The notes below the pieces were generated by a model, which saw nothing but the letters and a program-made list of their open reading frames with translations, did not search any database and was not told where the DNA came from. A stretch of 64,000 nucleotides of DNA, taken from an uncultured delta proteobacterium (GTDB lineage: Bacteria; Myxococcota_A; Polyangia; Polyangiales; Polyangiaceae). A program made the position numbers and the translations under genes. Location of the stretch: the NCBI GenBank assembly GCA_963850305.1, contig CAWKKR010000008.1:1120001-1184000 (forward strand), in the 5' to 3' direction. Position 1 is the stretch's first letter, and each line of letters starts with the position of its first letter. Below, in pieces: positions 1 to 64,000 of the stretch.

Positions 1-478
1 CGACGAGCCGCTCGGCGCCCGCGAGAACGGCGTGGCGGGGCACGACGCGACGTACGAGCGCCGGAGCGGGGACCACCAGAAAACGCCACGGGAGCCCCCG
101 CGCGAGGTGAAACAAGGTAGCCATCCGGAGCATCGCGGCGCGACGTTCCGGATGCACGTCCGAGTACGGGTTCGCTTCCGACGCCGCGAACAGCAGCACC
201 GCGGAGGCGTCGAGCGCGGGCGCGATTCGCGGCACCTCGCCGCACAGGAACCCCAGATCGTCCGCGGCGCGGCGCGCGGTGTCCAGATCCGGCGTGACGT
301 GCACGACGGCGCGTCCGGACCCTGCCGCGAGCGCGCGTGCGACGAGCGCGGGAGCCGCACCTTCGGCACCGACCACATGCGAGAGACCGGTTCGCTCCTT
401 CGCGAGGCGCGCCAAATCCGCGGCGCGCACGACCTTGCGATCCGTCGGGAGCTCCAGGAGCGAGTTCAGGTCCGGCAT
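1..478 (-). CDS. mfd: Transcription-repair coupling factor, N-terminal part (runs off the window)
   Basis: Not in the ORF track. My translation from ATG 478 gives MPDLNSLLELPTDRKVV...VVHVTPDLDTARRAADDLGFL...NPYSDVHPERRAAMLRMATLFHL...LVVPAPALVRRVVP, matching the Mfd N-terminal UvrB-like motifs. Confidence 0.8.
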   Translation of the reverse strand, partial: MPDLNSLLELPTDRKVVRAADLARLAKERTGLSHVVGAEGAAPALVARALAAGSGRAVVHVTPDLDTARRAADDLGFLCGEVPRIAPALDASAVLLFAASEANPYSDVHPERRAAMLRMATLFHLARGLPWRFLVVPAPALVRRVVPRHAVLAGAERLV

Positions 479-648
479 GACCGCCGCGCGGTTTACCACC
501 GCGCGCTGGTGAGGCAGGCGGCGAAGGCCCTGCGCGGGAAGACCGAGCGTGCCAGAGCGACGGCGCGTATAACAGTCCTAAGCATCTGTAACGTAAGCCT
601 TATTATGCGAACAAGGTCGCGGCGTGGTGGCGGCGCGTCGAACCGCCC

Positions 649-1638
649 GTGGTATGGCGTCGCGGCGTGCCGGTCGTCCCAGCCTCCGAGTCGAACATCC
701 TCGAGGCCGCGGCGGTGTTGCGGCGCGGCGGCGTCGTCGCGTTTCCAACCGAGACGGTTTATGGCCTGGGCGCGCTCGCGGGCGACCCGTCCGCGTGTGC
801 GCGCGTCTTCGAAATCAAGCAGCGGCCGCGCTTCGATCCGCTCATCGTTCATCTGTCGGGCGCGGGCAACCTCGGCAGCGTCGTCGCCGCCCTGGACGAA
901 CGGAGCTTGCTCCTCGCGACCGCATTCTGGCCGGGTCCCCTCACGCTGGTCCTACCGAAAGCGCCCTCCGTCCCCGACATCGTCACGGCGGGTCTGCCGA
1001 CGGTCGCCGTCCGGATCCCCTCGCATCCGATCGCGCACGCGCTGCTCGTCGCTGTGGGCGCGCCAATCGCGGCGCCGAGCGCAAACCCGTTCGGGTACAT
1101 CAGCCCGACGCTCGCGTCGCACGTGAACGAACGGATCGGGCGCGAGGTCGACCTCATCCTGGACGGCGGCGCGACGACGGTCGGCGTGGAATCGACCATC
1201 GTCGATGTTTCCGGAACCGCGCCCGCTCTGCTTCGGCCCGGTGCCATCGAACGCGAGCGGATCGAAGCACTGATAGGTCCGCTCGCGCACGAGCACGGTT
1301 CCGGCGATCGACCGCGCGCGCCCGGGCAGCTTGCCAGTCACTATGCGCCGCGAACACCGCTGGTGATCCTGGATGAGCTCGCACGGTTACCGGAACACCC
1401 GGGGCGCGTCGGACTGCTCGCGTTTGGCCCGCCGGACCCCGACGTCAGAGCGCGGTCGGCGGTCGTCGAAGTCCTCTCGGAATCGCGCGATCTCCGGGAA
1501 GCCGCGGCGAACCTCTTCGCGGCGCTCCATCGACTCGACCGCGCCGGAGTCGACATCGTATTCGCCGAAGCTCCCTCGCCGGCCGGGCTCGGTCTGGCCA
1601 TCCTCGATCGCCTGACACGCGCCGCGGCGCGGCCGTGA
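649..1638 (+). CDS. sua5: Threonylcarbamoyl-AMP synthase, Sua5 type (YrdC + SUA5 C-terminal domain); start may be GTG 667
   Basis: VAFPTETVYGLGA, KQRPRFDPLIVH, FWPGPLTLVL, APSAN, GVESTIVD, APGQLASHYAP. Confidence 0.95.
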   Translation: MVWRRGVPVVPASESNILEAAAVLRRGGVVAFPTETVYGLGALAGDPSACARVFEIKQRPRFDPLIVHLSGAGNLGSVVAALDERSLLLATAFWPGPLTLVLPKAPSVPDIVTAGLPTVAVRIPSHPIAHALLVAVGAPIAAPSANPFGYISPTLASHVNERIGREVDLILDGGATTVGVESTIVDVSGTAPALLRPGAIERERIEALIGPLAHEHGSGDRPRAPGQLASHYAPRTPLVILDELARLPEHPGRVGLLAFGPPDPDVRARSAVVEVLSESRDLREAAANLFAALHRLDRAGVDIVFAEAPSPAGLGLAILDRLTRAAARP

Positions 1639-1744
1639 TCCGTCGTTGCGCGCGATGACGTGATCGTGCGGCGCGACGATGGGGTCCCAGGTATGGCAAC
1701 GAAGATACGCGGCGCGACAGCAAGCTCATGAGGCACAGCGACGA

Positions 1745-1935
1745 GGTCGCGCGACGTGGTAGCCGACTCACGCAGCGTAGTAACCGACTCACGCGGCGTA
1801 GTAACCGACTCACGCACTCGTGAGGACGCGTCATCGCCGCGTGCGAACCGGTTCTCACGGCCCTCGGACGCTTCGTCGCCGCGCGTGAACCGGCTATCGC
1901 GGCCATCGGACGCGTCATCGCGGCGTGCGAAGCCG
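1745..1935. repeat. Degenerate 21-bp-period tandem repeat tract
   Basis: About 3 copies of gtagtaaccgactcacgc(a/g)gc, then about 2.5 copies of a 42-bp unit starting gacgcgtcatcgccgcg. Confidence 0.8.
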
Positions 1936-1990
1936 CGCAGAGATCAAAGCGGTCGCGGAACCACGCGAGCGGAGCGAGCCCGCCGAAGGC

Positions 1991-2032
1991 GGCGGGGGGA
2001 GCGGTTGCGAAGCAAGCCGCGGGGGCTAAGGC
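1991..2032 (+). repeat. REP-like element, copy 1
   Basis: ggcggggggagcggttgcgaagcaagccgcggg (33 bp) is identical at 3118-3150; preceded by a ccgcc-gaa-ggcgg hairpin. Confidence 0.85.
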
Positions 2033-2428
2033 TGCTAAGGCCCGCCGGGACCTAGGCGGGCAGCCTCGATTGGAAGTCGGGCCGGTTGCGGGGACGGGCG
2101 CGGGAGCGGAGCCGGAAGAAGAGACGGTTTCGGGATGGGGAGCGGGAACGCGCGCAGCGCCGACAGATTTGGGGGCCGCACCGGAGTGACGGGCGCGGCA
2201 AGAGTCGGTTGCCGCCGCCGGGCCAGGCTGCGGGCCTCGTGGCGAAGTGCAGCCGCGCCTGCGCATCGGGGGGACGGGAAATGGGGGATCGGTCTCGGTG
2301 TGGGCCTCGGTTCTGAGAGCGGTGTCGGGCTCGGGGTGGCTCCTGCCTGACGGCGCACGCCCCGCGCCAGCGGCGACAAGGAGCCATGCACGACGCTTCG
2401 CTGTCACGGGTCCTGCGCCAGGGAGGGC

Positions 2429-2724
2429 ATGAGCCACCCCGAGCCCTCCGCATCGCTTCCTCACCATCGTCTCATCGCATACCAGCTCGCGCTCGAGCTC
2501 GTGAAGCTCGTCGCGGGCACGCGCATCCGGGACTCGCGCTCGCAAGGGGGTCTTGACCCCCGCGGCTCGCTTCGCTCGCAGCACGGCAGAGCCTCGCGGA
2601 CAAGAGCCGCGCTTACGCGATCGCGCTAGCAGAGTGCTGTGAGGCGTGCGCAGCGGCGGAGATCGCGGAGGTGCTGGCGCTCGGGGTGCGGCTGAAGAAT
2701 GTGCTGAGCCGGCTCGTGCGCTGA
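2429..2724 (+). pseudogene. Four-helix-bundle (23S rRNA intervening-sequence-type) protein, interrupted and frameshifted
   Basis: N-terminus LPHHRLIAYQLALELVKLV...IRD; C-terminus in another frame ARQSLADKSRAYAIALAECCEACAAAEIAEVLALGVRLKNVLSRLVR*; the expected central S..LNIAEG segment is replaced by a palindromic insert at about 2533-2580. Confidence 0.7.
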
Positions 2725-3117
2725 TGCGTCGCAGGCGCAAGTGGGCTTCGCGTTTCTCGCGTGGGTGGGATCCTCACGCTCTTCCGCAGTATCACGCAGC
2801 GCTCGGACGAGTGCCGGCACGTGCCGTGGAAGGCGTTGCTCGAGGACGTCTTCTTCGCGCTCGTTTCTGTGACTGATGCCGAGCTCGGCCCACGCGCCAC
2901 TCTTGCCGAAGGCCCCGACTGAAGCCCGCGCCTCCCGACTCCCCGGGGCCGACGCCCCAAAGCACATACAAACCTCGGCCCGCGCGAGCGAAGCCGCCTC
3001 CGGCGGTCCCGCTCCCGCTCGCCCGGATCCCGCCCCGAACCCGCTCCCGCGCCCGGAACCGACCCCGGCATTGCCAACCGGAGCCTCGCTCGACCGGTCA
3101 CCGATCGAGAGTGCCCA

Positions 3118-3160
3118 GGCGGGGGGAGCGGTTGCGAAGCAAGCCGCGGGCGGCTAAGGC
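3118..3160 (+). repeat. REP-like element, copy 2
   Basis: Matches 1991-2032 except for one extra C. Confidence 0.85.
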
Positions 3161-3168
3161 CCCCCTTG

Positions 3169-4074
3169 TTAGAACACCTTGGCCGGCACCTGCCGGCGCG
3201 CGGCGAGCAGATAGTTCTGAGCACGCAGTCGCCACGCCCCGGTCGGATGACGGACGAGGTAAGCCTGGAACAGCGACGCGGCGCTCCCGAAGTCGTACAT
3301 CCAGTGCGCGAGAATGCCCCGCGCGAGAAGCTCAGGGTAATCCGGATCGCGACGCGAGAGACCGCGTACGTACTGCGCGAGCAGGGAGGGTTCGATCGAC
3401 GACGAGTTCTCCGTACGCTCGACCTCTGGATGCAAGAGGAGCGTCCGATAATAGAGGCGCCAGTCGTTCAGCGAAGGGGCGAATGGATACGTCTCGAGGA
3501 GACCGGCGAGCTTCGTCCATCGAACCGCAAAGAGCACCGCGAGCTCGTCCGTGGGGATGACCGAGGCGCGACCTTCCGAGATCCAGCCGTACGCGCGCGC
3601 GCGCGTCGCGAACGCGCCGCCGAGCTCGGTGAGATCCCCGGAGTCTTTGCCGTCCTTGCCGTAGCGCTCGACCGCGTGCACGAAGAGCTCTGCCTGGACC
3701 GCACGGAGCGCGAGTAACGGTTCGTCGCCGTGGTGTTTTCTCGCGTCGGCCACGCACTTGCGAAGATCGAGACCGAGGGCGTCGAGGTGGGTCGGCCAGC
3801 CCTTGGCCTCTCCGCGCCCGAAACGCCGAAAGGCCTCTCCGGCGGCCCGGACGAGGTACGGCAGCCGGGCCGTCGCGGCCGCTTCGACACGCGCGCGGTC
3901 CCGTGTTTCCGTACGGTGTTCGTCGAGGCGGTCGATGTCGGGCAAGGGGAGTTCCCTCGGCGGGACGGCTCGCGGAAGCGCGAGAATCGCGGAAAGAAAG
4001 GCCATCCCCACGGCGACGACGCCGAGCTGCCACCCTTCGGCATGTCTCTCCCACTTCGGCTTCGTCGCGCTCAT
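3169..4074 (-). CDS. Hypothetical protein with N-terminal membrane anchor and helical/TPR-like C-terminus
   Basis: 301-aa ORF with protein-like composition and hydrophobic segment LGVVAVGMAFLSAILAL. Confidence 0.75.
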   Translation of the reverse strand: MSATKPKWERHAEGWQLGVVAVGMAFLSAILALPRAVPPRELPLPDIDRLDEHRTETRDRARVEAAATARLPYLVRAAGEAFRRFGRGEAKGWPTHLDALGLDLRKCVADARKHHGDEPLLALRAVQAELFVHAVERYGKDGKDSGDLTELGGAFATRARAYGWISEGRASVIPTDELAVLFAVRWTKLAGLLETYPFAPSLNDWRLYYRTLLLHPEVERTENSSSIEPSLLAQYVRGLSRRDPDYPELLARGILAHWMYDFGSAASLFQAYLVRHPTGAWRLRAQNYLLAARRQVPAKVF

Positions 4075-4132
4075 CCGAAATCAGCCGGGTTGCCGAGGAT
4101 ACTCCGCGCCGAGATCCGCTAGACTCCCCCTC

Positions 4133-4441
4133 GTGCAGGACAAGCGCCGTCACCCGAGAGTTGCGATCCGTGTTCCCATTTCGTGCGAGGTCGCGGGAGC
4201 GGCGCCATTCGCGGCCGTCGCCGCTGATCTGAGCGTCGGCGGTCTCTTCGCGGAGTCCGAGCTGGTGCCCGCATTCGGAACCGAGCTTACCATCGTCGGT
4301 GATTTTCCGGGAGCGCCGGGACTGCGGCTCCCGGCCATCGTGAGGTGGGCCCGAGGCGGCGGCTTCGGCGTCCAGTTCGGCCTCCTCGGCGCGCGCGAGA
4401 CGCATCTACTCGCGAAGCTGATGCATCCGCCGTCCCGCTGA
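4133..4441 (+). CDS. PilZ-domain protein
   Basis: KRRHPR (RxxxR) and DLSVGG (DxSxxG) c-di-GMP-binding motifs; ends GFGVQF; GTG start at 4133. Confidence 0.9.
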   Translation: MQDKRRHPRVAIRVPISCEVAGAAPFAAVAADLSVGGLFAESELVPAFGTELTIVGDFPGAPGLRLPAIVRWARGGGFGVQFGLLGARETHLLAKLMHPPSR

Positions 4442-4449
4442 CGAGCCAG

Positions 4450-5028
4450 ATGTCGCAGGCCCCGCGCGATCCGAGCGTCTTCTTCTCGTCGTATCTGCCG
4501 GCGCGATTCGCCGATGCGTCGCCCGAGCTCGCCGCCGTCACTTCGGTGGGCAGCATCACCTTCCGCGTGCCCGAATCGGGTGAGTGGACCTTGCGGCTCG
4601 TGGAAGGCGCGCTCGAAGTTACCCGCGGCATGGACGACGACGTGATGCTGCAGGTGACCGTTCCAGAGGAAGATTTTTGTTTGTTCGTCGTGGAAGCGCT
4701 CGAACGCGCGGACACGACGAGGCGCGCCGCGGCCGGCCTCGGCGCCTTGCGGGCGCTCGCCGCGAGAGCCGACGTCGCCCGCATGGTGCGACACGTGCCC
4801 GGCAGCGTCCTCTTCGTCGCGCGCGACGGCGAGCAGCGCCATCGCCTGCTCGTCACCCCGGGCCGCCGCGTCGCGAACCTCGCATCCGCCGAGTGCACGA
4901 TCGAAGTGTCCCTGTCGGACCTGCTCGAGAACCAGGGAATGAACCCGATGCAGCTCTTCGTCGCCGGCAAGCTCCGCATCACCGGCAACATCCAGATCGC
5001 GATGGCCCTGTCGGGCATCTTCGGCTGA
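4450..5028 (+). CDS. SCP2 sterol/lipid-binding domain protein
   Basis: C-terminal NPMQLFVAGKLRITGNIQIAMAL signature; ATG 4450. Confidence 0.85.
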   Translation: MSQAPRDPSVFFSSYLPARFADASPELAAVTSVGSITFRVPESGEWTLRLVEGALEVTRGMDDDVMLQVTVPEEDFCLFVVEALERADTTRRAAAGLGALRALAARADVARMVRHVPGSVLFVARDGEQRHRLLVTPGRRVANLASAECTIEVSLSDLLENQGMNPMQLFVAGKLRITGNIQIAMALSGIFG

Positions 5029-5036
5029 GACCCCTC

Positions 5037-6308
5037 TCACTCCGCCCGCGACAGCCACTCGACGGTCCGCGGACGCAGCGTGGACTCGAAGTCTCCGTTG
5101 CCGAGCTGACCATCCTGGTTGCCGCCCCAGCACCGAGCCGCGCCGTCGGGATACACCGCGCAGCCGTGTGCGCGACCGAGCGCGAGGTGAGCCGCGGAGG
5201 AAACCTCGGGCACAGCGACGGGCAGGCGTTGATCGACGGCCGCGTCGTTGCCGAGTTGACCCGCGTGGTCGCCACCCCAGCAGCGCATCTCGCCGCTCGC
5301 GAGGCGCGCGCAGGTCTGCTGATCGCCGGCCACGAGGTCGGTGGCGTCGGTGATGCCCGCGACGAAACGCGCCGTCGAGCGGTTCGCGGTCGTGCCGTCG
5401 CCGAGCTGACCATGCGAGTTGTCACCCCAGCACGCGACGCGGCGATCGGCGAGCAACGCGCACGAGTGCTGGCTGCCGAGCGCCAGGCGGACGGCGCCCT
5501 GCACACCGGAGACCGTCGCAGGGGCCGCGTGCGCCGTCGTCGTACCGTCGCCCAGCTGCCCGACGTAGTTGCCGCCCCAGCACCGCACCGTACCGCCCTC
5601 GATCAGGGCACAGCCATGATAAGCGCCGAGGGCGATCTGCTCGACGTGCGCGAGACCCGGGACCGCTTCCGGAGCCGCGGCGACCGTGGCCTTCTCGGTG
5701 CCGAGCTGGAAGTGCGAGTTGTCGCCCCAGCACCGCACGGTGCCGTCCTCGAGCCGCGCGCAGGTGTGCGCAGAACCGAGGGCGATCTCGCTCGCCTTCG
5801 GCAGGTGTCCGACGACGACCGGCGCGAGGCGGTCCGTGACGCTGCCGTCGCCGAGCTGGCCATCGCGGTTGTCGCCCCAGCACCGAACGCTCCCGTCGTC
5901 CCCGAGCGCGCAGGTGTGGTCTCCGCCAGCGGCGACCGATGCCACCGAGGAGAGGCCCGAGACCCGCGCCGGCGTGAGGCGCACCACGTCGCTGCCGTCG
6001 CCGACCTGACCATGCGTATTGTCGCCCCAGCAATGCACCGTGCCGTCTTCGAGACGAGCGCAGGTATGGGCAGCACCGAGCGCGAAGCCCTGCACTCGGG
6101 GAGACCCCGCGACCGCCGCGTACGCGCCGCCGGACAGGACCGCTGCACTGGTGAGCCCCGCGACGGCCAGGAGGGCCGCCAGACGGTTGCCTCGGGACGC
6201 AGTCCTCCGATCTTCTTCGACGCCCACGTCGCCGGGACGCGCGAAGCTGATGGGCGTGGGTTCCGAGTCCTGATCCGAGTAGAGGCCGATGCCGTCGAAG
6301 GTCGTCAT
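5037..6308 (-). CDS. RCC1-repeat beta-propeller protein
   Basis: Seven repeats of HTCA...DG.V.CWG.N..GQLG after a hydrophobic segment; start uncertain. Confidence 0.9.
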   Translation of the reverse strand: MTTFDGIGLYSDQDSEPTPISFARPGDVGVEEDRRTASRGNRLAALLAVAGLTSAAVLSGGAYAAVAGSPRVQGFALGAAHTCARLEDGTVHCWGDNTHGQVGDGSDVVRLTPARVSGLSSVASVAAGGDHTCALGDDGSVRCWGDNRDGQLGDGSVTDRLAPVVVGHLPKASEIALGSAHTCARLEDGTVRCWGDNSHFQLGTEKATVAAAPEAVPGLAHVEQIALGAYHGCALIEGGTVRCWGGNYVGQLGDGTTTAHAAPATVSGVQGAVRLALGSQHSCALLADRRVACWGDNSHGQLGDGTTANRSTARFVAGITDATDLVAGDQQTCARLASGEMRCWGGDHAGQLGNDAAVDQRLPVAVPEVSSAAHLALGRAHGCAVYPDGAARCWGGNQDGQLGNGDFESTLRPRTVEWLSRAE

Positions 6309-6504
6309 GGTCGAGTCCTTGAGCACGTCGCGTGCCAGCCTTGATCTGCCGTGAATTTTGGGGGGAACCTGGCTCGTGTCTGGAGGCGCGGACACGGTGC
6401 TGTCCGGCGTCGTGGACACTAGCGAAGTGCGGCTGCCCTCCGCTGGACCGCCAGGACCCGTGCCTCGGGCCCGGTCAGGCACGCGGGGGCTGCCCCTCGA
6501 GACC

Positions 6505-7903
<1,399 letters not shown>

Positions 7904-8102
7904 GAGTCCACGGTAGTCGCGGGCACCGGGCGGAACAAGCGCGGCGCTCGGGGTGGCAAGAGGAGAGCAAGGTGCGGCTCGTTTGACCTGTCGGCGGGCG
8001 GGGACGCGGCCCTTGACCGAAGCGACGGGTGCGCAGGAACCCTCCTCGAGGGACCGGTTGCGAGCGTCCGCAAGGAAGCGGTCGCGCTCGGCCGGCTCAT
8101 GG

Positions 8103-8182
8103 CTCGACGTCGAGGAGGCGTCCGAATTTCTCGCCCACGGCGTGGAGCGTGCCGACGTCGCGAAGGCCGATGGAGCGATGGA
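8103..8182. repeat. 80-bp duplicate of the 3' part of the GNAT gene (8321-8400)
   Basis: The two copies differ only at cgaaggccga vs cggaagccga. Confidence 0.95.
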
Positions 8183-8299
8183 AAGGCGAGGTGTCCGCGG
8201 TTTCCGCGCGGCCCGTTCCAGTATTCGCTCTGTTCCTCGTTCGCCACGTTTCACTTCTCGCTGTTGAGCAGGTCGCCGTTCATGACGAAGCGCGTTCTC

Positions 8300-8794
8300 T
8301 CAGATCGATAGTTCCAGGATCTCGACGTCGAGGAGGCGTCCGAATTTCTCGCCCACGGCGTGGAGCGTGCCGACGTCGCGGAAGCCGATGGAGCGATGGA
8401 GCGCGAGGCTCGGTGCGCTCTCGGAGGTGATGCGGGCGAGCAGCACGTGAAGGCCGTTCAGACGCGCCGTCTCGATGATCCGCACCAGCAAACCTCTCCC
8501 GATCCCCCGGCCCCGGAAATCACGGTGCACGTACGTCGAGGTTTCGGCAGTGCGGTCGTAGGCGCGGCGATCGGAGTATCGCGACAGGCTCGCCCAGCCG
8601 ACGACCTTGCCCGCTTCTTCGCACACGATCGCGGAGTAGCGCGGCTCGGCGTGCGCGTCGGCCCAGCGCTGTCTCCGCTCGGGTGTGCTCGGCTCGGTGT
8701 CGAACGTCGCGGTGCCGTGCAGCACTTCGTCGTCGTAGATCGCGAAGACGGACTCGAGATCGCGTGTGGGATCGAACGCGCGGTGGAGAGTCAC
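8300..8794 (-). CDS. GNAT N-acetyltransferase, phosphinothricin/methionine-sulfoximine (YncA/MddA) type
   Basis: AIY..EV..GTATFDTEP, TAETSTYV, RGRGIG, SLALHRSIGF, VGEKFGRLLDV; GTG start overlaps the tolB stop. Confidence 0.9.
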   Translation of the reverse strand: MTLHRAFDPTRDLESVFAIYDDEVLHGTATFDTEPSTPERRQRWADAHAEPRYSAIVCEEAGKVVGWASLSRYSDRRAYDRTAETSTYVHRDFRGRGIGRGLLVRIIETARLNGLHVLLARITSESAPSLALHRSIGFRDVGTLHAVGEKFGRLLDVEILELSI

Positions 8795-10197
8795 GGCGGC
8801 AACGGCGCCCAGCGGAGCGATTCCCCGATCTGCGACGAGAGTTTCTGCGAAGTCCAGCGCTTCAGGGACAGGACGTAGAGACCCGGGCCCGCGCCTTGTT
8901 TGCGCGTCGTGAAGAAGGCGAGCAGGCGCCCATCCTTGCTGCACGCCGGGTACGTGTTCGTGCCCTGGTTCTGCGTGAGCCGCGCGATGTCACCGCCTCG
9001 CTCGTTGGTCATCACGACGTCCTGCCGGTTGTTGCCGACCGCGACCGTGAACACGAGCCGAACGCCGTCTTCCGTGTCGCAGAACGCCGGCGCAGACGCG
9101 GCGAACGCCGAGGGCGAGACCGGCTTCCCATCGACGTAGATGCGCTGCGTACCTTGCTTGCCGCCCCCGCCGACCCACGCGAGCTTGCCCGACGGGCTGA
9201 AGACGGGGTGCGTCGCGAGCTCGGTCGTCGACACTTTCTGGAGGCCGGTCCCGTCGGCGTTGCCCTCATAGATGGCGCTTCCGAGGTTCTCCGCGACCGC
9301 GACCGCCATTCGCTTGCCGGTGGCATCGAACGCGACGCTGTAGACGCTCGTCGTGAACCCGAGCTTCACGGGGTCGGCTTGCGAACCGGTCTCGCGAAAG
9401 ACGGCGAAGGGCTGATAGTCGTGCGACAGCGAATAATAGAGGACGCCCGCCGGTCCCCACGCGGGCGCAATCGCCGTGTCGGTCTCGGGAGTGCGCGGCT
9501 TCAGGTCGTGACCGTCGGCATCCATCGTGAAGACTCGCCGCGCCCTGCCCCACGGCGCCACGTAAGCCATGTGGCTCGCGAAGCCACCCTCACGCCCCGT
9601 GAGCGCGCCGAGGAGGGCGTCCGTGATGCGGTGCGCGGTGACGCGCACGTCCGCGGGAGCGACGATCAGCTTCTTCTGGTAAACGGGGTTCTTCCCGACG
9701 CTCAGGAAGTACGCGATCCCGGAGACCTCGATCGTCTTCGCGTCGTGCGGGCGCGCCGCGACCTTGATGATCACCTCCGCGCCGAGGTTTTGCCACGCGG
9801 GGACGTCCACGGGATCGTCGAAGCCGTAGAGACCGGCCGGGGCCTCGCTGTCGGGCATCACGTCGAACATGCCGGACAGCTCGAAGTCGCGACGAACCAC
9901 GCCGCGTACGACGACGTCATCCATGTCCGGCGAGAGCGACGGCAGGATCGCGAGCTTGATGAAATGCTCCGTCGTGCTGCCCGTGACAGGAATTTCCCCG
10001 AGGACAGTCTCGTCAGGCGGCGTCGCCGTGGTCGTCGCAGGCTGCGCAGCCGGCGCGCTCGCCGTCGTGGGGGCAGCGGGCAAAGGGGGTGCCGCCGGTG
10101 CCTGTGCGAGCGCGGAACTCGCCGCCGCGAGGAGCGCCGTGAAAACCGCGAAGCCCGGTCGGCTACCGCGACGATATCGAGCTTCTACGCGATCCAT
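8791..10197 (-). CDS. tolB: TolB
   Basis: Signal peptide, TolB_N motifs (DFELSGMF, AHRITD...LTGREGGFASHMAYV), PD40-type repeats, operon context. Confidence 0.9.
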   Translation of the reverse strand: MDRVEARYRRGSRPGFAVFTALLAAASSALAQAPAAPPLPAAPTTASAPAAQPATTTATPPDETVLGEIPVTGSTTEHFIKLAILPSLSPDMDDVVVRGVVRRDFELSGMFDVMPDSEAPAGLYGFDDPVDVPAWQNLGAEVIIKVAARPHDAKTIEVSGIAYFLSVGKNPVYQKKLIVAPADVRVTAHRITDALLGALTGREGGFASHMAYVAPWGRARRVFTMDADGHDLKPRTPETDTAIAPAWGPAGVLYYSLSHDYQPFAVFRETGSQADPVKLGFTTSVYSVAFDATGKRMAVAVAENLGSAIYEGNADGTGLQKVSTTELATHPVFSPSGKLAWVGGGGKQGTQRIYVDGKPVSPSAFAASAPAFCDTEDGVRLVFTVAVGNNRQDVVMTNERGGDIARLTQNQGTNTYPACSKDGRLLAFFTTRKQGAGPGLYVLSLKRWTSQKLSSQIGESLRWAPLPP

Positions 10198-10203
10198 GTC
10201 GGC

Positions 10204-11016
10204 CTATTTGCACGAAGGGACGAAGAACGCGACGGAGATCGTCGTGCCGAGAACGTCGGGGTAGTCTGGAGGAGGGGGGGGCAGCTCGGAGCCGCCGCCG
10301 ACGATCCCGTCGAGCGTACTCTTGACGCGGCTATCGAAAATCTCGTTACCGCTCGGTTTCACGATCGAAAAGCCGGTGACGGTTCGCTCGCCCCCGATGT
10401 TCGCCGTGACCGACGCGCGCAGTTTCTTCAGGACGTCACACGGGATCTCGGTCGTCGGCCGCTTGAAGCGGGCGTTGAACCAGGACGAGATCTTGATGCG
10501 GTACTGACTGACGGCGAACGCCTTGAGCGGGTCCGTCTCCGTGCCTTCCTTGACGCCGTCCTGCGCGCCCTCCGTGGGCAGATTCGCCGGAGGCGTTTCC
10601 GCGGACTCGGTGGGCTTCGGCACCTCCTCGACCTTCTTCGCGACGGCGGCATCGGGCGGCGGCGGCTCGGCCGTCGGCTTCGCGAGCGGCGTGTCGGGGA
10701 TCTTTTCTTTGACGGCCTGGGCCTTCGGCGTGGGCGCACTCACCGCCTCGTACCGCTTGATGGGCGGCTTCTTCACCCACATATCGGGCAGCTTGGCGCG
10801 CATGCGCTTGCTCCCGAGCTTGAGGAGCGGCGGCATTTCGTCGAGGACGGGTTTGACCTCGATCGGAACGGGTTCCTTCGCGGCGTCGTCGACAGCGGTG
10901 ATGTGGGTCTGGCTCGTCGCCGTTTCGAACACGATGAACAGGCTGCCTTCGACGATGACCGCGAGCCCCGCGGCGAGCACGATCTCCGACGGTAAGAAGG
11001 CGCGGACCGCCGTCAT
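10204..11016 (-). CDS. TolA/TonB C-terminal-domain protein
   Basis: N-terminal TM, Pro/Lys-rich linker, KPSGNEIFDSRV...LPPPP; sits between tolR and tolB. Confidence 0.8.
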   Translation of the reverse strand: MTAVRAFLPSEIVLAAGLAVIVEGSLFIVFETATSQTHITAVDDAAKEPVPIEVKPVLDEMPPLLKLGSKRMRAKLPDMWVKKPPIKRYEAVSAPTPKAQAVKEKIPDTPLAKPTAEPPPPDAAVAKKVEEVPKPTESAETPPANLPTEGAQDGVKEGTETDPLKAFAVSQYRIKISSWFNARFKRPTTEIPCDVLKKLRASVTANIGGERTVTGFSIVKPSGNEIFDSRVKSTLDGIVGGGSELPPPPPDYPDVLGTTISVAFFVPSCK

Positions 11017-11468
11017 TTGGCCTTCGCGGTCACCTTGGCCGTCGGATCGTCGGGGATCTCCTCGAGCTCGGGTTGCACGAGGAGATTCAGGGACTTCACG
11101 CCCGCCGAGCGCGCCGCGGCGACGACCTTGGCGACCACGCCGTAGCGCGCGTCCTTGTCGGCGCGAATGTAGAGCTCGCTCTCGGTCTGAACGCGTTCGT
11201 TCGTCCGGAGTACGTCTTCGATCGTCTGGGTGACGTCTTTTTCGCCGAAGAGAATCCGCTCGTCCTTCGTGACGGTGACGAGCAGGCGGGCATCTTTCAC
11301 CGGCGTGCTCGCGGCTTTGACTTCGGGCAAATCGATGCGAAGGCCCGCCGTCAGGATCGGCGCGGTGACCATGAACACGATCACGAGGACGAGCATGACG
11401 TCCACGAGCGGCGTCACGTTGATGGTGGCGAAGCCGCCTCGACCGCGCCCGCGGAGCTCGCCCCCCAT
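11013..11468 (-). CDS. tolR: TolR/ExbD
   Basis: INVTPLVDVMLVLVIVFMVTAP; IRADKDARYG. Confidence 0.9.
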   Translation of the reverse strand: MGGELRGRGRGGFATINVTPLVDVMLVLVIVFMVTAPILTAGLRIDLPEVKAASTPVKDARLLVTVTKDERILFGEKDVTQTIEDVLRTNERVQTESELYIRADKDARYGVVAKVVAAARSAGVKSLNLLVQPELEEIPDDPTAKVTAKAK

Positions 11469-11470
11469 GG

Positions 11471-12187
11471 TCAGTAACCGGCGGCGCGCGGGTGATCCGA
11501 GCGGACCAGCGGGACCGCGGCCGTCGAACCGCCCGGGTCGGCCGCCATCGTCTCTACCCAGACCTCGCTCGACGAGGTGAGCTCAGCCAAGAAATCCCCG
11601 ATGCGCTTGTCGACGTAGTTGTAGCCAATGGTCGCGGGGATCGCGGCGACGAGGCCGAACGCGGTCGCGATGAGGGCTTCACCGATGGCCGGTGCCACGA
11701 CGGGCAGCGACGCGCTCTTCTCGAGCCCGATCCGCAAAAAGGCGTTCATGATGCCCCACACCGTCCCGAAGAGCCCGACGAACGGCGACGCGCTCGCGAT
11801 GCTGGCGAGCGTCGGCATGAGCCGCGACGCGCGCTGCTCCTCTTGAACGATCGCGCGGCGCGCGACGGCCTGGAGAAGTTCCGCGCTGAGGTTCCGCTGG
11901 TGATGCCGCTTCGCGAGCTCGATGACGACTCTGCCACCCGGCGACGCCTCGTGCTTCAGCGCGAGCGAGATGAGATCCTGGGCGTTCACTACGGCCTCGG
12001 CTTCGCGCTCGAAGTCCAGGTTGAGCGCGCGCAGGCGCAGCACCTGGAGCGTCTTCAGCAGCCAGATCAGCCAGACCGCGAAGGAGGCGATCATCAGCAG
12101 AAGCAGGACGACGCGCACGATCCCCGACGCGCTCGCCATGAGCGCCAATGGATCGATCTGAAGCGAGGTGCTGGGTGGGCCGTTCAC
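11471..12187 (-). CDS. tolQ: TolQ/ExbB proton channel
   Basis: LASIASASPFVGLFGTVWGIMNAF; VAPAIGEALIATAFGLVAAIPA. Confidence 0.92.
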   Translation of the reverse strand: MNGPPSTSLQIDPLALMASASGIVRVVLLLLMIASFAVWLIWLLKTLQVLRLRALNLDFEREAEAVVNAQDLISLALKHEASPGGRVVIELAKRHHQRNLSAELLQAVARRAIVQEEQRASRLMPTLASIASASPFVGLFGTVWGIMNAFLRIGLEKSASLPVVAPAIGEALIATAFGLVAAIPATIGYNYVDKRIGDFLAELTSSSEVWVETMAADPGGSTAAVPLVRSDHPRAAGY

Positions 12188-12220
12188 CGGATTTCCGTAT
12201 AGCCCGGATGGGCGCCGAGG

Positions 12221-12757
12221 TCAGGTCCCGAGCACGACATCCACGCGGCGATCCTTCGCCCAGCCCGCTTCATCCGTGCCGGTTGCGTCCATTGCTCCAC
12301 GGGACGTGGTAGCGGCCTGGCTCGCTGGGAGGCCCACGCCGACGAGGGCGCGCTTGACGTTGTCCGCGCGCTTCCCACCCAGGACCATGTTGTATTCCTC
12401 CTCGCCGCGAGGATCGGCGTGGCCGACGAGGTTCATGTTGCGGCCCTTGAGGGGGCCCGTCGTGAAGCACGCGGCCAGCTTGACGAGCACATTGTGAGCC
12501 GCGGCCTCGACGTGCGCCGAGTCGAAGGCGAAGTACGCCTCGGCATCGGTGATGCCGCAGGCGCGGCGGATCTCGTCGGAAATGTTGATCTGACTCTGAG
12601 TGGGGTTGTCGTCGGGCTTCTCGGGGGGTGCCGGCGTCGCCGCTACTGGCGGGGGCTCGGTGCCGCCCGAAGGCGCCACCGGCGGCGGCTTGGCCTCCGA
12701 ACCGCAAGCCGCGACGCTGAACGCAAGAACAACCCCAAGGTGCTTCATCATCGACAT
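12221..12757 (-). CDS. pal: Pal/OmpA-family peptidoglycan-associated lipoprotein
   Basis: Lipobox VAAC, YFAFDS, GHADPRGEEEYNMVLGGKRA, DRRVD. Confidence 0.85.
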   Translation of the reverse strand: MSMMKHLGVVLAFSVAACGSEAKPPPVAPSGGTEPPPVAATPAPPEKPDDNPTQSQINISDEIRRACGITDAEAYFAFDSAHVEAAAHNVLVKLAACFTTGPLKGRNMNLVGHADPRGEEEYNMVLGGKRADNVKRALVGVGLPASQAATTSRGAMDATGTDEAGWAKDRRVDVVLGT

Positions 12758-12986
12758 CTTCGAGACCTCCGATCGAGTCGTTTGACTTCAAACGGACTCG
12801 CGCTCGCCTTCGGTAACCAGCGGGTCATACCGTGAATCCAACGCTGCCGTAGATAGCTTTTTTTTCGACTGTCCGGGGGGCTGTTCCGCGGCCCTCCGAC
12901 GAGACGCCAACGAGGGGCGACGGCCTGATATTCCCCGGTCCGGCAATTTGGCGGTCTCGATCCGAGCGGGCGTCTCCTCTGCCCGA

Positions 12987-13310
12987 TCACCGTCCAAGGA
13001 GGTAGAGCAATGCGGCGGAGCCCAGCGCAAAGAGGAGAATGGCGAAGACCCGCAGGAGGGTCGTGGCGCGGGAACGCTCGGGGACGCGCTCGAGCTCGAG
13101 GCTGGCCATCGCGAGCGTCGCGATTCCCTGAAGTCGCCTCTGAGCAATCGGTCCGCGCGTGTGGTCGCCGGCCATCCCGCGGTAACGCACGGCAGCTTCG
13201 AGAAGCTGATTCTTGGAGCGGCAATATTCTATGAACGCACCGTGTCTCTCGTCGTCGTCCCAGGCGTCGATGACCTTCTTCCAGAGGGCTTCGAGCACGG
13301 GGTCCGTCAT
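12987..13310 (-). CDS. Hypothetical small protein with C-terminal TM helix
   Basis: MTDPVLEALWKKVIDAWDDDERH...; ATG overlaps the upstream stop. Confidence 0.75.
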   Translation of the reverse strand: MTDPVLEALWKKVIDAWDDDERHGAFIEYCRSKNQLLEAAVRYRGMAGDHTRGPIAQRRLQGIATLAMASLELERVPERSRATTLLRVFAILLFALGSAALLYLLGR

Positions 13311-13762
13311 CGGACGTCGGTGAGGCCCAGTTCCCGCATCAGCCGACGCGTGACCTCGAAGTACTCTGCGCGCTCGTACGGTTCGTTGAGGATGTGAAAG
13401 TCCTTGCCCGAGAGCCCCGCGCAGCCGAACGAATAAGTACAATCCGCAAGAGCGACGCAGCGCACGAGGTACGAACTACGGAGCGAGCTCTCCGTGCTGA
13501 TGCAATGCGAGCACGCGACGAGGGAGCGACACCCGCGGCAATGCGAACAGTCGTCGCACTGGGAGCACGCAACGCAATAGTGACAGCGGGAGAGACGCTC
13601 GGACTCGTGACAGAACGTGCAATCCGCGCACGAGCGGCATCCTACGCAGAGCACCGATCCGGTGTTTTCTGCTGCCGCCGCAGCAGCCACGAGGTCGCGG
13701 AACCGCTTCTCGAATCGCGCGGCGTCGAGGACGGCAGGATCGAGGCGCGGGAAGCGATTCAC
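13307..13762 (-). CDS. Cys-rich repeat protein (caib/baif-annotated type)
   Basis: Serial CxxC repeats ending FGCAGLSGKDFHILNEPY. Confidence 0.75.
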   Translation of the reverse strand: MNRFPRLDPAVLDAARFEKRFRDLVAAAAAAENTGSVLCVGCRSCADCTFCHESERLSRCHYCVACSQCDDCSHCRGCRSLVACSHCISTESSLRSSYLVRCVALADCTYSFGCAGLSGKDFHILNEPYERAEYFEVTRRLMRELGLTDVR

Positions 13763-14364
13763 GTCCGGATCGCGCGCCGGAGTCGTTCCGCCAGGTCGCG
13801 CGTCGGGGCCTCGTCCGCGTGTTCCTCCAAGCGTCGGAGACGCTGGTCGAGAACGGGCTTTTTGATGGGTTCAGCGTCCTCGAGCAACTGGGACATCGCA
13901 ACCAGGCTCTCCCGCGCCCGCGCCTCGTCGAAGTGTTCGAGCAGTTGCAGATGGACTTCCTGCTCGTGGGGAAGCTCGAATCCGTTCCGCAGAAATTCGT
14001 CCGCGGCGCGCGAGATCGCGCCGCGACCCTGGCTCGCCATCAGCCGACCGAGGAGCTTCCGGCGTTCACGCTCGCGGTCGTCGGCCTCGCCGCCGCCGAT
14101 CTGGATGATACGCGCCGTTCTCCGCTGTGGCTCGGGAGCCGCGACGACCGAGGACGCCACGGCGGGCTCCTCGACGCGAGCGGCGGATTCCGCCGTGCGA
14201 CGCGGGGTCGCGGACGCGGCGATGCTCCGCGGAGGTTTCTTCACGATCACCGGCGAGTCCGGACGCCGTGCGGCGATCCGGACCGGCTCGGGTCGTTCGG
14301 CGCGTTCGGCCTTTGGTTTTCGTCGGCTCTTTTCCCAGCTGGATCTCTGACGTTGTCCGTCCAT
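13759..14364 (-). CDS. Hypothetical protein
   Basis: Disordered N-terminus and helical C-terminal domain; stop overlaps the next start; start uncertain. Confidence 0.7.
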   Translation of the reverse strand: MDGQRQRSSWEKSRRKPKAERAERPEPVRIAARRPDSPVIVKKPPRSIAASATPRRTAESAARVEEPAVASSVVAAPEPQRRTARIIQIGGGEADDRERERRKLLGRLMASQGRGAISRAADEFLRNGFELPHEQEVHLQLLEHFDEARARESLVAMSQLLEDAEPIKKPVLDQRLRRLEEHADEAPTRDLAERLRRAIRT

Positions 14365-14671
14365 GTCGCTCTCACTTGGCCCGTTGCCGTGCCATTTGCC
14401 GCCCGGTCCGATGCAAGGGGTCCGGCTGCGGTTCTGCGGGGCTCTGTGCCCGCTTCCTCGAGATCGGGCCGCCGCGCGCTCCCGCGGTTGCCCCTCACCT
14501 TGCCCGTCCCGGCTCTGCCCCCGGCCGTCCGAGAGGCTCAACCGACACCGAAATCTGGCAAGTCGCGCGCCGAAAGCCGACCGCGCCTTTTGCGCATACC
14601 ACGGCGGCCGCCTTTCGACTTACCAAAAAAACCCCGGCCGTTTGGGGTTCTCGGGTACCTTCGAAACCTCC

Positions 14672-15592
14672 ATGGAGCACGGGCAGAGGTTCTGGCAGGA
14701 CGGGCAGGTCCTCGAGTGGGACGCCGCCGGAAAGGTCTCGCTCCTCACGCACACGCTGCACTACGGCCTGGGGGCATTCGAAGGAATTCGCGCGTATAGA
14801 CGGTCGCACGGCGAGAGCGTCATTTTCCGGCTGACCGAGCACGTGATCCGGTTATTCGAGTCCTGCCGCCTGGTCTTCATCACGCCGCGCGTCACTCGTG
14901 CGGAGCTGGAAGCAGGATGCGCAGCGGTTCTTCGCGAGAATGCACTCGCCGAGGCTTACATACGCCCGATCGTCTTTCTCGGCGAGGGATCGATGGGACT
15001 TCTGCCGAGGGACAATCCGGCAGTCACCGCAATCATGGCGTGGACCTGGGGCGCGTACCTCGGGGCGAAGGGGCTCGACGAAGGGATTCGGTGCAAGGTC
15101 TCGAGCTTCGCGCGCGGCGCGGTGAACGCCGGGCTCCCCCGCGGAAAGATCGTCGGGCAATACGTGAACTCGACGCTCGCGAAGCAGGAAGCGACGCTCG
15201 CAGGATACGACGAAGCGTTGCTCCTCGACGCGAGCGGCTACGTCAGCGAAGGTTCCGGGGAAAATATCTTCATCGTGCGGAACGGGAGGCTCGCGACGCC
15301 GCCCCTGTCGTCGTCGATCCTCGCAGGCATCACCCGCGACACGGTAATCACTCTTGCCAAAGAGGAGGGCCTGGTCGTCGTGGAAGAGCAGTTGACACGC
15401 GACGCGGTCTACCTGGCGGAAGAGGTTTTCTTGACGGGCACGGCGGCCGAGATCACGCCGGTGCGCGAGATCGACAATCGCGCAATCGGCGCCGGGACGG
15501 CAGGTCCGGTGACGAAAACGTTGCAGCGGCGTTACTTCGACATCGCGCGCGGCTCCGACGATTCGCATCCCGAGTGGCTCACCCGCGTATGA
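14672..15592 (+). CDS. ilvE: Branched-chain amino acid aminotransferase
   Basis: HTLHYGLGAFEGIRAY, YIRP, KIVGQYVNS, EGSGENIF, ILAGITRD, FLTGTAAEITP. Confidence 0.95.
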   Translation: MEHGQRFWQDGQVLEWDAAGKVSLLTHTLHYGLGAFEGIRAYRRSHGESVIFRLTEHVIRLFESCRLVFITPRVTRAELEAGCAAVLRENALAEAYIRPIVFLGEGSMGLLPRDNPAVTAIMAWTWGAYLGAKGLDEGIRCKVSSFARGAVNAGLPRGKIVGQYVNSTLAKQEATLAGYDEALLLDASGYVSEGSGENIFIVRNGRLATPPLSSSILAGITRDTVITLAKEEGLVVVEEQLTRDAVYLAEEVFLTGTAAEITPVREIDNRAIGAGTAGPVTKTLQRRYFDIARGSDDSHPEWLTRV

Positions 15593-16215
15593 ACGTCGCG
15601 TGGAGGTGCGCGCTCGCGCTGTCGATGGCGCTGTCGTGCTGCACGTCGCCGTCGCCACCGCCGTCCCGTGTAACGCCCGCAGCGCCCACGGACGCTCCAC
15701 TGCCGAACTCTGGCTGGAGCTCCCTGGTGTCACGGCACTTCATGGTCGAGTTGCCCATCCCGGACGCCGAGCACTGGAGCGTCGATGACCACTCGGACCG
15801 CTGGCTCGTCGCGCAGCACGCACCCTCGAAGTCCATGCTCTGGGTACGCGAATGGCACGAAGGCTCGGTCGTCACGCACGCCCAGTGCGAAGCCGAAGCG
15901 CGACTCTTGCGCCCGGACCTTCTCGGTCGAGACGAGTCGGCGCTCGTCGACCGGCGTGTGCTCGGTGCTCCGCCGGACTTCGATACCGAGGTCGGCTTTT
16001 CCGTTCGCCGCGCGAAGAGCGCGCTCGGCGGCGTTGCAGTCGCGATCGGCGCGAACCTGAGGACGTGCCTCGTGATGGCCTACGCGACCCGAGCGGACGG
16101 GCCGAATGCTCCGGCAATCATCGGTCAGCGGCTGGCGCTCGTCGCGGAACGCGTCTTCGGTCGAGCCGCGACTCGAACCATCGAGGATCGCGTCGCGCCG
16201 GAAGAATCGCGTTAG
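15589..16215 (+). CDS. Hypothetical lipoprotein
   Basis: MNVAWRCALALSMALSCC; ATG overlaps the ilvE stop. Confidence 0.7.
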   Translation: MNVAWRCALALSMALSCCTSPSPPPSRVTPAAPTDAPLPNSGWSSLVSRHFMVELPIPDAEHWSVDDHSDRWLVAQHAPSKSMLWVREWHEGSVVTHAQCEAEARLLRPDLLGRDESALVDRRVLGAPPDFDTEVGFSVRRAKSALGGVAVAIGANLRTCLVMAYATRADGPNAPAIIGQRLALVAERVFGRAATRTIEDRVAPEESR

Positions 16216-16278
16216 CAGCTTCTGGCCCACCGGATGAACACGGGTGTCTCCTCGCCCTTTCTCGGGCACGGGCGCTGC

Positions 16279-17100
16279 TCAGAATCCGAGACCCACGACG
16301 CTGCGAATCCAGATCTTTCCGAAGCTGTCCCCCGAAAGTGGATCCAGGTCGTGATTCCAGTCGGTCAAGCGCACGTAGACCCCGTTCGTCCACCATAGCG
16401 CGCCAAACTGCAGCAAGAGAGCCGGGCCGAGGTATTGATGCGGTCCAAGCTCGAAGGGGCGCGGCGACGTCGCGTTCTCTTCCTGGTATTCGCCGTACAT
16501 CCACCACTCGATGCCGGGTTGTACGGACGGCGTCGCCTCGAAGGTGAGCCCCGCCGACGGGTTCAAGACGAGGTCGTGTCTTCCGTCGAAGTAGAACTCC
16601 TCTTCCGCGGTGGCGTTCGCGATGACGCGCATGATGCCGAAGCGCCGCTGCAAGATCGCCTTCGCCTCGAGCTCGATCTCGCGTTCGTTTTCGCTGACCT
16701 CGCCGTAGAGCGCGACGTCGATCGGCCAGGCGCCCGTGTCCGCGAGCTTGTACCGGAGACGCTGCTTCATGCCGTTGCCTTCGACGGCAAGCGGGACCTC
16801 CTCGAAATCGGACGGCGCCGCGGGCGCGTACGTGACGTAAAGCCCGAGTTCGAGACGATCGGTCAGCCCATGTTCGAACTCGGTTTGAAACTGAAGCAGG
16901 CCGTACGTGACGGTGCCCTGCGTCCCTGAAAGGGCATGGACCGGCGTGTAGTCGACGTATTGCTCGATCTCCGTCGAGCCCTCGCCCAGCTGCTCGTGCG
17001 GGTAAGAAAACGGTAAGGGCCGGGGATTTGCGAACGCCGATCTCGCGCATAGGGCGGCTGCCGCCGTCGCCATCGCCGCATTGAAAGCCAGTCGAGGCAC
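16279..17100 (-). CDS. Probable outer-membrane beta-barrel protein
   Basis: Signal peptide ending AFA, alternating beta-strand pattern, TEFEHGLTDRLELGLY, C-terminal Phe (VVGLGF). Confidence 0.75.
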   Translation of the reverse strand: MPRLAFNAAMATAAAALCARSAFANPRPLPFSYPHEQLGEGSTEIEQYVDYTPVHALSGTQGTVTYGLLQFQTEFEHGLTDRLELGLYVTYAPAAPSDFEEVPLAVEGNGMKQRLRYKLADTGAWPIDVALYGEVSENEREIELEAKAILQRRFGIMRVIANATAEEEFYFDGRHDLVLNPSAGLTFEATPSVQPGIEWWMYGEYQEENATSPRPFELGPHQYLGPALLLQFGALWWTNGVYVRLTDWNHDLDPLSGDSFGKIWIRSVVGLGF

Positions 17101-17130
17101 TTTCGGTTCCTTTGTTCGCGCGGGACCGTA

Positions 17131-17153
17131 TTGAAAATGAAATTCATTTGCAA
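17131..17153. promoter_or_regulatory. Fur-box-like palindrome
   Basis: ttgaaaatgaaattcatttgcaa; core 17133-17151 matches GATAATGATAATCATTATC at 14/19; AT-rich in a GC-rich context, 30 bp upstream of the beta-barrel gene. Confidence 0.7.
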
Positions 17154-17421
17154 CACCTTTCTCGAGCAGGGAACCGTCATCACGAGAGGCAGCCGGGAAT
17201 GCGGCCGCTGAATGCTAGGACCAGAAGCCGCTTGTCGAGTCATGCGCAGTACCCGTTCGGGTACCCCGAGACATACCTATGGGACCCACATATGGACGAC
17301 GGTCGATCGCAAGTGTGGGTCGGCGACTGATTCGCATGGTGGCGCGTGAGAAGAAGCGTCAGAAGAATTGTGGAACATGACTTTCGAAATCGGGTAAGGA
17401 CCTCCGAACGAGGGAGTCGAA

Positions 17422-17853
17422 ATGGCGACGGCGCGACCGAGCGACGGAGCGGCGACGGATGAAGCGCTTCACTGCGCCGACTCCGAGCGAGAAACACGTG
17501 CGAGCGGCTTTCAGAGGCGCTCGGCGACGCGCGAGGACCCACGGGCAGCATCGGAAGAGCCCACCTCGAAAACGAAGTGGACGGTCGTGCAGGCCTTCGT
17601 GCGCGGCGACTTTCACTATCAGTTGCGCCGTCGGCCGGCACATCATACCCAGCCGCGATTGACCCAACGCGAGGAGCAGGTGCTGGCTCTCGCCCGTGAT
17701 GGCCACTCGAACAAGAGCATTGCGTACGCGCTCGGCCTCTCCCCATCCACGGTGGGCGTGTTGTTGTTTCGCGCCGCCGCCAAGATGGGCGCAAGATCGC
17801 GACGCGAACTGCTCCTGGCGTACGCCCGGTCGAAGCAGTCAATCGGGCGCTAG
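17422..17853 (+). CDS. LuxR/GerE-type HTH transcriptional regulator with a short N-terminal region
   Basis: LTQREEQVLALARDGHSNKSIAYALGLSPSTV...KMGARSR. Confidence 0.88.
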   Translation: MATARPSDGAATDEALHCADSERETRASGFQRRSATREDPRAASEEPTSKTKWTVVQAFVRGDFHYQLRRRPAHHTQPRLTQREEQVLALARDGHSNKSIAYALGLSPSTVGVLLFRAAAKMGARSRRELLLAYARSKQSIGR

Positions 17854-18026
17854 TGCTGCGGCCGCTGGTCTCCATGCGCGTGAATCGCCGCGACCGACGG
17901 GGCCAACCGATGACCACCGGCGCAGGCGTTCGCAGTGGAGATCGGCAAAAGCCGGTCAAGTCCACTGCCGAATTTCGAGGAACTTTTCCGAGCGAGCACC
18001 GTCGAGGATCTGGCAAACCAAAGCGC

Positions 18027-18161
18027 ATTTACATCGCGGGTCGTAAACTTTCCATCGCGGGTCGTCGGCGTCGGACTCGACGTTTCTCCGTCGCTTCGCG
18101 AAACTCACGGAAGTGACCTTCGATGTGGCCGGATCACATATTTACGGGTCACCTCGTAAAC
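18027..18161. promoter_or_regulatory. Two copies of an inverted-repeat motif ATTTAC-N10-GTAAAC
   Basis: atttacatcgcgggtcgtaaac (18027-18048) and atttacgggtcacctcgtaaac (18140-18161). Confidence 0.5.
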
Positions 18162-18318
18162 GCGTAAAATCTTGCAAATGCAGCCGCGTTCGATGACTCT
18201 TCATCTCACAATAGAGATGTGGGCCGGTGGCGCAGACCACCGCAGGGGATTGCGCCGTCCCAATCCGAAGACTCAGGCGCAGAGGTTCGTGATCCTCGAT
18301 CGCGGGAGGAGATTCCCC

Positions 18319-19344
18319 TTGGAAGATGAGAGGCTTTCTGGTGTCGCACCGCCATCGGTGATTCCTCGCAGTGACGTTCCCATTTCATCGGCGCCCGGCG
18401 ATGCCGACATGGAGGTCCGACCGTTCGTCGCCCACGGGCTCCTGCGCGCCTCCGTTCCGGAGACGATCGGGCTTGCCTGGACCCACGCCAAACCAGGACG
18501 CGACGTCGCCTTGCGCTCGCATCCCATACCGGGGTTGCTCGTCATCCTGCAGGGACGGGCCGAGCTGACCGGGCGGACGCGACGCTTCGTCGAGCAAGGC
18601 GATGTGGTGACCTTACCGAGTCATCACGAGTACGGCTTCGCTTCAGTGGGTCATGCCGGTCTAACTGCGCTGCACGTGGCGTTCCGTAAGGACCCCGAAT
18701 ACCGGACCGACGAAATCCTCAGTCTCGAACATCTGCTCGCACGCAACGAAGTTCGGGCGCAGCTTTCCATCGAAGGTCCCGCCTTTCAACTGCTCAGAAA
18801 CGGCGCTCTCGATGGAGTGAGAAGTCGCGCCCGATTCATCGACTCGATCCGCGTCTTCTCCGACGCCTTTCAGACGATTCTGCTGACGCGTCAGGCAACT
18901 TGCTTCGACGAAGCATACATCCGGACGTTTCACGAACACTTCACCGAGGAGCTCGGACATAACGAGCTTCTCACCGTAACCGAAAATCGGAAGGCTCCGT
19001 CCGACCCAGTCCTTCGCGCGACCTCGCTATGGTTTTGCCACCAGATGCTGGTGCTCGACAACATCGGTAAAGCCGCCCTCGTGCACCTCGTGCTGGAGAC
19101 GGCCGGCCACTACTTTCATACCCTCGCCGAACCCGTTCTCTCCGCAGACGTGAACGCGGGTTACTTTCACGTCCACGCCGAAGCCGACGACGATCACAAG
19201 GACGTCGCCATCGAGTTGCTCGAAGGGCAGCACCCGCACACCTATAGACGCTTGCACCGGATCATCGAGGACGGCTGGGACGTTTTCGACACGATGATGG
19301 CGCGCGTCGCGCACCTGGTCGACCTCGAGACCTCGAGTTCCTGA
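18319..19344 (+). CDS. Cupin (degenerate) + heme-oxygenase-like diiron (HDO/TenA-PqqC fold) fusion protein
   Basis: TTG 18319 follows GGAGGAG; cupin-like GDVVTLP; HDO ligand motifs HFTEELGH, LVLETAG, YFHVHAEADDDH. Confidence 0.75.
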   Translation: MEDERLSGVAPPSVIPRSDVPISSAPGDADMEVRPFVAHGLLRASVPETIGLAWTHAKPGRDVALRSHPIPGLLVILQGRAELTGRTRRFVEQGDVVTLPSHHEYGFASVGHAGLTALHVAFRKDPEYRTDEILSLEHLLARNEVRAQLSIEGPAFQLLRNGALDGVRSRARFIDSIRVFSDAFQTILLTRQATCFDEAYIRTFHEHFTEELGHNELLTVTENRKAPSDPVLRATSLWFCHQMLVLDNIGKAALVHLVLETAGHYFHTLAEPVLSADVNAGYFHVHAEADDDHKDVAIELLEGQHPHTYRRLHRIIEDGWDVFDTMMARVAHLVDLETSSS

Positions 19345-19377
19345 CACGCGCCAGCGAACGGAGAAGAAGGTGAAGCC

Positions 19378-20394
19378 ATGGAAGGTCAAATTCAGGTCGT
19401 AAAGAGAGAGACGATCCCGCCGATTCGCTCGGTCGATCAGCAAGGACACGTCCACGGGTTGGGCGAGCTGCGGGATTTCCGGTGGAGCGCCGAGCTCCGA
19501 CAGTTCATGCCCGACGCGTCCGAGTTTTCGGTCAGCTGGGTGCGGCTCGAACACGAGGAAGTTCTTCATCCGCACACGCATCCCATTCAATCGATGCTCG
19601 TCGTTTACGCCGGCTCCGGACGCATGCTCGGCGACCTGTGCCAGCCCATCTCCGAAGGTGACGTGATTGTCGTCCCTCCGGGTCGGATGCACGGATTCGT
19701 CGGCGGCCTTGAAGGGCTTCATGCACTCTCCATCCAATTCGGCGAGGGTCTCTATACGACCCCCGAGAAACCGCGCGTCATCTTCACGGACGCCAACGGG
19801 TCCCTGAGTGCCCTCCTCCTCTACAGCGAAAAGCGGCAGCAAGAATTCTCCCGATCGTCACTCTTCGAAATGCTCGAGGATGGGACGCTCCGCCAACCGT
19901 CCAGGCGGGCGATGTTCGTCGAGTGCGTCCGAATCTGGGACGCCGAGAGGAACAAGCTGTTGATGTGCCGGCAGGCGACCACGATGGATCCGACCTACGA
20001 GCGGGCCTTCCTTGCCGATCTTCGGAGCAAGCTCGGTGACCGTGCAGACCTCGGCGAGGCCGTCGACGTGCGGGATGCGACCCTCCAGTCGCTCGCGAGC
20101 TGGTTCTCTTACCAAATGTACGTGCTCGACAACGTCGAGAAAGCAGCGCTGGTCCACCTCGTGGTGGAAAAGGCGGCCGCGGTACTGGATGAGGCCACCG
20201 AGCGCGCCCTCGGCGACGTGTCGTGTCGCCCCGCGTCTCGAAGCTCCTCGCCTAGTGACGGTCGTGACCTCGAGCTTCTCCGAAACGAGACCGACGCCAC
20301 CTACACGCGGCTCCGGCGCCTCGTGAGTGAAGCTTGGGACATGGTGTTCGCCTTGACGGAACGCATCGTCGACCGGACGCGTGCGGCGTACTGA
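19378..20394 (+). CDS. Cupin (intact His motifs) + degenerate HDO-like domain; paralog of the upstream gene
   Basis: HPHTHP...GDVIVVPPGRMHGF; shares RQAT, WF..QM.VLDN..KAALVHLV.E and TY.RL.R....WD with 18319..19344. Confidence 0.78.
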   Translation: MEGQIQVVKRETIPPIRSVDQQGHVHGLGELRDFRWSAELRQFMPDASEFSVSWVRLEHEEVLHPHTHPIQSMLVVYAGSGRMLGDLCQPISEGDVIVVPPGRMHGFVGGLEGLHALSIQFGEGLYTTPEKPRVIFTDANGSLSALLLYSEKRQQEFSRSSLFEMLEDGTLRQPSRRAMFVECVRIWDAERNKLLMCRQATTMDPTYERAFLADLRSKLGDRADLGEAVDVRDATLQSLASWFSYQMYVLDNVEKAALVHLVVEKAAAVLDEATERALGDVSCRPASRSSSPSDGRDLELLRNETDATYTRLRRLVSEAWDMVFALTERIVDRTRAAY

Positions 20395-20427
20395 AGGTCG
20401 GCGGTTTCCGACACGGAGTACCCCCAG

Positions 20428-22131
20428 ATGTCGTTTCGCGCGGATGAGTTCGAGCTCGATCGATATCCGTACGCGGCCCGACGCGTGCCCATCTTCGCGC
20501 CGCACGGCGCGGTCGCGACGAGCGAACCCCTTGCCGCACAAGCGGGGCTCCGCATCTTGCAGCGCGGCGGCAATGCCGTCGATGCCGCGGTCGCCACCGC
20601 CGCGACGCTGACCGTAGTCGAGCCGACTTGCAACGGGATCGGCGGCGATGCCCTTGCACTCGTCTGGGACGGCTCGGCGCTTCATGGGCTCAACGGGTCC
20701 GGACGCGCGCTCGCCGCACATACCCCTGAACTCTTCTCTAAGCTCGAGCTCGATCACGTGCCTCCGCACGGCTGGCTCCCGGTGACGGTTCCGGGCGTTC
20801 CCGCGTGCTGGAGGGATCTTCATCAGCGCTTCGGCAAGCTGCCGTTCGAGGCGCTGTTCGAGTCGGCCATCGAATACGCCACGGATGGCTTTTCCGTTGC
20901 GCCCGTCACGGCTCAGCGCTGGCGCGCGGCAGCCGCCATTCACGCCGCCCGGACCAGCGACGAGCCCGCAATCATGCCGTGGCGCGAAACGTTCACGCGA
21001 GACGGGCACGCGCCGCGTATCGGCGACAAGTGGTCGCTACCCGATCTCGCCTCGACCCTGAAGGAGCTCGCGGCGACCTCCTGCGAGTCCTTCTACCAAG
21101 GCAAGCTCGCAAACCAGATCCTGAACTTCGCGGATGCCACGGGAGGCTATCTGACGCGCCGCGACCTCGCGAACCATCGGAGCACCTGGGTGACGCCCAT
21201 CAGCGCCAACTACCGTGGCTACGACGTATGGGAAATGCCACCCAGCACTTCGGGGATCGCGGCCCTGACGGCTCTGAACATTCTCGAGGGCTTCGATCTG
21301 GCGCGCCATCCGCGTGAATCGATCGATAGCTACCATCTCCAGATCGAGGCGATCAAGATCGCCCTCGGGGATGCGTACGGTTACCTCGCCGATCCCGACG
21401 TGACGGCGGTGCCGTTTCAGGTCCGTCTCGACAAGAGATACGCGGCGGAACAGCGACGGCATATCGGCGACAGGGCGCTGTCATCACCCCCGAGGGATCC
21501 CCCGCGAGGGGGAACCGTGTTTCTGACCGTCGCGGACGCCGACGGCATGATGGTCTCCTTCATTCAGTCGAACTACACCGGGTGGTTGCTCGGATTTGGT
21601 TCCGGCGTGGTGGTACCGAAGACGGGGATCGCGCTGCACAGCCGCGGCTGTGGCTTCACGCTGGACCCGCGTCACCCGAACGTGATCGCCCCGGGCAAAC
21701 GACCGTTTCACACACTGGCACCGTCATTTCTCACGCGGGACGGGAACGCCATTGGACCTTTCGGGATCATGGGCGGACCGATGCAGCCGCAGGGACACGT
21801 ACAGTTCATCGTGAACCAGATCGACCACGGGATGAATCCGCAGGCATGCGTCGACGCGCCCCGGTTCCAGTGGATCAGCGGGAACGTCGTCGAAGTGGAG
21901 CTCGGCGTGCGCCCCGAGTTGGTGCAGGGCCTGGTCGTCCGCGGACACGACGTCCGACCGTGCGTCGATTTCGCCGCGATTCCCCCGCGGCTCAGCGGCC
22001 CCTTCCTAGGAAGCGGGGGCATGGCGAGCAGCGGGGACTTCGGCAAGGCGCAGATCATCCGGCGTCTCGGGAACGGCACGTACGTCGCGGCAAGCGATTG
22101 GCGCTCCGACGGTTGCGCCGTCGGTTATTGA
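20428..22131 (+). CDS. ggt: Gamma-glutamyltransferase family protein (YwrD-like, no signal peptide)
   Basis: GGNAVDAAVA, VVEPTCNGIGGD, VTVPG, nucleophile Thr in GGTVFLTVAD, KRPFHTL, MGGPMQPQGH, SDWRSDG. Confidence 0.93.
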   Translation: MSFRADEFELDRYPYAARRVPIFAPHGAVATSEPLAAQAGLRILQRGGNAVDAAVATAATLTVVEPTCNGIGGDALALVWDGSALHGLNGSGRALAAHTPELFSKLELDHVPPHGWLPVTVPGVPACWRDLHQRFGKLPFEALFESAIEYATDGFSVAPVTAQRWRAAAAIHAARTSDEPAIMPWRETFTRDGHAPRIGDKWSLPDLASTLKELAATSCESFYQGKLANQILNFADATGGYLTRRDLANHRSTWVTPISANYRGYDVWEMPPSTSGIAALTALNILEGFDLARHPRESIDSYHLQIEAIKIALGDAYGYLADPDVTAVPFQVRLDKRYAAEQRRHIGDRALSSPPRDPPRGGTVFLTVADADGMMVSFIQSNYTGWLLGFGSGVVVPKTGIALHSRGCGFTLDPRHPNVIAPGKRPFHTLAPSFLTRDGNAIGPFGIMGGPMQPQGHVQFIVNQIDHGMNPQACVDAPRFQWISGNVVEVELGVRPELVQGLVVRGHDVRPCVDFAAIPPRLSGPFLGSGGMASSGDFGKAQIIRRLGNGTYVAASDWRSDGCAVGY

Positions 22132-22203
22132 CGCGACTCGCGACGTCGCATCGAGACGGAGCTCCCGTAGCCGTCTGCGACGGCCCCTCGGGCGCATTCG
22201 CGG

Positions 22204-22779
22204 TCAGCTCTTCCAGATGATCTCGAACGCCGCTTCGTCGGTGCTGGGCTTCTCGAGCGACCATCCCGTGACGGTCGTACGCTCGAGGGATTTTCCCATC
22301 GTCTGAAGAGCAAACGTCACGAAGCCGGTCGCGGTGCATGCGGCGTGGTCGAACCCGCTGGTGCCGAGCACCTGGCAGACGAGCTTCGTGTCCGTAACAT
22401 CGACGATCAGCTTCCCGCGATTGCAGTCGCGACTCCATAGGTCCGGGACCTTCTTTGCGAAGAGCGCGGGCGTCAGCATCTTCATCAACAATCTGAGGAA
22501 TGTGTTCGTCGCCTCTCGCGCCATGCTCGCGCCGCATCCGATCAGAAGATCCCTGGCGCGGTCCTGGTCGCCGCCAGCCAGTGTTGCAATTGCCGCGGTT
22601 ACCTCGGACATGGCCGAGACCGGCGCCCACGCGCCTGCCTTCCCGCCCACGACTACCTCGCGCGTCTGCGGTGCAAACGCATCGACGATGCGCTGCCCCT
22701 CGGAACCTGCCAGCTCACGGAGATAGTCCACCGAGGCCAGCACCATGTATCCGCGCACCTGAAACTGCTCTTGAGCCAT
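22204..22779 (-). CDS. Hypothetical protein resembling myxobacterial DUF2378/V4R-like proteins
   Basis: VRG...W.PV..M...G..MA...TFLRLLMKMLTP......PDLWSR pattern; terminal W. Confidence 0.6.
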   Translation of the reverse strand: MAQEQFQVRGYMVLASVDYLRELAGSEGQRIVDAFAPQTREVVVGGKAGAWAPVSAMSEVTAAIATLAGGDQDRARDLLIGCGASMAREATNTFLRLLMKMLTPALFAKKVPDLWSRDCNRGKLIVDVTDTKLVCQVLGTSGFDHAACTATGFVTFALQTMGKSLERTTVTGWSLEKPSTDEAAFEIIWKS

Positions 22780-23368
22780 GATTTCGTCCTGTTCTAGAAA
22801 CGCCACGCGCTGCAGGATCGCATCGCGCACTCTCCCCGATTGATGCCCCGAGCCCCGGAGCCCAGCTGCAATCCTGCTCCTGGACCAGTCATGAGTGACG
22901 ACTCGGAACCGACTCTTCGACGGTAACTTTACAGCTAACCGAACGCCGTCGGATCCGTCAATACGGATGCGTCGACGGCAGCCACGTTTGGTCGGCAGGA
23001 GTACGACGATGTCCGTCGCGCTTCTTCATTCTGTGAGGGCATCGACGCACTCCGCGCGCTCCTTTTCACGACAGCGCTTGGCTTCGAAACGCGCATCGAA
23101 AAACCTTGCTGTCACGAAAACACAACTTCGATCCGTGTAGGTCATGACTAACGCGTCCCAGTCGGAACCAAGAGAGGGCCACAATTGGTACCTCCGCCTT
23201 CCCGTCGTGTGCCCACGGTGCCCACGCTCACGAAGCGAGTCCCCAGCGAAACATGGACCTATACAGAAAGAGAGCGATCCGTTAGGTTGAAAGGCCCTGA
23301 TGAGTCCCGTGCGGTCGTATCGGGCGCGCCTGGGCGCGGAATGACCGAAAGCGCGCTGAGCAGACCAA

Positions 23369-24001
23369 ATGGAGGCCGTGTTCGAGAAGGCGCTAGCTGT
23401 CCTCGTGCAGCATATTTCCCCGGTAAACGCCCGATCCTTGTTGCTGCGCGCACTCCACGAGCAGCGCCTTACACCGCGGGATCTGACGAAGCAGGACCTG
23501 AGCAAGTGCAGCGTCGCACTCCGTCGGGGCGTCGCCCTTTTCGTGGAACCAGAACGCCGCCAGGCGGCGCTGCGGACAATCGCCGACCTGTGCGGGGAGG
23601 ATCCGACTGCGCTCGATCCATGCCTCCTTCAGATCACCACCGAGTCCGACATCGGGAAGGCTCGAGCGGAAGCGCGGCGGATCTGCGATGCGATCGGTGC
23701 CTCGCCGTTCGTGATGCAGAAGATCGCGACCATCATGAGCGAGCTAGCGCGCAACATGGTGCTCTATGCCGGCGGGGGCGTGGTCGAAATGATCGCGATG
23801 AACACCGGACAGCGGCGTGTGCTCATCCGTGCAACGGATCGCGGCAGGGGCATTCCGAATCTCGAGGAGGTCATGTCGGGCAAATACAAGAGCAAGACGG
23901 GCATGGGGCGTGGCTTGCTCGGGTCGAAGCGTCTGGCCGATCGGTTCGACGTCTCCACGGGAACGGCGGGCACGCGCGTATCGTTGGAGGTCTTCTTATG
24001 A
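23369..24001 (+). CDS. rsbT: RsbT-type serine kinase (GHKL) with an N-terminal helical extension
   Basis: IATIMSELARNMVLYAGGG, DRGRGI, GMGRGLLGSKRLADRFDV, GTRV. Confidence 0.88.
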   Translation: MEAVFEKALAVLVQHISPVNARSLLLRALHEQRLTPRDLTKQDLSKCSVALRRGVALFVEPERRQAALRTIADLCGEDPTALDPCLLQITTESDIGKARAEARRICDAIGASPFVMQKIATIMSELARNMVLYAGGGVVEMIAMNTGQRRVLIRATDRGRGIPNLEEVMSGKYKSKTGMGRGLLGSKRLADRFDVSTGTAGTRVSLEVFL

Positions 24002-24564
24002 AGTTCCGCGTGGCCCATTCATCGTCGCCGATGGTCGGAGAAACCGCGAACGGCGACAGGGCCGTCTTCCGGACGGACGAAGAGGACCGCACGCTCATCG
24101 CGGTTATCGACGCTCTGGGACACGGGCCCGGCGCAGCAGTCGTCGCCGACGCCGCTGCGGAGTGTTTGGCTCAGATCTCTCTGGAGTCGACGATGCTCGA
24201 CGTCGTCCAGACGCTGCACGCGAAACTCGCCGGATCGCGCGGGGCCGCCGGGACCCTGTGCCTCTTTCGCGAGCGAAACGTCGAGGCGTGCGCCGTCGGG
24301 AACGTGGAGCTGCGATGTGCAGATCTCCGGCTGCCGCTCGTGTTCTCGGCCGGAGTTCTCGGCGCGAGAGTGGCGAAGTTCCATGTGTGCCGCGCCGTCA
24401 TACCCGGGCGCGCGCGCTGCGTTCTATTTTCGGACGGGATCTCGTTGCGAGTACCGCTCGAGGACGTGCGGGGGCTTCCACCAGACGAGGCATGCAACGT
24501 CATCCTCACGAAGTATCGGCGAAAAGAAGACGATTCAACGGTCCTCGTGGCTGACATGGAGTGA
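23998..24564 (+). CDS. rsbX: RsbX-type PP2C/SpoIIE phosphatase
   Basis: GETANGD, AVIDALGHG, SRGAA, VGNV, FSDGI, DDSTV; ATG overlaps the rsbT stop. Confidence 0.85.
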   Translation: MKFRVAHSSSPMVGETANGDRAVFRTDEEDRTLIAVIDALGHGPGAAVVADAAAECLAQISLESTMLDVVQTLHAKLAGSRGAAGTLCLFRERNVEACAVGNVELRCADLRLPLVFSAGVLGARVAKFHVCRAVIPGRARCVLFSDGISLRVPLEDVRGLPPDEACNVILTKYRRKEDDSTVLVADME

Positions 24565-24570
24565 GCTTCA

Positions 24571-25023
24571 ATGGACGACGGCTATCATCGGATACCAATC
24601 ATCGAGTTCTGGGATCTCCTTCTGGTCCCGCTCCAGGGCGACATGACGGACGACATGGCGAGCCGCCTGGTGTCGGAGGTCCTCGATCGGATCCATCGGA
24701 GCGGAGCTTCCGGTCTGATGATCGACATCACGGGCCTGTGGCTCGTGGACAGCCATCTGTGCGCCGTGCTCTCCCAGCTCGCCGCTGCAGCGTCGCTGAT
24801 GGGAGCGCGCACGCTGATCTCCGGAATGAAACCCGAGATAGCCATGGCTCTCGAAACGATGGGAATCAAGCTGGCGAACGTGACGACGACGCTCGATCTC
24901 GAAACGGCGCTCGGGCTTCTCGGCGTGGGTCGACCGAATCTCGACGTCACCCGGCTCGACGCGCTCGATCTCGCCGAATCAGGGGCGGGCGCAAATTCCT
25001 TCCCCGCGGAGGCTTCCAAGTGA
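24571..25023 (+). CDS. rsbS: RsbS-type STAS antagonist
   Basis: IPII...LLVPLQGDMTDD, IDITGLWLVDS (phosphorylated Ser position), ASLMGA...GMKPEIAMAL. Confidence 0.88.
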   Translation: MDDGYHRIPIIEFWDLLLVPLQGDMTDDMASRLVSEVLDRIHRSGASGLMIDITGLWLVDSHLCAVLSQLAAAASLMGARTLISGMKPEIAMALETMGIKLANVTTTLDLETALGLLGVGRPNLDVTRLDALDLAESGAGANSFPAEASK

Positions 25024-25691
25024 AGAGCGGAGATTCCCCGGACGTCGAAGCCGAGCTGGTCCACTCGGTCGGCGCGCTTTTGTCCGTGGTTGCGGCGGTC
25101 GGCAGGGGCGACCTTTCGCAGAGGCTCGAGGTTCACTATCCGGATTCGCACCCGGTCGGCGCTCTCGTTCAGAGCGTCAACTACATGGTCGACGCGCTGG
25201 CGGAGGCGCGTTCCACTTCGGCCGCGTCTCTCGCCCAGCTGAGTGATCGCATCGCGACGATCGAACACCAGCGTGAGGCCATTCGTAACTTGACGGTCCC
25301 CGTCATCGAGATCTGGGCGGGCGTGCTCTGCGCGCCGGTCGTCGGAGTGCTCGACAGCGTGCGCGCAGCGGACGTCACCCAGACGCTCCTGCAAGCCGTG
25401 GTCGAAATGAAGGCGCAACACGTGATCATCGACGTCACCGGCGTCGAAGTGATGGACACTCAATCGGCTGATCATTTTCTCCGCATCGCACGTGCCGTGA
25501 TGTTGCTCGGCGCTCGGTGCGCGCTCTCGGGGATGCATCCGAACATTGCCCGTACCATCGTCCACATGGGCGTGGATCTTCAGGGCCTCAAGAGCTACCG
25601 GAACATGCGAGACGCGCTCCGACACTGCGTCCACGACGTTCGTGCACGCCGCGCTGGACGCACACCTGGTGGAGCTTCCAGGGCCCCGTGA
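25020..25691 (+). CDS. rsbR: RsbR-type protein (HAMP-like + coiled coil + STAS)
   Basis: IRNLTVPVIEIW, PVVGVLDSVRA, IDVTGVEVMDT; N-terminal GDLSQRL...VGALVQSVNYMVDAL. Confidence 0.85.
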   Translation: MKSGDSPDVEAELVHSVGALLSVVAAVGRGDLSQRLEVHYPDSHPVGALVQSVNYMVDALAEARSTSAASLAQLSDRIATIEHQREAIRNLTVPVIEIWAGVLCAPVVGVLDSVRAADVTQTLLQAVVEMKAQHVIIDVTGVEVMDTQSADHFLRIARAVMLLGARCALSGMHPNIARTIVHMGVDLQGLKSYRNMRDALRHCVHDVRARRAGRTPGGASRAP

Positions 25692-25752
25692 TGCCCCGGA
25701 AGGACCCCCAAACCGCTCGAGAAAGGTCCGAAGAATCGTGAGCTCCGCGACG

Positions 25753-26361
25753 ATGTCCGAAGACGAGATCCTGGAAGCAGTGGCTGACGCTTTGTTGACG
25801 CTCGCGAACGTCGGGTATGGGGACTACTCGACTCGCCTGACGATCGACCCGAACGACACTGGCCCGTTGACGACCCTTTACATCGGCATCAACGAGATGA
25901 TCGCGTCGCTCAGCATCGAACAAGACAAGAGTCGAGCCTATCAGGCCGAGCTCGAGGAGAAATTAGCGACGATCGAGAAACAGCGAGAAACGATCCGTGA
26001 ACTGTCCACGCCGATCATGGAGGTCTGGGACGGCGTGCTCTGCCTCCCGGTGGTCGGAATCATGGATACCGTCCGCAGCGCGGAGATGACGACGTCGCTA
26101 CTTCAAGCGGTGGTCGAGAAGAAGACGAGGTGCACTATCATCGATATCACGGGCATCGACGTCATGGACACGCGGACGGTCGATCACTTCATGCGTATGG
26201 CGCGTGCCGTTCGGCTCCTCGGAGCGGATTGCGTTCTGACTGGGATCAACCCGCACATCGCACAGACGGTCGTGCACATGGGGATCGACCTCACGAACGT
26301 CGTCACTCACCGGACCCTCCACGAGGCGTTGCAGCAGTACGTGGAGCGGAGCTCCCGCTGA
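25753..26361 (+). CDS. rsbR: Second RsbR-type protein (HAMP-like + coiled coil + STAS)
   Basis: IRELSTPIMEVWDGVLCLPVVGIMDTVRS, IDITGIDVMDT, RLLGA...TGINPHIAQT; start may be GTG 25738. Confidence 0.88.
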   Translation: MSEDEILEAVADALLTLANVGYGDYSTRLTIDPNDTGPLTTLYIGINEMIASLSIEQDKSRAYQAELEEKLATIEKQRETIRELSTPIMEVWDGVLCLPVVGIMDTVRSAEMTTSLLQAVVEKKTRCTIIDITGIDVMDTRTVDHFMRMARAVRLLGADCVLTGINPHIAQTVVHMGIDLTNVVTHRTLHEALQQYVERSSR

Positions 26362-26368
26362 CATCGGA

Positions 26369-26818
26369 ATGCCGCACTGCGACGTCCGTGACTGGGTAGA
26401 CGTCTTTCACGTGCAGCGCACCGTCGCGGGCTTCGCGCGCGATGTCGGGTTTTCGAGGCTCGAGAGCAACGAACTGGCGATCGTCGGATCCGAGCTCACC
26501 TCGAATATCTTGAAGTACGGAGTCGTGGGTGCGGTGGACGTGGAGCCGTACGTGGACACTCGGGGTGGGGGACTGACTCTCATCGCGACGGACCGCGGCC
26601 CTCCATTTCACAATCTCGACGCCGCGCTGCAAGACGGCTGTGACGATCGGGGTCCGATCGATCCGCTCCAGATGCTGACACGGCGAGGGATCGGAGGGGG
26701 CCTCGGGGCCGTGCTGCGCCTGTCACATTCTTTCCGCGTCGAGCCTCACCCTGGGGGTAAGAGAGTTCACGTGATTCGCTACCTCTCATCGGTCAAACCC
26801 ACGCGCGGCTCCCCGTGA
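26369..26818 (+). CDS. Second RsbT-like GHKL kinase / anti-sigma regulatory factor
   Basis: ELAIVGSELTSNILKYG, DRGPPF, GIGGGLGAVLRLSHSF. Confidence 0.8.
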   Translation: MPHCDVRDWVDVFHVQRTVAGFARDVGFSRLESNELAIVGSELTSNILKYGVVGAVDVEPYVDTRGGGLTLIATDRGPPFHNLDAALQDGCDDRGPIDPLQMLTRRGIGGGLGAVLRLSHSFRVEPHPGGKRVHVIRYLSSVKPTRGSP

Positions 26819-27567
26819 CCCTGTTCGGCCATGCGCTACTTGTCGTTTCCGGAGGCGTCGCGGGCGCACTGAATTCCGTGGCTGGCGGGGGAAGCTTTCT
26901 GACCTTTCCTTCGCTCGTGTGCGTCGGCGTCCCGCCGGTCATCGCGAATGCGACAAGCGCGGTGGCACTCTGGCCCGCCCAGCTCGCGAGCACCGTCGCG
27001 TACCGGCGTGAGCTCGCAGGAGTTCGACGCTGGATCCTCGCGCTGGCCATCGTCAGCGCCGCGGGAGGCTTCACGGGCGCGCTCCTGCTGCTTCACACGT
27101 CGAATGCCATTTTTTCGCGGGTCATCCCGTATCTGCTGCTCGGGGCGTCGCTGCTCTTCACTTTCGGAAAGCGGTTCACGACGAGTCCGCCGGGCAGTGT
27201 AGGAGGGCTGCGGCGCGCCGTCGTCGCTCAGGCACTCGTCGCGATCTACGGAGGGTATTTCGGGGGCGGGATGGGAATCGTCATGCTCGCGCTGTTCTCG
27301 ACGCTCGGCATGACCAACATCCACGCGATGAACGCGCTGAAGACGATGTTGGCCGCCCTGATCAACCTCGTGGCCATCTCGACGTTCATCGCGGCGGGCG
27401 CGGTGGCGTGGCGCCCTGGAATCGTGATGGTCACGGCCGCCACCCTCGGCGGCTATTTCGGCGCGGCCGGCGCGCGGCACATTCGTCCAGCCCTCATCCG
27501 CCGCTTCGTCCTGATCGCTGCGTGGTCGATGACCGCCTACTTCTTCTTCAGAGCTTACGCGAGATGA
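26815..27567 (+). CDS. TauE/SafE (TSUP) family permease
   Basis: AGALNSVAGGGSFLTFP, ANATS, YGGYFGGGMGI, NALK. Confidence 0.9.
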   Translation: MTLFGHALLVVSGGVAGALNSVAGGGSFLTFPSLVCVGVPPVIANATSAVALWPAQLASTVAYRRELAGVRRWILALAIVSAAGGFTGALLLLHTSNAIFSRVIPYLLLGASLLFTFGKRFTTSPPGSVGGLRRAVVAQALVAIYGGYFGGGMGIVMLALFSTLGMTNIHAMNALKTMLAALINLVAISTFIAAGAVAWRPGIVMVTAATLGGYFGAAGARHIRPALIRRFVLIAAWSMTAYFFFRAYAR

Positions 27568-27606
27568 GCCAGGCGAGCCGAACGCCGGGCGACACTGCGA
27601 CTCGCG

Positions 27607-28923
27607 TCAGCGGAACGCGTCGATGATGCCCGCAAGGCTGGCCTGGCCACGCTTCGATTGTGTGCCGACCATGGCGACGCTGAGCGAATCGCGCACGAAC
27701 AGCCGCTGCGCGGCACCACGCACCTCGTCGATGGTGACGGCATCGATCTGTTCCCGCCGCATCGCAGGACTCGTGGCGTATCCGCGAAGCGTCGAGTCCG
27801 CGAAATACTCTGCCAAGTCCGCGCAATCGTCGATCATCGCGGTCAGCCCCCAGCGATGCCTCGCCTTCGCCTTGTCCAGTTCTGCCGGGTTCGGCCCGCC
27901 ATCGCGAAGATCGCGCACCACGTCGAGGATCTCCGTGAGCACTGCGCTCGTCCGTTCGTGGGCCGTGTCGCAGCCCACTTCGAGGAGACCGACGTCATCC
28001 GAAGCCTCGTAGCCCGCGGACACGTCGTAAGCGAGACCACGCTCGTCACAGATGCGCGTATAGAGGCGCGTCGAATTTCCATCGTCGAGGATCCGGAGAA
28101 GCAGCTCCGTGGCGGGCTCGAGGACGTCATGAGCACCAGGGCCGCGAAATCCGATGCGAAGCGACGTCTGGCTCGACGAGTACCGTACGACCTTCATCCG
28201 CGGCGTCGTCTGCGGCAGCGGCGGGGATGTCGACGCGAAATCTCCCCGAGGCATCGTCTGGAACCGATCCGCAACGAGACGTGTAACGGCACCCGCGTCG
28301 AAGGGGCCCGCAAGCGCAATGACGGAGCCTACGCCCACGTAATGCTTCTCGTGATGCCGCCGGAGGCTGTCGACCTCGAACGCCTCGACTCGATCGACCG
28401 TCCCGATGACGGGGAACCCGAGTGGGTGGCCCTCGAACACCAGTGCGCGAAGGAGGTCGTACCCGTCGATGACGGTGCCGTCTTCGTCGAGGTCCTCCAG
28501 AATTTCTTCGCGCACGATCCGCTTTTCCACGTCGAGGCCCCCGAGCAAGGGCTCCCTGTACGCGCGCGCGAAAAGCTCGAGAGTGCGAGCGAAATTCTCT
28601 GCCGGACACGCGATCGCCATCGAGCCGCTGTCGGAACCAGTGGCAGCGGCGAGAGTGCCTCCCAGAGACTCGAACGCGAGCGCTTGCTCGTGCGCCGTCG
28701 GGAAACCCGGGATTCCCCGATAGAGCATGTGCTCGAGAAGGTGACTGATGCCGTTGTTTGCTTCGGTCTCGTAGCGCGACCCCACCCGTAGGTGCGCCAC
28801 CATGGCAATCCGATGAACCGACGGGAGCGGGACTGCGACGATTCGAACCCCGTTCGACAGGGTGGTCGAAGTCGGCGATAGCGCGGCGAGCCCGGTAAAA
28901 TCCTGCGACGGACCGTTGATCAT
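27607..28923 (-). CDS. M16 (pitrilysin-type) zinc peptidase
   Basis: GSRYE...GISHLLEHMLYRG (HxxEH), EKRIVREE, STRLY..I..ERGLAY. Confidence 0.92.
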   Translation of the reverse strand: MINGPSQDFTGLAALSPTSTTLSNGVRIVAVPLPSVHRIAMVAHLRVGSRYETEANNGISHLLEHMLYRGIPGFPTAHEQALAFESLGGTLAAATGSDSGSMAIACPAENFARTLELFARAYREPLLGGLDVEKRIVREEILEDLDEDGTVIDGYDLLRALVFEGHPLGFPVIGTVDRVEAFEVDSLRRHHEKHYVGVGSVIALAGPFDAGAVTRLVADRFQTMPRGDFASTSPPLPQTTPRMKVVRYSSSQTSLRIGFRGPGAHDVLEPATELLLRILDDGNSTRLYTRICDERGLAYDVSAGYEASDDVGLLEVGCDTAHERTSAVLTEILDVVRDLRDGGPNPAELDKAKARHRWGLTAMIDDCADLAEYFADSTLRGYATSPAMRREQIDAVTIDEVRGAAQRLFVRDSLSVAMVGTQSKRGQASLAGIIDAFR

Positions 28924-30669
28924 CTAATCCTGATCGCCGGCTTTCGGCTCCTCGAGGATTCTGTCGTTGATGTCGATCTTGCCCTGCTGTGCTTGACGAA
29001 GACGCGCGACGTATCGGGTCAACGCGTCGGCCTGCTTCGCGATCACGAGCTGACGTATGACATCCGCCTTGGCCGAGGCGAAGTCGTCACGGGTCGCAGC
29101 GGTCTTTTCTTTGAGCTGGATTACGAGGAAACCACCCATGATCGAGATCGGCTCGGGACGAACTTCGTCAGGCTTCGAGAGATCGAATGCCATGCGTCCA
29201 ACAGGAACGCCGTACGCACCCGGCACGGGTTCGCCTTCGACGTTGAACGGTGCGGAGATCTCGGCCCTCGGCACGTGCTCATCGGCTTCGGGCCCGGATT
29301 CGTCGTTTTCTTCGGTCGGACCCTTGACGCCTGGCTTGCTCGGGTGCGCGGGCACGGGAACATTGACGGCGGCAAATTGCCCATTCAGCTTCGCCACCGT
29401 GTCATCCAGCCGCGCACCGCCCTGCGCGGCGCGGACGAGCTCGGTCGCGAACTCCTTGGCGCGAACCTCGCCGGCCGCATGCAAGGCGAGCGGACGCGCC
29501 ACACTTCGTCGGCCAGTCGCGACGACATCCCCAGCCGCGAGCACGGAATCCACTCGAATCAGATGATAACCGCTCGCCGTCTCGATGACGGGCGAGACGC
29601 TTCCTGGCGTGAGCGTCGCCGCAGCACGGGCGAGTGCATTGCCACCTGGACCGTACGATTCGGGCGTCAGACATCCGAGCTGCCCGCCCGCGAACGCTGA
29701 CGGCCCGTCAGACAGGTCCCGCGCAACGACCCCGAACGGCTCTCCTCGATCGATGCGGCTCTTCGCCTGGACGATCTTGTCTTTCAGAAGCGTCTTGTCC
29801 GCCTCGGTGGCGTCTGGTGCGAAGGTCTCCACGATTTCGCTCGCAAGGGGACAACCCGCTTTCCATTTCGGAGCCGCCGTCTTCCAGGCTTCGTCGACCT
29901 CGGACTTGTGATCGCGGGACCAGCGATCTATCGCCGCGTCCGAGGAGTCGACAGCCCACTTGGCAAACCAGTCCGAATCCACCTTCACGAAGCGAATGAC
30001 CGCTTTCGATTTGTCGCGCTGAAAGACATCGAAGGCCTCGTCGTCGGAGACGCGGACCGGCGCCCGCACGAGATCCCGGAGACGCGCCGCGAGCAGCTCG
30101 CGTTCCTGCATCTTCAGAAACTCCTTCGGACTCCGGTTCGTCATGCTCCGTACGACCCGCGCGTAGAGGTCGTCATCGACTTCTCCCGTCTTCGGGTCCA
30201 CCACGGGGAGCTCGCGAACCATGTCGCGGGAAATTCCATTCTCGTCGGCACTCACGAGGTCGAGCATGGACCCGAGGCGGAGGGCGCTCGCCGCCGGCAG
30301 GGAAGCGTGAGCCCTACCTTGACGAAGCTCGTCCTTGACGGCTTCCTCGTCGATGGACAACCCGAGACGTTCGGCTTCCGAAAAAAGCAGCTCGCGTTCG
30401 ATGACCCCGTCGAGAACGTGCTTTCGCAACGAGTACGCCTTGATCTGCTTCTGCGAGACGCCGCGTGGAACGATCAGCCCGAATTCAGCGAAATAGTCCT
30501 TCGGCGTCACACATTCGTCATCGATCCGAACTGCGCACTCGCGGCGGATGGATCCCGTCTGCATCCGCGACGTCGAGCGAAATTCGAGGATGAAGACGAC
30601 GATGATCGAGAACACGACGCCGGCCATCAAGACCTGGCCGGTGCCGCCTTGTCGGAGCGAGCTCAACAT
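28924..30669 (-). CDS. PpiD/SurA-type periplasmic chaperone with parvulin domain
   Basis: N-terminal TM, SurA_N-like ELLFSEAERLGL, parvulin F..VARDLSD.PS...GG.LG and VSPVIETASGYHLI. Confidence 0.85.
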   Translation of the reverse strand: MLSSLRQGGTGQVLMAGVVFSIIVVFILEFRSTSRMQTGSIRRECAVRIDDECVTPKDYFAEFGLIVPRGVSQKQIKAYSLRKHVLDGVIERELLFSEAERLGLSIDEEAVKDELRQGRAHASLPAASALRLGSMLDLVSADENGISRDMVRELPVVDPKTGEVDDDLYARVVRSMTNRSPKEFLKMQERELLAARLRDLVRAPVRVSDDEAFDVFQRDKSKAVIRFVKVDSDWFAKWAVDSSDAAIDRWSRDHKSEVDEAWKTAAPKWKAGCPLASEIVETFAPDATEADKTLLKDKIVQAKSRIDRGEPFGVVARDLSDGPSAFAGGQLGCLTPESYGPGGNALARAAATLTPGSVSPVIETASGYHLIRVDSVLAAGDVVATGRRSVARPLALHAAGEVRAKEFATELVRAAQGGARLDDTVAKLNGQFAAVNVPVPAHPSKPGVKGPTEENDESGPEADEHVPRAEISAPFNVEGEPVPGAYGVPVGRMAFDLSKPDEVRPEPISIMGGFLVIQLKEKTAATRDDFASAKADVIRQLVIAKQADALTRYVARLRQAQQGKIDINDRILEEPKAGDQD

Positions 30670-30787
30670 CTAAAGCGGCGCTAGCACTAGATGACAGTCC
30701 GTTGCTCGGCAACAGATCTTCGAACCACTCAGCTCGGCAAACCTTGGGTGCGCCGCTTCCATCCTGCTTCTCGCGGGGAGCACCTGA

Positions 30788-31228
30788 TCAGGTGTCCTGA
30801 TCCGCATCCGCTGTCTTGTTCGCCGCGAGCATCAGTTTGAGCTCTTCCACGAGACTTCCTGCGTCCACGCTCTTTTCGAAGGCGACCTCGTACCACGTGT
30901 CCAGCGTGCGCGGCCCGCCACCCGGATCCCTGACGACGACGACGGATGTCTCCACTTCGCGATAGCCACGTGGCCCCGCGAGGACCGCAACTTTGCGGGC
31001 GCGGCCGAAGAGATCGTCCGGTGTCTCGCCGGGAAATTGGCTCGCCTGAGCGCGTGTCACGAAGCGGACGGCTGGTGGATCCGACGCCACGGCACAAACA
31101 TCCCCGTCCATGATGAGGTTCTCCCTGACGCGATCCGCAAGGTGAACCCTGTCTCCTTGGACACGAAAAATCTCCAGACCTGCCGCAATGAGCTGCTTCT
31201 TGAGCTCGGTGGGGGTGGCGCTCGGCAT
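30788..31228 (-). CDS. Hypothetical protein
   Basis: 146-aa ORF with protein-like composition (LADRVRENLIMD, LDTWYEV). Confidence 0.75.
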   Translation of the reverse strand: MPSATPTELKKQLIAAGLEIFRVQGDRVHLADRVRENLIMDGDVCAVASDPPAVRFVTRAQASQFPGETPDDLFGRARKVAVLAGPRGYREVETSVVVVRDPGGGPRTLDTWYEVAFEKSVDAGSLVEELKLMLAANKTADADQDT

Positions 31229-31495
31229 TTACCTCATTCTGGCTAAACGGCAGGGTTGGGCTCGGGTTCGCGGCGGAGGTTCCGACGGGGAAACCGCGGC
31301 CCTGGAACGGCGGCGTCCGAGACCTTCTCAGAGCAAAAAAACCCCGTCAAGGACGTCGGCGCGCCGCTCACGGCGAAAAGCTCGGCAAAAGTCCTCCTCG
31401 GCAGACCGCCGATTCGCGGGCGAGGTGACGCGCCCGCGGCCGGAGCCCTCCTAATTCGCGGGGTGGACGCCAAAGTAGTGCTAGGTTTAGGCGCC

Positions 31496-31867
31496 GTGTC
31501 TCGCCGGAGCTCGAGTCCATCCGTCCCGATACCGGAGGGTGCCATCCACGGGACTCGTCGGGCAGGAGGGCCGCGTCGAGAAGCGACGGAGCGAGTTCGA
31601 CTTCGCAGCGACGCGTTTCAAACGACGGGATGGACACTGAACATCAGTAGAGGGGGAGCACGCCTCGTGCTGGAAGAAGGTGTCCAGCTCGGAGAGCTTT
31701 ACCAGGTCGAGATGGGGAGCGACGCCGAGCCGCGCGAGGTTCGCATCATCTGGGCGCAAGACGAGGCTGATGGCCAGATTGTCGGAGTGCAGTTCCTCGA
31801 TACCGACGGCTCGGTTCCACCGCCGCCGGTGACGTCGGGCGCGCCCGGCGCGAAGAATCGCGGATAG
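31496..31867 (+). CDS. PilZ-domain protein
   Basis: RRAGGPR, LNISRGG, VGVQF; start uncertain. Confidence 0.75.
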   Translation: MSRRSSSPSVPIPEGAIHGTRRAGGPRREATERVRLRSDAFQTTGWTLNISRGGARLVLEEGVQLGELYQVEMGSDAEPREVRIIWAQDEADGQIVGVQFLDTDGSVPPPPVTSGAPGAKNRG

Positions 31868-33900
31868 TGAACTCGGCCGAGTTGCTCGGACCGGACGGAC
31901 CGCTCGCCCGGAATATGCCCGGCTACGAAGCACGTAGCGGTCAGCTCGCCATGGCCGCCGAAGTCGAACGAGCCCTGCGTGAGGATCGAGTGTTGTTGTC
32001 CGAGGCCGGCACGGGAACCGGCAAGACACTCGCGTATCTGGTGCCCGCAATATTGAGCGGACGAAAGGTCGTGGTTTCCACCGCGACGCGCGCCCTGGAA
32101 GAGCAGATCTTCTTCAAAGATCTGCCGCTCATCGAGCGCGCCCTGGGACTGTCTCCGCATGCCGCCCTCATGAAGGGACTCGGCAACTACATTTGCCGGA
32201 GGCGCTTCACGGAATATCGGAGAACCGCCGAGGCTCGCGGGGCCTGGGTCGTCCCGGCACTCGCGTCGGTCGAACGGTGGCTCGATGGAACGGACACCGG
32301 CGACGTCTCCGAGCTGTCGGCCCTCGGCGAAGACGACCCGATCTTTTCGGCAATCACCTCCTCGAGCGACACTCGCGTCGGTGCATCATGCCAGTTCTAC
32401 GACGAATGCTTCGTTACACGTATGAAGCGTGAAGCCGAAACCGCACGCCTCGTCGTGGTGAATCATCACTTGTTCTTCGCGGATCTTGCGCTCCGAGGCG
32501 CGCACCCTGGCCGTGTCATTCCGGACTACGACGCGGTGATCTTCGACGAGGCGCACCACCTCGAAGACGTCGCGACGACCTTTTTCGGCGTGCGCGTTTC
32601 GGCGCCGCGCATTTCGCGACTCCTCGGGGATTTCGACGCCATTCTCGCGCGCCTCACCACGTCGAGCGCGCTGCTCGGAGGCAGCGTTGTGCCCTCGGCA
32701 CGCGCGTGCGCGGATGTCTTTTTCGAACGCGTCCTCGCTGGCACTGGCCGCACGGAGAACCGAGCGACCCTGGAACACGACTTCTGGACCGGAGAGCGGC
32801 GGGAGGCGTGGCACGCACTCGACGACGCGCTCGATGCCGTTCGTGCGCTCGCGGAATCCCTCCGGGGAAGCGTGGGCGCGCTGCAGGGCACGCTCGCCAA
32901 CGGCAAGAAGGACGCCATCTCGCTCGCGGATGGTCTGGAGGTCGCGGCGCGGCGGGCCGACGATGTTCGCGGTGATTTGGCAACTATTGTGGATGGATCG
33001 GTGGGGCGCGTCACCTGGGTCGATACGAGTCGAACGCCGTCGCTGAGCTCCTCGCCGGTGGATCTCTCGAACGTTTTCCGGGCGCGACTGTTCGAAACGA
33101 TTCCCTCCGTGGTGCTCACTTCCGCGACGCTCGCGAGCGGGCCCAGCGGCTCCCCCAAGGCGTTCGAGTTCATTCGCTCGAGGCTCGGCCTCTCGAGCGA
33201 TCACGTCTCGGTCACGGAGCTCATCGTACCGTCGCCTTTCGACTACGCCGAGCGCGCGGTGCTCTATCTACCCAAGGACCTACCGGATCCTCGCGATCCG
33301 GCATTTCTCGGCTCCGCCGCGGAGCGCATCGCGCAGCTCGTGGAGATCACCAGCGGCGGGGCATTCGTCCTCACGACATCACTCCGGTCGATGCGGGAGC
33401 TCGCCCGCACGCTTCGGGTGCGCCTCGCGGGTCGTCGTCTCCTCGTGCAGGGGCAGGCGCCAAAAGCAACGATCCTGTCCACCTTTCGCGCCACCGGCGA
33501 CGCCGTCCTCGTCGCGACCGCGAGCTTTTGGCAAGGAGTCGACGTTCCGGGAGATGCCTTGCGCCTCGTCGTGCTCGAAAAAATACCGTTCCCTGTCCCG
33601 ACGGAGCCCGTCATCCTTGCGCGGGGACAGGCGCTCGAAGCCGACGGGCGGAATCCGTTCATGGAGCTTCACGTTCCACTCGCGAAGATGACGCTCAAGC
33701 AAGGGTTTGGTCGTCTCGTCCGCACCAAAACGGACCGCGGAATCGTGGCGCTTCTGGACGAACGGGTCCACCGGCGCGCGTACGGCAAAGACCTCCTCGC
33801 GTCATTGCCCGATGCACGCCGCATGACGGAAATCGACGACGTGCGAACGTTTTGGCGATCCATGAATTCCGAGGCCGCCCGCGTCGAGACGCGCGATTAA
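31867..33900 (+). CDS. DinG/YoaA-family ATP-dependent DNA helicase
   Basis: EAGTGTGKT, MKGLGNYIC, VVNHHLF, DEAH, TSATL, FWQGVDVPG, QGFGRLVR. Confidence 0.93.
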   Translation: MNSAELLGPDGPLARNMPGYEARSGQLAMAAEVERALREDRVLLSEAGTGTGKTLAYLVPAILSGRKVVVSTATRALEEQIFFKDLPLIERALGLSPHAALMKGLGNYICRRRFTEYRRTAEARGAWVVPALASVERWLDGTDTGDVSELSALGEDDPIFSAITSSSDTRVGASCQFYDECFVTRMKREAETARLVVVNHHLFFADLALRGAHPGRVIPDYDAVIFDEAHHLEDVATTFFGVRVSAPRISRLLGDFDAILARLTTSSALLGGSVVPSARACADVFFERVLAGTGRTENRATLEHDFWTGERREAWHALDDALDAVRALAESLRGSVGALQGTLANGKKDAISLADGLEVAARRADDVRGDLATIVDGSVGRVTWVDTSRTPSLSSSPVDLSNVFRARLFETIPSVVLTSATLASGPSGSPKAFEFIRSRLGLSSDHVSVTELIVPSPFDYAERAVLYLPKDLPDPRDPAFLGSAAERIAQLVEITSGGAFVLTTSLRSMRELARTLRVRLAGRRLLVQGQAPKATILSTFRATGDAVLVATASFWQGVDVPGDALRLVVLEKIPFPVPTEPVILARGQALEADGRNPFMELHVPLAKMTLKQGFGRLVRTKTDRGIVALLDERVHRRAYGKDLLASLPDARRMTEIDDVRTFWRSMNSEAARVETRD

Positions 33901-33966
33901 ACCCGGGGGATCGCCGGGGTCGACCCAGTTGCAGCTACCGATCTGACCTCCGGTGCTCGAGGTGCT

Positions 33967-34752
33967 TCAGGCTGGACGCTTCGTTTTGCTTCCGACTCTG
34001 ACGATCTTTTGAGACTTGCCTGGCGCTGCCTTCTTCGGCGCTGCCTTCTTCGGCGCTGCCTTCTTCGGCGCTGCCTTCTTCGGCGCTGCCTTCTTCGGCG
34101 CTGCCTTCTTCGGCGCTGCCTTCTTCGGCGCTGCCTTCTTCGGCGCTGCCTTCTTCGGCGCTGCCTTCTTCGGCGCTGCCTTCTTCGGCGCTGCCTTCTT
34201 CGGCGCTGCCTTCTTCGGCGCTGCCTTCTTCGGCGCTGCCTTCTTCGGCGCTGCCTTCTTCGAAGATTGTTCCGCGCCGGCAACTTGCACGGCGACCCCG
34301 CCGTTGAACATCGGGGCGTCGGAAGGTGGCCCCGGATCCGGGTCGTGACGACCCATTGCACCGCCTCGACGCGCGGCAAGGGTCTCGACAACGCGAGAAT
34401 CGAGCTCTGCAAAGTCGAACGGCTTGTCGAGGTACGCGTCCGCACCGTAAAGGGGCGACGTCATCTCGTTCAGGTTCTCTCCGATCCCCGTCAGCATGAC
34501 CACGCCCGTGTGGGCGAGCGAAACCGCTTCGCGGATTTTCCGGCACACTTCCCATCCGCTCATGCCCGGCATCATCACGTCCAGGATCACGAGGTCCGGC
34601 AAATGCTCGTGGGCAAGCTGCCATGCTTGATCGCCATCGGACGCCTCGAAGACCTTGTAGCCTTTCGAGCGGACGTGAGAGGAAACGAGCGCCAGGGTGC
34701 TGGGCTCATCGTCAGCGACGAGTACGACGACGTTCTTTTCGGACTGGGACAT
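33967..34752 (-). CDS. Response regulator receiver fused to a histone-H1-like (KKAAP)16 tail
   Basis: Canonical receiver (ADDE, LDVMMP, MLTG, DKPF); GGAGG 7 nt before ATG 34752. Confidence 0.9.
   Translation of the reverse strand: MSQSEKNVVVLVADDEPSTLALVSSHVRSKGYKVFEASDGDQAWQLAHEHLPDLVILDVMMPGMSGWEVCRKIREAVSLAHTGVVMLTGIGENLNEMTSPLYGADAYLDKPFDFAELDSRVVETLAARRGGAMGRHDPDPGPPSDAPMFNGGVAVQVAGAEQSSKKAAPKKAAPKKAAPKKAAPKKAAPKKAAPKKAAPKKAAPKKAAPKKAAPKKAAPKKAAPKKAAPKKAAPKKAAPKKAAPGKSQKIVRVGSKTKRPA
34021..34260. repeat. Perfect 15-bp tandem repeat, 16 copies (coding VNTR)
   Basis: (cggcgctgccttctt)x16; only the first base of the first copy differs. Confidence 0.97.
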
Positions 34753-35029
34753 GGGCATGCCTCCTCGGAGCTTGCCCATTTGGAGGCTACTCTCGCCGAG
34801 GAATCAAGCAGGCTGCGTCGGTTCGGCCGGTGCACCTAGTCTGCCGCGCCCGTCCAGTGAAACCGGGCGCGCTGGTCCCAAATCCGCCGTTTGTCGGGCT
34901 GGCGTGGCGCCCAAGGCAGCGAAAGTCGTCGTGTGGCAATTTGGGCGCTAGCATCCAAGCTGGAACGCGAGGAACGGTTCGAACGTTCCGAGCCGGGGCG
35001 CCGAGCCCCCTTTTTGAGAGAGACCTGAT

Positions 35030-36925
35030 TTGGCAGATCGCGAACGAGGCGTCGCGCGACTCGCGCGAAAAGCGCGCGCGGCAGGGTTCCGTGACCGACT
35101 CAACGCGGTTGCCGCGAGCGCCGCAACGTGGTCGTTCGTGCCGATTCTTTACGCCGCGGGCGCGCTCACGGTCGTGAAGCTCGCACGAGGGCCTACTGCG
35201 CACCCCCGCATTCTCGCGGCAGGGATGGTCGGGGCGCTCGTCGTGTTCGTGGCAGGCGTCCTTCATGCCGCGTTGCGGCGCGCTGCGCCCTTCGCCGGCT
35301 CGCTGGCGCTCGACCGGTTCCATGACCTGCATGATCGCGTCACCAACGCCCTTGCATTCTCGACGATCCCAGCGGCCGACCGAACGCCGCTCATGGAAGC
35401 GGCCATCAACGACGGAGCTGCCTCCGCCGACCGTCTTTCTCCACGACGCGCGGTTCCGCTTCGTCTGCCCCGTGATCTGCCGGCCGCGCTGGCGCTCGCT
35501 GCGGCGACCGTCGCGCTCGGCTCGATGGAAATCCCCATCATTCGCCTCATTCCGCCGCCTGCACACCGCGTAGAAGCGCTCGCCGTCAGCGAAGACGATG
35601 CCGAGCTCTTTCGGAAGATGTCGGACGAACTCCTGGCCTCCACCACTCAGCCGGAAGCGCTCGCCGGCGCGCGTAAATTCAATCAGATCGTGGAGGATCT
35701 GGCGGAGCGCAGGCTCGACAGGCGCGAAGTCTTTCGTCGCCTCGACGAGCTCGAACGCAGCCTGAAAGGCTCGATCGACCCCGCAGCGCTCGATGACGCA
35801 CTCGATGGCATCGCGAAGGAACTCGACAAGAATCCGATGTCGAAGCCGGTGGGCACCGCCCTCGGCGAGAAACGTCTCGCCGAGGCCGAGCAAGCCATGC
35901 GGGACCTGGCAAGAAAGGTGGAAACCGCAAAGAAAGGCGTCGATGCGGCGAAGTTGGAGTCGCTTCGGCGCGCGCTCGAGAAGTCCAGCGAGACCGTGCA
36001 GAAGGGTTCCGAGCAAGAACGTCAGCAGCTCGAAGAACGTCGGAAGCGCCTTCTCGAGAAGAAAGAGAAGCAGGGGCTGTCCTCTGCGGAGCAACAGGAA
36101 CTCGATCGCACCGAGCGGCGTCTGGAGCATCTCGATCGCGAAAAGAGCGACCAAGCCGCGCAGTCACAGCAGATGTCTGGGCTCGACAAGGATCTCGCGA
36201 AAGCCGCCAGTGACCTCATGAAGGACCTCGGTATGAGCTCCAAGGATCTTCAGAAAAGCGCCGAGGACATCAATCGCACCGCGAGTCAGAAGATGAGCGA
36301 TCAGCAGAAGCAAGAGCTGCGGCGCCGAATCGAGGAGATCCGGCAGATCCTGCGTCAGGAGGGACAGGGCGGCCGCGACCGGCTCAGACGCATGATGGCG
36401 TTCGGTCAGCGGGCGCGAGGCAACGGCCAGTCACGAGGACAGGGGCAAGGTTCGCGCGGAAGCGGTCGAGGTCAGCCTGGGGGCAACGACCGCGGACAGG
36501 GGCAGGGCGATGGATCCGGTGGAACGGAACTCACGCTCGGGCTCGGCAAGCCCGGGTCTGGACCGGGAGTGAACATCGGATCGGGAGGCGTCACTCCCGG
36601 CGCTTCCGGCGCCAAGACGGGCGGTGCTGGGCAAGGCGGGGACGAGTGGGGCGCCGGCCATGATCCGAACCTGCAGGGAGCCGCGACGAAGCTCAAGGGT
36701 CAGACTCAGGATGTCACTGCCTCCGCAAACGACACGGGCGAGGGCTCGGCTTCGAGCGAAGTGATCTACGGCGCCGCCCAGCGCGGCTTCACCGGCCACG
36801 GCTATCAGAAGGTCTACGCGGAGTACGAGAATGTCGCAGAAGAGACGCTCGCGAAGGACGAAATTCCGCCTGGGTATCGTTTCTACGTGCGCCGGTATTT
36901 TCAACTCATCCGACCGCGGGACTAG
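35030..36925 (+). CDS. Membrane-anchored coiled-coil protein typical of MoxR/VWA operons
   Basis: N-terminal TMs, DRFHDLHDRVTNAL, long coiled coil, Gly-rich linker, C-terminal IPPGYRFYVRRYF. Confidence 0.8.
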   Translation: MADRERGVARLARKARAAGFRDRLNAVAASAATWSFVPILYAAGALTVVKLARGPTAHPRILAAGMVGALVVFVAGVLHAALRRAAPFAGSLALDRFHDLHDRVTNALAFSTIPAADRTPLMEAAINDGAASADRLSPRRAVPLRLPRDLPAALALAAATVALGSMEIPIIRLIPPPAHRVEALAVSEDDAELFRKMSDELLASTTQPEALAGARKFNQIVEDLAERRLDRREVFRRLDELERSLKGSIDPAALDDALDGIAKELDKNPMSKPVGTALGEKRLAEAEQAMRDLARKVETAKKGVDAAKLESLRRALEKSSETVQKGSEQERQQLEERRKRLLEKKEKQGLSSAEQQELDRTERRLEHLDREKSDQAAQSQQMSGLDKDLAKAASDLMKDLGMSSKDLQKSAEDINRTASQKMSDQQKQELRRRIEEIRQILRQEGQGGRDRLRRMMAFGQRARGNGQSRGQGQGSRGSGRGQPGGNDRGQGQGDGSGGTELTLGLGKPGSGPGVNIGSGGVTPGASGAKTGGAGQGGDEWGAGHDPNLQGAATKLKGQTQDVTASANDTGEGSASSEVIYGAAQRGFTGHGYQKVYAEYENVAEETLAKDEIPPGYRFYVRRYFQLIRPRD

Positions 36926-36958
36926 CGATTTCCGCCCCCCCTCCGAGACAGGTTCAAC

Positions 36959-37961
36959 ATGACCGACAATGAAAAGGCCCGCGAGGACGTGCAAGGGTTT
37001 CAGAAGAAAATTGGCTCGCTCCGAGAAGAAGTGGGCCGCGTGATCGTAGGGCAGCGCGACATCGTCGATGGAGTGCTGACTTGCATGCTGTCGGGTTCAC
37101 ACGCCCTCCTCGAAGGCGTACCCGGGCTCGGCAAGACGATGCTGGTGCGCACGCTCGCGCTCGCCATGGGCCTCGAGTTTTCGCGAATCCAGTTCACGCC
37201 GGACCTGATGCCCGCCGACATCATCGGCACGACCGTAATCGAGGACACGCCGGCCGGCGGACGCGGCTTCGAATTCCGCAAGGGGCCAATTTTCTCGAAT
37301 ATCGTCCTTGCCGATGAGGTCAACCGAGCCACGCCGAAGACGCAGAGCGCCCTGCTCGAGGCGATGCAAGAAAGCAACGTCACCGTCGGGCGGAAGACGT
37401 ACCCCATCGCAGCGCCGTACTTCGTCCTCGCGACTCAAAACCCTCTTGAGATGGAGGGCACTTATCCGCTCCCGGAAGCACAGCTCGATCGGTTCTTCTT
37501 CAAGCTACATGTCGGCTTCCCGGGTCGTGAGGACCTTCACTCGATCCTCGACCGAACCACGACGGATTATGCAGCGCGCGTAGAACCCGTCGTCAGCCGG
37601 GATGACGTACTCGAGCATGCAATCGCTGGCTCGCGCCGTACCCGTGGCGAGGCACGTGCAAGATTACGCGATCCGCATGCTCCTGGCGACGCATCCGAGC
37701 GGCGTCGAAGCGCCGGATTCCGTGAAGCGTTACGTCCGTACCGGAGCATCGCCGCGGGGCGCGCAAGCGATGCTCCTCGCGGCGAAGATCCGAGCACTCC
37801 TCGACGGACGCTTCGCGGCGTCGCTCGACGACGTGAAAGCGTCCACGCTCCCGGCGCTCCGGCACCGGGTGCTCTTGAACTTCGAGGGGGAAGCCGAAGG
37901 CATCAAGACCGACGGCGTGCTGGGCGAGATTCTAGCGAAGCTCCCGGAAAGCAAACCCTGA
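36959..37961 (+). CDS. moxR: MoxR-family AAA+ ATPase, +1 frameshift near 37615
   Basis: EGVPGLGKT, RIQFTPDLMPADI, DEVNRA, ATQNPLEMEGTYPLPEAQLDRF; C-terminus GASPRGAQ...LRHRVLLNFE in the next frame. Confidence 0.92.
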
Positions 37962-37986
37962 GCGGCGACGCGGCAACGAAACACCC

Positions 37987-38929
37987 ATGGGCATGCTCGA
38001 TCTCCTGCGAAAACCGGCGACGCCTGCCGCGGCCGCGAGAGTCGGACACGTCGACGATCTGTTCGACGACGAGTTCCAGCGCAAGCTCGACACCCTCGCG
38101 ATCGTCAGCCGCCGGGTGTTCGCGGGGCGCATCCGCGCGGAGCGTCGCAGCAAGAAAAAGGGCAGCGGCGTCGAATTCGCGGACCATCGAGACTACGTCC
38201 CCGGCGACGACTTTAGATTCGTCGATTGGAACGTCTACCAGCGCTTCGGCAAGCTTCTGGTTCGCCTCTACGAAGAAGAGGAGGACCTCGGAATCATTTT
38301 CATCGTGGACTGTTCGGCATCCATGGGATTCGGCGACGGCAGGAAGTTCGATCAGGCGCGACGACTGTGTGCCGCGCTCGCGTACGTCGGCCTCGCGAAT
38401 CTCGATCGTGTGGCGATCACCGCCGTGAGCGACGGGGTCGTCGCGCGCATGGCCCCGACCCGCGGCCGCGGGCGGATTTTCAAGGTATTCAAGTTCCTGC
38501 GCGAGCTGGAGCCAGGAGGCACGACGAACCTTTGGGACGCCGTCTCGACCGTCATCGCAGAGCACAAGCGACGCGGTCTCGCCGTCCTCCTGTCCGACCT
38601 CTACGATCCGGCGGGATTCGAACGCGGCATCAACGTGCTCCGGTACAACAAGTTCGAGCCCTACGTAGTGCACGTCACGGACTCAGCTGACGGACGCCCG
38701 GCGCTCCGCGGTGACGTCCACGTATACGATTGTGAAACGGGCGACGAACGGCAGGTCACCGTCACGGATGCCCTGCTCGCGAAGATGGAAATCCAGTACC
38801 GGGGGTATCTCGCGGACGTCGAAAGATTCTGCGTGAAAACTCAGGTTCCGTACTTCGCCGCGGACGCCTCCATTCCGTTCGACGAGCTCGTACTCCGGGT
38901 TTTCCGGCGCGGCGGATTTCCTGCGCTGA
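37987..38929 (+). CDS. DUF58 family protein; its stop is displaced by an apparent extra T near 38918
   Basis: GSGVEFADHRDYVPGDDFRFVDWN, DCSASM, LLSDL; removing one T gives RRGGFLR-TGA overlapping ATG 38929. Confidence 0.88.
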
Positions 38930-40804
38930 TGACGTTCCTTGGCCTTTCGCCTGCCGCCCTCGCTGTCATTGGCGCAGCCGCCGGCGCGGCGACCGTCGCG
39001 CTCTACGTGCTCAAACTGCGACGGCGCCCCATCGCAGTACCGTTTTCGCCGATCTGGCAAAGAGTGCTCCGCGACAAGGACGCGTCGCAGCTCTTTTCGC
39101 GGCTCAAGAACCTGCTCTCGTTACTCCTCCAGCTCGCGCTGCTCGCCCTGCTCGTCTTCGCCCTCGGCGATCCGCGAAGCGTGGCGTCCGCGAGCGAGGG
39201 ACGAAGCGTCGTGGTTCTCGTCGACACGAGCGCATCCATGCAAGCGATCGACGTGACGCCGACGAGACTCGACGTCGCGAAGAACAAGGTGATGACGCTC
39301 GTGCGGGGCCTCGGCGTAAGCGACCGAATGCTCATCGCAAAAATGGACGCATCGACGGTTCCGCTCACGACGATGACGGGGGACCCGACGGAGCTTGCGA
39401 ACGGGGTAAGGAGACTCGCCGCGACGGACACGCGCGCCGACCTCGGGCGCGCCATCGCCTTCGCCCGCGCTGTCCTCCGCGCCGAGAAGAATCCGGAGAT
39501 CGTGGTGGTCAGCGATGGCGCCCTCGGTTCGGGTACGGACGGACCCAGGGCAACGGCCGGCGTGCCGTTGCGGTACGTGCCCATCGGCGCTCGCGGCAAG
39601 AATGTCGCGATTACGGGGTTCTCGGTCCGTCGATATCCGCTCGATGCCTCTCGCTACGAGGTGCTCCTCGAGGTGACGAACACGAACGACGCGCCCTCGA
39701 ATGTCGAAGTCACGCTCCTGGGCGACGGCAACGTAGTCGATGTTTCGCGGCTCTCGCTCAAGCCAAATGAACGGCTACCGCGCGTATACGCCGACATCGG
39801 CGGTGCGAGCCGCACGCTCGAAGCGCGCATCCGCCTCGCCGACGGCGAGCGCGACGATCTACCCGCGGACGACCGCGCGTACGCGCTGATGCCCGAGAGA
39901 AAGCGCGCACGAGTGCTGGTCGTGTCTCGGGGCAACACGTATCTCGACGCGGCCCTGCTCCTCGACGAATACCTCGACGTGACGACCGTGGCTCCCGCGG
40001 CATATCGTCGAGAGGGAGCGTTCGACGTGACGATCTTCGACGGAGTCGCGCCGTCCCCACCCGCTCACGGCGGCGTCCTCTATCTGAACCCACCCCTCGA
40101 GGGCGCGCCGCTCAAAGTCGGTGCGCCCATCACGAACTTCGGCTTCGACACCTGGGATCGAAAGAATCCTCTGCTTCAGTTCATGGCCGTCGACAACGTG
40201 CAGGTTGCACGTGGGCACGCGCTCGTGCCCGATAAGATCCGATCGTGTCGTCGGCGCGAGCGAGCAAGGTCCCATCCTGGTCTCCGGAAGCCGCTCGGGA
40301 CGGCCTTTCGTGGCGCTCGGATTCGATCCGCGTGACAGCGATCTCGTGCTGAGACCGGCCTGGCCGTTATTCGTGCTCAACGTCATTCATTCGTTCGTGG
40401 AGGACGACTCCAGCTACCTATCGGCGTTTCGCACAGGGGAAGCGTGGCGGATTCCGGCGCCCAGCGACGCACACGTCGCGTGGATCCGTGACCCGACCGG
40501 TGCGCGTCACGAGGTGCCCGTCAAAGATGGCCGCGCCATGCTGTTCGGCGAACATGCGGGCATCTACGAATTGCGGGCGGGATCCGAGGACGCTCCGCCA
40601 ACGTTGTTTGCTGCGAACCTCACCGATCCGGAGGAGAGCCGGATCGAGCCCCAGAAGACCCTCGCCACCTTCGGTGATGAGGCCAAGCCGGTCACCGAGT
40701 TTCATGCTGGCGTGCGACGCGAGATCTGGATGGCGCTCCTCGGGCTAGCGATCCTTCTCTCGGTTGTCGAGTGGACCTCGTACCACCGGAGGATCACCGT
40801 TTGA
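38929..40804 (+). CDS. BatA + VWA domain membrane protein, +1 frameshift near 40237
   Basis: LYVLKLRRR..VPFS.IW (BatA), DTSASM MIDAS, VVSDG; continues as SDLVLRPAWPLF...LSVVEW..YHRR in the next frame. Confidence 0.85.
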
Positions 40805-43585
40805 GTCGGCGCGGCCGCACGCTTTCCTTGGGAGCCGCCAGGGACGGCCCTCTCGGTCGCAAGCGCATGGATCTTCTTGCGCTGGGTGAATCACACGCGC
40901 CCGGCGGCGTTCGAATGGACGCGGCACGGAGTGGTGTTCGCCCTCGGAGAGCCACGGGCGCTAGTCGTTCTCGCCGTCGTGCCGTTGCTCGCGTTTTCTC
41001 TGCTCCGATCGCTCGCGGATTTGCCATGGCAGCAACGCTGGGCGGCCCTCGCGCTGCGAACCGCCTTCCTCGCTGCACTCGGTCTGGCGCTCGCCCGGCC
41101 TGCGCGAACCGAGGAGACGCGAAAGGTCTGCACGGTTTTCCTGGTGGACGTGAGCGACTCCGTCTCGTCCGAGTCCCTGGAGGATGCGCGGAAAACAGTG
41201 AATGGAGCGCTCGCGGTACGGCCCGCGGGTGACCTCACGAAGATCGTCACGTTCGCGCGCACGCCCAGACTCGTCGAACTCGGCGATGCCAGAATCCTGC
41301 CGCAAGTTTCGGCGCTGCGACACGACGCCACCACCGTTTCCGCGAGCGACCTCGAGCGCGACGGCGCGGGCACCAACATCCAGGCTGCACTGAGCCTCTC
41401 CTATGGACTATTCCCGCCCGGCTACCTGAAGCGCATCGTCCTCCTCACCGATGGCGTCGAAACCGAGGGCAACGTGCTGGCGGAGGCGGATCGCGCGCGC
41501 GCCTTCGGCGTTCGCATCCATTCGGTCCCGCTCCGACGACCGCCGCCGCCGGAGGTTGCGATTCAGAACCTGCAGACGCCCGGCAAGGTACAAATCGGGG
41601 AGCCCTTCGAGCTGGTCGCAAACGTCTACGCGAGCCGTCCGACACATGCGCGTCTTCGTCTCTACCAGGGCGAGGTCCTGAACGGTCTCGGCGGCGTGAG
41701 GGAGGTCGATTCCACGCCCGGCTCGAACGAAATTCGCTTTCCGTCGGTCGTACGCGTCGGCGGCAAGGTCACGTACGCCCTCGACGTCGATCGATTCGCC
41801 GCAGACACCTTCCCGGCGAACAATCACTTCGTCGCCTCGGTCGATGTGCCCGGGCGCCCGTCGGTGCTTTACATCGAAGGCCAGCCGCAGCGCGGCAGCT
41901 ACCTGGCCAACGCCCTCGGAGCGCAGGAGTTCGACGTCGATCTCCGTGGGCCGACGGGCTTTCCGGGGTCGCTCGAAGAGCTCGAGCGTTACGATTTCTT
42001 CATCCTCTCGGACGTTCCCGAAGAACAGGTGAGCCTCTCTTCGCAGGCGCTCACGGAGCGGTACGTTCGGGATCTCGGCGGCGGATTCCTGTTTGCGGGA
42101 GGCAGCGCAGGCTTTGGGCTCGGAGGTTGGGCTCACTCGACGATCGAGCGCATCTTGCCCGTCCGAATGGACTCCGAGCGCCGCAAGGACATGCCGAGCG
42201 TCGCAATGACGCTTGTCATCGATCGTTCGGGGTCCATGACGGGCGTGCCGCTCGAGATGGCAAAGGCCGCCTGTCGGGCCACCGTCGGCACCCTCGAAGG
42301 AGACGATCTGATCGAAGTCGTCGCGTTCGATTCGACGCCCGTGCGCTACGTGAAGATGGGGCCGGCGAGGTATCGGAACAGGATCGAAGGGGACATCGCT
42401 CGCATTCAACCGGGCGGCGGCACCGAGATCTTTTCAGCGCTCGACATGGCGTATCAGGACATGACGGTCGTGCAAGCGCGGCGCAAGCACGTGATCCTGT
42501 TGACCGATGGGCGAGCGGATTCGCAGGGGCTGCGCGATCTCGTCCAGGCGATGGTCGCCGAATCGATCACCGTCACCACGGTCGGGCTCGGGGACGGTGC
42601 CGATGGTGACCTGCTCCGGAGCATCGCCGATGCCGGCGGAGGCCGGTACCATGCGGTGCCGGATCCGAACAGCCTCCCGCGGATCTTCACTCGGGAGACG
42701 GAGCTCGTCTCTCGCCAGGCCGCGGTCGACGACTGGTTTCCGGTCACCGAGACCAGCCCCGCGGACTTCTTGAAAGGCGTTTCGCTTCGTAGCGCGCCGT
42801 TTCTCCACGGCTACGTGGCGACCGAGATGAAGGAGCCGCCCGCGCAGCAGATCCTGGCGAGCGATAAGGGCGAGCCCATCCTGGCAAGGATGCGGGTGGG
42901 GCTCGGGTGGACGCTTGCATGGACGAGTGACGTCAAGAACGGGTGGGCCGCGGATTGGCTCAGATGGTCCGGATTCTCGAAGTTCTGGGGGCAGCTCGTG
43001 CGCGAACACATGCGAAAGCAGCACCGTCGCGAGCTCCCGATGCACGCAGGCGTCGAAGATGGTCGTGTGCGCGCGACCGTGGATGCCTTCACCGCAGACG
43101 AACGCTTCGACAACGGCCTCGTCAGTCGCCTCACGGTGACGGGGCCGGAACCGCACGGCAAGCGGCGTGAAGTGCCGATGCGGCAGATTGCGCCTGGTCG
43201 TTATGAAGCGGATTTTCCGCTGAATGGGTACGGCGCGTTTCTTCTCGAAGCGACGCACGCAAAGGCAGGGCCCGACGGACAGCTGCGTCCCGTCGGCGTG
43301 AGCTACGCGGAGGTATCGAACCCGTACCCGCGCGAGTACGCGACGCTCGAGCCGGATGTGGAAGGGCTCTCGCGACTGTCGCTTGCAACCGGTGGATCCG
43401 TGGACCCCGCGCCGCAGCTCGTCTTCGATCCCGGCAACGAGAAGATCGTGTACCGAGCTCCGGTGTGGAACCGCGCCGTGGGTGCTGCGGTGGTGCTGTT
43501 CCTGCTGGATCTTCTCGTGCGGCGCGTGCGTCTGTTCGACCGCAAGTTCGTCGGGGGGCGTCAGCGACGATCGCGATCGGTCTAG
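40801..43585 (+). CDS. Double-VWA / glutamine-amidotransferase-like membrane protein, probable +1 frameshift near 40840
   Basis: DVSDS and DRSGSM MIDAS motifs, YVRDLGGGFLFAGG; TTG 40801 overlaps the upstream TGA and joins ORF 40877 if one base is removed. Confidence 0.85.
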
Positions 43586-43711
43586 ATTTCGTGGTCGTGG
43601 ATTTCCCAACGTAAGCCGGAGAAACCATCCGCGCCCCTCGCGCATACCCGTGGTCCACGGCGTTTAGGCGGTTACAATCCGCCCGGCCACGAGTACACGT
43701 CGAGTAAAGTC

Positions 43712-45079
43712 ATGGGCGCATCCCCTCCGGAAGACGATCGGCCGATCACCAGGGACGACCTGGAACGCATCTTCGTGGAATCCGAGAAACCCGCCTCACG
43801 CTGGTTGATCGGCGGGGAGGCGGAAAAGTTCGGCGTCCATGGCACCACGGGAGCACCCCTCTCGTACGACGGCGCGTTCGGCGTGACTCGCATTTTCGAT
43901 GCTCTCGTCGCGGACCACGGCTGGCGTCCGGAATCCGAGGTCGACGGCGGCGCTGTGATCGCGCTTCTGCGCGGGCAAGCATCGATCACCCTCGAACCCG
44001 GCGCCCAGTTCGAGCTATCGGGGGCGCCCCATGAGGACGTGCACGCGGTGCAGCGAGAGATGCTCGACCATCTCGAGGAGTTGCGCGGCGTGTCTCGAAC
44101 GATGGGTCTCGTCTGGCTCGGCGTCGGGTTCCATCCGCTCGCCACGCAGAGCGTTCTGCCGTGGGTACCGAAGCATCGTTACGGCGTGATGAAGCGTTAC
44201 CTGCCGACGCGGGGCTCGCGCGGTCTCGACATGATGCGTCGCACCGCGACGGTGCAGGCAAATTTCGACTACTCGAGCGAGGAGGACGCGATGCTGAAGC
44301 TCGTCGTGCTTCTCAAGCTGTCCCCGATCATCCAGGCCATGACCGGAAATTCGCCGTTCGTGGAGGGTCGCGTCGGTCCAAATCGAAGCGAGCGAGGCAG
44401 CGTCTGGCTCGACATGGATCCGTCCCGGTCCGGCGTGATCCCTTCGCTCTGGTCGAAGAAGCAACCCCGCTATTCGGACTACGTCGAGTGGGCGCTGGAC
44501 GCCGGAATGTTTCTCTTCCGGCGCCAGGGGGAATTCGTCCACAACACTGGACAGACTTTTCGGAGTTTTCTCGCCGACGGATACCAGGGCCATCGCGCCA
44601 CCTTCGCCGACTGGGCCCTTCACCTGAACACGCTCTTCCCGGAAGGACGCCTGAAGCGAACGCTCGAGGCTCGCGCCTGCGATTGCCTGCCAGCGCGGCT
44701 CGCGGGGGCGGTTCCCGCCATCTTCACCGGCATTCTCTACGATTCCGTGAGCCTCGGCAGAGCCGCCGAGCTCGCGGGCGCGATTGATCACGACGATCTC
44801 GCGCGCGCTCGGCCGAGTCTCGTTCGGCTCGGCCTTCGCGCGTCGATCGGGCCGGTTGCCGTCCAGGACCTCGCAGAACGGATCATCGACCTGGCGATGG
44901 ACGGGCTCGCGCGGCGCGCTCGTCTGGACGAACACGGAAGAGACGAACGCATCCACCTCGACGCCCTTGCCGCGCTCGTGAGAGCCGGCACGTCTCCCGC
45001 GGACGCAATCGTGGGAGACCTGGCGCCGGGGCAAGCCGTCTCGATCTCCGAGATCGTTGCGCGCTGCCGCATCGACTAG
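43712..45079 (+). CDS. gshA: Glutamate-cysteine ligase (GCS2, plant/alphaproteobacterial type)
   Basis: IGGEAEKF, ITLEPGAQFELSGAP, PKHRY, GLDMMRRTATVQANFDYSSE, HLNTLFPEGRLK. Confidence 0.92.
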   Translation: MGASPPEDDRPITRDDLERIFVESEKPASRWLIGGEAEKFGVHGTTGAPLSYDGAFGVTRIFDALVADHGWRPESEVDGGAVIALLRGQASITLEPGAQFELSGAPHEDVHAVQREMLDHLEELRGVSRTMGLVWLGVGFHPLATQSVLPWVPKHRYGVMKRYLPTRGSRGLDMMRRTATVQANFDYSSEEDAMLKLVVLLKLSPIIQAMTGNSPFVEGRVGPNRSERGSVWLDMDPSRSGVIPSLWSKKQPRYSDYVEWALDAGMFLFRRQGEFVHNTGQTFRSFLADGYQGHRATFADWALHLNTLFPEGRLKRTLEARACDCLPARLAGAVPAIFTGILYDSVSLGRAAELAGAIDHDDLARARPSLVRLGLRASIGPVAVQDLAERIIDLAMDGLARRARLDEHGRDERIHLDALAALVRAGTSPADAIVGDLAPGQAVSISEIVARCRID

Positions 45080-45330
45080 ACCCAGAACCCTGGCGATCTC
45101 CTGGGTCAGTCGCCGTACCAGGGTCATTCAGAGGGGTTTGTTGGCGCGAATTTCGAAGCGTCGCGAACACGCTGCCGGCCGATCTTCCGCCCGAGGACGG
45201 ACGAAAATACCTTTCGCGGTCGAGTATTTCCGGGAGCGATTGGCCGGGCGCAATTCTTTAGTGTACGAATATTCTCTACCAGAAAGAGTCGGCACCCGAT
45301 GGTCGGCTCGGAAAGAATCGAGTTCCCCCC

Positions 45331-46500
45331 ATGTGGCAACCGTTCACCGAGGAGCACGACCACTTCAGGCAAAACGTCCGGAAGTTCGTAGAGACGGAGC
45401 TGTACCCCTTCGCCGATGAATGGGAGAAGGCCTGCGACTTCCCGAACCACGTCTTCAAGAGGGCCGGCGAACTCGGGATCCTGGGTGCGCACTACAAGGA
45501 GGTCCACGGCGGTGCCGGCGGGGACTACTGGTTCAGCGTCGCGAAGGCGGAAGAGCTGCCGCGCAGTGCGTCCGCGGGCGTCAACATGGCGCTTCTGGTC
45601 CAGAGCGACATGGCAACACCGGTGATCGCGGACCTCGGCACTCCTGAGCAGATCGATGAATTTCTGAAGCCGGCGTTACGCGGCGACAAGATCGCGTCGC
45701 TCGGGGTTTCGGAGCCCGGCGCCGGTAGCGACGTGGCGGGCATTCGAACCTACGCACGCCGAGACGGCGACGACTTCGTCATCAACGGACAGAAGACCTT
45801 CATCACGAACGGGGCACGCGCCGACTTCGTCACGCTGCTCGCGAAGACGGAGCTCAACGCGGGCGCTCACGGCTGCTCGTTCTTCCTCTTGCCGACGCGA
45901 ACGAAGGGATTCTCGGTCGCGAGACGTCTCTCCAAGATCGGCAATCACGCGTCGGACACCGCCGAACTGTTCCTCGAGGACGTGCGGATCCCCGCGCGGT
46001 ACATGCTCGGAGAAGCGAACATGGGCTTCATGTACCTGATGCAGAATTTCCAGACCGAGCGACTGATTGCCGCAGCCGGCGCGATCGCCGGTTCCGAGCG
46101 CGCGCTGGAGCTGTCTCGTAACTATGGCGAACAGCGTCAGGCATTCGGCAAACCGATCATCAAGCGGGAATACTGGCAGCACAAGTTCGTGGACATGTAC
46201 ACGAAGGTCGAGATGGGAAAAGCCTTCGTCTACAAGGTCGTCGACGCCTACAACGACGAGAAATACGTGAAGAACCAGCCGCTCTCGATGGAGACCGTGA
46301 AGCTCATCAGCATGGCAAAGGTTGCCGTGGGCGACATTCTCTCGGAGGTGATGGACACCTGCCTCCAGTTTCACGGCGGGTGGGGTTACATCGAAGACTT
46401 CCACATCGCGCGCGCCTGGCGCGACGCGCGGCTCCTCCGCATCGGTGGCGGCACGACCGAGACGATGCGGTACTACATCGCCAAACTGATGGGGATGTGA
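45331..46500 (+). CDS. Acyl-CoA dehydrogenase
   Basis: SEPGAGSDVA, NGQKTFITNG, RQAFGKPI, QFHGGWGY, IGGGTTE. Confidence 0.95.
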   Translation: MWQPFTEEHDHFRQNVRKFVETELYPFADEWEKACDFPNHVFKRAGELGILGAHYKEVHGGAGGDYWFSVAKAEELPRSASAGVNMALLVQSDMATPVIADLGTPEQIDEFLKPALRGDKIASLGVSEPGAGSDVAGIRTYARRDGDDFVINGQKTFITNGARADFVTLLAKTELNAGAHGCSFFLLPTRTKGFSVARRLSKIGNHASDTAELFLEDVRIPARYMLGEANMGFMYLMQNFQTERLIAAAGAIAGSERALELSRNYGEQRQAFGKPIIKREYWQHKFVDMYTKVEMGKAFVYKVVDAYNDEKYVKNQPLSMETVKLISMAKVAVGDILSEVMDTCLQFHGGWGYIEDFHIARAWRDARLLRIGGGTTETMRYYIAKLMGM

Positions 46501-46524
46501 GCCGACGGGGACGCGCGTGCCATT

Positions 46525-47130
46525 TCAATGGACGAGGCCCTTGCCCCGCGCCGGTACGGCGCCGACGTGGAGAAGCGCCTTGGCGAGCGCGTGCGACCCC
46601 CGCCGGGTCCACCGCTCGTACAGATCGAGGACGCCACGGGGGTCGCGCGCACCCGTCGCAAAAAGGGCGTCGGCCACGTCGGAGAGCACCTGAGCGAGTT
46701 CATCGAAGTGAGTCGCGAGTTCATCGAACACGTCGGGACCGCGCGTCTGACCGCCCGTGCCACGAATCAGCGCGCCAGCTCTGTCGTAGGCGGCGGCGCC
46801 GACGCTTCGCACGAAGCTCCTTGGCGCACCGTTTCTCTCGAGGTGGTCGGCGAAGAAGCCGCTCAGATAAAGGACGTGGTCTCCGAGCTCGCGAAGCCGC
46901 TGGAACCGCGCGCCGCCGTTCGTCTCGAGGGCCTCGGCGAGCAGAAGCGTCAAGGGCCGATCCAGCGCGTGCCGCCGTATGGCTTCGGGTCGAGCGTAGT
47001 CCGTTAGAACACCCGCCACGTAGCGCGTGCTCGGCGCGTCCGGGTCGTAGCCCCGAGCTTCAGCGGCGGTACGGACGGCGACATCGAAGAACGACGCGAC
47101 GTTGGCTTCCGGCTCGATCAAGGAGTCCAC
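46525..47130 (-). CDS. Conserved-looking hypothetical protein
   Basis: LRELGDHVLYLSGFF...G..AY...VFDELA..F...LYERW pattern. Confidence 0.8.
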   Translation of the reverse strand: MDSLIEPEANVASFFDVAVRTAAEARGYDPDAPSTRYVAGVLTDYARPEAIRRHALDRPLTLLLAEALETNGGARFQRLRELGDHVLYLSGFFADHLERNGAPRSFVRSVGAAAYDRAGALIRGTGGQTRGPDVFDELATHFDELAQVLSDVADALFATGARDPRGVLDLYERWTRRGSHALAKALLHVGAVPARGKGLVH

Positions 47131-47281
47131 TTCACGAAGTATTCATCACCCTCGTTTCATCTACCCAATCGATGCCCACCACGACGGGCGTTTCTCAGCG
47201 CTCGACCGTGGCGGCTGCCAGGTCATCTGAACGAAACCATGAACAGTCGTTCAAGCGGGCCGGGTGGCGCGGCGACGCCTC

Positions 47282-47309
47282 TTGACACCCGGCTCGCGAT
47301 GTCTATTTT
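47282..47309 (+). promoter_or_regulatory. Sigma-70-type promoter of groESL
   Basis: TTGACA-N16-TATTTT directly upstream of the CIRCE element. Confidence 0.65.
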
Positions 47310-47319
47310 CTGGCGCCTG

Positions 47320-47346
47320 CTAGCACTTGCTCGGCGTGAGTGCTAA
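47320..47346. promoter_or_regulatory. CIRCE element (HrcA operator)
   Basis: CTAGCACTT-N9-GAGTGCTAA vs consensus TTAGCACTC-N9-GAGTGCTAA. Confidence 0.9.
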
Positions 47347-47490
47347 TTCTACAAACTCAAGGAATAACACGGAGTTGAGGAGTACCGAGTCGCTCGACTC
47401 GGCCTCGATTGTGTGTGCCGGCAACTTCCCCCGCGCGGCTCTACCGAGCGCAACGGGAACAGGACCGACAAACGAAAGGGAGCGAGGCTC

Positions 47491-47781
47491 ATGAAAATCC
47501 GACCGCTGCAGGACCGCGTGCTCGTGAAGCGCGTGGAAGAGGAGCAGAAAACCAAGGGCGGGATCATCATCCCCGACACGGCGAAGGAGAAGCCCATCGA
47601 GGGTGAAGTCATCGCCGTTGGAAACGGGAAGGTGCTCGAGGACGGCAAGGTCCGTGCGCTCGACATCAAGAAGGGTGATCGGATCCTCTTCGGCAAGTAC
47701 GCCGGCACCGAGGTGAAGATCGAAAACGTCGAACACCTGATTTTGCGCGAGGAAGACATCCTCGGCGTCATTGAGAAGTGA
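47491..47781 (+). CDS. groES: Co-chaperonin GroES
   Basis: [14 protein letters not shown]...[16 protein letters not shown]. Confidence 0.98.
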
Positions 47782-47789
47782 GGGCATGA

Positions 47790-49418
<1,629 letters not shown>

Positions 49419-49440
49419 CGCTGACGGTTCGACGTCGACG

Positions 49441-49478
49441 GAGGCCGGTCCCGCGAAGGGACCGGCCTCTTTGCTTTC
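49441..49478 (+). terminator. Intrinsic terminator after groEL
   Basis: 12-bp stem GAGGCCGGTCCC-gcgaa-GGGACCGGCCTC followed by tttgcttt. Confidence 0.9.
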
Positions 49479-49576
49479 GAAAGTCGTTCAACGATTGGAA
49501 GCGGCGAGCCGACGGTCGACGAACGACTTCGCTCGCTCTAAAAGCTTTCTCTAGAGCTTTCTTGGTGAGTTCCGTC

Positions 49577-50053
49577 ATGAAGAAGAGCGTCGCCGGCATG
49601 GCGACAGCATGGATAATCGGGTGCTCGTCGCCGTCGGCCCGGACGAATGCTTGTCCGCGCCCCGTGCCGGCGTTTCGCGTCGAGGTGACCGCCGCGAACG
49701 ACGGGCTCCCGCCCGACACGACGATGACCGTTCTCTACGGGGGAAACCAGAGCGGCACGTATTCGATCGCGACAGGCACGAGCACGAGCGGGGACATTTG
49801 CTGCCACACGGGCACCCCCGTTTCCGGAGCGCTGCCACCCGTCGTCTGCGGATCGGAAGCACCGACCGACGGCGGCGATGCGCGCGCCCTCTTGTGCGAA
49901 CTCTGGACGAACGGCGTCGCCGAAGTGAAGATTACCGCTGCTGGCTACTCCCCCTTCGACGATGTTCTCCCGGCGGAGGTCACGGATCCGAGTTGCGGCG
50001 TTACCACTCTCGATGAACGACTCGTCTTAACCCACGGTGACGGGGGACTCTGA
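49577..50053 (+). CDS. Hypothetical Cys-containing lipoprotein
   Basis: MKKSVAGMATAWIIGC lipobox-like start. Confidence 0.65.
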   Translation: MKKSVAGMATAWIIGCSSPSARTNACPRPVPAFRVEVTAANDGLPPDTTMTVLYGGNQSGTYSIATGTSTSGDICCHTGTPVSGALPPVVCGSEAPTDGGDARALLCELWTNGVAEVKITAAGYSPFDDVLPAEVTDPSCGVTTLDERLVLTHGDGGL

Positions 50054-50056
50054 TCG

Positions 50057-50722
50057 TCAGCGCGTCGGATCGTGGTCCACCGTGGTGGTGACGGAATCCG
50101 TCGTGACCGAGCCGCCCGTCACGTCGACGCGCGGACCGAAGCTTTTCAGGACGGCAGTTTCGCGTTCCTGTCCGTCCGTCGTGGCCCCCACGACATCGAT
50201 CGAGACAAGGCCGACGTGGGGACAATAGACGGACGTCACGGACTTCGTCGACGTCGTGTCCTGCGTTTCTTCGATCGTACGTACGCACCCCTCGAAGCGT
50301 CCGGCGGGTACGGACTCGCTCTCGTCTACCGCTGCAACGTGCACCCTGCCGGCTCGTCCGGGCCACGAGCTACCGAGCGTGAACGGCGGTTTGAGCAGAT
50401 ACCCTCCCTCCTCGTAGGCAATCCCGACGGGGTCGAGCAGCAATCGCTCGGTGCGCGCGCCCGTTCGAAGATCGACGCGTCCCGGGCGAGGTCGCGAGAT
50501 CTGGACGATCAGGATTCCCGTCGTTCCCTCGGACGAACGGGTGTCGTACGAGAAGACCGTGCCGTCCTCGAGCGGCAAGTACTTCGTCACATCGGTCTCA
50601 ACCTCTGCTTCCGTCAATTTCGGCGCCTTGGAGGGGAGCGCTGAGTGGGTCGCGCAGCTCGCGGTCGTCATCGTGACCAAGGAAGCGAACCACCATCTCG
50701 ACGTCGATCGCACTTTCGTCAT
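50057..50722 (-). CDS. Hypothetical lipoprotein
   Basis: Lipobox TASC; YLPLEDG..FSY; SVPAGRFEGCV; YCPHVGLV. Confidence 0.75.
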   Translation of the reverse strand: MTKVRSTSRWWFASLVTMTTASCATHSALPSKAPKLTEAEVETDVTKYLPLEDGTVFSYDTRSSEGTTGILIVQISRPRPGRVDLRTGARTERLLLDPVGIAYEEGGYLLKPPFTLGSSWPGRAGRVHVAAVDESESVPAGRFEGCVRTIEETQDTTSTKSVTSVYCPHVGLVSIDVVGATTDGQERETAVLKSFGPRVDVTGGSVTTDSVTTTVDHDPTR

Positions 50723-51084
50723 CGAGCTTGAGCCCCGTACACCCACACTATGAGAAACACGAGAAGCAGCGCCGCGATGACGAGCAGATATTTCGCGACG
50801 GGATCCGGATCGATCCGGCGCCGCAAATCGAGCGCAGCATCTCGAACGGCAGGGTCTGCCGCAGCCGCCGCGACCTTTTCCGCCTCACGACGGATGAACG
50901 CGTAATTGCCGGATTCGAACGCCGAAATGAGTTCCTCGAGCGCAGGATCCTCGGGAAAGTCGAGAAGGAACACAGGGCGCTCCATGCCGTCGGCGTCGAG
51001 CGCTGGCCTGCGGTGTGCCCACGGTGCTGGAGGCCCGGAGTGCTCCGCAGGTGCGCTCTCCTTTTCCATGTCTTCGGCGTCCAT
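50719..51084 (-). CDS. Hypothetical protein with C-terminal TM helix
   Basis: Overlapping start/stop codons with both neighbours. Confidence 0.7.
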   Translation of the reverse strand: MDAEDMEKESAPAEHSGPPAPWAHRRPALDADGMERPVFLLDFPEDPALEELISAFESGNYAFIRREAEKVAAAAADPAVRDAALDLRRRIDPDPVAKYLLVIAALLLVFLIVWVYGAQAR

Positions 51085-52508
51085 CAGAACTGAAAGTATA
51101 CGAAGGGTACGGCGTCGGCGCTCTCCATTTGCCGGATTGCGACGGCAGCCAGAAAAAGCATCGAGCCCTGCGCCAGGACGGGAAGTCTGACGAAGCTGTC
51201 TCTCGCAGCCTCGTACCAGCGTTCCGGGACGAAGTGGGAGCCGAGGCCCAGCATCAGGACCGCCACCACCGAGATCGGTAGATTCGGATGGAAGGTGGTG
51301 AGCGTCGCGAGCTGGGCGAAGATCCGGCGAGCGGCGCGGAAGGTGTCTGCACGAAAGAAAATCCAGCAGACGCAAACGAACTGGAACGTGACGAACGTGC
51401 CCACGACCCGGCGAAAGCCGCCCGCGTTCCGAGGTTCTCCACGGCGCTCGCGTGCCCTCTCGCGAGCGCGCGTGACGGCGAGCGCCGATCCGTGCAGCCC
51501 GCCCCACGCGACAAACGTCCAGTTCGCGCCGTGCCAAAGTCCGCCGAGCAACATCGTCAGCATCAAGTTGATGGCCGTACGCACTTCACCCTTACGGCTT
51601 CCCCCCAGGGGAATATAGAGATAGTCGCGAAGCCACGTGGAGAGCGAAATGTGCCAGCGTCGCCAGAAGTCCTGGATGCTCGCGGCCTTGTACGGGGAAT
51701 TGAAGTTCTTCGGGAGGCGAATCCCGAGCAGCTGCGCCGAACCGATCGCGATGTCCGTGTAACCCGAAAAATCGCAATAAATCTGGACGGCGTACCCGAT
51801 GACGGCGGCGTAGCACTCGAGAGAAGAAAACTGTGCAGGCGCGTCGAACACCCGGTCGACGAGGTTCACCGACAGGTAGTCGCTGATGGCGATCTTCTTG
51901 AAGAGGCCGAGCGCGACCAGGAACAAGGCGCGACTCGAGGCAGCCTCGTCCCATCTGGCGGGCGCAGCGAGCTGGGGCAACAAGTCGCGCGGACGAACGA
52001 TGGGTCCCGCCACGAGGTGTGGAAAGAATGCGACGAAAGTCAAATACTCCAGGTAACTCGGATGTGGTTCGATGTCGCGCCGGTAGACGTCGATCACGTA
52101 ACTCATGGACTCGAACGTGAAGAAGCTGACGCCCACGGGCAGGGCGATCCGCAGCGCGAGATCCGGAGGATGAAATCCGAGGTTCGAGAGAATCGTCCGC
52201 GCATTGTCGATCCCGAAGCCGAGGTACTTGAAGACGGCGAGCACGCCGAGATTCAGGACGACAGTGACCGCGAGCCATCTCTGCCGCGCACGCGAGTTCG
52301 CGCTCCTGGCGATCGCGTGGCCGAGCAGCCAGTCGATGGTCGAAGACCCGAAAATGAGGGGCAGAAAACGGAGGTTCCACTGAGCATAAAATACGTAACT
52401 GGCCGCCAGGAGAAACCCGATTCGCAGACGTCGAGTGCGCACCAGGAGCCACGAGATCGCGAAGACCGCAGCGAAGAATTCGGCATAGGCGAGTGTGTTG
52501 AAGAGCAC
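51084..52508 (-). CDS. MBOAT O-acyltransferase (AlgI/PatA type)
   Basis: LPVGVSFFTFESMSY, FFPHLVAGPIVR, YCDFSGYTDIAIG, FWRRWHISLSTWLRDYLYIPLGG, GLWHGA. Confidence 0.95.
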   Translation of the reverse strand: MLFNTLAYAEFFAAVFAISWLLVRTRRLRIGFLLAASYVFYAQWNLRFLPLIFGSSTIDWLLGHAIARSANSRARQRWLAVTVVLNLGVLAVFKYLGFGIDNARTILSNLGFHPPDLALRIALPVGVSFFTFESMSYVIDVYRRDIEPHPSYLEYLTFVAFFPHLVAGPIVRPRDLLPQLAAPARWDEAASSRALFLVALGLFKKIAISDYLSVNLVDRVFDAPAQFSSLECYAAVIGYAVQIYCDFSGYTDIAIGSAQLLGIRLPKNFNSPYKAASIQDFWRRWHISLSTWLRDYLYIPLGGSRKGEVRTAINLMLTMLLGGLWHGANWTFVAWGGLHGSALAVTRARERARERRGEPRNAGGFRRVVGTFVTFQFVCVCWIFFRADTFRAARRIFAQLATLTTFHPNLPISVVAVLMLGLGSHFVPERWYEAARDSFVRLPVLAQGSMLFLAAVAIRQMESADAVPFVYFQF

Positions 52509-52646
52509 CGGACAACCGCCGACGGTACTCTCGGCCGTGCCCTGGGAACAGATAGTCGTCGAACGAATCGTGCCAGGAGTGACAGGTCGCATTATGTTTA
52601 GGCGGCCGGGGCAAGGTGTCTCCCGGCGGTGTCGGAACGAATTTCC

Positions 52647-53159
52647 ATGATGAAGCGGCTGCTGGTGGGAGTGATTGAAGGCTCGATCGTGGGCGCTGCC
52701 CTCGCACTCGCGCTCGAGCGGACCGGGCTTCAAGGATCCCCTATTGCGGCCTATGGCGCTGCCGCGATGACGGGTATCGGAGACGGGCTCGTTGCCGGCA
52801 ACCCGATCTGGAGGGCGGGCGCCAAGACGGAAGCGGGCCTGAAGGCGATCGTGGGGGCATTCATCGCGGTGACGTGCCTGTTCGGACTTCGAAAGTGGCT
52901 TCCGTCCGTGTCGGCGGATCTTTCCGCATTCGGTGCCGGGCGTGGTGCTATCGGCAATCTCCCACTGATAGCGCTCCCACTGATCGGCAGCGCGCTCGCC
53001 CTGGTATTCGAGATCGACGACGCGTTCGGCGCGGACCCGGAGGCGGCCGTTCGCCGTCGCGTGGACAGGAACTCGTCTGCCCGCGACGCTTCGTCGGCGG
53101 ACTCCGAGGAAACGTCGAGCGCGGAGTCGCCCCGACGAAGCGCAGGACGCGAGGGTTGA
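52647..53159 (+). CDS. Hypothetical membrane protein
   Basis: Several hydrophobic segments. Confidence 0.7.
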   Translation: MMKRLLVGVIEGSIVGAALALALERTGLQGSPIAAYGAAAMTGIGDGLVAGNPIWRAGAKTEAGLKAIVGAFIAVTCLFGLRKWLPSVSADLSAFGAGRGAIGNLPLIALPLIGSALALVFEIDDAFGADPEAAVRRRVDRNSSARDASSADSEETSSAESPRRSAGREG

Positions 53160-53163
53160 GGGT

Positions 53164-53952
53164 GTGCCCGCAGGTCGCGTCGCGCTCTGGGTGGCCAGCG
53201 TCGGCGCGATCGCGCTGACAGCGCGATCGATTTTCGGCGAGCCGTTACCACTCTCCGTCGCCCTCGGCGCAAGCTTCCTCTATGTCGCGCTGATCGTAGC
53301 GGGCGTGCTGATACCGACACTCGAGATGTTTGGTGACGTGATCTGTCGGGGCGACCCCGCAACCGGTGCGGTGGCCCTGACGTTCGATGACGGACCGCAT
53401 CCCATCACGACCGCGCGGGTGCTACGCGTGCTCGAGCGGGCTGGTGTGAAGGCAACGTTCTTCGTCGTCGGCGCCAAGGTGGAACGCTATCCCGACGTGG
53501 TCCGCGCAATTGCGCGTGCCGGACACGCATTCGGCGCTCATGGCTTTCGGCACGACAAGCTTTATGCCTTCTTGTCGCCCTCGGCCGTCGCCGAGGACAT
53601 CCGGCGCACTGCGGATGCCGTCGAGGCCGCCTGCGGCGAGCGGCCGCGATGGTTTCGTCCACCCGTTGGCCAAGTGAGCCCGAGAACGATCGCGGGCGCC
53701 CGCAGAAGCGGTCTCGAAATCGTGGGGTGGTCCGTGCGAGGACTGGACGGCTTGCGCTGGACGCAACCCGATCGGCTGGCGTGGCGAATCGAGCGGGGGC
53801 TCTCCGCGGGCGCAATCGTGTTGCTTCACGACGCGTCCGAATCCGAAGAATTCGCACCAGCAACGGTCGAGGTTCTCCCTCGGCTCCTCGAGACCATTCG
53901 TCGAAGGGACCTACGCGTCGTCTCGCTCGACGAATTGCTGGAGGATGTGTGA
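53164..53952 (+). CDS. Polysaccharide deacetylase (NodB/CE4), membrane-anchored
   Basis: TFDDGP, ATFF, HGFRH, FRPP, IVLLHD. Confidence 0.93.
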   Translation: MPAGRVALWVASVGAIALTARSIFGEPLPLSVALGASFLYVALIVAGVLIPTLEMFGDVICRGDPATGAVALTFDDGPHPITTARVLRVLERAGVKATFFVVGAKVERYPDVVRAIARAGHAFGAHGFRHDKLYAFLSPSAVAEDIRRTADAVEAACGERPRWFRPPVGQVSPRTIAGARRSGLEIVGWSVRGLDGLRWTQPDRLAWRIERGLSAGAIVLLHDASESEEFAPATVEVLPRLLETIRRRDLRVVSLDELLEDV

Positions 53953-53972
53953 CCGACCGGGCGTGCCCAGTC

Positions 53973-54419
53973 TCACCAGCGACCGCCGCCGCGATCCCCG
54001 CCGCCGCGATCCCCGCCGCCGCGACCGCCGCCGCGACCGCCGCCGCGACCGCCGCCGCGATCTCCGCCGCCGCCGCGATCTCCACCACCACCGCGATCTC
54101 CTCCACCACCACCACGGAAGCCGCCGCCTCCACCGCGGCCTCCACCGCCACCGCCACCGCCGCCGCCTTCGCGACGCTCATGCGCAGGGTTGACTCGAAG
54201 AGGTCGGCCGTCGAGCATCTGGCCGTTCATTGCATCCGCCGCCGCCGTCGCCTCACCCGTGGTGGCGTACTCGACGAAGCCGAATCCTCGCGAACGCCCT
54301 GTTTCCCTGTCGATCACGACTGATGCGGAAACGACCTGCCCGTGGGCGCCGAACGCGTCCTTGAGCTGCTGATCCATTGTGCTGTAGGAGAGATTGCCAA
54401 CGTAGAGACGAGCGCTCAC
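53973..54419 (-). CDS. RRM RNA-binding protein with Gly/RGG-rich tail
   Basis: RNP2 LYVGNL, RNP1 RGFGFVEY. Confidence 0.95.
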   Translation of the reverse strand: MSARLYVGNLSYSTMDQQLKDAFGAHGQVVSASVVIDRETGRSRGFGFVEYATTGEATAAADAMNGQMLDGRPLRVNPAHERREGGGGGGGGGGRGGGGGFRGGGGGDRGGGGDRGGGGDRGGGRGGGRGGGRGGGDRGGGDRGGGRW

Positions 54420-54739
54420 GGCCCATCGCCCTTTTCCGCACCCTGGAACTCACCCTCGAACAGCTGCTTGGTGCCAGGCAGCCGTTTCAACGACTCACCA
54501 CCGCGATGTGGCAGAGGCAGACGACAGATCACGACGCAAGACCGCATTTCGGAGACTGACGACAGGCATTTAGCCATTTATCACGTTGGTCCACGGGCGC
54601 AAGAGGCGCTCGCGTGGGGAATCCGGCTGAATTTCACCCGGGGGTAGGGGTGCTGCACCCCGGGAATCCATGGTCGTGGTTCAGATGGGGAAGCGCTCTG
54701 CCCTCGAGCGTCCCGCTCCAATCGCGTGGGTGGTTCGCG

Positions 54740-56557
54740 CTATTCGAGGAGACTGCGCGCGTGGACGGCAGAGCGAGCGCTGAGCTCGGCCGTCAATCGC
54801 GACGCGAAGAGCGAATGAGGCTCGATGTGATCCACGTCCGGGAGCACTCGCCGAGCGCTGTCTCGATCGCCGAGTGTGGCGAGCAGGACGGCCTGCTCCT
54901 TCGCGCCCGCTTCGAGGACCGCGAGCGTCGCGACGTCACCGCCAGGCTCGAGTTTGGCTGCGGACAGCACGCGACGGAACGCGCGGCGACCGTCGTCCGA
55001 GGCGAGCGCACTCGCTCGATCCGAGCGGCCCAGAGTTTGAGCCGTGAAGGCCAGCCAGAGCCCTGCAGGGCGGAGATGGTCCAGCAACCGATTGTTCCAG
55101 GTCGGATCGAGTTCGACGAAGAGCGGACGGGCGTCGGCCAGGCCGGTGAGCGCGAACTCGCTCGGGCTGCCCGTCATGGCCATGTCGCGAACGAGCGGGG
55201 CAACCGCCGGCTCTTCGCGGACGAGCGCCGACCCAACGGTTCTCTCGCCGGCGATGCCGAGCGGCAGCACGAGGACATCCGGACGCTCGCCGTGCGCGAC
55301 GCGCGCCGCGAGGAGCCGCCAGGCAAGCGCTTTTGACCGTACCAGCACCGTTGCATCCGGTGGCAACTCGCCGAGCGCCTCGTCCGTCCACACGTCGGCA
55401 CCTAGACTCGTCGTTTCCATGACGACGTTGGACGAGCTCTCGGCGGCCGCAAACACGAGGGTAAACTGGAAGACGACGAGGAGAGCCGCCGCCGGAGCCG
55501 CAAACGGAATGCGCGCGCGTTCGAGAGCGAGCGCGGCGGTCTGGACACCGACCACCGCCGCCATCGCCAACGCGGCAACGGCCAGGAGCCCAGCCGCGGC
55601 GAGCGGATTGGCCGCCAGCGCACTCGGGCCGCGCTCGGGAAGGAGAGCGTCCGCGACGACCATCGCAACGAGAGCGGCGGTGCCCGGACGGGTCGGGCCG
55701 CGCACGAGCCCCCACGCAAGGCCTCCGAGTCCGAGCATTGCGGCGACGGGTCCCATGTCGAGTGACCACGCCCCGAAGGGCCCCAGGCGAGCCTGGGGCT
55801 CCGCGATATTATTCCCTAGTTGCGTGAAGCCATCGACGCCGAGAGTAACCCACGCGTGTTCGGCAAACGGTCGCACGAACAGGGGCACCAAGCAGAACCC
55901 GACGGTAGTGATGGTCGCAGCGGCCGCGACGACCAAAGACCGTGGAGACGGCAACGCCGACCGAGCGACCGCGCTCGCAGTGATGGCGACGAGAACCACG
56001 GTCGCAGTGACGCGGTTTTCGGAAAACGTGAGCCCGAGGAGCGCCCCCGCCATCAGCGCGTCGCCGATGTCCTTGGTGCGGATCCGCTGGCTCGCGTTGA
56101 GGGCCGCCAACCCGAGCGCGACGGCCAGCGTGGCGCCCCCCGCGGCCGTCCCCTCGTGCTGGAACGACGGCGAGAGTGTCGCCGTCAGGGCGGCGGCAAG
56201 AGCGAGCGGTGGCGCGAGCCGCGGCGTGGCAGCGTTCCGCGCAAGAAGACTCCGCGCGATCGAGTACGAGGCCCGCCCAGCGAGTCCCGCGCCGAGAGCG
56301 CCCACGAGCCCCGCCCGGAGGACACGACCCCCTATCGGCAGCAGGGCGAACAGTTCGGACAGCAGAGAGGCAGGCGTGCCTTGCCCCCCGAACGGCACCA
56401 AGCCAAGGCTCTGCACCAAAGCCAGATCATCGCGCCATTGCGCCCAAGGGTTCACGCGCAAGGCTGTGACGACGAGGGGCACCGCGAGCGAAAGCCCGGC
56501 GCACACGGAGTCGAGCACCGACTCGCGGGCGGGACCGACCGCGTCACGCGAAGACAC
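54740..56557 (-). CDS. Multi-pass membrane protein, possibly DUF2723/GT-C-like
   Basis: Many TM segments followed by a soluble domain (GERPDV); family call is tentative. Confidence 0.6.
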   Translation of the reverse strand: MSSRDAVGPARESVLDSVCAGLSLAVPLVVTALRVNPWAQWRDDLALVQSLGLVPFGGQGTPASLLSELFALLPIGGRVLRAGLVGALGAGLAGRASYSIARSLLARNAATPRLAPPLALAAALTATLSPSFQHEGTAAGGATLAVALGLAALNASQRIRTKDIGDALMAGALLGLTFSENRVTATVVLVAITASAVARSALPSPRSLVVAAAATITTVGFCLVPLFVRPFAEHAWVTLGVDGFTQLGNNIAEPQARLGPFGAWSLDMGPVAAMLGLGGLAWGLVRGPTRPGTAALVAMVVADALLPERGPSALAANPLAAAGLLAVAALAMAAVVGVQTAALALERARIPFAAPAAALLVVFQFTLVFAAAESSSNVVMETTSLGADVWTDEALGELPPDATVLVRSKALAWRLLAARVAHGERPDVLVLPLGIAGERTVGSALVREEPAVAPLVRDMAMTGSPSEFALTGLADARPLFVELDPTWNNRLLDHLRPAGLWLAFTAQTLGRSDRASALASDDGRRAFRRVLSAAKLEPGGDVATLAVLEAGAKEQAVLLATLGDRDSARRVLPDVDHIEPHSLFASRLTAELSARSAVHARSLLE

Positions 56558-56683
56558 GTCCCTCGAATGCCACGCTGCCTCGGTTTCGGCCTAGATTTCG
56601 GCTCGCGGGGGACAAATCGCGCCGGCGCGGCGCGGGGCGTCCGGTTTGCCCCCGACGACCATCCGGAGTAGGCCGCGTCTCCC

Positions 56684-58573
56684 GTGGCCCGATTCATCGA
56701 CGAACTCAAGCGTACTCACGACTGCGGTGCCCTCCGCGCGACCGACGTAGGCAAGGAGGTCGTGCTTTTCGGCTGGGTTTCGCGCCGCCGTGACCACGGC
56801 GCGCTCGTCTTCGTGGATCTACGCGACCGCGCCGGGGTGACGCAGGTCGTGTTCGACCCGGACGTCTCGAGAGACGCTCACGCCGTGGCTGACGCCCTCC
56901 GCAGCGAATGGGTGATCGGCGTCAGGGGGCGAGTGCGTGATCGCGGGCAGCAATTCAGTCAGAAGAAGGGCGAAATGGTCAGCGCCGCGAACCCGAATCT
57001 CCCGACCGGGACGATCGAGGTCGAGGTTCTCGAGGCGACCGTCTTCAACAAATCCGAGACCCCGCCCTTCGAGCTGGAAGACGACAGCAACACGCGAGAG
57101 GACGTACGCCTCGCATACCGCTATCTGGACCTCCGGCGCGCACCGCTTCAGGAAGCGCTCCGGATGCGTCACGTGATCAGCCAGACGACTCGCTCGTATC
57201 TCGCCGACCAGGGCTGCCTGGAAATCGAGACTCCCTTCTTGGTGAAATACACGCCGGGCGGGGCACGAAATTTCCTGGTGCCTTCGCGCCTGACACCCGG
57301 ATCGTTCTACGCGCTCGCGGAGAGCCCTCAGCTGTTCAAACAGCTCTCGATGGTCGCGGGCTACGATCGCTATTTCCAGATCGTGCGCTGCTTCCGCGAC
57401 GAAGATTTGCGCCTCGATCGTCAGCCCGAATTCACTCAGATCGACATCGAGATGTCATTCGTGAATCAGGACGACGTGTTCGCGTTGATAGAAGGGTTGG
57501 TTTTCTCGGTGTGGAAGAAGGCGCTCGGCGTCGACCTTCACGAGCTGTTCCCGAGCGGCCATTTCCCACGCATGGGCTTCGGCGACTCGATGCGGGACTA
57601 CGGAAACGATAAGCCTGATCTGCGGTTCGACATGAAACACGTCGACTTGACGGATCTGGTGATCGAACACGACGGCGGAGGCATTCCCCTCTTTCAGCCG
57701 ATCGCGGAGAAGTTCACGACGGGGGCCTACCGTCGTGATCTGCCACAGGAGATCGTCAAGGCACTGGTCGTACCGGCAGCAGCCAACTTCTCGCGCGCCG
57801 ATGGGGACAAGCTGGAACAGCTTGCCAAGAGCATGGGTGCGGGCGGCCTCGCGCGCGCAAAGGTTGCCGCCGACGGCTCGTGGACTCAATCACCTTTGAC
57901 CAAGAGCGTCACGACCGCGATGCGCGAAGCCGTCAACCGGGCAACGGGCGCGAAGGACGGGGATCTCATCTGCTTTCAGTTCGGGCGCGCGAGCCTGGTT
58001 CATACCGTCCTTGCGAACCTTCGCGTTCACGTAGCCAAGCGGATGGGGATCGTTCCCGAAAGCGGGCACGGCGGGAAATGGAAGTTCCTGTGGGTCGTGA
58101 ACCCTCCGCTCTTCGAGTACGACGAAGAACGGAACGGCTGGGTCGCCGCACACCACGCCTTCACGCGCCCGCACGACGAACACGTGGACCTCGTCGAGAC
58201 CGATCCAGGGAAGGTACTCTGTTATCGATACGACCTCGTGCTGAACGGGTTCGAGCTAGGCGGTGGCTCGATCCGCCTGCATGATCCGATTGTTCAGGCG
58301 AAGGTTTTTCGCGCGCTCGGCATTGGTGACGAAGAGGCTCACGAGAAATTTGGATTCCTGCTGAAAGCCCTCCGCTATGGAGCTCCACCCCACGGCGGCA
58401 TTGCTCTCGGGCTCGATCGATTGACCATGTTACTTGCCGGACGCGAGAGCTTGCGGGATGTGATTGCCTTCCCGAAGACGCAAAAAGGCTCGGACCCGAT
58501 GACGGATGCCCCGAATCCGGTCAGCGCAGAACAACTCGCCGAGCTCCACATCCGTACCGTGGGCTCCGAATGA
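56684..58573 (+). CDS. aspS: Aspartate-tRNA ligase
   Basis: RRDHGALVFVDLRD, YRYLDLRR, SPQLFKQL, CFRDEDLR.DRQPEFTQID, GAPPHGGIALGLDR. Confidence 0.98.
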   Translation: MARFIDELKRTHDCGALRATDVGKEVVLFGWVSRRRDHGALVFVDLRDRAGVTQVVFDPDVSRDAHAVADALRSEWVIGVRGRVRDRGQQFSQKKGEMVSAANPNLPTGTIEVEVLEATVFNKSETPPFELEDDSNTREDVRLAYRYLDLRRAPLQEALRMRHVISQTTRSYLADQGCLEIETPFLVKYTPGGARNFLVPSRLTPGSFYALAESPQLFKQLSMVAGYDRYFQIVRCFRDEDLRLDRQPEFTQIDIEMSFVNQDDVFALIEGLVFSVWKKALGVDLHELFPSGHFPRMGFGDSMRDYGNDKPDLRFDMKHVDLTDLVIEHDGGGIPLFQPIAEKFTTGAYRRDLPQEIVKALVVPAAANFSRADGDKLEQLAKSMGAGGLARAKVAADGSWTQSPLTKSVTTAMREAVNRATGAKDGDLICFQFGRASLVHTVLANLRVHVAKRMGIVPESGHGGKWKFLWVVNPPLFEYDEERNGWVAAHHAFTRPHDEHVDLVETDPGKVLCYRYDLVLNGFELGGGSIRLHDPIVQAKVFRALGIGDEEAHEKFGFLLKALRYGAPPHGGIALGLDRLTMLLAGRESLRDVIAFPKTQKGSDPMTDAPNPVSAEQLAELHIRTVGSE

Positions 58574-58616
58574 GCCATTGACTCGACCCGCCGAAAACAG
58601 GGAAAAGGCGGAGAAG

Positions 58617-60014
58617 GTGAGCACGCGCGTCCTCGTCGTCGACGACAGTCCCACCATCCGCAAAGTGGTCGCGGCGATTCTCGGCGAGCAGGGCTACGAG
58701 ACGCTCACGGCGGAGAACGGCGACGACGCTCTCGGCAAGCTCCGGCGGGAGAAAGTCGATCTCGTGCTGACCGACTTCGTGATGCCGAAGATGAACGGCT
58801 ATCAGTTCTGTCGAGAGGTGCGCGGCGATCCGGCGTTGAGGGACCTGCCGATCGTACTGATGAGCGCGAAGGGCGACAAGATCCGTGGTCAGTTCGTCGA
58901 ACAGACCGGAGCCATGGACGCCATCACGAAGCCGTTCGATCCGTTGGCCCTCGTCGCCGTGATCGAGAACGCGCTCTCGCGACACGAGTCCGGTGCCCAC
59001 AAATCCGAACCACCCCCGTCGTCGGAGCAGCAGCAAACGCTCGAGCCTCCGAGCATGGAACTGTCGCCCTCGGACCTTCAGCTCAGTGACGACCCGGGCC
59101 TGAGGCGGGCGCAGGTCGCGCAGCATTTCGGAAACGCGCTCGCGAAGATCGTATCGCGCGCGCCGGCGTCGGACGGCGTCCAGCCGGGACCCGACGAGAA
59201 GATCACGACCGCGATTCGGAGAGCAGTCACGCCCGAGAGTCTCGGGAAGCTGGCCGGGTTGCTCCGACTCCTGGATTTCGGCGAGGACTCACGAGCGATT
59301 CTCTCCGGAGATCTGTCCTGCATCTCGATCGCCGAAGTGCTCCAGATGCTCGAACTCCAGCGCCAGACGGGTGCGCTTGGAATCGCGTCACCAAGCGCGG
59401 AAATCACACTCTATATCCGCGATGGAATGCTGGACTTGGCTCAAGGGCGAGGGCTTCCGGTCTCCTTCCGGCTCGGGCGCTACCTCGTACAGAGCGGCGC
59501 GCTCACACGCGAGGAGCTTGCGCATTTTCTCGAGAATCGCGCCGGGTCCAAGCGACTCATCGGCGACGCGCTCGTTCAGCTCGACATGGTGACGGAGGCG
59601 CAGGTCACGGGCGCGCTGAAGATGCAAACGAGCGAGCTCGTGTACGAGGTGGTCAGCTGGAAGCAAGGGCGCTTCACCTTCACACGCGGAGCGACGTGCC
59701 CGGAAGCGACGTTGACGCCATTGGGTCTCACGCCCGGCGGCATCGTGATGGAGGGGTTTCGGCGCGTGGACGAGTGGCGATTGGTCGAGGGCAGCTTCGA
59801 TTTCGACGACGCTCTCGCGCGCGACACGGCGGCCATCGAGAGACTCGCCGGTTCGACGGAACTCACCGAGACGGAACGCGAGGTGCTCGGCATGATCGAC
59901 GGCCAGCGGACGGTGCGCCAGGTGGTCGATCTCGTTCAGGCGAGTACGTTCGACGTATGCAAGATCCTCTACCAGCTATTGAACTCGAAGCTCGTTCGGC
60001 GCCACGCTATCTGA
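58617..60014 (+). CDS. Response regulator with DUF4388 domain
   Basis: Receiver VDDS/TDFVMP/KPF; LSGDLSCISIAEVLQML...QTGAL; WKQGRFTF; MEGFRRVDEW. Confidence 0.88.
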   Translation: MSTRVLVVDDSPTIRKVVAAILGEQGYETLTAENGDDALGKLRREKVDLVLTDFVMPKMNGYQFCREVRGDPALRDLPIVLMSAKGDKIRGQFVEQTGAMDAITKPFDPLALVAVIENALSRHESGAHKSEPPPSSEQQQTLEPPSMELSPSDLQLSDDPGLRRAQVAQHFGNALAKIVSRAPASDGVQPGPDEKITTAIRRAVTPESLGKLAGLLRLLDFGEDSRAILSGDLSCISIAEVLQMLELQRQTGALGIASPSAEITLYIRDGMLDLAQGRGLPVSFRLGRYLVQSGALTREELAHFLENRAGSKRLIGDALVQLDMVTEAQVTGALKMQTSELVYEVVSWKQGRFTFTRGATCPEATLTPLGLTPGGIVMEGFRRVDEWRLVEGSFDFDDALARDTAAIERLAGSTELTETEREVLGMIDGQRTVRQVVDLVQASTFDVCKILYQLLNSKLVRRHAI

Positions 60015-60098
60015 CCTCGCCGTCGCTGAAAGAGAGAGGGAATTTTTGGGCACTTGCGGCGCGGCGAGCCAGGGATGATTCTTTGCGGAAGACGCCAG

Positions 60099-60581
60099 AT
60101 GCTCGCCTCTCGACTCATTCCAGGCGACCGAGCCGCCGTCGAGGCCGTGGCGCGGGTCACCCATGCCTCGATCGACGTCGACACCGAACTGGGTCACCCA
60201 TGGGCGCTGTTCTGGGTCGCGCGCGCGGTGCCCGAAGACGCCGTGGTCGCGTTTCTGCTCGCATGGGCCGTTGCCGACGAGCTTCATCTCATTCACATCG
60301 CGACCGAGCCTGCCGCGAGGCGTCGTGGCGCCGCGCGGGCGATGATGACCGCGCTGCTTGCTCACGCTGCGTCGAACCGAACCCGTCTCGTGCTACTCGA
60401 GGTGCGAAGGTCGAACCGAGCTGCGATCAGGCTATATCGTGGATTCGGATTTACCGCGATGGGCGTCCGGCGCACCTATTACACGGACGGAGAAGACGCG
60501 ATCGAGATGATGCTCACGCTGGATCCCACCACCGGCAACGTCAGGCCGGGCCGTGACGAAGTGCAGCTGGCGGAAGCATGA
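60099..60581 (+). CDS. rimI: Ribosomal-protein-alanine N-acetyltransferase
   Basis: DELHLIHIAT, LLEVRRSNRAAIRLY..FGF...GVRRTYY.DGEDA. Confidence 0.9.
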   Translation: MLASRLIPGDRAAVEAVARVTHASIDVDTELGHPWALFWVARAVPEDAVVAFLLAWAVADELHLIHIATEPAARRRGAARAMMTALLAHAASNRTRLVLLEVRRSNRAAIRLYRGFGFTAMGVRRTYYTDGEDAIEMMLTLDPTTGNVRPGRDEVQLAEA

Positions 60582-61414
60582 CGTCCACGAATCCGAAATG
60601 CATACGCGAGCTTCTCACCGTGCCGCTCCTGCGACGGGAGAGCATCGGCGAGCAGTATCATGTGCTGACGTTCGAAGCGCCGCACCCGGTTGCGGCGGAA
60701 CCCGGCCAGTTCGCGATGATCCGGGGCGCGTCGTGGGGAGAGGCGCCGCTCCTGGCGCGTCCCATGAGCTATCTGAGCGGCGGGACGACGCCGAGCTTGC
60801 TCATCAAAGTGCTTGGGGAAGGGACTCGACGCATGGCGCGCGCGGTCCCCGGAGAACCGTTCACCCTACTCGGGCCGCTCGGAAATACGTGGCGCCCGCC
60901 AACCGTCGCGCGCCGCCCGGTCCTCGTCGCGGGCGGCGTCGGGATTGCGCCGCTGCTATTCTTCGCGACCGCGCTCAAGTCCCAGGGGAGTCGACCGCTG
61001 GCGCTTTACGGCGGTCGAACGGCTCGTGACTTGCCGCTCGAGGACGAACTCTCGAAGGTCGCTGACGTCCAGCTGACGACGGAAGACGGGTCGCGCGGCA
61101 GGCGCGGACGAGTGACGGACTTGCTGGCGGGGCTGTTGTCGAAGGACAACGACGTCTATACGTGCGGGCCCCATGGAATGATGGCGAGCGTGGCGGCGCT
61201 ATGCGCCGCTCGTGACGTGCCATGCGAGGCGTCGCTCGAGACGCCGATGGCCTGTGGCTATGGCGTGTGCCTCGGCTGCCCCGTGCCGACGACGGCCGGG
61301 ACTTATCTTTATGCATGCGTGCAGGGACCCTGCGTCGACGCCAGGACCGTCGCGTGGAACGAGGCCGACCTCGCGGCGCCTCGCAAGAGCCAGTTGGCGG
61401 GGAGCAAGTCGTGA
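60578..61414 (+). CDS. pyrK: Dihydroorotate dehydrogenase electron-transfer subunit
   Basis: PGQF, RPMS, GGVGIAP, CGP, MACGYGVCLGC...CVQGP. Confidence 0.92.
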   Translation: MTSTNPKCIRELLTVPLLRRESIGEQYHVLTFEAPHPVAAEPGQFAMIRGASWGEAPLLARPMSYLSGGTTPSLLIKVLGEGTRRMARAVPGEPFTLLGPLGNTWRPPTVARRPVLVAGGVGIAPLLFFATALKSQGSRPLALYGGRTARDLPLEDELSKVADVQLTTEDGSRGRRGRVTDLLAGLLSKDNDVYTCGPHGMMASVAALCAARDVPCEASLETPMACGYGVCLGCPVPTTAGTYLYACVQGPCVDARTVAWNEADLAAPRKSQLAGSKS

Positions 61415-62319
61415 CCGATCAGACCGTAACGATCGGGTCGCTCACCCTGAAGAACCCGGTGCTTACGGCGTCCGGATGCTTTGGGTACGGCCTCGAGTAC
61501 GACGACTTCTTCGACGTCGCGACGCTCGGTGGCATTTGCACGAAGGGGCTCAGTTTGCATCCGCGCCTCGGGAATCCGCCGGCACGTATCTGCGAGACCG
61601 GCGCAGGCATGCTGAACGCGATCGGCCTCGCGAACGTAGGCGTGGAGGCGTTCTGCACGGAGAAGCTGCCGACCTTGCGCCGTCGCGGCGTCACCGTCGT
61701 CGCGAACATCTTCGCGAGCAGCGTAGAGGACTTCGTGAAGATCGCACAGCGCCTCGATGAGGACACCGGTGTCGCGGCGATCGAGCTCAACGTCTCCTGC
61801 CCGAACGTGAAAGAAGGCGGGATCGAATTCGGCAAGGACGCCCGCATGTGTGCACGGGTCACCGGCGCAGTGAGAAAGACGACGACGCTCCCCATCTGGG
61901 TAAAGATGAGCCCGGAAGCGAGCGACATCGTCGCGGTGGCGCGCGCCTGCGAGGACGTCGGGGCCGATGCCATCACCGCGATCAACACGATCCGCGGAGT
62001 CTCCATCGACGTGGAGCGACAGCGAGCGGTACTCGCAAACGCGACGGGCGGGCTCAGCGGGCCTGCGCTGCGGCCGATTGCGGTGCGGATCGTCTGGGAG
62101 CTGGCAGGCACGATCTCGATTCCCATCATCGGGATCGGTGGCACGTCGACGGCGCGCGACGCCATCGAGTTCCTTCTCGCCGGAGCGACGGCGGTCCAGG
62201 TCGGAACAGCGAACTTCTCCGATCCCTGCGCGGCGAGAGACGTCGCTTCGGGGATCAGGGACTACTGCGAACTTCGTGGACTCGCGGCGCGCGAGCTAGT
62301 CGGGCGGGCGCGACAATGA
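61411..62319 (+). CDS. pyrD: Dihydroorotate dehydrogenase class 1B, catalytic subunit
   Basis: KNPVLTASG, GMLNAIGLAN, ELNVSCPN, INT, GGLSGPA, AVQVGTA. Confidence 0.95.
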   Translation: MTDQTVTIGSLTLKNPVLTASGCFGYGLEYDDFFDVATLGGICTKGLSLHPRLGNPPARICETGAGMLNAIGLANVGVEAFCTEKLPTLRRRGVTVVANIFASSVEDFVKIAQRLDEDTGVAAIELNVSCPNVKEGGIEFGKDARMCARVTGAVRKTTTLPIWVKMSPEASDIVAVARACEDVGADAITAINTIRGVSIDVERQRAVLANATGGLSGPALRPIAVRIVWELAGTISIPIIGIGGTSTARDAIEFLLAGATAVQVGTANFSDPCAARDVASGIRDYCELRGLAARELVGRARQ

Positions 62320-63611
62320 GGTTGCGGTTCGTGATTTGCATCGTCGCCACGACGCTCCTGTCCTGCTCGGACAGAAAGCCGACGCCGAACGCGACGTCGC
62401 AACCGAGCCCGAATGCCGCAATCCTTCCGGCTCCGCTGTCGTCCGCGTCCGATCTCGCGACCGCAACGCCCGCACATTCCGCCGGAATGATCGGCATAGC
62501 GGCGGATTCGGCCGGGCGCTTGATCATCCGCGAGCCGGAGCCCCCGCCGCCAGAACCGGCTTCGCCGGAACGGGCGCTGCCCGCGGACGCACTGACGAGC
62601 AAGGACGGTGCCGGTTACACGCTGGAGGGGGCATTCCGTTGGGCGGATCTCCCAGCGCCGGCACAGGCACCTGAGGTCGTCGCGGCGGCGCTTCGGGACG
62701 CGGCGAGCAAGACCGAGCTCAAGATAGCCGTGGATCTCGGCAGCATCGGTCGCATGCGTCTATCCTTCGAATCGCCCGCCTTTCCGCTGCCGGCACACGC
62801 CGAGATACGTGCCCATACGAGCTACTATGGACACGTGCTCGTTTGGCCGAATGGCTCGGCGTACCGGGTGCTCGCGCCGGGGAGTCTGCGGGCCATGTTT
62901 GCCGAACGGCGGGCAGACGTCTCGCCATTGCTCCGTGCGACCGTCACCCCGGGCGAGTCGGGCTCGCTCCTCGAGCACAAGACACAGAAGACGAATATCG
63001 AGACGAGCCTCGGCACGCTCTCGCTCGAGCAGACCACGGTGCCCGGCAGCGGTGGTGGCGGTCCGCTGTTCTGTCGGCTGCTGGTCGAGCTGATCGGTGC
63101 CGAACCGACGACGGAGGCTTGTCGCGCGGATCGGATCCCGCTGGCGGCGCGGTACAAATGGGCGGCCGGCGGCACCATTTCGTTTTCTGCGACGACCCTG
63201 TCCGACAGAAAAGACATTCCTCTGGGGTATCTGGACGTGCCGCCGGCGGGCGCGACGTTCACACCGGGCGAGCTGCCGCCGCCGTCTTCGGGCGTCTTTC
63301 TCGATCGCGAAGATCTGGCGAGGTTCCGTAATCGGGTCGTTCGTGTGGGCGCACCGAGCCCGCACGCACCCGGCGAAGGGATCATCGGAAAAAATGACAC
63401 CACCCTCCTCGAGTACCTGCTGATCGACGGAGTCCCCGTCGCATGGGTACGACCGAACACGCAGCAGTACGTGATCGGACCCGTCGCGGGGCGGTATTCG
63501 ATCGGGTGGCGCGACTTTTTCGGCACCAAGATCACACGACCCTCCATCGTCGAACTCCCGGCGCTAGTGCACGTAGGACATGAGCCCGGGGATGGCGGGG
63601 CGAGCCCCTGA
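62316..63611 (+). CDS. Hypothetical lipoprotein
   Basis: MRLRFVICIVATTLLSC lipobox; ATG overlaps the pyrD stop. Confidence 0.75.
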   Translation: MRLRFVICIVATTLLSCSDRKPTPNATSQPSPNAAILPAPLSSASDLATATPAHSAGMIGIAADSAGRLIIREPEPPPPEPASPERALPADALTSKDGAGYTLEGAFRWADLPAPAQAPEVVAAALRDAASKTELKIAVDLGSIGRMRLSFESPAFPLPAHAEIRAHTSYYGHVLVWPNGSAYRVLAPGSLRAMFAERRADVSPLLRATVTPGESGSLLEHKTQKTNIETSLGTLSLEQTTVPGSGGGGPLFCRLLVELIGAEPTTEACRADRIPLAARYKWAAGGTISFSATTLSDRKDIPLGYLDVPPAGATFTPGELPPPSSGVFLDREDLARFRNRVVRVGAPSPHAPGEGIIGKNDTTLLEYLLIDGVPVAWVRPNTQQYVIGPVAGRYSIGWRDFFGTKITRPSIVELPALVHVGHEPGDGGASP

Positions 63612-63900
63612 GCCGGCGGGGTGGGCCGATCGCTGCGCGCGTTACTGCCTCGTGCGCCGCGCTTGCTCGCGATCTCGTCGACAGGGCGCCTTCGACCGCC
63701 GGGGTCAGCGCCATCCCATGCGAGGTCGACGTCGATCTCGCCGCGATCACCGACGATCCCACGGAGACCAGGGCCGCTCCCGTACGGGATCATCGACCGG
63801 CGCGGCGGGACGGGCGCCGGTTCTCCCGGCATCGGCAGCAACCTCGGCGGGGTAACCCATGATCCCGTCGGGATCGTCGGTCCCGCCGGGTTTGTCGCGG

Positions 63901-63955
63901 TGCAAACCGGGTGCTCTGGTGACACTTTAGACCGGGTCCCTGGGTGACACTTTTT
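63901..63955. mobile_element. Probable IS481-family terminal repeat remnant
   Basis: Two 23-bp direct repeats with 25-bp period (accgggtgctctggtgacacttt / accgggtccctgggtgacacttt); reverse strand reads AAAGTGTCACC...CCGGTCTAAAGTGTCACC...CCGGT. Confidence 0.55.
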
Positions 63956-64000
63956 GGGTGACGGGTCTGCCTGACGGCGGGCTGACGGCTAATTGCCGCC

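Follow-up and report, generated by a model that had tools for sequence, protein, structure and literature searches.

A tandem pair of cupin-HDO paralogs with lineage-variable metal sites: a candidate tryptophan-oxidizing heterodimer beside putative sensing genes

Heme-oxygenase-like HDO enzymes with a functionally validated role number about a dozen (PMC13108848), and those studied are not known to need a protein partner. AetD nitrile synthase and SktA skatole synthase are HDOs that act on halotryptophan (PMC10654658, PMC11869266). SznF/StzF of the streptozotocin pathway combines an HDO domain with a three-histidine cupin in one dimeric polypeptide (PMC11705231, PMC13108848). The ChmM/ChmN system of chalkophomycin biosynthesis features a didomain protein in which a ligand-less HDO accompanies an intact cupin and is complemented in trans (10.1101/2024.01.24.577118). 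HamA and HamB place HDO and cupin on separate genes of the fragin/valdiazen cluster, which makes a self-inducing signal (PMC11659414; PMC11705231). Streptomyces SCO7467/SCO7468 exemplify interchangeable tryptophan-tailoring enzymes that sit beside a multi-gene signaling cassette and yield an indole aldoxime or nitrile (PMC3617294). In myxobacteria, nitro-indoles are known in the form of the labindoles (PMC6017429); these were considered as a product class only, and no locus of the kind described below is tied to them.

The locus analyzed here lies in a 64,000-nucleotide stretch of DNA, hereafter the window, and centers on two adjacent plus-strand genes. Protein A (18319..19344, + strand, 341 aa), which starts at a TTG codon 9 nt 3′ of a GGAGG, contains a cupin without metal histidines (residues ~11-124) followed by an HDO domain. 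Protein B (19378..20394, + strand, 338 aa) contains a cupin with its triad, followed by an HDO-fold domain without diiron ligands. As an earlier note on this DNA had read them, the two are adjacent paralogs with the shared motifs it listed, aligning at 30% identity over 309 columns (E 5e-37), and they are mirror images in their metal sites. A retains a complete 3-His/3-carboxylate HDO ligand set (E211, H214, E260, H286, D290 and H293), whereas its cupin triad is gone, with R66-S-H68 at the HxH and Y105 at the motif-2 histidine. B retains the cupin triad H66, H68 and H105, plus Q71; in its HDO domain K218 and D221 occupy the first two ligand positions, the H-x3-D-x2-H motif is absent, with short deletions around it relative to the both-intact homolog P0123, and E264 is the sole remaining ligand of six. 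Two further residues of A, D182 and E210, are conserved and are possible candidates for an SznF-type fourth carboxylate (3H/4C). This distribution of residues predicts A to be the catalytic diiron subunit and B its partner and cupin subunit. No NCBIfam family covers A or B; the best match, to mandelonitrile lyase, reaches 21.8 bits against a cut-off of 140 and serves as a lead only. A phmmer search of A against the PDB returned weak cupin matches and nothing else, and searches of an open-access collection of papers found no description of this cupin-HDO family. The A/B system is real, conserved and uncharacterized. We assign a probability of roughly 55% to the reading that A and B form a heterodimeric tryptophan-oxidizing enzyme whose product would be a small indole signal sensed by neighboring genes.

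AlphaFold models of A (pLDDT 94.6) and B (pLDDT 90.8) each consist of a beta-barrel and a helical bundle, and fold searches with these models confirm the heme-oxygenase-like HDO fold that had been proposed for both C-terminal domains. That of A matches CADD (Z 17.9, rmsd 2.6, 191 aligned), AetD (Z 17.8, rmsd 3.2, 204 aligned), HrmI (Z 17.6), and HamA and UndA (both Z 17.4); that of B matches AetD (Z 16.0, rmsd 3.3, 189 aligned). Both N-terminal domains match TM1459-type cupins (Foldseek E 2.6e-7 for B against TM1459), A retaining the cupin fold despite its lost triad. Judging by the fold and by a ligand spacing identical to that of AetD, the six HDO ligands of A should cluster. SznF ranks only 37th and 46th or lower in the fold searches, with Z 12.2 for A, and is absent from the best 50 fold matches of B; neither protein is a member of the SznF family. 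These ranks weigh on the idea of a split SznF, in which A would N-hydroxylate a guanidine or amine and the B cupin would rearrange the product to an N-N bond (N-nitroso or diazeniumdiolate), perhaps releasing NO for an H-NOX-like sensor. Such a division of labor would reproduce the HDO and three-histidine cupin of SznF, has a precedent in the dead HDO and live cupin complemented in trans of ChmM/ChmN (10.1101/2024.01.24.577118), and could draw on a 208-aa neighbor that is weakly H-NOX/V4R-like. However, the annotated neighbors include no recognizable gene for an arginine methyltransferase, an NRPS or a YqcI/YcgG protein, and the tailoring genes of relatives are tryptophan-directed. The SznF analogy of the earlier note, with its N-N chemistry, finds no support in the neighbors, which point to tryptophan and to chemistry of the AetD/SktA type, and we regard a split SznF as improbable.

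The history of the pair was traced from ligand states scored on a single HMM alignment. Searches with A and with B each returned 120 proteins among the matches listed, query included. Within the 119 A homologs so listed, an intact cupin is never seen; 113 combine a dead cupin with an intact HDO site, three are HDO-intact with an unscorable cupin, two lack one ligand and one is unscorable, so that the HDO set is complete in 116. Among the scorable A homologs listed, 102 have R66 and 112 have Y105. The 119 listed B homologs are more varied: both sites are intact in 45, the cupin only in 47, neither in 21 and the HDO only in two, with four unscorable for the HDO. The alignment thus reveals the reciprocal split, previously taken for a conserved design, as one state among several and not the family rule. 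A mixed A/B profile recovered 237 representatives at E 1e-30 or better; the best 150 of the 237 were examined, and 64 of 124 new representatives among the matches listed have both sites. In a FastTree tree of 373 rows, the both-intact proteins fall outside the duplication that gave A and B, bearing out the proposed ancestor with both sites, and the loss of the cupin site is placed near the base of A. By this reconstruction, A lost its cupin metal site once, early.

The history of B is different. On an IQ-TREE tree of A with tips labeled by partner state, the B HDO state changes at least nine times over 60 rows, of which 31 had their A-B partner assigned only through contigs of matching length. 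Pairs seen in loci alone give seven changes, some on weakly supported branches. Starred clades enclose two of the losses, that of L025/L081 among L017/L018 and that of L080 beside P0055/P0063. Forcing the 15 partners of HDO-dead B together on the A tree is rejected (p-AU 4.6e-44, LG+G4). Since these partners do not form one clade, the loss of the B HDO site is late and repeated, contrary to the single partition after duplication envisaged earlier. The grouping of HDO-dead B proteins as one clade by FastTree (support 0.77) is, given the A tree, likely the result of long-branch attraction. An additional series of ligand losses occurs inside B-halogenase fusions, where P0368, 91% identical to the intact L032, has lost three of its ligands. 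Mirror-image loss is therefore an end state that this modular pair has reached repeatedly, rather than one partition event. Conserved pocket positions distinguish A (FSDAFQ) from intact B (WVDGNQ), a difference which suggests that the ancestral pair carried two different HDO steps. The family is patchy, occurring in 36 of 383 genomes of the window's taxonomic family (distant single-gene forms included), in none of the six congeners searched, and in eight of 401 genomes of a class-level sample. A single-protein scan of genome contigs gave one locus.

Do A and B pair? Their predicted complex scores 0.79, against 0.00 for the best of three controls; 116 of 157 solved complexes attain the score mark, as do two of 215 mismatched pairs. 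Between runs, at least 64% of contacts are shared, and the partner pLDDT is at least 77. The predicted interface comprises a cupin-cupin strand exchange, to which the RQAT and QM.VLDN segments common to both proteins add contacts. Strand-exchange dimers are common among cupins, so the high score may reflect likeness to solved structures. Conservation of the dead A cupin is 0.68 at the interface (43 columns) versus 0.48 elsewhere (82 columns), and interface position 77 is clade-specific, with L77 in 82% of A versus Y77 in 88-100% of B. One protein sequence, P0242, is an A-B fusion; a second apparent join, P0296, is probably due to a frameshift error and was discounted. Within one clade, doubly dead B genes give dN/dS values of 0.11-0.25 in the cupin and 0.17-0.33 in the HDO domain (six pairwise Nei-Gojobori comparisons, rough, with dS near 1), compared with 0.06-0.18 for the A HDO domain (two A rows involving L034, whose A is a fragment, are left out of the table). 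By this rough codon-level measure, doubly dead B is under purifying selection.

A heterodimer is plausible on these grounds, and we lean toward it. The stronger claim of an obligate heterodimer is not borne out: cupin-less A-type HDOs occur alone (L038, L082, L090, L091 and L097) and HDO and cupin also exist as separate genes. Genome G514 (91% complete) contains A, with B not found, and the complete genome G724 has one full-length match with both sites intact in a single gene. Conceivably, then, A and B are separate homodimers in one pathway, their HDO and cupin steps joined by a diffusible intermediate. HDO-only and cupin-only genes do flank the GGT gene in L094 and L095, both-intact single genes such as that of G724 must self-pair, and the predicted A:B interface is symmetric in type. 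Separate homodimers, however, leave without account the doubly dead B kept beside A under purifying selection, the clade-specific residues L77/Y77, and the fusion P0242; we judge them doubtful, though the most probable of the rival explanations.

The gene that follows B encodes a GGT-family Ntn hydrolase (20428..22131, + strand). Its closest PDB match is 2NLZ (E 2e-169) and it is far from E. coli-type GGT and from HpxW; an assignment as oxamate amidohydrolase (HpxW) was rejected, with E 1e-30 against 2e-169 for 2NLZ. Tabulation by hand of 37 loci with a visible B gene relates this gene to the state of B. Fully intact B is accompanied by a class-IV aminotransferase in 13 of 13 loci; L016, where B is truncated, also contains the aminotransferase, and two further loci end upstream. 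Where B is cupin-only, a GGT homolog follows in eight of 12 loci, three are incomplete, and in the twelfth (L039) a separate cupin-less HDO adjoins an aminotransferase. Where B is doubly dead, neither gene is present in eight of nine loci, the ninth being incomplete; one of the eight, L028, has a GGT remnant. It follows that gene content tracks the state of B: aminotransferase with intact, GGT with cupin-only, neither with doubly dead. The tabulated loci are kin, and on starred branches they leave just three and two independent contrasts; each points the same way (sign test p 0.25 and 0.5). Lineages without the class-IV aminotransferase, the window's included, are also without the B diiron site. 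The combination of one HDO, one cupin and GGT arises in three ways: within one gene (L092), as a reciprocal pair (the window), and as separate genes (L094, L095). The ilvE gene of the window (14627-15589) was rejected as a cassette aminotransferase, being 39-46% identical to the cassette copies versus 49-58% among those, and being also conserved in congeners without the island.

These patterns bear on the view that A does all of the chemistry and that B is there as a structural chaperone, or else is a paralog in slow decay, with its cupin histidines here a remnant. Decay is certainly visible in the family: 21 of the 119 B homologs among the matches listed have neither site, P0368 is three ligands down from a close intact relative, and the dead HDO domain of the window B is relaxed (dN/dS about 0.55-0.58). 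The cupin is another matter. Its histidines are kept in eight of eight A/B-type loci with GGT and lost in the eight scorable loci with neither GGT nor aminotransferase (L028 included), and the cupin of the window B has a dN/dS of 0.09-0.21. A purely structural or decaying B is accordingly unlikely, somewhat more so than separate homodimers.

The substrate is probably tryptophan. Among the neighbors of related A/B genes are a PrnA/RebH/Thal-like halogenase (E 4e-224, 11 loci) with a flavin reductase alongside, bacterial tryptophan prenyltransferases, a TsrM-like methylase (TIGR04428, E 3e-80, below cut-off) and aromatic amino-acid hydroxylases, with P450 and O-methyltransferase genes downstream. 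Four sequences (L032 and P0368-P0370) are fusions of B with the halogenase. Close homologs of the halogenase, the prenyltransferase and TsrM are all missing from the window genome, so tryptophan is read from the relatives, and the product of the window would derive from plain tryptophan. A possible kinship with AetD points the same way. A broad HDO-domain profile has AetD as its sole significant match in the PDB (E 5e-10), although this drops to E 0.21, still the top match, once four distant HDOs leave the profile, and CADD, HrmI, HamA and UndA tie with AetD in the fold search for A. A has the ligand spacing of AetD and SktA, H-x3-acid-x2-H twice (D76, H79, E140, H172, E176 and H179 in AetD), and a common ETAG-x2/3-FH segment; the AetD indole clamp F44 aligns with A F180, which is kept in 108 of 114 (AetD ligands and clamp from PMC10654658). 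By analogy, the type of reaction may be carried over from AetD and SktA (PMC11869266; reviewed in PMC13108848). A different amino acid or a gamma-glutamyl amide might instead be the substrate, or the block might degrade or detect an external compound. The ilvE-type aminotransferase and GGT both serve nitrogen handling in general, the window is without tryptophan-tailoring genes, and the neighbors of outgroup single genes are ATP-grasp ligases or LDH-like genes. Yet the A/B clade is accompanied by the halogenase fusion and by tailoring enzymes of four different kinds, directed at indole or aromatic rings, and such enzymes would be unexpected in a catabolic block. We consider this alternative unlikely, less so than a split SznF and more so than a non-catalytic B.

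A and B reside in an island of ~11 kb (approximately 16220..27600), flanked by ilvE and an M16 peptidase gene. The gap between these flanks is 658-705 bp in four of five congeners versus 12 kb here; the block at ~16.2-27.6 kb is an insertion relative to those four. Its GC at 18-20 kb is 0.605, and no terminal repeats are evident at its ends. Upstream of A lies a gene for a 143-aa LuxR/GerE-type HTH protein (17422..17853, + strand; PF00196, E 8e-14), with homologs in L015, L017, L022, L081, L083 and L085. Between the two, a motif search located two copies of the palindrome TTTAC-N10-GTAAA, a putative operator, at 18028..18047 and 18141..18160. Over 17 upstream regions the motif scored 91.5, versus 56-66 in three shuffles. 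The exact palindrome occurs in the 6,256,352-base genome in these two copies only, both upstream of A. High-GC related loci (553,837 bases) contain 23 exact copies with spacers of 9-11 bases, every one of which is intergenic and lies upstream of either the cassette or its STAS operon; five of these copies come from four loci outside the set that served for motif discovery. Spacers of 8 or 12 gave none there, and no copy was seen in L024, L028, L043, L080 or L096. The TAC-N10-GTA core of the palindrome resembles NarL-family 7-2-7 sites and fits the adjacent LuxR-type protein, the likely binder of the palindrome. A sigma-70 scan found one site versus 1.0 expected.

Downstream of the GGT gene, a 208-aa myxobacterial protein (22204..22830, - strand) is weakly DUF2378/V4R/H-NOX-like and a candidate ligand-binding sensor, a role read from sub-threshold Pfam matches and an Atlas value of 0.92 to clusters with 13% DUF2378 and 32% V4R; a V4R-like alignment gave no match in the PDB. 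There follow genes for an RsbT-like anti-sigma-type kinase (23369..24001, + strand), an RsbX/SpoIIE-like phosphatase (23998..24564, +), an RsbS-like STAS protein (24571..25023, +), an RsbR-like HAMP-STAS protein (25020..25691, +), an RsbR-like STAS protein (25756..26361, +) and a second RsbT-like kinase (26369..26818, +), the Rsb names being our presumed labels. By domain content, one operon thus holds a stressosome-type set of RsbR/S STAS, RsbT kinase and RsbX phosphatase. A TauE/SafE-family exporter (26815..27567, - strand) forms the right end of the island. The 208-aa protein and the Rsb/V4R-like genes recur beside the A/B pair in related loci; in the low-GC locus L037, a PAS-containing, GGDEF-like gene, as read from its sequence, comes after the pair.

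In the favored reading of a tryptophan-oxidizing heterodimer, A and B would pair cupin-to-cupin. A would bind the amine and carboxylate of tryptophan at Fe1, as AetD does, activate O2, and then cleave or N-oxidize the side chain. Cleavage to a C3 nitrile or aldehyde is our tentative first choice, with formation of an oxime or nitro group a weaker second. The three-histidine cupin of B, with its TM1459/hydroxynitrile-lyase-type fold, would next act on the product of A, and the GGT-like hydrolase would cleave an amide. Finally, the V4R-like protein and the Rsb/STAS module would sense the compound while the LuxR-type protein controls the operon via the palindrome; whether the product is a signal at all we regard as an even bet. 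In historical terms, the A cupin site may have been lost right after duplication, its barrel being kept as a dimer face, and ancestral B may have had a second, differently shaped diiron site working with the class-IV aminotransferase. It is possible, at longer odds, that all of this reflects an indole-signal system widespread in myxobacteria and shared by some low-GC bacteria. Its heterodimer would be a scaffold that loses its four metal sites lineage-wise as partner enzymes change, giving halogenated, prenylated, methylated or plain tryptophan signals, with a V4R-like/Rsb circuit and a LuxR-type regulator having its own operator.

The A/B family adds to the HDOs an architecture with an N-terminal cupin and a likely paralog heterodimer with pseudo-domains. 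Its natural variants, with both sites, one or none, fused or split, are ready-made controls for assigning each site, and the window cassette is minimal enough, with three enzymes, for its product to be tested directly in a laboratory host. Should the product indeed be a signal, the island would unite synthesis and sensing in one self-contained circuit of Polyangia that has a defined operator.

Set against the known systems, A shares the HDO fold of AetD and SktA. Their clusters contain a tryptophan halogenase and a flavin monooxygenase; a halogenase is found in 11 related A/B loci, with no close homolog in the window genome. AetD and SktA are single-domain proteins at about 15% identity, unlike A/B in that no cupin, paralog pair or Rsb module appears in their described systems. 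SznF resembles the A/B layout in its domains and dimerization, but runs from an N-terminal domain through the HDO to a C-terminal cupin, whereas the cupin is N-terminal in A and B, the reversal that the earlier note had recognized. It also differs in its E215-x9-H225 spacing and fourth carboxylate, in its methyl-arginine substrate, and in being a homodimer with both sites. ChmM is like B in its dead HDO and live cupin; its partner, however, is an unrelated heme enzyme rather than a paralog with a dead cupin, and it has the domain order of SznF and an arginine substrate. The HamA/HamB cluster requires an NRPS and an AurF-type N-oxygenase, is valine-derived, and its two genes are not paralogs. 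SCO7467/SCO7468 offer the parallel of tryptophan tailoring beside a multi-gene signaling cassette, as here, with a flavin monooxygenase in place of an HDO and a conservon in place of Rsb/STAS.

Single-copy relatives with a dead cupin and an intact heme-oxygenase-like diiron (HDO) domain occur throughout one genus, many of whose complete genomes carry the gene (L064-L078, L093) next to that of a malate/lactate dehydrogenase. In these loci the cupin site was lost independently. Other relatives, P0256, P0259, P0263 and P0288, are about 505-525 aa long and carry two tandem intact cupins followed by the HDO domain.

The neighbors of the pair (A, the paralog with the dead cupin, and B, that with the dead HDO domain in the window) vary among related loci. 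The low-GC locus L039 (L039:1293-10019) encodes A, a cupin-only B and a Trp halogenase, and these face a cupin-less HDO gene and an aminotransferase gene; judged from their sequences, further facing genes may encode a FadL-type porin and an acyl-CoA ligase. At L084:3050-6551, B is spread across two reading frames with every ligand retained, and the ORF upstream of it combines flavin reductase and halogenase matches. A comparable joining, of flavin reductase and aromatic hydroxylase matches, is found in L083.

The same cassette logic is seen without the cupin-HDO pair at L112:8572-14818 (G560 C1:4128000-4147999). This cassette carries a different HDO, 50% to the 242-aa protein of L015, and a TsrM-like methylase that is 73-79% to its L015 counterpart; a gene of 466 aa, a V4R-like gene and RsbR-like genes complete it. 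Relative to the L112 homolog, the second HDO-like gene of the L015 cassette (L015:5601-6326) has degraded ligands, E to D and H to S, and its product is another pseudo-HDO.

Within the window, the island holding A and B also encodes, at 16279-17100 on the minus strand, a protein of 273 aa that begins like a signal peptide and has no match in Pfam or NCBIfam. Outside the island lie a copy of the putative operator palindrome with one mismatch (31228-31247) and, on the minus strand at 8791-12757, a gene set that, judged by sequence alone, resembles Tol-Pal (TolB, TonB-C, ExbD, TolQ, Pal).

B-like genes with both sites intact are sited in other clusters (L087, L088, L089), alongside an ATP-grasp amino-acid ligase, a class I/II aminotransferase, an O-methyltransferase and an exporter; these are candidate peptide natural-product clusters.
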